Source: an uncultured Erysipelotrichales bacterium | GTDB lineage: Bacteria; Bacillota_I; Bacilli_A; Erysipelotrichales; CAZWEF01 | Length of the DNA stretch: 15,727 bases | Direction: 5' to 3' | Assembly (NCBI GenBank): GCA_964632125.1 | Contig: CAZWEF010000040.1 | Span: 1-15,727, forward strand | Shown here: piece after piece, positions 1 to 15,727 of the stretch | How positions within the stretch are numbered: position 1 is the first letter of the stretch | Layout: each line of letters opens with the position of its first letter | Position numbers and translations under genes: made by a program | The notes under the pieces: generated by a model | Database searches by the model: none | The model's input: the letters and a program-made list of their open reading frames with translations, nothing else | Told to the model about the DNA's origin: nothing

Positions 1-255
1 CTGCTTAGGTTTAGATAGTTGAGGGGGTCTCACAAAAAATACTTTATCAATGTTTTCGAGTACCTTTGAAAATGTACTTGGATTCAAGAAATCAAATAAA
101 CGATATTCAATGCTTTGATATTGACTAAAACATCCTCTTGCTTTATCAATATCATGTGTTCCAATCACAAGCTTTATATCTTTTTGTTGCATTAAGAAAT
201 GAACCGTTGCAGATCCTATGTTTCCAGTTGCTCCTATAATTAAAATGGTTCCCAT
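1..255 (-). CDS. Partial (C-terminally truncated by the window edge) NAD(P)-binding Rossmann-fold protein, NmrA/atypical-SDR-like oxidoreductase
   Basis: The minus-strand reading frame is open from the ATG at 255 to the window edge and translates MGTILIIGATGNIGSATVHFLMQQKDIKLVIGTHDIDKAR.... GATGNIGS is a classic GxxGxxG dinucleotide-binding motif at the N-terminus. The RBS GAAAGGAAG lies 9 nt upstream. The start is 6 nt after the MarR stop, so the gene is co-transcribed with MarR. It is missing from the ORF track only because no stop codon falls inside the window. Confidence 0.55.
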   Translation of the reverse strand, partial: MGTILIIGATGNIGSATVHFLMQQKDIKLVIGTHDIDKARGCFSQYQSIEYRLFDFLNPSTFSKVLENIDKVFFVRPPQLSKPKQ

Positions 256-261
256 AAACTA

Positions 262-678
262 TTACTTCCTTTCATTATTCAGTTTATTTAAGATGTCTAT
301 TAAAAATTGATTTTCAGATATCGATAGCGGTGTTAAAAATTCGTTTAAGACGCGATCTGCAATGACTGTACAGTCTTTAAGTTTTAATAAGCCATCTTCA
401 CTTAATTTTAGAACATAAGCTCTTTTATCTTCTGGATGGGACTCTTTTAAAACCAATCCCTTTTTTTCAAGACGAGATAATATACCTGAGATGGTTGGTT
501 TATCCATATCCAAGTGATGCGCTAAATTAATTGCACTGACAGCTTGATACTTTGATAACTGTGCAATATGTTGTAAGACTGAAAATTGTTGTGCAGTCAT
601 TTCAATGGTTTGTAAAGCTAGATTTAAATCATATTTTAATTTCTTAGATACTGACATTAAAAGATAGGCTACATTCAT
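262..678 (-). CDS. MarR-family winged-helix transcriptional regulator
   Basis: 138 aa. The wing/recognition region DKPTISGILSRLEKKGLVLKESHPEDKRAYVLKLSEDG has the MarR pattern (D.R...L.LT..G). GGAGGTG RBS sits 5 nt before the ATG at 678. Divergent from the ABC transporter gene. Confidence 0.85.
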   Translation of the reverse strand: MNVAYLLMSVSKKLKYDLNLALQTIEMTAQQFSVLQHIAQLSKYQAVSAINLAHHLDMDKPTISGILSRLEKKGLVLKESHPEDKRAYVLKLSEDGLLKLKDCTVIADRVLNEFLTPLSISENQFLIDILNKLNNERK

Positions 679-690
679 ATAAACACCTCC

Positions 691-716
691 ATTATAGTTA
701 GTATACTAACTATAAT
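691..716. promoter_or_regulatory. 26-bp perfect palindrome (ATTATAGTTAGTA|TACTAACTATAAT), candidate MarR operator overlapping the marR promoter region
   Basis: Exact reverse-complement symmetry over 26 bp, checked base by base. It lies 13 bp upstream of the MarR start codon in the divergent intergenic region. Each half contains a TATAAT-like hexamer. Confidence 0.6.
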
Positions 717-761
717 TATAAAAGTCAAAATAAATATTAGTTCGATATAAAACTTTTTTTG

Positions 762-790
762 TTGACTTATAAGAAGGTGTGTTGTAATAT
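762..790 (+). promoter_or_regulatory. Sigma-A-type promoter for the ABC transporter operon (-35 TTGACT, 17-nt spacer, -10 TAATAT)
   Basis: TTGACT at 762-767, a 17-nt spacer, then TAATAT at 785-790, about 35 nt upstream of the ATG at 826. Flanked by a 9-bp inverted repeat: ATTAGTTCG at 736-744 and CGAACTAAT at 801-809. Confidence 0.5.
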
Positions 791-825
791 AGTTCTATAA
801 CGAACTAATATAAAGGAGAATCAAC

Positions 826-2745
826 ATGTCATTTATTGAAATTAATCATTTAAAAAAGAGTTACAAAATATCAAAAGACTATAAACAGGAAGTATTTAAT
901 GATTTTAATCTATCTTTTAATACATCAGGACTTGTTGCAATCATTGGTGAAAGTGGATGTGGGAAAAGCACCTTGATGAATATTATTGGAGGTATGGATA
1001 GTGATTATGAAGGAGATGTCTTAGTTAATCAAAAGAAATTGAAAGAACAAAATCTAGACAACTATAGAAAGAATGTGCTAGGGTTTATTTTTCAATCGTT
1101 TAACTTAATTCCTACACTAACTGTTTTAGAGAACATTGAAATTGCGATGGATCTAACTGGTAAAAGTAAGATTGAAAAACGAGAAATTGCAGTATCAATG
1201 CTTGAAAAAGTAGGGCTTAAAGATCACATGCTTAAAAGACCAACACAGCTTTCAGGTGGTCAAAAACAACGTGTTGCGATTGCTAGAAGTCTTGTGAATG
1301 ATCCTCAAATTATTTTAGCGGATGAACCAACAGGGGCTTTAGATAAACAAACATCACAAGAGATTATGGATTTACTTAAATCGATTGCAAGTGAGGGTAA
1401 ACTGATCATCATTGTAACACACTCTGAACGTGTTTCTAAAGAATGTGATCGTGTTATTGCAATTGATGATGGCAAGATAGTGAGTGATGTTGTCAACAAC
1501 AAAGATACGAGTCACATTGTCTTAGAAGAAAAGAAAAACAAAGGGCTATCCTTCTTATCTGCTATCAAACATTCATTTAAAAATGTTATGAGAAATAAGA
1601 AAAGAAATTTACTTGTATCAATCGGAGGATCAATTGGTATACTGAGCGTGGTACTGATTCTTGGACTAGGAAGTGGGGTTAAAACGTATTTGTATAATGA
1701 GCTTATTGGTAATACGGATACATTAAATGTGACCGCAACCAAAGGAAGTTCCTTTGGACCTACTGGGGGAACGGTTGATCAATCTTCATTACAGTTTAGT
1801 CAAAGTGAGATCGAGGCGTTAATAGCTTTAAATGGCGTTTCTAGTTATACAACAAATTCGACTATTCAAGGCAATTCAATCTTAAAATCTGATCGTGAGA
1901 CGATATCACTCATGATGGTGACTTCAGACTTGAGTCAAGCGCAAGAAGTTGTCGTGGGGAAATTACCTGAAGATGGAGAAATCGTGTTAACTGAATCAAC
2001 GGCAACAAAATTAGTTGGTGATGCATCACAAATTAATCAACTCATTGGTAGTGAGGTTGCTCTAACTCTAAGTGGTGTTGATGGTGTCAAAGAAACCTTA
2101 ACGATTAGTGGCATTGTTCGACCTAACTCTGTCATTTTAGAGAACATATCAACGATTATGATGAATGATACAACCATGAGAAGTATTTATGAAAATAACG
2201 GTAAAACCTATAATCCGACATCAGTTGTATTACATGCCAAGGATGAAAATGCTGCCATTGAACTAGCGAGTCAAATCAAGTCAATGGGTTATCATGGATC
2301 AACTCAAGAAGAAACAATCAAGACGATGAATGACTATATATCGATTGCAACATTGATTCTTTCAGGAATTGCAGGTATTTCATTATTGGTTTCATCGATT
2401 ATGATCCTTGTTGTCATGTATATCAGCGTTGTTGAAAGAACCAAAGAAATTGGTGTCTTAAGAGCAATTGGTGCAAGACGTAAAGATATTAGAACCATTT
2501 TTATTGGTGAGGCAGGTATCATCGGATTCATTAGTGGTGCAATTGGTGTGTGTGGCGCATGCATTCTGGCACTGCTCATCAATTTATCACTTAAACAAAT
2601 GATTGGCATCAATATCATCAGTATTAATATTGTCTATGTCTTAGTAGGTATTTTACTGTCAATTGTTGTCAGTGTGATTGCTGGATATAAACCTGCAGCA
2701 AAAGCAGTAAAATTAGATCCAATTGAATCTCTGCGATATGAATAA
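826..2745 (+). CDS. Fused ABC transporter: N-terminal ATPase plus C-terminal MacB/FtsX-type permease with a large extracytoplasmic domain
   Basis: Walker A GESGCGKST, ABC signature LSGGQKQR, Walker B IILADEPT, H-loop VTHS. TM1 is around LLVSIGGSIGILSVVLILGL, followed by a roughly 230-aa extracytoplasmic region, then three C-terminal TM helices typical of the FtsX/MacB fold. RBS AAAGGAG. Confidence 0.9.
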   Translation: MSFIEINHLKKSYKISKDYKQEVFNDFNLSFNTSGLVAIIGESGCGKSTLMNIIGGMDSDYEGDVLVNQKKLKEQNLDNYRKNVLGFIFQSFNLIPTLTVLENIEIAMDLTGKSKIEKREIAVSMLEKVGLKDHMLKRPTQLSGGQKQRVAIARSLVNDPQIILADEPTGALDKQTSQEIMDLLKSIASEGKLIIIVTHSERVSKECDRVIAIDDGKIVSDVVNNKDTSHIVLEEKKNKGLSFLSAIKHSFKNVMRNKKRNLLVSIGGSIGILSVVLILGLGSGVKTYLYNELIGNTDTLNVTATKGSSFGPTGGTVDQSSLQFSQSEIEALIALNGVSSYTTNSTIQGNSILKSDRETISLMMVTSDLSQAQEVVVGKLPEDGEIVLTESTATKLVGDASQINQLIGSEVALTLSGVDGVKETLTISGIVRPNSVILENISTIMMNDTTMRSIYENNGKTYNPTSVVLHAKDENAAIELASQIKSMGYHGSTQEETIKTMNDYISIATLILSGIAGISLLVSSIMILVVMYISVVERTKEIGVLRAIGARRKDIRTIFIGEAGIIGFISGAIGVCGACILALLINLSLKQMIGINIISINIVYVLVGILLSIVVSVIAGYKPAAKAVKLDPIESLRYE

Positions 2746-2779
2746 TTGTGGTATAATATAAGCGAACTGAGGTGATTCT

Positions 2780-3274
2780 ATGCAAAATGGCATGATGGAT
2801 ATGGGTGCATTAATTATGATTGCATCATTAAAACAAAAAAAAATAATCAATAAGATCATTGTTGAACAAGGCTACAGTTTTGAATTAGCACATCTTAAAA
2901 TTTTAATGGCTGCAGTTCACTATCCTGGAAAACTATATGCAAAGGATTTGGTAGCCATTGAAGGCAAATCTAAATCAACGATTAATGCATTATTAGTCAA
3001 ATTAGAATCCGAAAATCTAGTATCATTAGAAGTTGATGAACTTGACAAGCGTGCCAAGATTATTAAGGCCACCAAAAAAGGGATACTCGTTGATAAAGAA
3101 TTATCAATCAAAGTTCAAGAAATTGTGTCATCAAAATTCATGAAAGACATGAGCCCAAATGAAATAGAATCTTTCATAAAAACAATCAAAAAACTCATTA
3201 AAAACATTGATGAAGTGATAGGTGAAGATGCACTACCATATGCTGATCTAGTACATGAAGTAAACAATCAATAA
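2780..3274 (+). CDS. Second MarR-family regulator, co-transcribed downstream of the ABC transporter
   Basis: 164 aa. MarR-like wing DELDKRAKIIKATKKG. GAGGTGA RBS sits 4 nt before the ATG. The gene starts 35 nt after the ABC stop and is followed by a terminator. Confidence 0.65.
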   Translation: MQNGMMDMGALIMIASLKQKKIINKIIVEQGYSFELAHLKILMAAVHYPGKLYAKDLVAIEGKSKSTINALLVKLESENLVSLEVDELDKRAKIIKATKKGILVDKELSIKVQEIVSSKFMKDMSPNEIESFIKTIKKLIKNIDEVIGEDALPYADLVHEVNNQ

Positions 3275-3286
3275 ATCATTCTATTT

Positions 3287-3320
3287 AAAACCCCGAACTG
3301 AACATGAGTCGGGGTTTATT
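3287..3320 (+). terminator. Rho-independent terminator of the ABC-MarR transcription unit
   Basis: AAAA-CCCCGA(A)CT-GAACATG-AGTCGGGG-TTTATT. An 8-bp GC-rich stem with one bulge, followed by a T-rich tract. Confidence 0.7.
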
Positions 3321-3536
3321 AAGTGTATGACACTACTTAAATACTCAGTGATTAGCCAATTCATGTATTATTCAACGTCATAAATTGCTCATGCACTAGC
3401 CCCAATACAAAATACTAAAGAAATATTAGCATTCAATTAAATCAATCATTTAAATGAATTAGAACTTACTATAAACCTTAATGATGAAAAAGATGACTGT
3501 GCTACATTCACCTCATTTATTTGGATTTTAAACACT

Positions 3537-3562
3537 AAAAGGAACCAAAATTGGTTCCTTTA
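3537..3562 (-). terminator. groEL terminator (hairpin GGAACC-AAAATT-GGTTCC flanked by A/T runs; potentially bidirectional)
   Basis: A perfect 6-8 bp stem lies 9 nt downstream of the groEL stop on the minus strand, followed by TTTTAGTGTTT in the minus sense. A T-run also follows on the + strand. Confidence 0.7.
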
Positions 3563-3570
3563 TTTGATAT

Positions 3571-5109
3571 TTAAGATTCCTTACCATCTACAATTGCGAC
3601 ACTTGTCATTAAAATTAGTCTTGCAATTGAGCTAGCATTTTCCAACGCAATTCGAATATTTTTTACAGGGTCGATAATACCTGCGCAGATTAAATCTTTA
3701 AACGTTCCGTCGATTGCATCATAACCTAATTGACACTCTTTTTCTAAAACTTTTTCTAAAATTATGTCTCCATTATCACCACTATTTATTGCAATTTGTT
3801 TTAAAGGATTCTCTATTGCTTTTTTGACAATCTCAAAACCTAGTTTCTCTTCTTCATTTTCGAAATCAACTTTAACCTTTTGCATTGCTTGAAGTAATGC
3901 AAGACCACCACCTGAAACAATACCCTCATCCATAGCAGCTTTAGTTGATTGCAATGCATCTTGTACCCTTGCTTTCTTTTCCTTAACTTCTGACTCAGTA
4001 CTTGCACCAACTTTAATGACACCAATACCGCCTACAAGTTTTGCGATTTGCTGTTCTTTATCTTGACGATCACTTTGTTTTAACTCTTCAACATATTCTA
4101 GCAATGCATCACTTTTTTCAACGATAATAATCGTTTGATTTTTCCTTATTTCAAAACGATCTGCACTTCCTAAACTTTCTAAGGTAATCGTTTTTATGTC
4201 TGTATTTTTTTCAATGATTTGACAATTTAGTAACATACTCAAGTCTTTTAACTCTCTATCTTTACTTTCACCAAACCCAGGAGCTTTAACCAAAGTAATG
4301 TTTAAAATGCCACGTAGACGGTTCATCACAATTGTTGTAATGACGTCTTCACTAAAATCATCAGCAATCATGATGAGCTCTCTATTTGTTTCCATTACTT
4401 TTTCTAACAATGGTAATACTTCATGAATGTGATTAATTTTTTCTTTAAAAAGTGCAACATATGGATTATTTACAATAGCAACCATACTCTTTTTGTCTGT
4501 AACCATATAAGGCGAAGCATAACCGTTGTTAAAATGATATCCATTCACTACTTCTACAGTTGTATCAAAACTCTTGCCTTCTTCTACTGTAACAACACCA
4601 TCTTTTGTTGCTTTATCTATTGCATCAGAAATAATTTTACCAATCTCTTCATCTTTGGCACTCACTGCTGCAATATTTTTAACTTCTATACTATTGCAAA
4701 CTGGCTTTGATAACTCTTTTAGGGCTTTTACTAGAGCTTTTGTTGTTTTATCAATACCTATATTTATACTTCTAGGATTTACACCATTATTTACATATTT
4801 TAGACCTTGATTCAAGATACTTTGAGTTAGGATAGTGGCAGTTGTAGTACCATCACCACTTAATTCTTCTGTCTTAGAAGAAGCTTCTTTGATTAGTTTT
4901 GCACCCATATTTTCAAACTTATCTTCTAATTCAATTTCTCTAGCAATCGTTACCCCATCATTTGTTATAAGCGGGGAACCATATGGTTTATCAATAACAA
5001 CATATTTTCCCTTTGGACCTAATGTTTCTTTTACAGCATCTGCAAGTTTATTAACGCCATCTTGTAACTTTTTACGTGATAATTCATTCGCTAAAATTTC
5101 TTTACTCAT
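3571..5109 (-). CDS. groEL: Chaperonin GroEL (Cpn60), short form lacking the C-terminal Gly-Met tail
   Basis: The N-terminus LADAVKETLGPKGKYVVIDKPYGSPLITNDGVTIAREIELEDKFENMGAKL closely parallels canonical GroEL (VKVTLGPKGRNVVL...SPxITxDGVTIAKEIELED.FENMGAQ). 512 aa. Ends ...VAIVDGKES without GGM repeats. Confidence 0.95.
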   Translation of the reverse strand: MSKEILANELSRKKLQDGVNKLADAVKETLGPKGKYVVIDKPYGSPLITNDGVTIAREIELEDKFENMGAKLIKEASSKTEELSGDGTTTATILTQSILNQGLKYVNNGVNPRSINIGIDKTTKALVKALKELSKPVCNSIEVKNIAAVSAKDEEIGKIISDAIDKATKDGVVTVEEGKSFDTTVEVVNGYHFNNGYASPYMVTDKKSMVAIVNNPYVALFKEKINHIHEVLPLLEKVMETNRELIMIADDFSEDVITTIVMNRLRGILNITLVKAPGFGESKDRELKDLSMLLNCQIIEKNTDIKTITLESLGSADRFEIRKNQTIIIVEKSDALLEYVEELKQSDRQDKEQQIAKLVGGIGVIKVGASTESEVKEKKARVQDALQSTKAAMDEGIVSGGGLALLQAMQKVKVDFENEEEKLGFEIVKKAIENPLKQIAINSGDNGDIILEKVLEKECQLGYDAIDGTFKDLICAGIIDPVKNIRIALENASSIARLILMTSVAIVDGKES

Positions 5110-5133
5110 AATATCAACTCCTTTTAAAACATT

Positions 5134-5391
5134 TTATTCTACGATTGCAAGAACATCATCTTCACTTAAAATTAAATAGTCTTGCTGTTCATGTGAAATA
5201 TTTTTTGTTTTGTAGGATTCAAAGATTACTTTATTTCCTTTTTTAATTTCTGTTACATCTTCTCCAACATCTATCACCAATGCAACATTTTTTTCATCAC
5301 TTTTACTTTCAGATAAGATAATTCCTGATTTCGAGATGTTTTCAATTTTTACTTTTTCCAACAATAAATATTTCTTAACAGGTTTAATCAT
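5134..5391 (-). CDS. groES: Co-chaperonin GroES (Cpn10)
   Basis: The RBS-supported start (AAAGGATGA then ATG) gives MIKPVKKYLLLEKVKIE...GIILSE..., about 85 aa. The ORF-track start at 5433 lies inside the CIRCE/promoter region and is rejected. The gene sits 25 nt upstream of groEL. Confidence 0.85.
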   Translation of the reverse strand: MIKPVKKYLLLEKVKIENISKSGIILSESKSDEKNVALVIDVGEDVTEIKKGNKVIFESYKTKNISHEQQDYLILSEDDVLAIVE

Positions 5392-5413
5392 AAAATCATC
5401 CTTTCTAGTTTTA

Positions 5414-5440
5414 TTAGCACTCATTATACCCAAGTGCTAA
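5414..5440. promoter_or_regulatory. CIRCE element (HrcA operator): TTAGCACTT-N9-GAGTGCTAA
   Basis: Minus-sense sequence TTAGCACTTGGGTATAATGAGTGCTAA matches the CIRCE consensus TTAGCACTC-N9-GAGTGCTAA in 17 of 18 positions. It lies between the groES promoter -10 element and the groES RBS. Confidence 0.9.
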
Positions 5441-5444
5441 TACT

Positions 5445-5473
5445 ATTTTAAAAAATAGTTACTTATTTGTCAA
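5445..5473 (-). promoter_or_regulatory. groESL sigma-A promoter (-35 TTGACA, 17-nt spacer, -10 TAAAAT)
   Basis: In minus-strand sense: TTGACA-aataagtaactattttt-TAAAAT. It sits immediately upstream of CIRCE. Confidence 0.65.
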
Positions 5474-5584
5474 GCGTTTAAACACACATATAAGCAAAGT
5501 TATAAAAAGATTTAAAATTAAAATCGTATCAAATGCCTCAATAAGCATACAAAGCACATACTAGAAGAAAATATTCTTAAGCGA

Positions 5585-6454
5585 CTAAATCGCTTTAAAT
5601 TCTGATGCTTCTTTCTTTAAATAATCACTAAATGAATCAATCCATTCATGAGCATAAGGACTTAAATAACGATTCTTATGAACAATAAAATAAAATGGTT
5701 TATGCAAATCAATGTCTAATTCATGAATCATAAACATGTCATGAGGAATGAGTTTTTTTGGTAAAATAGAAATACCTATCGCTTCTTTAACAAGTTCAAT
5801 GATGGCTTGAGAATTAGCACTTTCTATGATGGGTTGGTAAAAAAGATGTTGGTTTTTAAAATGATAATCAATGATGGCTCTAGTACCGCTTGAAGTATCG
5901 CGAAGAATTAAAGGATATGAAACTAAATCATGAAAACTAAGTTGCTTATTTAAGTGACTTTTTTTTGATGAAAAGACTACCAATTCTTCACTTGCAATCC
6001 CTTGTACAAGGAGATCTTTATCATGGATAGGTGTTTCAATGAAACCAAAATCTAAAGATCCATTCATTACTTGATGAATGATGTTTTGAGAATTATCAAT
6101 ATGTGTCATTAATTGATGATGATGATGCTTTAAATAGGTGGGTAAATAAGCAGTCCCAATGGTTAAACTAAATCCTATTTTTAGACTATGGGCTTGATGC
6201 TCTTCTTTTAAAACATTTTTGGTTGTTTCAAGCAATGTCATGATACTTAATAGTTGTTCATATAAATAATTACCTTGACTAGTTAGTTCAAGCTTCTTTT
6301 TCATGCGATGAAATAATTTGACATCGTAATAGTTCTCTAATTCTTTAATGGCAAGTGATACAGATGGCTGTGCAATCATCAATTGACTTGCAGCTTTGGT
6401 CATACTTTGTTGTTTCACAACCTCTATAAAGATATGAAAATGTCTTAGTGTCAT
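5585..6454 (-). CDS. LysR-family transcriptional regulator, divergent from the chromate transporter pair
   Basis: N-terminal HTH MTLRHFHIFIEVVKQQSMTKAASQLMIAQPSVSLAIKELE is the LysR signature. A GGAGGA RBS 5 nt upstream supports the start at the second ATG (6454) rather than the ORF-track start at 6466. About 289 aa with a C-terminal co-inducer-binding domain. Confidence 0.9.
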   Translation of the reverse strand: MTLRHFHIFIEVVKQQSMTKAASQLMIAQPSVSLAIKELENYYDVKLFHRMKKKLELTSQGNYLYEQLLSIMTLLETTKNVLKEEHQAHSLKIGFSLTIGTAYLPTYLKHHHHQLMTHIDNSQNIIHQVMNGSLDFGFIETPIHDKDLLVQGIASEELVVFSSKKSHLNKQLSFHDLVSYPLILRDTSSGTRAIIDYHFKNQHLFYQPIIESANSQAIIELVKEAIGISILPKKLIPHDMFMIHELDIDLHKPFYFIVHKNRYLSPYAHEWIDSFSDYLKKEASEFKAI

Positions 6455-6549
6455 GTTATCCTCCATAATTAATTTATTATAATGTATATACTAAATATAG
6501 TATTTTACTTATATATTGTCAAGATGTATACTATAAGAGAGGTGAATCA

Positions 6550-7119
6550 ATGAAACCATTTAAACATCATTTAAAACTATTTAAAGAAACACTTTTAATC
6601 AGTGCTTTTACCTTTGGTGGTGGGTATGTCATTGTCCCATTACTTAAAAAAAGATTTGTGGATGAACTTCATTGGATTGAAGAAGAAGAAATGATTGATT
6701 TGGTGGCCATCGCACAATCATCCCCAGGTCCTTTAGCCATCAATGCATCAATCATGATTGGCTATAAATTGAGTGGGTTAAAAGGCGCTCTTGTAGCAAC
6801 ACTTGGTACATCTTTACCACCACTCGTCATCATTTCGCTCATTTCTATGTTCTATGATTTTTTTCAAAGCAATAAGATTATTTCAACCATGATGATTGGC
6901 ATGCAAGCAGCAGTAGCCGCTATTATATTGAATGTTTGTCTCACGATGTTCCAACAAGTAACAAAAACCAATACCCTAAGAAATATCGTATTATTTATCA
7001 TTGCTTTTGTTGCGAGTTATGTTTTTAAAATCAATGTGATGCTAGTCATCATTGTCTTTGCATTGGTTGGTTTGATGTTGATGTTTTATGAAAGGGGGAA
7101 GAAGCATGATCTATCTTGA
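6550..7119 (+). CDS. chrA: Chromate-transporter (CHR) family short-chain subunit 1
   Basis: 189 aa, multi-TM. Carries the CHR signature FTFGGGYVIVPLL. It is paired with a second half-size CHR gene, as in Bacillus ywrB/ywrA-type short-chain CHR (SCHR) pairs. Confidence 0.85.
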   Translation: MKPFKHHLKLFKETLLISAFTFGGGYVIVPLLKKRFVDELHWIEEEEMIDLVAIAQSSPGPLAINASIMIGYKLSGLKGALVATLGTSLPPLVIISLISMFYDFFQSNKIISTMMIGMQAAVAAIILNVCLTMFQQVTKTNTLRNIVLFIIAFVASYVFKINVMLVIIVFALVGLMLMFYERGKKHDLS

Positions 7120-7663
7120 ACTCTTTATTAGCTTCTTTAAAGTGGGTTTATTTAGTATTGGTGGTGGGTACGCATCATTACCACTCATCCAAAATGAAGT
7201 GGTGGTCAATCATGCTTGGCTATCACTTAAAACATTTACTGATGTCATTACCATTGCAGAAATGACCCCAGGACCAATAGCACTTAATGCAGCAACTTTT
7301 GTTGGAACCAAAGTTGCAGGAACATCAGGTTCAATTGTCGCAACAATAGGTGTTATTTTACCATCCTTTTTAATCTTATCTTTACTTAGTTATTTATACT
7401 TCAAATATCAAAATTTAGATGCCATTCAAGGGATGCTACAGGGCATAAGGCCAACAGTTGTAGCACTTATTTTTGGTGCAGGTTTATCCATTCTCATGCT
7501 TTCACTCTTTGGCCATTCAAAAAACTTGGTGCTAAGTGAATTAAACTATCTTCATGTTGTATTTGTTGCTTTAGCATTGTTTTTAGTAAGAAAGATGAAA
7601 CTAAGTCCTATAATTGTGATGTTATGCATAGGTTTGTTAAATGTTTTAATGACGATGATTTAA
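7106..7663 (+). CDS. chrA: Chromate-transporter (CHR) family short-chain subunit 2
   Basis: CHR signature FSIGGGYASLPLI. The AAGGGGG RBS supports the start at 7106 (MIYLELF...). It overlaps the upstream partner by 14 nt, indicating translational coupling. Confidence 0.85.
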   Translation: MIYLELFISFFKVGLFSIGGGYASLPLIQNEVVVNHAWLSLKTFTDVITIAEMTPGPIALNAATFVGTKVAGTSGSIVATIGVILPSFLILSLLSYLYFKYQNLDAIQGMLQGIRPTVVALIFGAGLSILMLSLFGHSKNLVLSELNYLHVVFVALALFLVRKMKLSPIIVMLCIGLLNVLMTMI

Positions 7664-7930
7664 TCAATTGATCGTGCTAAAAAGTCTTCTTATTAACATA
7701 GAAGCGATGCTTGTTCAACATCTTTTTATAAACAAATGACGTATAAACACGATGACCATGATCACATTTATTCATTTGAATGCCAATTTCTATATGAAGT
7801 TGTCCTATCAAAAGACCATTATTTGGTAGAAAAAAGGTTTATAGAGGACCACTTCTTGAATGTACTGAAACAAACATGACATTGTTTATGATTTATAAAC
7901 TATGTATAATAAGGATGTGGGGTGATTCTA

Positions 7931-9162
7931 TGAGTGACTATCAAGAACAAATCAAAAAGTTTGATAAAGTAAGAGACTACATACATTCTTTTTACTTATA
8001 TGGCTATAACACACGAGGACAATTCAATGTTAGGAGTACAAGAAGCTACGATAATGAAAAAAGAAGAATAGAAAGTTATTTAGCTGAATACATAACCTAT
8101 ACTAAAGATGAACGAGGTAAACAAATAGCGATTGAAGCAGATTGTGCTACTTTAGATACGAATCCACTTTATCGCGCTTTTAAAGCGAAAAGCTTTACTA
8201 AAAATGATATATCATTGCATTTTTATATCTTTGATTTACTCAAAGAATACCAAGCTTTAAGTGCACCTGAACTCATGATGAAAATGGATGAACATTATAC
8301 AAACTATTTTAATCAACCTATGCTACTAGATTTATCAACTATTAGAAAAAAACTTAATGAGTATGAGTCACTTGGTCTTCTATCAAGTAACAAACAAGGA
8401 AAAAAAGTTGTTTATTCAATCACCAAAGATACGATTGATTTAAATACTGTTCATGACAGCTTATGTTTCTTTTCAGAAGTTTCACCACTAGGTGTTGTTG
8501 GTAACTACTTACTTGATAAGATTGGTAAACAAAATGATGTATTCCGATTTAAACACCACTATATTATGCATGCATTAGAAAGTGAAGTTGTATTAAGTTT
8601 GGTTCAAGCAATGAACCAGAAAAAGAAAATTCGAATTGATGTTCGAAAAAACAGTCAAACAAGTGACATATATGGTGTTCCAATTAAGATATTGATTAGT
8701 GTTCAAACAGGTAGACGCTATTTGTGTTTGTATTACAATAGCCGATTCAGAAACATACGACTCGATCATGTAAAACACGTGACACTCATGAATGAAGTGA
8801 GTCATTATGAAGCCATTCATCTTCGCTATCAGCAATTAGAAGCATTTACTTGGGGTAGTTCATATGGTGATCAAAAAAAGCTTGAACATTTGTCTATTCG
8901 ACTTGCGATTTCTTTTGAAGAGCGCTATATCATCAATCGTATTGAAAATGAAGGAAGACATGGTGTTTTAACCTTTGTTGAAGAAGGTGTGTATCAATAC
9001 GACATTGATGTTTATGATACGATGGAAATGTTGCCTTGGATTCGCACATTCATTGGTAGAATCATTCAACTAGAAGGAACCAACACCCATGTAATCAGTT
9101 TGTTTTATGATGATTTAAATCGAATGTTGGCGATGTATGGCGGTGATCAAGATGTTGTTTAG
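7931..9162 (+). CDS. WYL-domain transcriptional regulator (N-terminal extension, wHTH, WYL, C-terminal extension), first of a tandem pair
   Basis: The RBS GGGGTGA-4nt-ATG supports the start MSDYQEQ.... A winged-HTH-like segment LSAPELMMKMDE...LSTIRKKLNEYESLGLLSSNKQGKKVVYSI resembles HTH_11/DeoR. The WYL-domain pattern KKIRIDVRKNSQTSDIYGVPIKILISVQTGRRYLCLYYNSRFRNIRLDHVKHVTL matches the consensus (i.i.Y....r.v.P..l....WYL......r.FRldRI) with RYL in place of WYL. Confidence 0.7.
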
Positions 9163-10057
9163 TGAAGTTTACAGTGTCTATTACAAGGTGATGGAACACT
9201 TGATTGAGTTATCTCAAACACAACAATTAAATGACCAAATCATGAAAGAAGTGATTGAGAATAATGCTTTTCAAGAAAGTTTTTGGTTTATTTCGAGTTC
9301 AATTAAACAAGAAGAATGGGCACTGATTACAAAAGACTTTCAAACACCACTGCTTCATCAACCCCATCTACCACTAACTGACATCCAGCGTGCTTTTTTA
9401 AAATCAATGTTTTTAGATCAACGTATACAACTATTTATTGATATGCCTAGTTCACTCATAGATGTAGAGCCACTCTATAATCCAAACATGTTTTATACAA
9501 TGGATGTATTTAAAAATGGGGATCCTTACAGTGACCCTCAATACATTGCACACTTTAAAATTATTTTAGAAGCAGTAAAACATTCTAAAGCAATCAAAAT
9601 GATTTATACAAGTGGTAAAGACAAGCGAATCGAAGGTATCTATTTTCCTGATAAGATTGAGTATTCAGCTAAAGAAGATCGTTTTCGTATTTTATGTAAA
9701 AGGCAACACAAAGAATATATCTTCAATATTGCAAGGATTGAATCATTAGTCATAACAAAAGATGTTTATAAACATACTACTTTAATTAAACGTCAACAAG
9801 CATGGATTGAACTTGAGTTGAAAGATTATCGTAATGCATTAGAACGTTTACTCACATCATTTGCTAACTACAAAAAAGAAACAAAACAAATAGATTCACT
9901 AACCTATCGTATTTTGATTACGTATTTTCAATCGGATGAAACCGAACTCTTGATTCGTATTCTATCATTTGGTCCAATGATTAAAGTCTTGGGTCCTGAC
10001 ACGTTTATTCATCAACTAAAAAATCGAATTCATAAACAAATAAAGTTGTGTAACTAA
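9152..10057 (+). CDS. Second WYL-domain protein, overlapping the first by 11 nt; PafC-like partner without a clearly recognisable HTH
   Basis: WYL-domain pattern AIKMIYTSGKDKRIEGIYFPDKIEYSAKEDRFRILCKRQHKEYIFNIARIESLVI matches the consensus (Y....R..P......Y......R.F...RI). RBS GGTGA-5nt-ATG sits at 9152; the ORF-track start at 9137 has no RBS. The stop is embedded in a terminator stem. Confidence 0.6.
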   Translation: MLFSEVYSVYYKVMEHLIELSQTQQLNDQIMKEVIENNAFQESFWFISSSIKQEEWALITKDFQTPLLHQPHLPLTDIQRAFLKSMFLDQRIQLFIDMPSSLIDVEPLYNPNMFYTMDVFKNGDPYSDPQYIAHFKIILEAVKHSKAIKMIYTSGKDKRIEGIYFPDKIEYSAKEDRFRILCKRQHKEYIFNIARIESLVITKDVYKHTTLIKRQQAWIELELKDYRNALERLLTSFANYKKETKQIDSLTYRILITYFQSDETELLIRILSFGPMIKVLGPDTFIHQLKNRIHKQIKLCN

Positions 10058-10077
10058 ATCAGTTCGCAACTTTTTTT
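10042..10077 (+). terminator. Rho-independent terminator closing the WYL gene pair
   Basis: AAAGTTGTG...CGCAACTTT forms a 9-bp stem (one G.U pair) and is followed by TTTTTTT at 10071-10077. Confidence 0.75.
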
Positions 10078-10094
10078 CCACGATAAATCATGTG

Positions 10095-10215
10095 CTATAG
10101 GCTATGATGTAGACACAAGGAAGTTTTGCTTGATGCAAATGTGGTGCCAAAGGTATACCAAATGGTATTCCATCATCCTTGTTTCGCAGGTTCGAGTCCT
10201 GCATGAACCTTTTAA
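10095..10215 (+). ncRNA. Candidate tRNA-like / Y-RNA-like small RNA with a canonical tRNA T-arm; boundaries approximate
   Basis: Positions 10186-10202 read GCAGG-TTCGAGT-CCTGC, a perfect 5-bp stem closing the 7-nt T-loop consensus (T-psi-C-R-A-N-N) found in bona fide tRNAs. Upstream hairpins are TTTGC-TTGAT-GCAAA (10125-10139) and ATACC-AAAT-GGTAT (10155-10168). A long-range pairing joins ATGATG (10104-10109) with CATCAT (10171-10176). The alternative outer helix AGGTTC...GAACCT plus TTTT (10188-10214) can act as an intrinsic 3' end. No complete cloverleaf (acceptor or anticodon arm) could be folded by eye. Confidence 0.4.
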
Positions 10216-10410
10216 GTTCAATTTGGTAAATAAAATAGAAAGTAAAAACAAATGATTCAGACTTGTTCAAATTAAATGATGACCTTGTCCTTGATGGATA
10301 CCGCTCTTAGACTACTTATGCCAAAGTTTACTTCCGAATAAGTACGATAATAACTTAAATCAATGCCGTCATCGTTTAATGAATCATTTAAAACAAAGGA
10401 GGAAATGAAC

Positions 10411-11505
10411 ATGAAAAAAATGATAAAAGAAAATCAAAAAGGATTACTATATCGATATGGAAAACTAACCAAAGTCTTAAACCCTGGTCTTCATAACTAC
10501 TACTTAAGTGGCTACACAGTTGAAGTCATGAATGTTTTTGAACCGTTTAGAAGTGAAACTTTACCTGTAGAAATTGCCATGAACCATGAATTACTAAAAA
10601 GTGAATTAGAATGTATTCAAGTATCGGATGAAATGGTTGTCCTTCATTATATCAATGATCAATTTGCTGCATGTTTAACTAAAGGAACTTATGCATTCTT
10701 TAAAGCTTATCAAAACCATCAATTTCTTACAATATCAATACGAGATAACTATGTAAGTGATGACATGCCAAAACATGTATTTGAATCCATTCCACATGAT
10801 TTGTATCGTCATGAAATCATTGCTGAGTATCAAAAGGGTATTGTAATCATCAATGGTAAAATTGAACGCGTATTAGATAAAGGTCACCATTATTTTTGGC
10901 TTAACCATAATGACTTGGAAATAGTCATCGTTGATACGCGTCTAAAACAAATGGAACTTGTTGGACAAGAACTATTAACACTTGATAAAGTGGCACTTCG
11001 TATTAACTTTGTCTGTCGTTATAAAATTATTGACTACGTTAAACTAGTGACAGAGGTAGAGGACTTTGAAAACATGATGCATGTTACACTGCAACTGGCA
11101 TTAAGAGCGTATGTTGGTAAGTATCGCTTGGATGAAATACTTGAAAACAAAGAAGGTATTGCTTTATATGCTTTTGAAAAACTAAAAGAAAAAGAAGCAT
11201 CATTATATATGCATGTTGAAGATGCTGGAGTAAAAGACATTATCTTACCAGGTGAAATAAGAGAAATCATGAACACTGTATTGATTGCAGAAAAGAAAGC
11301 ACAAGCGAATGTGATCACAAGACGTGAAGAAGTTGCATCAACAAGAAGTTTACTTAATACCGCGAAGTTAATGGATGAAAACAAAACACTGTATAAATTA
11401 AAAGAACTTGAATACGTAGAACGTATTTGTCAAAATGTTAGAGAAATCAATGTTGGAACCCAAAATGATATTCTTACGACAATGACTTCATTATTAAAGG
11501 GGTGA
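10411..11505 (+). CDS. SPFH/band-7 (stomatin/prohibitin-like) domain protein, apparently cytoplasmic (no N-terminal TM helix)
   Basis: The AAGGAGG RBS lies 8 nt before the ATG at 10411 and supports MKKMIKENQKGLLYRYGKLTKVLNPGLHNYYL.... This is the SPFH N-terminal signature (v..ge.gvv.rfGk.....pGlhf..P). A C-terminal coiled-coil-like segment reads ...IAEKKAQANVITRREEVASTRSLLNTAKLMDE. The ORF-track start at 10363 is rejected. Confidence 0.7.
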   Translation: MKKMIKENQKGLLYRYGKLTKVLNPGLHNYYLSGYTVEVMNVFEPFRSETLPVEIAMNHELLKSELECIQVSDEMVVLHYINDQFAACLTKGTYAFFKAYQNHQFLTISIRDNYVSDDMPKHVFESIPHDLYRHEIIAEYQKGIVIINGKIERVLDKGHHYFWLNHNDLEIVIVDTRLKQMELVGQELLTLDKVALRINFVCRYKIIDYVKLVTEVEDFENMMHVTLQLALRAYVGKYRLDEILENKEGIALYAFEKLKEKEASLYMHVEDAGVKDIILPGEIREIMNTVLIAEKKAQANVITRREEVASTRSLLNTAKLMDENKTLYKLKELEYVERICQNVREINVGTQNDILTTMTSLLKG

Positions 11506-11509
11506 AACA

Positions 11510-12280
11510 ATGAAGGAACGTATCCTTGAAGCATTAAAAGAAGTTGAACAAACATATGATGTCAAAGTACTGTTCGCAGTAGAATCAGGAAGCAGAGCTT
11601 GGGGCTTTGCTTCACCTGATAGTGATTATGATGTGCGCTTTGTGTATGTTCATAAATTAAATCATTATCTAAGAGTCGACAAAACTAGAGATGTCATAGA
11701 GCTTCCTATTGCTGATGATTTAGACATCAATGGTTGGGATTTAAAGAAGGCAATGAAACTTATGAGTACATCAAATCCAACCTTATACGAATGGTTAGAC
11801 TCACCAATTGTTTACATGTCTACACCTGAGTTCGAGGTATTAAAGCATAAGCGTTTAGACTTTTATCAACAAAAACCTGGTCTGTACCATTACTTAAATT
11901 ACGCTTATAATAACTATAAACATAATCAAAAACAGGACATGATTAAAGTAAAGCAATACTTTTATGTCTTAAGACCAATCTTAGCATGTCAATGGATCCT
12001 ATCTAATCAAACGCCACCTCCTGTACCATTTGAGCAACTTGTTGAAACAATGTTAGATGAAGATATGAAAGATGTAGTGCGACAATTGATTGTCCTTAAA
12101 ACAAGTAGTATAGAATCGCAATGGATTAAAAGACTTGAGCATATAGATCAGTACATAAATAATCAGTTAACAACATTAAAACAAATAGTTAATGATTTAA
12201 ATTACGTGGAAGTCAACCACAAAGAAGCAATAAATCAATTGTTTCTAGAACTTTTACAAAGGAGAGATGAAGATGATTGA
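11510..12280 (+). CDS. Pol-beta-superfamily minimal nucleotidyltransferase (COG3541-like, the RtcB-associated NTase family)
   Basis: N-terminal motif VLFAVESGSRAWGFASPDSDYDVRFVY is the hG[GS]x9-13DhD nucleotidyltransferase signature. A C-terminal helical domain follows. The gene starts 5 nt after the SPFH stop and overlaps rtcB by 14 nt. Confidence 0.8.
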   Translation: MKERILEALKEVEQTYDVKVLFAVESGSRAWGFASPDSDYDVRFVYVHKLNHYLRVDKTRDVIELPIADDLDINGWDLKKAMKLMSTSNPTLYEWLDSPIVYMSTPEFEVLKHKRLDFYQQKPGLYHYLNYAYNNYKHNQKQDMIKVKQYFYVLRPILACQWILSNQTPPPVPFEQLVETMLDEDMKDVVRQLIVLKTSSIESQWIKRLEHIDQYINNQLTTLKQIVNDLNYVEVNHKEAINQLFLELLQRRDEDD

Positions 12281-13493
12281 AATAAAAGGGAAGTATGCAA
12301 CTGCTCAAATATACTCAAATTTAGTTGATGAACTAGCAATCAAACAACTTCAATTGTTGATTGATCAACCACTATCAAAGGATGCTAAAATTAGAATTAT
12401 GCCAGATGTTCATGCAGGTGCGGGATGCGTGATTGGGTTTACTGCAAACATTCAGGATGTTGTTATTCCAAACATTGTGGGCGTTGATATAGGGTGTGGT
12501 ATGTTGACAATCATGCTCGGACAAAAGAGAATTGATTTAGATAAGCTAGATGCGATTATTCACCAATACATACCAAGTGGGAGAGATGTACATGTGCATC
12601 CATTAGCGAAAGTTGATTTATTATCAAATATTCGATGCTTACCGTATCTAAAGAATGAAAAACGATTTAGTCAAAGTATGGGAACACTTGGTGGGGGTAA
12701 TCATTTCATTGAAGTAAATGTTGATGATGAAGGCAATCATTATTTGGTTATCCATACAGGAAGTCGAAATTTAGGGAAACAAGTAGCTGATTACTATCAA
12801 CATTTAGCAATTGATCAACTAAGTGGTAAAAGTAATTACAAACAAGACTTAAACAATCTCATCGCCGGTTATAAACAACAAAATAAAGAACATTTATTGG
12901 AACAAGCCATTCAAGATTTAAAAGCAGAATATGAGCTTAAAATGGTGAAACACCCAGAGCTTAGCTACTTAACTGGTCAAGGTAAAGCCGATTATTTAAA
13001 TGATATGGGGCTCTGTCAGCAATTTGCAACCCGTAATCGTGAAAAGATTGCTTCAATCATACTTAACCATCTGTTTGAAAAATCTTTGCATGACTTTGAT
13101 TGTTTTGAAACTGTGCATAATTATATTGATTTGACGACAAACATGATACGAAAGGGCGCTGTATCAGCTCAACTAAACGAAATGATCTTGATTCCGATGA
13201 ACATGAGAGACGGAAGTTTACTATGTCTTGGTAAAGGCAATGAGGATTGGAATTGTTCTGCACCTCATGGAGCAGGTAGATTGTATAGTAGGATACAAGC
13301 AAAGAAACAGTTTACATTAGATGAGTATGCTTTGTCAATGAAAGGCATTTATTCGTCAACAATCAACAATCAAACACTAGATGAATGCCCAATGGCTTAT
13401 AAAGATATGAAAGATATTGTCACTAGAATTGAACCAACCGCGACCATTCTTAAAGTGCTAAAACCAATCTATAATTTCAAAGCATCTGACTAA
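12267..13493 (+). CDS. rtcB: RNA 3'-phosphate/2',3'-cyclic phosphate to 5'-OH RNA ligase RtcB
   Basis: 408 aa with all RtcB hallmark metal/GMP-binding motifs in order: MPDVHAGAGCVIGFT, GVDIGCGM, GGGNHFIEV, IHTGSRNLG, ETVHNYID, CSAPHGAGR (the GMP-histidine motif). The start overlaps the NTase stop, indicating translational coupling. Confidence 0.9.
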   Translation: MKMIEIKGKYATAQIYSNLVDELAIKQLQLLIDQPLSKDAKIRIMPDVHAGAGCVIGFTANIQDVVIPNIVGVDIGCGMLTIMLGQKRIDLDKLDAIIHQYIPSGRDVHVHPLAKVDLLSNIRCLPYLKNEKRFSQSMGTLGGGNHFIEVNVDDEGNHYLVIHTGSRNLGKQVADYYQHLAIDQLSGKSNYKQDLNNLIAGYKQQNKEHLLEQAIQDLKAEYELKMVKHPELSYLTGQGKADYLNDMGLCQQFATRNREKIASIILNHLFEKSLHDFDCFETVHNYIDLTTNMIRKGAVSAQLNEMILIPMNMRDGSLLCLGKGNEDWNCSAPHGAGRLYSRIQAKKQFTLDEYALSMKGIYSSTINNQTLDECPMAYKDMKDIVTRIEPTATILKVLKPIYNFKASD

Positions 13494-13514
13494 ACAGTGT
13501 GAACCACTGTTTTT
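13493..13514. terminator. Bidirectional terminator hairpin shared by the convergent rtcB and nudix genes
   Basis: AACAGTG-TGAAC-CACTGTT is a 7-bp stem, followed by TTT on the + strand. It overlaps both stop codons. Confidence 0.6.
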
Positions 13515-14037
13515 AGTCATCATGTTTGTGACAACCATAAAACTTCCTACTATCAAAAAAAAGCTGTATTAGACTTTTATGGTATGGGATAAAGGTACCA
13601 GCATCAATCATTGCAATGATTGTTTCAACACTTGCCCATTTAACTTGTTGAACTTCTTCGTATTGTAATTGTAACTGTTCAATATTAACATCATGTTCAA
13701 TTAAATAAATATCATCAAATCCAACATCAAAATTAATGGTTAAGTGAGGACGAACTTGCTTCAATTCTATCTCCAATCCGATTTCTTCACTTATTTCTCT
13801 TTGAATAGCTTGTTGACTCGTTTCCCCTTCAATCGCGCTACCACCAACTGATATATCCCACATGTTTGGCCAACCTTTTTTGAATGGTTGTCTTTGTTGA
13901 ATCAACATATCATTATTTGAGTTAAACACACAAGCATGAACAACTAAGTGGTATGCGTCTTTATCAAATGGTTGACCGCTCATCATTGTTTTCCCACTTT
14001 TTGTCCGATCATTGTTATAAACATCCCAAAGTTCCAT
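13513..14037 (-). CDS. Nudix hydrolase
   Basis: Nudix box GGSAIEGETSQQAIQREISEEIGLEI matches GX5EX7REUXEEXGU. 174 aa. AAGGA RBS. Confidence 0.85.
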   Translation of the reverse strand: MELWDVYNNDRTKSGKTMMSGQPFDKDAYHLVVHACVFNSNNDMLIQQRQPFKKGWPNMWDISVGGSAIEGETSQQAIQREISEEIGLEIELKQVRPHLTINFDVGFDDIYLIEHDVNIEQLQLQYEEVQQVKWASVETIIAMIDAGTFIPYHKSLIQLFFDSRKFYGCHKHDD

Positions 14038-14233
14038 CTAATCCATCCTTTCTTTTGGTTCAAAAAACCCCCTATATAAAAGGTCACATAGGGGTTATAT
14101 TACACATTTAAGGATAACATATATTTTTCAGTCATACAAACAATTACTTACTATCAATTTAAGTACAATTGTAAGCATTTCTTATTTACTAGATGAAAGA
14201 AGTAGGTTAGTATTATTGAAATCTATAAAGGGC

Positions 14234-14253
14234 ATGGACTTTTAAAAGTCCAT
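14234..14253. promoter_or_regulatory. 20-bp perfect palindrome ATGGACTTTT|AAAAGTCCAT, candidate operator at the -35 region of the surface-protein promoter
   Basis: Exact reverse-complement symmetry. It ends 7 bp upstream of an extended -10 (TGtTAAAAT at 14260-14268). The ATG lies at 14314 with RBS AAGGAAGGTGA. Confidence 0.5.
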
Positions 14254-14313
14254 AAAATGTGTTAAAATAGGGAAGGATATTTTAAAAAATAATAAAATAA
14301 GGAAGGTGATAAA

Positions 14314-15727
14314 ATGTTTAACAAGCAAAAAATTTGTTTACTAAGCGTAGTTTCGAGCTTGTTTATAATCAATTCATTTCAAACAATAAACGCTGTTAGG
14401 ATCGAAAAAAACACACCACACCACACAGTTGGCACTTTATTTACGCCAAAGGCGATTGTCAATACGACGATTGGTGGTATTGTTTATGAATTAGATGATA
14501 CAACATTAACTGCAAAAACGGTTGCCTACTCAGGCGTGTCTAGAGACATTGTTATTCCATCTTCTGTTCGTTACAATAATGTTGATTACAGTGTAAAAGA
14601 AGTTAGATTTTCAAGTTTCTATAACAAAAACTTAAGAACAGTTGTTGTGTCAGAAGGCATTACGACAATAGGAAATGATGCATTTGCTTTTAATGCATTA
14701 GAAAAAATAACACTCCCATCGACATTAACATCCATTGGGAACTATGCATTTGCGATTAATCAGTTAAAAAGTATAGAAATTCCAGAAAACCTTGTAAAAA
14801 TAGGTGACTATTCTTTTGCAGCCAATAAATTAGAAAACGTAGTCATCAAAAGTAACTTGTCAATGGTTGGTAAAAATGTGTTTTCAAATAGCCCACTTAC
14901 ACAGATTTTTTTATCGGACATTTCAACTGCACAAAGTCTCATCAATGCATTAAATGCAAATGCGATGCAAGGGATTACTGTTGCGACTACCTCTTTGTAT
15001 GCACTAAATAATGTATCCATTGATTATATAGAAGGTACGCTTGATTACTATGATTTGGCATATAACCAAACTCAAGAACTTGTTGTAAACACATATATTC
15101 CAGAAATTAAACGGTATAGTCAAGATGAAGATACGTGGTTGGATTTAATCGATAATCCGATTAGCCTAACCAATCAAGACATTAAATGGATCAATCAAAG
15201 TAACGAAATTGTTGGCACTGGGTATCGTTACATCGTAGTTGAATCTGGCGTTTACCATGCATTAGTTAATGATGCCGTTAAATTAAATGATATCACAGTT
15301 CAAATAAAAGCAAATGAATATACGGTTATATTTGATGCACAAGGGGGAATACCAACCCCACCAAATCAAACAGTTGTGGTTGGAGAGAGAATTGTTGAAC
15401 CAATCACACCAGAAAGGCTTGGGTATACATTAAAAAGCTGGAATACCACAAAAGATGGCAGTGGGGAGAATTGGGATTTCAATACCAATACAATGCCAGC
15501 AAATGATGTGACGTTATATGCCCAGTGGCATATTAATCAATATCATTTGTATTATGATTTGAATGGGGGAGAAGGAACTGATCCACAAACCCAAGACATT
15601 GAGTACGGTGCACTAATAAGTGAACCTAATACACCACAAAGAATTGGATATACATTTAGTGGTTGGAATACCACAAAAGATGGCAGTGGGGAGAATTGGG
15701 ATTTCAATACCAATACAATGCCAGCAA
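14314..15727 (+). CDS. Partial (3'-truncated by the window) secreted cell-surface protein with a signal peptide, BspA-type leucine-rich repeats and Listeria-Bacteroides repeat domains
   Basis: The N-terminus MFNKQKICLLSVVSSLFIINSFQTINA is signal-peptide-like. About 22-aa LRRs run in tandem (ITTIGNDAFAFNALEKITLPSTLTSIGNYAFAINQLKSIEIPENLVKIGDYSFAANKLENVVI). At least two roughly 75-aa repeats have the Listeria-Bacteroides pattern (Y.V.FD..GG......V..G..I.EP..P.R.GYTF.GWNT..DGSG..WDF.T..MPANDVTLYAQW). The frame is open to the window end. It is absent from the ORF track because no stop codon falls in the window. Confidence 0.8.
   Translation, partial: MFNKQKICLLSVVSSLFIINSFQTINAVRIEKNTPHHTVGTLFTPKAIVNTTIGGIVYELDDTTLTAKTVAYSGVSRDIVIPSSVRYNNVDYSVKEVRFSSFYNKNLRTVVVSEGITTIGNDAFAFNALEKITLPSTLTSIGNYAFAINQLKSIEIPENLVKIGDYSFAANKLENVVIKSNLSMVGKNVFSNSPLTQIFLSDISTAQSLINALNANAMQGITVATTSLYALNNVSIDYIEGTLDYYDLAYNQTQELVVNTYIPEIKRYSQDEDTWLDLIDNPISLTNQDIKWINQSNEIVGTGYRYIVVESGVYHALVNDAVKLNDITVQIKANEYTVIFDAQGGIPTPPNQTVVVGERIVEPITPERLGYTLKSWNTTKDGSGENWDFNTNTMPANDVTLYAQWHINQYHLYYDLNGGEGTDPQTQDIEYGALISEPNTPQRIGYTFSGWNTTKDGSGENWDFNTNTMPA
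15439..15502 (+). repeat. 64-nt perfect direct repeat, copy 1 (intragenic, 225-nt period, one 75-aa Listeria-Bacteroides repeat unit)
   Basis: TGGAATACCACAAAAGATGGCAGTGGGGAGAATTGGGATTTCAATACCAATACAATGCCAGCAA is identical at 15439-15502 and 15664-15727, including the wobble positions. Confidence 0.9.
15664..15727 (+). repeat. 64-nt perfect direct repeat, copy 2 (runs to the window edge and may continue beyond it)
   Basis: Identical to 15439-15502. The flanking repeat-unit sequence has diverged at both nucleotide and protein level. Confidence 0.9.

Follow-up and report, generated by a model that had tools for sequence, protein, structure and literature searches.

We read the locus at 7930-13493 (+ strand) of the window, by which we mean the whole 15,727-nucleotide stretch of DNA analysed, as a Band-7-type RtcB repair operon, i.e., Band-7 protein, b7a-tRNA and RtcB, here together with RlaP, under a pair of WYL regulators and working by the mechanism proposed below; we put the probability of this reading at about 0.6. 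The cassette runs in the order overlapping HTH-WYL-WCX pair, conserved promoter, structured RNA of ~270 nt, and three coupled genes encoding a soluble SPFH/Band-7 protein, the RlaP nucleotidyltransferase (PF10127) and RtcB. All six elements that an earlier note on this DNA had claimed are present, at or near where it had placed them, and its domain assignments hold (PF01139 for RtcB; PF10127, i.e., RlaP, for the nucleotidyltransferase; PF01145 for Band-7; WYL through PADLOC, homologues and Foldseek).

Linkage was counted over 80 related genome loci, with denominators that vary by element. The Band-7 gene is linked to the WYL pair in 49/56 loci, to the structured T-loop RNA in 72/77 and to RtcB in 50/64, which is far beyond what chance can explain, and a check of gene neighbourhoods found the WYL-WYL/RNA/SPFH/RtcB linkage kept across many Clostridia and Erysipelotrichales. 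The nucleotidyltransferase had been taken for a regular companion of the ligase, a view that the counts do not uphold: RlaP stands beside Band-7 in 7/56 loci, an occasional partner outside the core. RtcB is missing downstream of Band-7 in 14/64 loci (about a fifth), where the genes downstream of Band-7 are unrelated. As most loci lack RlaP and roughly one in five lacks RtcB, the conserved core may have a role that is independent of ligation.

The three coupled genes

The first gene (10411-11505, +) encodes a soluble SPFH/Band-7 (stomatin-like) protein (PF01145, E 4e-29). The ORF lister puts its start at 10363; 10411 is the more likely start because homologues and the ribosome binding site AAAGGAGG at 10395-10402 point there. 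In keeping with its description as cytoplasmic, no hydrophobic segment is present, the highest Kyte-Doolittle mean over 19 residues being 0.91. The predicted fold comprises three tandem beta modules, an SPFH domain and a long helix, a build that, as far as the prediction goes, resembles the eukaryotic major vault protein with its beta-sheet repeat modules, SPFH-like shoulder and long helix. The vault offers a further parallel in that its protein, too, is soluble and associated with a small structured RNA (vault RNA), an association that is predicted for Band-7.

RlaP (11510-12280, +) matches PF10127 over the full profile length (E 6e-84), and its translation shows the GS...DxD motif ESGSRAWG...DSDYD. 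RtcB (12267-13493, +; PF01139, E 1.6e-60), predicted from its sequence to be a 3'-phosphate/5'-OH RNA ligase, is intact as claimed: alignment to P. horikoshii RtcB (PDB 1uc2/4dwr) shows every catalytic motif kept, including the Asp/Cys metal motif VGVDIGCGM, GGGNHFIEV, IHTGSRNLG and the guanylyl-His motif SAPHGAGR, and an HNY motif is seen in the translation. Translational coupling likewise stands, with the Band-7 stop 4 nt upstream of the RlaP start and the RlaP and RtcB genes overlapping by 14 nt. The end of the operon is marked by a hairpin, ACAGTG-TGAAC-CACTGT followed by TTTT, at 13494-13514 (unstranded), which separates RtcB from the convergently oriented NUDIX gene; a consensus scan missed it because the stem has fewer than three G-C pairs. 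In agreement with the earlier note, a profile search of the whole window found no RtcA, archease, Rsr or RtcR encoded.

The WYL pair and the promoter

Two tandem, overlapping WYL genes do lie upstream. WYL1 (7930-9162, +; 410 aa) consists of an N-terminal region of low confidence followed by winged HTH, WYL and WCX domains; WYL2 (9137-10057, +), a shorter WYL-WCX protein that in related loci never occurs without WYL1, has its likely true start at 9152 (MLF...), overlapping the WYL1 stop. Neither protein matches Pfam WYL in a Pfam profile search. The PADLOC WYL model matches both (E 4.5e-9 for WYL1, E 4e-9 for WYL2); at ~50% identity most WYL1 homologues have PF13280 and bear the name "WYL domain-containing protein"; and, among 20 homologues of WYL2, 7 match Pfam WYL and 11 match WCX, WYL2 itself giving a weak WCX match. 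The AlphaFold (AF2) model of WYL1, with pLDDT >80 over residues 220-400, returned DriD (4e-10), PafBC, CapW and BrxR as best Foldseek matches, and a WYL1 profile run against the PDB weakly matched an ArsR winged HTH and the PafB/C WYL region. The HTH-WYL-WCX fold is common to WYL1 and these regulators, and PafB/PafC form a tandem paralogue pair as do WYL1/WYL2; identity to WYL1 is only 10-16%, however, and WYL1 has an extra N-terminal region of ~90 residues, modelled with low confidence.

An inverted repeat, AAAGTTGTG...CGCAACTTT, followed by T7 and CCACGAT, occupies 10042-10084 (+). A hairpin and T-run are indeed present at 10042-10077, where a terminator had been claimed, and the hairpin with its T7 would provide the WYL genes with an intrinsic terminator. 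The same sequence also belongs to a DNA motif close to the promoter, GTTCGCARC-T7-CCRTGAW, which hardly varies and occupies the -35 position of the predicted promoter for the RNA and operon. CCACGAT precedes the -10 hexamer of this promoter, TATGAT (10103-10108, +), by 18 nt, a spacing fixed in 53 sources, and helix P1 follows the hexamer after 6-7 nt. By strict regex, the motif followed by N17-19 and TAnnnT occurs in 53/81 sources, with a spacer of 18 in all but three cases; matches to this pattern are biased to one strand (73 on +, 10 on -). Many loci have the 5' half of the motif, which covaries there, and other loci lack it; the 3' half does not vary. By analogy with PafBC and DriD, at whose type of target a conserved motif replaces the -35 element as it does here, the motif is probably the operator of the WYL pair.

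The structured RNA and the proposed mechanism

The RNA spans the interval from the promoter to the Band-7 ribosome binding site, ~270 nt here and up to ~450 nt elsewhere; no Rfam family matches it, and three blocks show strong covariation. Block A (10115-10182, +; identified in the window by visual inspection) has P1 (ACAAGG/CCTTGT) around P3 GGTGC...GGTAT(T/G)CC and is a reduced form of the P1-P2-P3 three-way junction of its relatives. Over 53 relatives P2/P3/P3b is 93% paired, with 10/13 pairs compensatory, and the observed covariation value was reached by 0/500 shuffles; P1 can form in almost every locus, with 5.3 of its 6 pairs on average, and compensatory changes support it modestly. The second block, a tRNA-like module (10186-10236, +), was matched at 19.2 bits (E 2e-6) by covariance model R1, trained on other species only with the window left out. 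It is made up of the T arm GCAGG-TTCGAGT-CCTGC at 10186-10202, a closed acceptor-like hairpin at 10204-10220 and the D-like hairpin ATTT-GGT-AAAT at 10221-10231; its covariation is 93.7% paired with 9/16 pairs compensatory in A3, and 94.4% with 13/16 over 80 hits. The T arm and module of the tRNA-like element described earlier are real, but the element is not a small RNA, being one module of the ~270-nt RNA. Domain 2 (10265-10385, +), a long irregular hairpin of helices Pa-Pe, matches model R2 at 65.8 bits (E 1e-18), the window being 1 of its 48 training rows; loci outside the training set are also found by this model, at E 1e-18 to 1e-29. Its internal loops, CCTTG(T/C)CC / GCCG(T/C) and GGATACCG, and its apex, CCAAAG-N4-CTTCC, are conserved; a plain MAFFT alignment of 48 sequences shows compensatory changes in 32/33 pairs, and 83.5% of the cells pair compared with 37-45% when the partners are slid.

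The b7a-tRNA of Burroughs and Aravind (Nucleic Acids Res 2016) is said to "strongly resemble an authentic tRNA". In the RNA studied here, by contrast, neither ARAGORN nor Rfam recognises a tRNA (10186-10202), and with normal tRNA order restored computationally ARAGORN calls only 3/20. The order of the module is that of the tRNA-like domain of the YrlA Y RNA, i.e., T stem-loop, loop-closed acceptor stem and D stem-loop. In Salmonella rsr-yrlBA-rtcBA, as here, a non-coding RNA lies beside RtcB, and YrlA with Rsr/Ro60 has likewise been proposed to act in RNA repair as a scaffold or cofactor. The two systems differ in that the present one has no Ro60/TROVE gene and no Ro-binding stem, its RNA has no match among the Y RNAs or any other Rfam families, greatly exceeds YrlA in length and runs on into the leader of the mRNA, and its regulators are WYL proteins instead of RtcR/sigma-54. 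The rtcBA(-rlaP) operons of E. coli and Pseudomonas share RtcB, and the Pseudomonas rtc locus also contains RlaP and an SPFH gene (PaFlo8); those operons are under RtcR, whereas this one is without RtcA or an RtcR/CARF activator and has the WYL pair and structured leader RNA.

[quoted passage not shown] The features seen here are the WYL pair, the circularly permuted tRNA-like module, the (reduced) 5' three-way junction, the 120-nt domain 2 and the promoter motif; what may be new is the architecture of the RNA as a whole and, in the Band-7 protein, a build like that of vault protein.

In the mechanism that we propose, WYL1 and WYL2 would act jointly as a PafBC/DriD-like HTH-WYL-WCX regulator that binds the invariant motif at a promoter without a canonical -35 element, and the operon would be switched on once either single-stranded DNA or RNA fragments, as a signal of damage to nucleic acids, are bound by the WYL domains. 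The transcript would start with the structured RNA, which may or may not be cut off later. The T arm, closed acceptor and D-like module would mimic a tRNA elbow; the RNA would assemble with soluble Band-7 rings or cages, as Y RNA does with Ro60; and the particle would gather broken tRNA-like substrates and enzymes. RlaP could then restore one or two nucleotides on a trimmed 3' end, and RtcB would join 3'-phosphate or 2',3'-cyclic-phosphate ends to 5'-OH ends. The end that RlaP produces is a 3'-OH and not directly usable by RtcB, as the RlaP authors themselves remark (PMC12776372).

No terminator or processing site was found between the RNA and the Band-7 gene, so that a cis-acting leader fits this stretch equally well. 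The RNA would then be mainly a 5' leader (riboswitch-like or a damage sensor) and not a scaffold in trans: a tRNA mimic cut or bound by anticodon nucleases or tRNA-binding factors, its change of fold controlling translation or elongation of Band-7-RlaP-RtcB, and resealing of the leader by RtcB serving as the off switch. Its position agrees with this, as the RNA is always directly 5' of the operon's first ORF and ends ~25-40 nt before the ribosome binding site, any inserted extra ORF coming after it. In ~20 loci there is also an anticodon-arm-like hairpin with a CU-NNN-AA loop, its triplets being GUC, GUA, GUU, GUG and UUU, all of them anticodons of tRNAs that are targets of colicin E5-type and PrrC/RloC-type nucleases; the triplet counts come from related species, however, and are not independent, and the hairpin is missing from the window RNA and other minimal versions. 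By inspection no alternative pairing that hides the ribosome binding site was found, nor does the conserved CCUUGCC loop of domain 2 covary with the 5' strand of P1. We regard a mainly cis-acting role as a credible but rather unlikely account, and prefer the scaffold within a repair operon.

Genomic context and distribution

In the window the cassette has unremarkable neighbours (genes for a chromate transporter, LysR and NUDIX); its closest relative, with an identical five-gene order, lies inside a defence island. The viral contigs searched held no close relative of the Band-7 protein, which points to a host system and not a phage system. An anti-phage or abortive-infection system, with the Band-7 assembly or the RNA as effector and RtcB and RlaP as accessories (e.g., reversing self-inflicted RNA damage), would suit WYL regulators of the fold that controls BREX (BrxR) and CBASS (CapW), and the cassettes of loci L081 and L083, which have Thoeris-like TIR/SIR2 genes and a gene for an ADP-ribosyl toxin at their flanks, L081 having a RES toxin and methyltransferase on its other flank; in L082 the context is different, and the cassette is therefore taken to be mobile. 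We consider such a system improbable, since PADLOC models match none of Band-7, RlaP and RtcB convincingly, the surroundings in the window are as stated, and the cassette is without a nuclease or other killing domain.

Incidental adjacency of a housekeeping RtcB to unrelated regulators and a membrane-scaffold gene, to which the loci without RtcB might lend some weight, is already contradicted by the conservation data and hardly tenable: dozens of species share the gene order, with protein identities of only 35-57%, the genes overlap or abut, the RNA and promoter motif are conserved, and Band-7 is without a membrane segment. Cassettes of this type are common in gut Clostridia.

Gene content and protein assignments

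The gene set proposed in the earlier note (a WYL pair, an RNA, an SPFH protein, a nucleotidyltransferase and RtcB) was present as judged by profile searches, homologues and fold comparison. The cassette genes are read from the plus strand. The regulator genes WYL1 (7930-9162) and WYL2 (9137/9152-10057) overlap, with a hairpin and T-run (10042-10077) at their 3' side; a non-coding gap of ~330 nt in the window sequence separates WYL2 from the Band-7 gene (10411-11505), the RlaP gene (11510-12280) starts 4 nt past the Band-7 stop, and the RtcB gene (12267-13493) overlaps RlaP by 14 nt. A hairpin (13494-13510) lies between RtcB and a convergent NUDIX gene.

RtcB scored 206 bits against Pfam PF01139 (gathering cut-off 27; E 1.6e-60), and aligned with P. 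horikoshii RtcB it has the Asp/Cys motif, the two His motifs and HGAGR, the motif of guanylylation; HNY, corresponding to His329, was identified in the sequence alone. RlaP matched PF10127 over profile positions 1-248 of 249 (E 6e-84), and its translation contains the Pol-beta GS / DxD catalytic motif (ESGS...DSDYD). Both enzymes keep their earlier assignments as RtcB and a Pol-beta nucleotidyltransferase. A PDB sequence search with RlaP gave no match.

The WYL assignment rests on PADLOC, homologues and fold, Pfam having found no WYL match in WYL1 or WYL2 and single-sequence PDB searches having returned nothing for either. The PADLOC WYL model matched both proteins (~4e-9). Most full-length homologues of WYL1 (~50% identity) carry PF13280 and bear the NCBI name 'WYL domain-containing', and among 20 homologues of WYL2 a WYL match was found in 7 and a WCX domain in 11. 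The AlphaFold model of WYL1 was confident across residues 220-400, and with it Foldseek retrieved DriD (4e-10) and PafBC (4e-8), and also CapW and BrxR; comparison of the three-domain HTH-WYL-WCX fold covered WYL1 only. These sequence matches and the predicted structure support the assignment of both proteins as WYL regulators, as had been claimed for the tandem genes, and as two adjacent paralogues of the HTH-WYL-WCX type they resemble PafB/PafC.

The Band-7 protein (Band_7, 4e-29) had no hydrophobic 19-mer above 0.91, and, lacking a hydrophobic segment, it is a soluble SPFH protein, in agreement with the cytoplasmic location first proposed. An N-terminal membrane anchor is typical of stomatin, HflK/C and QmcA; whereas, in Band-7 the anchor is absent and the N-terminus consists of two extra beta modules. 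In the AlphaFold model (pLDDT 80) there are three five-stranded beta modules in tandem, related by a common sequence repeat; these ~65-aa modules occupy residues 1-176 (window 10411-10940), the third being the usual SPFH domain start, and the SPFH domain is predicted to be followed by a long oligomerising helix. The tandem modules were noted also in the proteins P0002-P0007 and in related locus L073 (3858-5726), and some homologues (496-638 aa) have more copies. The longest alignment in the structural comparison was with major vault protein. Rings and domes are the assemblies formed by SPFH proteins. A soluble Band-7 with vault-like repeats in its model, encoded beside a structured RNA, suggests a possible ribonucleoprotein particle.

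The window also encodes two MarR-like proteins, a MacB-type ABC transporter, an orphan Cpn60, a LysR regulator, a split chromate transporter, the NUDIX protein and a partial secreted LRR protein. RtcA, archease, Ro60 (TROVE) and RtcR are not encoded within the window, and within that span the absence of RtcA, archease, Rsr and RtcR noted earlier holds. This sets the locus apart from the RtcR-controlled rtcBA operon, which has both the RtcA cyclase and the CARF/sigma-54 activator RtcR. No co-chaperonin gene adjoins the Cpn60/TCP-1 family chaperonin gene (3571-5109, minus strand; 512 aa, PF00118 E 3.7e-67); the chromate-transporter half genes (6550-7663, plus strand; 189 and 191 aa, 32-nt overlap) lie directly 5' of the WYL genes. 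The product of the partial gene at the window end (14314-15726, plus strand) is a secreted protein containing leucine-rich repeats of the BspA type as well as Listeria-Bacteroides repeats, and the DNA of this gene includes a long, by eye seemingly exact, direct repeat (~15441-15500 and 15667-15727).

Linkage in related genomes and relation to a predicted system

The Band-7 family comprises more than 7600 database proteins, most of which have 365 aa and bear the label 'slipin family protein'. When one genome per species was scanned with a pattern, at least 587 loci were confirmed, and the best 80 were fetched; these came from Clostridia, Erysipelotrichales and one Coriobacteriales MAG, with Band-7 proteins 49-57% identical to that of the window. 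Carriers that can be cultivated include Dielma fastidiosa, Robinsoniella peoriensis, Aminipila terrae and Hominibacterium faecale. Linkage was scored by tblastn with the window proteins, and each count is limited to loci whose flanking sequence was long enough. The WYL pair was 5' of Band-7 on the same strand in 49/56 loci, and a T-loop motif preceded Band-7 in 72/77; RtcB was 3' of Band-7 in 50 of 64 loci (adjacent in 45), and RlaP in 7 of 56. The conserved core is the WYL pair, the RNA and Band-7, with RtcB frequent and RlaP occasional. Of the linkage asserted earlier, the WYL, SPFH and RtcB parts were sustained, and the nucleotidyltransferase was an occasional partner.

The commonest gene order was WYL1-WYL2-Band7-RtcB. 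RlaP was placed after RtcB in seven further loci, and L008 shares the window order Band7-RlaP-RtcB, as do L081 and L082, which are the closest relatives; loci without RtcB had unrelated genes 3' of Band-7. In L081, the closest relative, the same five genes lie inside a defence island (as also in L083), with an ADP-ribosyl exotoxin-like gene, TIR_2, a ThsB-like TIR and SIR2/STALD (Thoeris-like) on the 5' flank (183-4063), and a resolvase, an HTH-RES toxin pair and an N6 methyltransferase on the 3' flank (10716-13968). The five-gene cassette of L082 is in a different place, and since the surroundings differ between these two loci the cassette moves. A phage origin was rejected, as the IMG/VR viral contigs held no close Band-7 relative. 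Four loci (L011, at ~810-1480, L013, L049 and L066) have an extra ORF of ~210 aa with its own RBS between the 3' RNA domain and Band-7. A THF riboswitch (Rfam RF01831, 87 bits) in L001 (10169-10274, plus strand), a few kb 3' of the cassette, is unrelated to the finding.

Parts of repair systems reportedly named in the abstract of Burroughs and Aravind 2016 include SPFH/Band-7 modules accompanied by 'a novel tRNA-like molecule', and RlaP, a new nucleotidyltransferase. The tRNA-like RNA predicted there is b7a-tRNA ('band 7-associated tRNA'). In our loci RtcB and Band-7 are in one operon (conserved in the 50/64), a conserved tRNA-like RNA, putatively b7a-tRNA, adjoins Band-7, and RlaP is present as an accessory (the 7/56 related loci). 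As far as that abstract and the citing description go, the cassette belongs to a system that had been predicted before, and because of this prediction the novelty of the combination implied in the earlier note was overstated; the note's broad reading, in which an RNA-repair module has WYL proteins as regulators and includes a scaffold and an enzyme that tails RNA ends, agreed with all the evidence. Added here are the covariation-supported architecture of the whole RNA, a candidate operator/promoter, the conserved core and the vault-like build of Band-7. The b7a-tRNA is described as not validated experimentally in the YrlA-structure preprint (bioRxiv 10.1101/312249), and our literature search found no paper testing the Band-7/RtcB/WYL cassette. 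An SPFH gene is embedded in the Pseudomonas aeruginosa rtc locus too.

Architecture of the RNA and its promoter motif

The gap between WYL2 and Band-7 had a median length of 529 nt in related loci and was conserved over its whole length. When the window RNA was folded as a single sequence the z-score (-1.6 to -1.7) was uninformative, and the RNA was therefore analysed comparatively. In the 5' block, helix P1 (GCAAGG/CUUGC) was paired in nearly all loci, with modest compensatory support, and encloses hairpin P2 and an element GCGGUGCNN-GGNNNNNCC-NNGUAUGCC (helices P3/P3b). For P2/P3/P3b, 93% of cells were paired, compared with 18-51% for slid partners, and 10/13 pairs were compensatory. A long-range helix between the 5' GCAAGG and CCUUGCC of the 3' domain was rejected; at loci with a varied GCAAGG it is P1' that changes to compensate, and CCUUGCC is unaltered.

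In the tRNA-like module a T arm, its loop having the tRNA consensus, is followed by a hairpin whose pairing is constant and whose sequence is very variable, and then by a small hairpin, CCAG-UGGU-UUGG. In an alignment of 32 sequences 93.7% of cells were paired and 9/16 pairs compensatory; for 80 model hits, in an alignment fitted to the model, the values were 94.4% and 13/16. The covariance model of this module (R1), trained without the window, matched window 10186-10236 (E 2e-6). The 3' domain of ~120 nt is built of five helical segments, and its internal loops (GCCUUGCC/GCCGC, GGAUACCG and CCAAAAG..CUUUCC) are conserved; in a plain sequence alignment of 48 loci 32/33 pairs were compensatory, and 83.5% of cells were paired versus 37-45% when slid. 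Its model (R2) scored 65.8 bits at window 10265-10385, the window being one of its 48 training rows, and matched loci outside its training set at E 1e-18 to 1e-29. The tRNA-like element described earlier is real by covariation and by the R1 match, and it is one module of a larger RNA, not a stand-alone element.

A genuine tRNA was rejected (ARAGORN found none in the window and made one odd call in 26 loci), and so was a known RNA family, Rfam at gathering and permissive thresholds having given just a local T-arm match to tmRNA. Neither ARAGORN nor Rfam RF00005 recognised a canonical tRNA cloverleaf in the window RNA, and with the normal tRNA order restored in silico ARAGORN called 3/20; support for the reading as a permuted tRNA comes from covariation and the order of the modules and not from any tRNA detector. 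The order T stem-loop, closed acceptor stem, D stem-loop is shared with YrlA-type Y RNAs (order taken from a description of YrlA); whereas, the window has no adjacent Rsr/Ro60 gene and its RNA matched no curated Y-RNA family in Rfam.

In ~20 loci, the window not among them, an anticodon-arm-like hairpin with a 7-nt CU-NNN-AA loop stands just 5' of the last T arm (L011, L014, L016, L017, L027, L029, L032, L034, L039 and others, also L040, L046, L062, L066, L067, L072, L075 and L077). The loop triplets were GUC, GUA, GUU, GUG, GAC, UUU and UUG. GUN and UUU are anticodons of the tRNAs targeted by colicin E5-type and PrrC/RloC-type nucleases. About 20 loci, again not the window, have a second T-arm-like hairpin (GGGGUUCAACUCCCC) 20-50 nt 5' of the main T arm, with a nested stem before it (e.g., L014 5649, L017 4038, L022 5661 and L053 5676); in L040 ARAGORN reads the T-arm pair as an odd tRNA-Lys. 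The T-arm/acceptor/D model also matched away from the Band-7 leader in L051 (5074-5121, minus strand), L017 (7596-7644, minus strand) and L005 (2873-2909, plus strand), and in two of the three the match directly follows RtcB or RlaP and is on the opposite strand; ARAGORN found no tRNA in L005 or L017.

Upstream of the RNA, within window 10042-10108 and at the equivalent place in 52 fetched loci, there is a near-invariant motif, GTTCGCA(G/A)C-TTTTTTT-CC(G/A)TGA(T/A), although the flanking proteins are just 35-57% identical between species. It lies 18 nt 5' of a TAnnnT -10 box, itself 6-7 nt 5' of P1. The motif and -10 arrangement met a strict pattern in 53/81 sources, and over all loci searched there were 73 plus-strand versus 10 minus-strand matches. 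In many loci, the window among them, an upstream half (AAAGYTGCGGAC) turns the motif into an inverted repeat, or hairpin, that shows compensatory changes; in other loci this half is missing and the downstream half is unchanged. From these patterns we read the motif as a putative protein-binding DNA site that may double as a terminator for the WYL genes. The terminator proposed earlier was correct as to the hairpin and T-run, which may serve the WYL genes, and these are also part of the promoter-proximal motif. PafBC and DriD activate promoters in which a specific motif replaces the -35 element, and because of this analogy the WYL pair would be the obvious candidate to bind the motif.

Possible roles of the RNA

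The RNA might act in cis as a sensor leader for the genes that follow. It ends ~25 nt 5' of the Band-7 RBS in the window with no terminator between, and inspection of the leader found no RBS-sequestering pairing. We consider a cis role the less likely, and prefer that the RNA acts in trans as a scaffold, with a probability of roughly 0.6.

A bolder reading is offered tentatively, and we would put the odds against it. The RNA would represent an undescribed large class of structured RNA (~270-450 nt, absent from Rfam 15) in which a 5' three-way junction is combined with the 120-nt 3' domain and a permuted, YrlA-like mimic of tRNA that in some cases carries a GUN/UUU anticodon-arm decoy; together with a soluble, mini-major-vault-like Band-7 it would form a vault- or Ro-like RNP that senses or holds nuclease-damaged tRNAs for RtcB, under a damage-reading, PafBC-like WYL activator.

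To our knowledge, RtcB systems are widespread in bacteria, their substrates, cofactors and signals are largely unknown, and the Band-7 branch has so far been prediction only. The locus and its relatives (at least 587 loci in one scan) offer a compact, well-defined model, the testable pieces of which are the putative operator, the WYL pair as a candidate sensor, the RNA, three domains of which have covariation support, and the soluble SPFH protein. The general questions it could address are how cells sense RNA damage and whether tRNA mimics beside RNA ligases serve as scaffold, decoy or sensor.

A further question concerns the two enzymes. RlaP of Pseudomonas was shown to extend the 3'-OH ends of RNA by one or two nucleotides, and was proposed to replace nucleotides removed by 'smart' ribotoxins, with the caveat that RtcB requires a 3'-phosphate (2025 preprint, PMC12776372); the 3'-OH product of RlaP has to be set against that need. 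The Band-7/RNA system occurs mainly in gut Clostridia, and selection there could plausibly come from anticodon nucleases that are colicin-like or triggered by phage.

Follow-up and report, generated by a model that had tools for sequence, protein, structure and literature searches.

The stretch of DNA analysed here (the window; 15,727 nt from an uncultured Erysipelotrichales bacterium) carries two overlapping genes, which we call A and B, ahead of genes for RNA repair. This arrangement raises the question of whether the two products form one regulator, and whether its target is the neighbouring RNA ligase operon. Relatives of the pair were found in 529 of about 186,000 species-representative genomes. 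Among the loci read, the carriers are mostly gut and rumen Clostridia and almost all Bacillota; Dielma, Oscillibacter and Flavonifractor are among the carriers. The locus counts below come from the best 80 of the 529 relatives.

Two WYL proteins with different N-terminal regions

The two genes and their parts lie as follows.

7930..9162, + strand: gene A, 410 aa; N-terminal extension, winged helix, linker helices, WYL and WCX
7930..8205, + strand: A residues 1-92; basic, conserved N-terminal extension of unclassifiable fold, 29 of 92 positions invariant, median net charge +4
8200..8424, + strand: A residues about 91-165; winged helix-turn-helix, modelled as helices 91-107, 112-122 and 135-147 and a hairpin at 151-164
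8563..9144, + strand: A residues about 212-405; WYL and WCX by family profile, PADLOC and model, with GRRYL at 261-265
9139..9146, + strand: Shine-Dalgarno sequence of B, GGCGGTGA, inside the C-terminal YGGD codons of A
9152..10057, + strand: gene B, 301 aa; acidic helical N-terminal region, then WYL and WCX

Both proteins belong to the WYL family, as the initial annotation had proposed from the letters alone. Pfam searches with the single window proteins found no WYL domain in A or B (a faint WCX match appeared in B only), and PDB sequence searches with either protein alone returned only noise. The assignment therefore rests on family profiles, PADLOC and structure models. The PADLOC WYL profile PDLC01652 matches the window's own proteins at residues 212-382 of A and 130-295 of B, each with an E value of 4e-9. 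At the family level, Pfam WYL was matched in 31 of 34 A-family members and in 17 of 34 members of the B family, WCX was matched in 25 of the 34 B-family members, and profile comparison relates the WYL of B to the WYL of A with 93.6% probability. Profiles of both families match PafB, PafC, PafBC and BrxR in the PDB, the matches to PafC and PafBC falling in the C-terminal region. The AlphaFold models (mean pLDDT 73 for A, 84.8 for B) match DriD, PafBC, CapW and BrxR, with best E values from 1e-8 to 7e-10. Foldseek placed DriD first for both, at 7e-10 for A (followed by PafBC at 1e-9, then CapW and BrxR) and at 1e-8 for B (then PafBC, CapW and BrxR). The WCX of A is matched by fold across the C-terminal half in these AlphaFold and Foldseek comparisons. 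Neither CARF nor AAA+ sigma-54 activator domains were found in A or B with Pfam or NCBIfam.

The longest open reading frame for gene A spans 7876-9162, and we place the start at the ATG at 7930 because the family alignment opens at MS(D/E)Y; a Shine-Dalgarno-like GGGGTGA stands at 7919-7925. The reading frame reported earlier is thus present, but its start had been set one nucleotide too far, at 7931, in a frame with 26 stops. The extension that precedes the winged helix is about 90 aa long, shorter than the 120 aa or so first estimated. It was modelled with low confidence, and its family profile has no match in the PDB or Pfam; the same family occurs at the N-terminus of 515 representative proteins (E ≤ 1e-3). 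The winged helix that follows has weak ArsR-type matches at residues 113-169, matches to PaaX, Penicillinase_R and Cdc6_C in members of the A family, and partial Foldseek matches to proteins of the ArsR and MecI families. This segment is net acidic (median -4) and the WYL domain is basic (median +4). The replacement of WYL by RYL had been recognised correctly: it is formed by R263, Y264 and L265 and is a trait of the family, with G261, R262 and Y264 invariant in the alignment. By alignment, A retains equivalents of PafB G193, R194, Y196 and R211, without R214 (residue roles from PMC11804915).

Gene B has a longest open reading frame of 9137-10057; its start is placed at the ATG at 9152 because the family alignment opens at MLFSE. 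The suggested wHTH-WYL-WCX architecture, which is that of PafBC, DriD, CapW, BrxR and SiwR, holds in A, in which models and profiles place a winged helix-turn-helix behind the extension. In B it holds for WYL and WCX only: profile tests detect no DNA-binding domain, which bears out the earlier impression that no helix-turn-helix is obvious. The N-terminal 125 aa of B, with a net charge of -9, show no resemblance in profile tests to the extension, helix-turn-helix or linker of A, and no wing is seen in this region of the AlphaFold model. It may be either a degenerate helix-turn-helix or a linker bundle. The WYL domain of B is basic (median +5) and carries FRI at the WYL position, where the family consensus is FRL. 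Aligned with the PafB residues, B has an R214 equivalent (R195), N at the R211 position and FRL for WYL (residue roles from PMC11804915). A had been described as the atypical first member of the pair, and it is atypical; B is at least as atypical, because it is without the winged helix that PafC has.

A and B behave as an obligate pair

The two tandem, same-strand reading frames and their 11-nt overlap (9152-9162, with the corrected starts) were both described accurately. This organization is conserved: in 79 of 80 related loci B comes after A, the single exception being a contig that ends inside A, and 75 of 81 loci have an overlap of either 11 or 14 nt. A GGAGGTGA-like sequence is kept 5-6 nt ahead of the B start in nearly all loci. 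We also found natural A-B fusion proteins (seven representatives, 728-855 aa). Several of these have linkers of 45-80 aa, and so they are not simple frameshift artefacts. Given the conserved translational coupling and the seven fusions, A and B behave as an obligate pair, as do PafB and PafC.

A single frameshifted gene was considered as an explanation for the two reading frames. We reject it, since the two-frame overlap with an internal Shine-Dalgarno sequence is kept in 75 of 81 loci and true A-B fusions differ in carrying linkers. The suggested likeness to the PafBC arrangement is accurate for the tandem pairing, where the fusions recall the fused PafBC of Arthrobacter, but does not extend to orthology.

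A conserved motif links the pair to an RtcB operon

The region from the end of gene B through the RNA ligase gene contains these features.

10038..10077, + strand: hairpin and T7 run, likely intrinsic terminator of the A-B transcript (-11.8 kcal/mol, z-score -4.7)
10062..10084, + strand: candidate operator or upstream promoter element, GTTCGCAAC-T7-CCACGAT, at about -53 to -31
10103..10108, + strand: -10 box TATGAT; TAtnaT at a fixed offset of 41-46 from the motif, frequently with an upstream TGn
10115..10410, + strand: predicted regulated leader or noncoding RNA, with a tRNA T-arm at 10185-10202 and conserved blocks such as GGATACCG at 10296-10303
10411..11505, + strand: SPFH/Band-7 gene, first coding gene of the target operon (Pfam Band_7, E 4e-29)
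11510..12280, + strand: RlaP nucleotidyltransferase gene (Pfam PF10127, E 6e-84)
12267..13493, + strand: RtcB RNA ligase gene (Pfam RtcB, E 1.6e-60)

A 23-nt motif, GTTCGCAACTTTTTTTCCRYGAT, occurs once per locus beside the pair in 74 of 82 loci when up to five mismatches are allowed, and an exact 16-mer occurs once in 53 of 81. The window holds a single match, against 0.01 expected by chance. Across the related loci the motif stands after B, on the + strand, in 47 cases; in the other 27 it is on the - strand, between 60 and 160 nt ahead of A. Its orientation is always toward the RNA-repair genes, whether the operon is downstream or divergent. In the 72 instances profiled, offsets 1-22 are near-invariant and are followed by a spacer of low information and then by TGn-TAtnaT at 38-46. 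The motif is asymmetric and non-palindromic. The -35 of the target promoters is weak, consisting of rTGAtt only, and about half of these promoters show the TGn of an extended -10. The likely start mark is a CA at offset 52-53 from the motif, which would put the predicted transcription start near 10115. The target promoter looks to be of the sigma-70 rather than the sigma-54 type. The G at -33 and the A at -32 never vary, which may be due to a sigma contact instead of a contact with the regulator.

The 3' arm of the predicted terminator doubles as the candidate operator, so part of the conservation of the motif in same-strand loci could act at the RNA level. Among the loci read by eye, many same-strand ones have the upstream GTTGCGA arm, which was not seen in the divergent ones. 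Upstream of gene A (7664-7929) there is no copy of the motif, nor is there a second copy in the whole window, and a comparison of 31 same-strand loci found no conserved sequence ahead of A. We considered as an autoregulatory site the 11-nt inverted repeat that lies at 7879-7905 over a -10-like TATAAT, and rejected it because it is not conserved elsewhere. The interval 10216-10410, suggested earlier as a binding probe, does not reach back to the candidate operator (10062-10084).

Downstream of the motif, in the 65 loci with at least 4.5 kb available, we found RtcB in 52, SPFH or DUF2828 genes in 56 and RlaP in 23; RtcB was absent from 13 loci having room for it. The proposal that the pair is positioned to control an RNA ligase operon is supported by the conserved promoter-linked motif, which ties the pair to the RtcB operon in both orientations. 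RlaP appends 1-2 nucleotides to damaged RNA 3' ends (PMC12776372). The DUF2828 protein, which has no match in the PDB by sequence, is possibly kin to Ro60-type proteins. In the window, the SPFH reading frame opens at 10363; the likely start is 10411, where homologues align from residue 16-17 and a ribosome-binding site, GGAGG, precedes at 10398-10402.

The predicted leader RNA has a T-arm that matches the Rfam tRNA family in part only, and 47 of its 64 predicted pairs covary. Full tRNA-like genes stand at the leader position in other loci. No Rfam family, including those of the Y-RNA type, was recognised in the leader of the window and nine related loci. The tRNA-like element had been suggested as a possible relation of the ligand; it is part of the predicted regulated transcript, and the analysis turned up no link between it and ligand sensing.

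A possible mode of action and its alternatives

On balance we favour the reading that the pair is a heteromeric WYL transcription factor, with A and B in a 1:1 ratio, which would be dedicated to the RNA-repair operon next to it and act in the style of PafBC and DriD. Translational coupling would cause the subunits to be made in fixed proportion, and they would associate through their WCX, WYL and linker regions; the coupling and the seven natural fusions lend indirect support to such a dimer. Contact with DNA would come from A, through its winged helix and perhaps also its basic N-terminal extension. The net acidic charge of the winged-helix segment and the low confidence of the N-terminal part of the model weigh against this. 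B, having lost a recognisable DNA-binding domain, would bring to the complex one more WYL sensor together with its acidic N-terminal region. The complex would read the asymmetric element TTCGCAAC-T7-CC, which adjoins the weak -35 and keeps a constant spacing to the -10 of the promoter at about 10062-10108. This promoter would then drive the tRNA-like leader RNA, SPFH, RlaP and RtcB. Single-stranded nucleic acid bound in the basic WYL grooves may switch the complex to a state in which it assists RNA polymerase in initiation, as for PafBC and DriD.

The same heteromer on the same operator could instead be a ligand-released repressor like CapW or BrxR, blocking RNA polymerase from about -53 to -31. 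We regard this as doubtful. The motif overlaps both the -35 region and the zone of a potential UP element, WYL regulators beside stress and defence operons often repress (PMC11662680, PMC9503650), and the many target promoters with an extended -10 could be active unaided; because such promoters can work without an activator, repression fits them equally well. However, characterised WYL repressors are symmetric homodimers on palindromes of roughly 20 bp (PMC11662680) and the site here is asymmetric, while a strict spacing to the -10 combined with a poor -35, as seen here, is typical of promoters activated by DriD and PafBC (PMC13004042, PMC8635444). It is unlikely that a homodimer of A is the sole transcription factor, with B not bound to DNA but in a helper role like that of WYL1, the accessory protein of Cas13d, in which it would bind RNA or tune the activity of A or of the repair enzymes. 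B is without a detectable DNA-binding domain, and WYL1 is a precedent for WYL proteins that serve as RNA-binding accessories (cited in PMC11804915). Yet the gene for B, whose translation is coupled to that of A, accompanies the A gene even at loci with a divergent operon; natural fusions force 1:1 stoichiometry within one polypeptide; B retains the WCX, which is the heterodimer-forming domain in PafBC (PMC11804915); and the operator is one specific block the size of a half-site, with no palindrome.

We consider it very improbable that the motif is a terminator or promoter element read by RNA polymerase or another factor, with the pair regulating something elsewhere. Its double role as a terminator arm in same-strand loci could be taken in this way, and the T-tract and rTGAtt could be ordinary parts of a promoter. 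Against this, TTCGCAAC, at about -52 to -45, is near-invariant in the 72 profiled instances and lies upstream of the -35, and it is therefore not core promoter. The form of the motif is also unchanged at the 27 loci with a divergent operon, with no terminator arm in those read by eye, and its one copy per locus is always beside the pair.

As a tentative extension of the favoured reading, the A-B complex could be the first WYL factor for damaged RNA (tRNA halves or ends left by ribotoxins) instead of ssDNA. It would be an obligate heterodimer in which one subunit has exchanged its DNA-binding domain for an acidic module and the other has an added N-terminal domain. It would also be the Clostridial counterpart of RtcR, co-regulating tRNA-like decoy or spare RNAs with RtcB. 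The RNA or nucleotide ligand suggested in the initial annotation runs against precedent, because PafBC and CapW respond to ssDNA and not to ssRNA (PMC11804915, PMC11662680).

Significance

WYL regulators make up a large family that has been opened up only recently, and PafBC was called in 2025 the only heterodimeric WYL protein reported (PMC11804915). The A-B pair would be a second two-subunit WYL regulator family, independent of PafBC, and with one subunit lacking a helix-turn-helix and with its natural fusions it offers a natural comparison for the use of asymmetry. We found no description of how RtcB operons are switched outside Proteobacteria in the searchable literature, and the locus supplies a concrete candidate set of regulator, operator and promoter for such control. 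Similarly, a literature search on WYL proteins together with RtcB, RlaP or tRNA-like RNA, with Burroughs and Aravind 2016 outside its scope, gave no description of the A-B pair. The ligand, whether ssDNA (as for all characterised WYL factors) or RNA, could widen the chemistry of WYL sensors, and the tRNA-like RNAs on the regulated transcript are themselves of interest for RNA repair.

Comparison with known systems

RtcR of Proteobacteria is a functional analogue. It is likewise a dedicated regulator beside an RtcB operon that encodes tRNA-like noncoding RNA, and acts as a CARF and sigma-54 activator of the rsr-yrlBA-rtcBA and rtcBA operons (PMC7790460, PMC4201824). In contrast to its CARF and AAA+ architecture and use of sigma-54, A and B have neither domain and face a -10 of the sigma-70 type. 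The signal for RtcR is tRNA halves with 2',3'-cyclic phosphate, which no WYL regulator is known to use. It has been proposed that RNA ending in a cyclic phosphate is sensed by WYL regulators in some systems and by CARF regulators in others, some of these regulators controlling RNA repair pathways (PMC9503650).

Among WYL proteins, the CBASS and BREX repressors CapW and BrxR share the wHTH-WYL-WCX fold and are local regulators beside the operon that they control. They are homodimers released by ssDNA from palindromic operators, whereas the site here is asymmetric and one partner is without a helix-turn-helix. DriD of Caulobacter is the best structural match for both A and B, and it too has a positionally conserved site, next to where the -35 would be, in promoters with a suboptimal -35 (PMC13004042). 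DriD differs in being a symmetric homodimeric wHTH-WYL-WCX activator that senses ssDNA and controls DNA-damage genes.

PafBC shares with the A-B pair the tandem paralogous WYL-WCX subunits, with single-chain fusions in some species. In PafBC the helix-turn-helix of only one subunit reads DNA (PMC13004042, PMC8635444), and here a helix-turn-helix was detected in A only. The PafBC target site likewise stands at a fixed distance from the -10 in promoters with a poor -35 (PMC13004042, PMC8635444). However, the systems are not orthologous: the profile similarity of A and B to PafB and PafC is weak (E 0.007-0.14), and PafBC is found in Actinobacteria at the proteasome locus, whereas A and B occur in Bacillota with no proteasome gene context. 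PafC has a winged helix, through which it touches sigma region 4; none was detected in B, and A carries an additional N-terminal extension of about 90 aa. PafBC uses a -26 element; the motif beside A and B has another sequence and stands farther from the transcription start, at about -53 to -31. Finally, PafBC governs a DNA-repair regulon of about 150 genes, whereas the predicted target of A and B is the single adjacent RtcB operon.

A and B appear to be an obligate pair

Comparison across genomes points to the overlapping tandem genes A and B (proteins of 410 and 301 aa) as an obligate pair. Among the best 80 loci of the 529 relatives of A found in a one-genome-per-species scan, B directly follows A in 79, the sole exception being a contig that ends within A; these loci are the closest of the 529 and may overstate uniformity. 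Nearly all belong to Clostridia (Oscillospiraceae, Ruminococcaceae, Anaerovoracaceae), with the addition of Dielma. The genes overlap by 11 nt in 36 and by 14 nt in 39 of 81 loci, and the codons for a conserved YGGD at the C-terminus of A form the Shine-Dalgarno sequence of B, GGAGGTGA. Gene fusions are a classic sign of two proteins working as one unit. When the N-terminal extension of A was searched against 1.8 billion representative proteins, the best 150 matches included seven A–B fusions (728–855 aa), which account for all such long proteins. In each, A comes first and is joined through a linker of at most ~80 aa to full-length B, paralleling the natural PafB–PafC fusion of Arthrobacter.

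Public annotation and the ORF finder place the starts at 7876 (A) and 9137 (B). Homologue alignments (33 each) begin at MS(D/E)Y for A and MLFSE for B, so we take ATG 7930 and ATG 9152 as the real starts. The initial annotation had begun A at 7931, one base out of frame; its 11-nt overlap is recovered with the starts used here.

Genes of the pair, with starts from family alignment
7930–9162, + strand, gene A
9152–10057, + strand, gene B

In this low-G+C window (~32%), the + strand order is A, B, ~350 nt of noncoding sequence, then genes for SPFH/Band-7, RlaP nucleotidyltransferase and RtcB RNA ligase. For the SPFH gene, ATG 10411 (RBS GGAGG, 10398–10402) is the probable start, rather than the first ATG of the ORF, 10363, because homologues align from residue 16–17 only. 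The order SPFH-RlaP-RtcB differs from that of RlaP-carrying relatives of the SPFH type (L001–L003, L010), which have SPFH-RtcB-RlaP. A NUDIX hydrolase gene (13513–14037, −) converges on the rtcB end. Elsewhere lie two half-size chromate-transporter genes (6550–7119 and 7088–7663, overlapping by 32 nt) with a divergent LysR-type regulator gene upstream (5585–6466). A surface-protein-like gene (14314–15727, +), truncated by the contig end, combines a signal-like N-terminus with leucine-rich-repeat-like units and with repeat units of the form GYT..GWNT..DGSG..WDF.T..MPA.DVTLYAQW, of which a 107-nt direct repeat (15396–15502 / 15621–15727) is the trace. Directly upstream of A, an 11-nt inverted repeat, ACATTGTTTAT / ATAAACTATGT (7879–7905), overlaps a −10-like TATAAT (7905–7910); the other loci compared do not conserve it in front of A.

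Two WYL proteins, one with a winged helix

Four agreeing lines of evidence (PADLOC profile, family Pfam, PDB profile search and AlphaFold models) bear out the earlier identification of both products as WYL proteins. Pfam finds nothing in the single window proteins except a faint WCX in B. The PADLOC WYL profile matches residues 212–382 of A and 130–295 of B (E ~4e-9 each). A large protein collection holds 3571 homologues of A and 597 of B; Pfam WYL is found in 31/34 aligned A-family members, and the 34 aligned B-family members show WYL in 17 and WCX in 25. Family profiles retrieve the solved structures of PafB, PafC, fused PafBC and BrxR, and the AlphaFold models (mean pLDDT 73 for A, 84.8 for B) match DriD, PafBC, CapW and BrxR (E 1e-8 to 7e-10). 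By hhalign, A and B are also related to each other in their WYL domains (93.6% probability, E 2e-7). The two proteins belong to the WYL-WCX regulator superfamily. The RYL noted in place of WYL in A is a family-wide trait in the alignment, as is the FRI of B at this position (family consensus FRL).

Domain anatomy of protein A (residues)
1–90, N-terminal extension
~91–165, winged helix
~170–217, linker helices
~219–290, WYL domain
~300–405, WCX domain

The extension of A, put at ~120 aa in the initial annotation, is better fitted by ~90 aa. No other part of the family is as conserved (29/92 positions invariant); the extension is also basic, modelled by AlphaFold at low confidence and without a match in Pfam or PDB. 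B is as long as an ordinary WYL transcription factor. A strongly acidic character (median −8) marks its first 125 residues, which are modelled as four helices followed by a long proline-rich coil and do not resemble the extension, HTH or linker of A. The modelled region has no wing, in agreement with the earlier remark that no HTH is visible in B. Because B has no detectable HTH, a mark of WYL-WCX regulators, the pair is not a standard member of that class.

A candidate operator faces the RNA-repair operon

Features of the predicted target promoter and transcript
10062–10084, + strand, candidate operator motif GTTCGCAACTTTTTTTCCACGAT, five nt 3' of the B stop codon
10103–10108, + strand, −10 box (motif profile applied to the window)
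near 10115, + strand, predicted transcription start (same profile)
10115–10410, + strand, structured leader or noncoding RNA, preceded by the WYL-linked promoter and followed by the SPFH gene

The motif matches once in the window against 0.01 matches expected by chance. Its core 16-mer is present as a single exact copy in 53 of 81 loci; the 23-mer, with at most 5 mismatches, is found in 74 of 82. It always adjoins the A–B pair, directly after B on the same strand (47 loci) or on the opposite strand, 60–160 nt upstream of A (27 loci), and in both arrangements faces the same operon type. This upholds the earlier proposal that the pair is placed to control an RNA ligase operon. For 65 loci the sequence continues for at least 4.5 kb downstream of the motif. 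It encodes RtcB in 52, RlaP in 23, and SPFH (15) or DUF2828/DUF7788 (41) in 56 together; a canonical tRNA T-arm lies within 1.5 kb in 43.

Read column by column, the profile of 72 instances has near-invariant TTCGCAAC, T7 and CC. Then come rTGAtt, which matches the −35 at 3 of 6 positions, a low-information spacer, TGn-TAtnaT at a fixed offset, and CA at the expected transcription start. Given the predicted −10 and start, the motif would span ~−53 to −31. No shared motif occurs upstream of A in same-strand loci, so there the pair is probably expressed independently of its target.

Termination is another possible reason for conservation. TCGCAAC is paired with a GTTGCGA-like arm further upstream, both in the window and in many other same-strand loci, and the hairpin with its T-run is a predicted terminator of the A–B transcript (−11.8 kcal/mol, z-score −4.7). 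Divergent loci read by eye lack the arm and keep the motif unchanged, so termination alone does not explain its conservation.

A tRNA-like leader

The tRNA-like element is part of the predicted regulated transcript, not of the regulator. In the window only the T-arm (10185–10202) scores against the tRNA model. Covariation at 47 of 64 predicted base pairs (11 loci) indicates that the whole leader is a conserved structured RNA; it has invariant blocks, e.g. GGATACCG at 10296–10303, and matches no Rfam family. Where DUF2828/DUF7788 replaces SPFH, one or two tRNA-like genes lie immediately behind the conserved promoter and ahead of DUF2828-RtcB. In DUF2828-type loci these are full tRNA-like genes at the leader position, above the Rfam tRNA threshold (41–63 bits). 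Some of those scanned with ARAGORN have unusual anticodons, e.g. aat and aac.

Rfam tRNA matches in four related A–B loci
L012: 5357–5428, − strand, one tRNA-like gene
L014: 6714–6786, − strand, one tRNA-like gene
L027: 6379–6453 and 6606–6679, − strand, two tRNA-like genes
L033: 9224–9287 and 9331–9402, + strand, two tRNA-like genes

Mechanism and ligand

Every functional claim made here is computational, and the heterodimer, its binding to the motif, the position of the transcription start, activation or repression, and the ligand are all predictions. Cryo-EM studies of the activators DriD and PafBC describe a specific block next to a poor −35 and a constant distance away from the −10, and only the HTH of PafB reads DNA in PafBC (PMC13004042, PMC8635444). 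The candidate A–B site shares this geometry. It is asymmetric, with one half-site-sized block, whereas the repressors CapW and BrxR bind palindromes of ~20 bp as symmetric dimers (PMC11662680). Such a site fits a heterodimer with one DNA-reading subunit. Geometry and asymmetry together favour A–B acting as a ligand-activated heteromeric activator. A repressor released by ligand is a serious alternative, because an extended −10 is present at about half of the promoters.

The WYL domain is basic in both proteins. Aligned with PafB, A keeps counterparts of Y196 and R211 and B keeps that of R214, residues with roles described for PafBC (PMC11804915); therefore the subunits may supply complementary parts of one ligand site. 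The RNA ligand first proposed fits the RNA-repair context and agrees with a speculative proposal in which RNA with cyclic-phosphate ends is the signal for WYL and CARF regulators (PMC9503650). Against this, ssRNA does not activate PafBC (PMC11804915) and CapW does not bind poly-U (PMC11662680). Since DNA damage induces the Salmonella rtc operon (PMC7790460), ssDNA is at least as likely. In a rough division, we would give ssDNA a little under an even chance, rank RNA fragments or ends close behind it as a credible candidate, and consider any other ligand unlikely.

Relation to known systems

From the PafB/PafC-like tandem of the initial annotation, the pairing and coupled overlap stand. A and B are not orthologous to PafBC, given the weak similarity and the different phylum, context and site. 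We found no description of the A–B pair in the searchable literature, a scope without the survey of Burroughs and Aravind 2016; the literature does already contain the general notion of WYL factors as regulators of some RNA repair pathways (PMC9503650). The tRNA-like genes of the target operons recall YrlA, the tRNA-like RNA of the Salmonella rsr-yrlBA-rtcBA operon (PMC4201824, PMC7790460). RtcR is a functional analogue of A–B with an unrelated protein architecture.

Follow-up and report, generated by a model that had tools for sequence, protein, structure and literature searches.

We examined a 15,727-bp window (the whole stretch of DNA analysed) from an uncultured Erysipelotrichales bacterium, in which genes for a soluble SPFH/Band-7 protein, the nucleotidyltransferase RlaP and the RNA ligase RtcB follow two WYL-type regulator genes, WYL1 and WYL2 (Table 1). 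The rest of the window consists of housekeeping genes; it contains no integrase, and no TROVE (Ro60/Rsr) domain was detected in any window ORF scanned. WYL1 had no Pfam match, Pfam WCX and WYL domains were found in 10 and 4, respectively, of 16 WYL2 orthologs, and PDB sequence searches with the WYL proteins returned no match. Orthologs of WYL1 were located upstream in 57 of 80 related loci, and those of WYL2 in 62 of the 80 and in 53 of 59 loci anchored on the RNA described below. The SPFH protein lacks a TM segment, and its true start is probably the ATG at 10411, not 10363, with a Shine-Dalgarno sequence (GGAGG) at 10398–10402; the consensus of SPFH homologs begins MKxIINENQ.

Table 1. Genes and predicted RNA features of the locus (positions within the window)
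Feature	Position	Strand	Details
WYL1 regulator gene	7876–9162	+	First of two overlapping, divergent WYL-type genes; PADLOC WYL model, E 4.5e-9
WYL2, WYL/WCX-type regulator gene	9137–10057	+	PADLOC WYL model, E 4e-9
Inverted repeat, left arm	10042–10054	+	AAAGTTGTGTAAC; right arm at 10062–10073
Near-invariant promoter-upstream block	10062–10085	+	GTTCGCAACTTTTTTTCC plus -35-like ACGATA; candidate operator/UP element
-10 box	10103–10108	+	TATGAT; 24 nt after the block's C(A/G)(C/T)GA, 6 nt before P1
5' domain, three-way junction	10114–10183	+	P1 10115–21/10176–82; P2 10125–29/10135–39; P3 10143–71
T-arm mimic	10186–10202	+	5-bp stem GCAGG/CCTGC (10186–10190/10198–10202); loop TTCGAGT (10191–10197)
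Closed acceptor-like hairpin (AS)	10204–10220	+	TGAAC-CTTTTAA-GTTCA; abuts T-arm on its 3' side; in window MFE
D-arm-like hairpin	10221–10231	+	ATTT-GGT-AAAT; family consensus CCAG-yGGw-TTGG
A-rich linker	10232–10266	+	Relatives have a short hairpin and A-run at the equivalent site
3' domain, nested rod	10267–10400	+	Pa 10272–81/10370–79; Pb 10290–95/10359–65; Pd/Pe hairpin 10314–43
Soluble SPFH/Band-7 (slipin) protein gene	10411–11505	+	Pfam Band_7, E 4e-29
RlaP nucleotidyltransferase gene	11510–12280	+	Pfam PF10127, E 6e-84
RtcB RNA ligase gene	12267–13493	+	Pfam PF01139, E 1.6e-60

The spacer between WYL2 and the SPFH gene carries a tRNA-type T-arm at exactly the position and on the strand where a sequence-only reading had first placed it. 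That reading held the motif to be unlikely by chance. The 15.7-kb window has a single GGTTCRANTCC against a chance expectation of 0.04, and 7 of 200 shuffled sequences contained at least one match; it is conservation across related loci that takes the motif far beyond chance. In 69 of the 80 related loci, a same-strand T-loop motif precedes the SPFH protein match by 240–430 nt, or by ~930–990 nt where an extra ORF intervenes; the T-arm is kept in related genomes. Covariance model (CM) R1 matched the window at 10182–10228 (21.2 bits, E 4.4e-5), and at two positions of the family T-stem covariation switches GC to AU pairs or the reverse.

The two hairpins that follow the T-arm are also conserved as structures. 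The acceptor-like hairpin showed compensatory changes in all eight family pairs (the module was parsed in 65 sequences), and three of the four D-arm pairs covary across the family. The D-stem of the window is entirely A/T and therefore thermodynamically weak; it is missing from the window MFE. For the tRNA-like module of the family as a whole, 96.9% of cells were paired, with changes on both sides in 14 of 17 pairs. Judged from these sequence comparisons, the T-arm is the centre of a predicted tRNA-elbow mimic, in which it would stack on the acceptor-like hairpin and be followed by a short D-arm. No conserved structure was found within the A-rich linker of the window.

This module is not a canonical tRNA gene, in agreement with the earlier observation that no full cloverleaf can be folded: ARAGORN called 0 genes in the window, and the Rfam tRNA model gave no match there at gathering score or E ≤ 10, nor on the elements of 14 loci. 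More broadly, no family of Rfam 15 matched at gathering score, and positions 9950–10450 gave no relevant match at E ≤ 10. The tRNA and tmRNA models to which the sequence-only reading had pointed, and those of Y RNAs if Rfam has them, gave no match, and the RNA is absent from Rfam 15. Weak Rfam matches to OmrA-B and Plastid-ycf2 were regarded as chance.

The conserved structure proved much larger than the 10095–10215 element initially proposed, extending from ~10114 to ~10390–10400. We predict an RNA of ~290 nt (leader up to ~400 nt) with three domains, which together occupy the spacer between the conserved promoter and the start codon of the SPFH gene. The two additional hairpins and the long-range pairing reported ahead of the T-arm correspond to P2, P3 and P1, respectively, of a conserved three-way junction. 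P1 and P2 appear in the window MFE, and the window P3 (GGTGC-CA-AA-GGTATACC-AAA-TG-GTATTCC) fits the family consensus in the CM alignment. Independent single-sequence MFE folds gave the same 5' closing helix in 46 of 48 sequences. Helix P1 was resolved by per-sequence MFE folds together with the CM, an unconstrained best-helix search being too noisy, and MAFFT-only alignments of the 5' domain miss it because its 3' strand lies at a variable distance. Model R3 matched the 5' domain at 10114–10183 (19.4 bits, E 0.002 within the window). In alignment A10 of this domain, which like A5 is CM-fitted and biased towards the model structure, 90.3% of cells were paired and both sides had changed in 28 of 32 pairs.

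The 3' domain is a nested rod with conserved internal loops (ACCTTGTC, GGATACCG at 10296–10303, CTTAA and GCCG), ending about 10–30 nt before the Shine-Dalgarno sequence. Model R2 matched it at 10267–10400 (62.1 bits, E 3e-16), its sole match in the window. Alignment A6, made with MAFFT from sequence only, has 35 pairs, of which 31 are compensatory, and 91.3% paired cells compared with 36–46% when slid. R1, R2 and R3 were all built without the window in their seeds, and each gave its best or only window match here, collinear and on the + strand. Across the three domains, 90–97% of pair cells were paired compared with 29–50% in slid controls, and covariation in every domain exceeded all of 500 shuffles. 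Compensatory changes in homologues, for which the sequence-only reading had proposed a check, were strong in all three domains. Among the members of the family, the window copy diverges most and has the lowest or near-lowest R1 and R3 scores. The MFE of its whole spacer was no better than that of shuffles (z = -0.19), so thermodynamics alone does not expose the RNA.

A shorter RNA had been suggested, with its 3' end at a stem (AGGTTC…GAACCT) followed by TTTT; a terminator was not detected at this site and the conserved structure runs on downstream, stopping ~10 nt short of the Shine-Dalgarno sequence. The stem does exist in the letters (AGGTTC at 10188–93, GAACCT at 10205–10, then TTT) and competes with the T-arm and the acceptor-like hairpin. 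It was not seen in the relatives read by eye. Given its clash with two covarying helices and the lack of a detected + strand terminator, we read it as a chance pairing.

Immediately upstream of the predicted RNA, an inverted repeat and T-run make up a hairpin resembling a terminator of the WYL genes, with the WYL2 stop codon (TAA, 10055–57) in its loop. The left arm occurs where the end of WYL2 lies directly upstream. The block containing the right arm (GTTCGCA[AG]CTTTTTTTC-CGTGA) occurs in 57 of 70 loci, among them some that lack the left arm and some whose WYL genes are divergently oriented. A plain terminator was ruled out on this basis; the right arm is instead read as part of a promoter and candidate operator, with terminator activity as a secondary role. 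The 24-nt spacing from the block to the -10 box was identical in the window and four relatives (counted by hand), and in one relative (locus L017) a promoter scan called the equivalent GTGAAA-17-TAAAAT with TG. RNA synthesis is predicted to start ~6–8 nt past the conserved -10 box, from a promoter with a weak -35. The near-invariant block would probably be the site of control by the adjacent WYL1/WYL2 pair, with GTTCGCARCTTTTTTTCCGTGA as their candidate target sequence. Simple scans of three leaders (window, L017 and L009) detected no + strand terminator ahead of the SPFH gene, and the RNA is therefore probably co-transcribed with the repair genes.

The three domains were found collinear, on the operon strand and upstream of the SPFH gene in 62–69 of 80 species-level loci (~70 species). 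Scanning metagenome contigs from the RNA outwards, a same-strand SPFH gene was located downstream in 57 of 58 loci, many of which are redundant copies of one arrangement. Approximately 140 copies of the family were collected, and carriers include Dielma fastidiosa JC13, Robinsoniella peoriensis, Oscillibacter valericigenes Sjm18-20 and Hominibacterium faecale. Sequence comparison thus identifies the predicted RNA as a conserved element preceding the RNA-repair operon in many gut Clostridia. The sequence-only reading had called the arrangement unusual. It is instead the rule for the WYL-WYL-RNA-SPFH-(RlaP)-RtcB cassette of Clostridia and Erysipelotrichia, and a similar RNA was predicted in 2016 (b7a-tRNA). 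The sequence-only proposal of a tRNA-mimicking, Y-RNA-like module on the operon strand, beside RtcB and without Rsr/Ro60, is supported. In one metagenomic locus (L101), an integrase-bearing element was apparently inserted straight after the T-arm.

We compared the RNA with known systems. Burroughs and Aravind (Nucleic Acids Res, 2016) reportedly predicted a band-7-associated tRNA and proposed that the SPFH scaffold has it as its cognate RNA during RNA repair. In Wang et al. (2018, bioRxiv 10.1101/312249), b7a-tRNA is an ncRNA encoded beside a Band-7/SPFH gene and RtcB, still only predicted at that date, and is said to 'strongly resemble' authentic tRNA. The window RNA is likewise tRNA-like and directly upstream of SPFH-RlaP-RtcB. 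However, its module is permuted, without an anticodon arm and with a very short D-loop, and makes up ~50 nt of the ~290-nt RNA. The T-arm, acceptor-like helix and D-arm are all present and covarying, but in permuted order, with ARAGORN and the Rfam tRNA model blank. The window RNA most probably belongs to the b7a-tRNA class, an assignment inferred from its context. In the literature searched, we found no later paper naming b7a-tRNA and no experimental work on the RNA of the SPFH-RlaP-RtcB leader.

The bacterial Y RNA YrlA also shares features of architecture. The modules of its tRNA-like domain follow one another as V-T-AS-D; T and D are conserved, AS only as a stem (Chen et al. 2014, PMC4201824). 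The window family has the same permuted T-AS-D order across the 65 parsed sequences, with an AS that varies in sequence. Both mimic the tRNA elbow and are encoded within or beside an rtcB operon, with which YrlA is co-transcribed. In contrast to YrlA, no rsr/Ro60 (TROVE) gene accompanies the RNA in the window, and the 5' Rsr-binding motif GNCGAAN0-1G was found neither at window positions 10109–10400 nor in the 5' portions of 68 related RNAs. Moreover, the long Rsr-site helix of YrlA joins its 5' and 3' ends, whereas here P1 closes the 5' domain alone and a separate 3' rod follows. The D-loop is also far shorter here, and the Rfam Y RNA models, if in Rfam, were unmatched.

With canonical tRNA and tRNA-like structures such as the tRNA-like domain of tmRNA, the module shares a T-arm with G53, T54, T55, C56, R57, A58 and C61, a C directly 5' of the T-stem that is equivalent to C48, a stacked acceptor-like helix and the GG in the D-loop; neither ARAGORN nor the Rfam tRNA and tmRNA models returned a match. 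Unlike these RNAs, the module has no anticodon arm and a D-loop of 3–6 nt, and its acceptor-like helix is closed by a loop, leaving no free ends and no CCA. As for the regulators, PafBC are HTH-WYL-WCX paralogs that activate damage-response promoters once a nucleic-acid ligand is bound. Like them, WYL1 and WYL2 are paralogous WYL/WCX genes that lie side by side and overlap; the stress-repair operon beside them has a promoter with a weak -35 and an upstream motif that is conserved. They differ in being very divergent, recognised by PADLOC WYL models only, plus Pfam WCX/WYL in some orthologs.

From these comparisons we favour, at a probability of roughly 0.55 and by analogy with Y RNAs, a reading in which the tRNA-elbow mimic within the ~290-nt three-domain leader of SPFH-RlaP-RtcB acts as a Y-RNA-like cofactor. 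For this leader, the comparisons show anatomy and conservation, covariation and strand, as well as synteny and promoter geometry; that it is transcribed and processed, which proteins it binds and what it does are inferred. It would serve, perhaps in a processed form, as an RNA cofactor or scaffold, by analogy with Y RNA and Ro60 in the rsr-yrlBA-rtcBA operon. Contacts of its tRNA-like elbow with the soluble SPFH protein, with RtcB and RlaP, or with all of these would organise or gate the repair of cleaved tRNA-like substrates. RlaP has a substrate preference for cleaved-tRNA mimics.

A less likely alternative is a purely cis-regulatory one, in which the structured 5' UTR controls expression of SPFH-RlaP-RtcB, at the level of transcription elongation, of mRNA stability or of translation, by binding a protein (e.g. 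SPFH, RtcB or WYL) or an RNA such as damaged or uncharged tRNA. The leader may, as one option of the sequence-only reading has it, be sensed in cis by the WYL regulators. The RNA always occupies the operon 5' end on the same strand, keeps that position even with an extra ORF before the SPFH gene, and is not separated from the first gene by a terminator in the leaders scanned; the placement of the 3' domain just ahead of the Shine-Dalgarno sequence fits a cis role equally well. Simple scans revealed no terminator/antiterminator pair in the window, L017 and L009 leaders and no convincing SD-sequestering helix, none being visible as conserved in alignment A6, and a length of ~290–400 nt, three autonomous domains and a full elbow mimic bring the RNA nearer to Y RNAs than to known leaders. 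Co-transcription does not separate the cis and cofactor readings, since co-transcription within the rtc operon also holds for the Salmonella Y RNAs (Wang et al. 2018, bioRxiv 10.1101/312249). Very improbable, by comparison, is an integration scar or tRNA pseudogene, the 3' part of a tRNA left at the edge of an SPFH-RlaP-RtcB module that had been inserted, or its variant, a chance motif. The T-arm is indeed indistinguishable from that of a tRNA, and the apparent insertion in L101 fits such a history. However, position and strand are identical in ~70 species, and the T-stem, adjoining 3' hairpin, D-arm and flanking domains all carry compensatory changes. The T-arm is followed by a hairpin closed by a loop instead of by an acceptor 3' strand with CCA, and the window has a housekeeping context without an integrase. 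The att remnant offered as one option by the sequence-only reading was rejected, as the covarying closed hairpin and D-arm 3' of the T-arm are kept in ~60 species.

Faithful mimicry of the tRNA elbow would also suit a role in damage sensing. We consider it rather unlikely that the whole leader (~290–400 nt) is a large ncRNA not catalogued before and acts as a self-encoded 'sentinel tRNA', an SPFH-bound elbow mimic in a damage-sensing circuit. Ribotoxin attack on tRNAs would, in this scheme, also hit the RNA or occupy its repair enzymes, and its intact, cleaved or RtcB-religated state would inform the paired WYL regulators or would control operon translation. Unlikely, too, is a damage sensor or bait, in which the mimic is cleaved by the tRNA nucleases that RtcB counteracts, or titrates them as a decoy, with fragments or repair state feeding back on the WYL regulators or on operon translation. 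Besides the mimicry itself, WYL-domain regulators adjoin the RNA, and there is a precedent in Proteobacteria, where RtcR is activated by damaged tRNAs (PMC7790460). Against the sensor or bait, the module has no equivalent of the 7-nt-loop anticodon arm, the usual target of anticodon nucleases, and RNA binding by the WYL proteins is hypothetical, as is the idea as a whole.

These findings bear on two questions, the substrates of bacterial RtcB and the role of SPFH and Ro60-type partners in repair operons. The large 'empty' spacer before many Clostridial rtcB operons is explained, the SPFH start codon is probably corrected, and the collected copies could seed an Rfam family, of which there is none so far. 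With defined boundaries, three covariation-supported domains, a predicted promoter/operator and cultivable carriers, the 2016 hypothesis of an SPFH protein working with a tRNA-like RNA becomes directly testable.

The spacer upstream of the SPFH gene holds a conserved, covarying RNA structure of three domains on the operon strand, with a conserved promoter ahead of it and the operon's first gene after it. The sequence-only reading had seen its central motif, GCAGG-TTCGAGT-CCTGC, and had rightly taken it for a T-arm outside any canonical tRNA: the 15.7 kb contain a single GGTTCRANTCC 11-mer (chance expectation 0.04; matches in 7 of 200 shuffles), ARAGORN found no tRNA or tmRNA in the window, and Rfam 15 gave no match over the whole window at gathering score and only chance-level matches in 9950-10450 at E<=10. 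Across 80 species-level loci from Clostridia and Erysipelotrichaceae, fetched from an alignment of SPFH homologs, the T-loop motif was present on the operon strand in 69, the rest being mostly truncated contigs, which bears out the conservation in relatives that had been named as a check. The motif's distance to the SPFH match downstream of it was 240-430 nt for most loci and about 930-990 nt for a few. Anchored sequences were conserved well beyond the T-arm: conservation begins at a promoter-like block and extends through the entire spacer up to the ribosome-binding site. The element is larger than first outlined. An AGGTTC/GAACCT stem followed by TTTT, earlier proposed as a possible RNA 3' end, clashes with the T-arm and the adjoining stem and was unseen in relatives inspected by eye. 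No Rfam family for the element was found in 14 related loci.

Features of the window: structured RNA, candidate promoter region and neighbouring genes
Feature	Position	Strand	Remark
WYL-type gene 1	7876-9162		PADLOC WYL, E about 4e-9
WYL-type gene 2 (WYL2)	9137-10057		PADLOC WYL, E about 4e-9
Promoter-upstream block	10062-10079		
ACGATA	10080-85		equivalent of -35-like element
TATGAT	10103-08		-10
P1 start	from 10115		
P1	10115-21/10176-82		
P2	10125-29/10135-39		
P3	10143-71		
T-arm	10186-10202	+	
Acceptor-like stem (AS)	10204-10220	+	TGAAC/GTTCA
D-arm	10221-10231	+	ATTT-GGT-AAAT
SPFH/Band-7 protein	10411-11505		
RlaP	11510-12280		PF10127
RtcB			after RlaP

The tRNA-like module is ordered T-arm, closed acceptor-like stem (AS), D-arm, the same circularly permuted arrangement as in the tRNA-like domain of the bacterial Y RNA YrlA (Chen et al. 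2014, PMC4201824). In all sequences the T-arm is followed, after a linker of 0-2 nt, by a 5-13 bp hairpin of freely variable sequence (the AS). A short hairpin with consensus CCAG-yGGw-TTGG comes next; a C immediately precedes the T-stem in 51/65 sequences, like C48 of tRNA. A covariance model of the module (R1), built from 16 relatives, had 10182-10228 as its sole significant window match (21.2 bits, E 4.4e-5) and found the element in 62 loci. In the R1 alignment, which was fitted to the model and is hence biased towards structure, 96.9% of pair cells were paired (slid controls 29-50%; reached by 0/500 shuffles) and 14 of 17 pairs had changes on both sides. About a quarter of loci (16/69; those listed are L007, L013, L021, L022, L025, L026, L028, L039, L044, L046, L053, L058, L069, L070 and L079) have an additional T-loop-like motif, placed 10-70 nt upstream of the main motif, in many cases as an inserted T-arm module (...TGGCAATCG-hairpin-CGAT-GGGGTTCAAmTCCCC) just upstream of the main T-arm and sometimes with its own acceptor-like hairpin; this second module is absent from the window.

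Compensatory pair changes, the covariation sought in homologues, were found in all three domains. When 32 relatives were aligned by sequence alone (MAFFT), the 3' domain folded into a nested rod of 35 pairs, with compensatory changes in 31 pairs and 91.3% paired cells (36-46% in slid controls; 0/500 shuffles reached this value), and with conserved internal loops (GCCUUGCC, GGAUACCG, CCAAAAG...CUUUCCGC, CUYAA, GCCGC). Its model (R2), built without the window, gave one window match, at 10267-10400 (62.1 bits, E 3e-16). For the 5' domain, single-sequence MFE folds of 48 relatives shared one three-way junction in 46 cases, comprising a long helix P1, in which the extreme 5' end (GCAAGG...) pairs with the segment just after GUAUGCC, a hairpin P2, and P3 (GGUGC-[R..]-GGnnnnnCC-AAA-[..Y]-GUAUGCC). 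P1 differs entirely in sequence between lineages (GCAAGGUACCCUC/GAGGGUGGCUUGC, CAAAUCGUCUU/AAGAUGGUUUG, GUAAGGUGAAUU/AAUUUACUUUAC). The 5'-domain model (R3) found the domain in 69 loci and at 10114-10183 of the window (19.4 bits, within-window E 0.002); 90.3% of its alignment cells were paired (slid controls 34-50%), with double changes in 28/32 pairs. The two hairpins and long-range pairing previously noticed ahead of the T-arm correspond to P2, P3 and P1, and all three helices are present in the window. Folding the window one domain at a time gave MFE structures in agreement with the domains (z-scores -1.9, -2.3 and -2.8), and the whole-spacer MFE is unremarkable (z = -0.19).

Upstream of the RNA, 57/70 loci share a nearly invariant block, GTTCGCA[AG]CTTTTTTTC-CGTGA[AT]A. 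A -10 box of the form TAnnnT, frequently accompanied by TG, follows 24 nt after the GTTCGCA block (counted by hand in the window and four relatives), and the conserved GCAAGG of P1 starts 6 nt after that box in the examples read; a promoter scan of one relative, L017, returned GTGAAA-17-TAAAAT with TG. Where WYL2 ends just upstream, a left inverted-repeat arm gives the block the look of a terminator. In the window this arm is inside the WYL2 3' end, with the WYL2 stop codon in the loop, so the same DNA (10042-10108) seems to double as WYL terminator and as operator/UP element of the RNA promoter. The block is kept without the left arm, also where the WYL genes are divergently oriented (L075, L077), which argues that it is primarily a candidate promoter/operator element. 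Scans of three leaders (the window's, L017 and L009) found no + strand terminator after the RNA and before the SPFH gene.

The RNA structure shows a tight and specific linkage to RtcB, the WYL pair and the gene for the soluble SPFH protein. By tblastn with the window proteins, WYL1 was found in 57 of the 80 loci, WYL2 in 62, RtcB in 54 and RlaP in only 6 (L003, L007, L008, L045, L058, L060). The WYL-WYL-RNA-SPFH-RtcB core is constant. RlaP changes place: it separates SPFH from RtcB in the window and L003, immediately follows SPFH in L058 and comes after RtcB in the other four. When metagenome contigs were scanned with the 5'-domain pattern alone (75 loci, many redundant), the SPFH gene was downstream on the same strand in 57 of 58 loci with enough downstream sequence, WYL2 was upstream in 53 of 59 with enough upstream sequence, and the T-loop was present in all 70 that were long enough. 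A tRNA-like RNA beside RtcB and WYL genes but without Rsr/Ro60, initially thought an unusual arrangement, is not unusual for this operon type.

Some loci depart from this layout. Seven (L022, 2802-3449; L006, 3362-3970; L004, L030, L037, L054 and L059) have an extra ORF of about 200-215 aa between RNA and SPFH gene, without a Pfam match and with a conserved C-terminus (ISYWNEFYRxDCYRYxDYxGK...FGYRKTGQKTI). Three more exceptions came from the RNA-anchored metagenome scan: L146, which has a different gene upstream of the RNA, L081 and L101. At L081 (RNA match 2857-2887) a large ORF, an IS66-type transposase by eye, occupies the place of the P1 5' strand, so this RNA copy looks disrupted. Real tRNA genes serve as attachment sites for mobile elements. 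At L101 the RNA stops right after the T-arm (match 1713-1743, - strand) and a tyrosine integrase gene (159-1589, + strand; Pfam Phage_integrase, E 1e-29) faces it; the arrangement suggests that the tRNA mimic's T-arm served a mobile element as attachment site.

The two WYL-type genes of the window are divergent in sequence, overlap by 26 nt (9137-9162) and are paralog-like partners conserved as a pair, resembling PafB/PafC. Pfam and PDB sequence searches with the window's own WYL proteins found nothing; WYL2 orthologs matched Pfam WCX in 10/16 and WYL in 4/16. The SPFH protein lacks close relatives (the best is about 57% identical), carries about 150 residues without family assignment N-terminal to Band_7, and has no membrane segment (maximum Kyte-Doolittle 19-residue mean 0.9), and so resembles a soluble scaffold more than a membrane protein. 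Its ORF was mechanically listed from 10363, but the homolog consensus MKxIINENQ and a Shine-Dalgarno GGAGG at 10398-10402 point to ATG 10411 as the predicted real start; the spacer is then 353 nt and the entire 3' RNA domain non-coding. The remaining contig genes are housekeeping (MarR, MacB-type ABC transporter, groES/groEL, LysR, chromate transporters), and neither a TROVE/Ro60 gene nor an integrase was found in the window.

Burroughs and Aravind reportedly suggested in their 2016 abstract that SPFH/Band-7 modules, with 'a novel tRNA-like molecule', act as scaffolding cofactors. On genomic context and tRNA-likeness we assign the window element to that predicted class, the band-7-associated or b7a-tRNA, as a probable and divergent member. 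The class is still absent from Rfam 15. In the searchable literature, no paper besides Wang et al. 2018 (bioRxiv 10.1101/312249), who summarise the 2016 work, uses the term, papers on RlaP, SPFH proteins, WYL or RtcB make no mention of such an RNA, and no experimental study of the element was found. The element is like YrlA in design, but differs from members of that class in having no rsr gene, no GNCGAAN0-1G motif and no Rfam match.

Among the three possibilities raised by the sequence-only reading, a Y-RNA-like small RNA is the best. We put at about 0.55 the probability that the RNA is transcribed with the SPFH operon and acts as a Y-RNA-like cofactor or scaffold of the SPFH/RtcB/RlaP machinery, with the tRNA elbow mimic as the presumed surface for recognition. 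That it is instead a cis-regulatory leader of the operon is a tentative second reading, against which stands the failure to find an expression platform. A role, coupled to the WYL regulators, as bait or sensor of nucleases that target tRNA is rather improbable. An att scar or a chance motif has hardly any likelihood, being contradicted by the covariation that flanks the T-arm on either side. What is gained is not a new kind of system; the value lies in a defined family, with its boundaries, models and test organisms.
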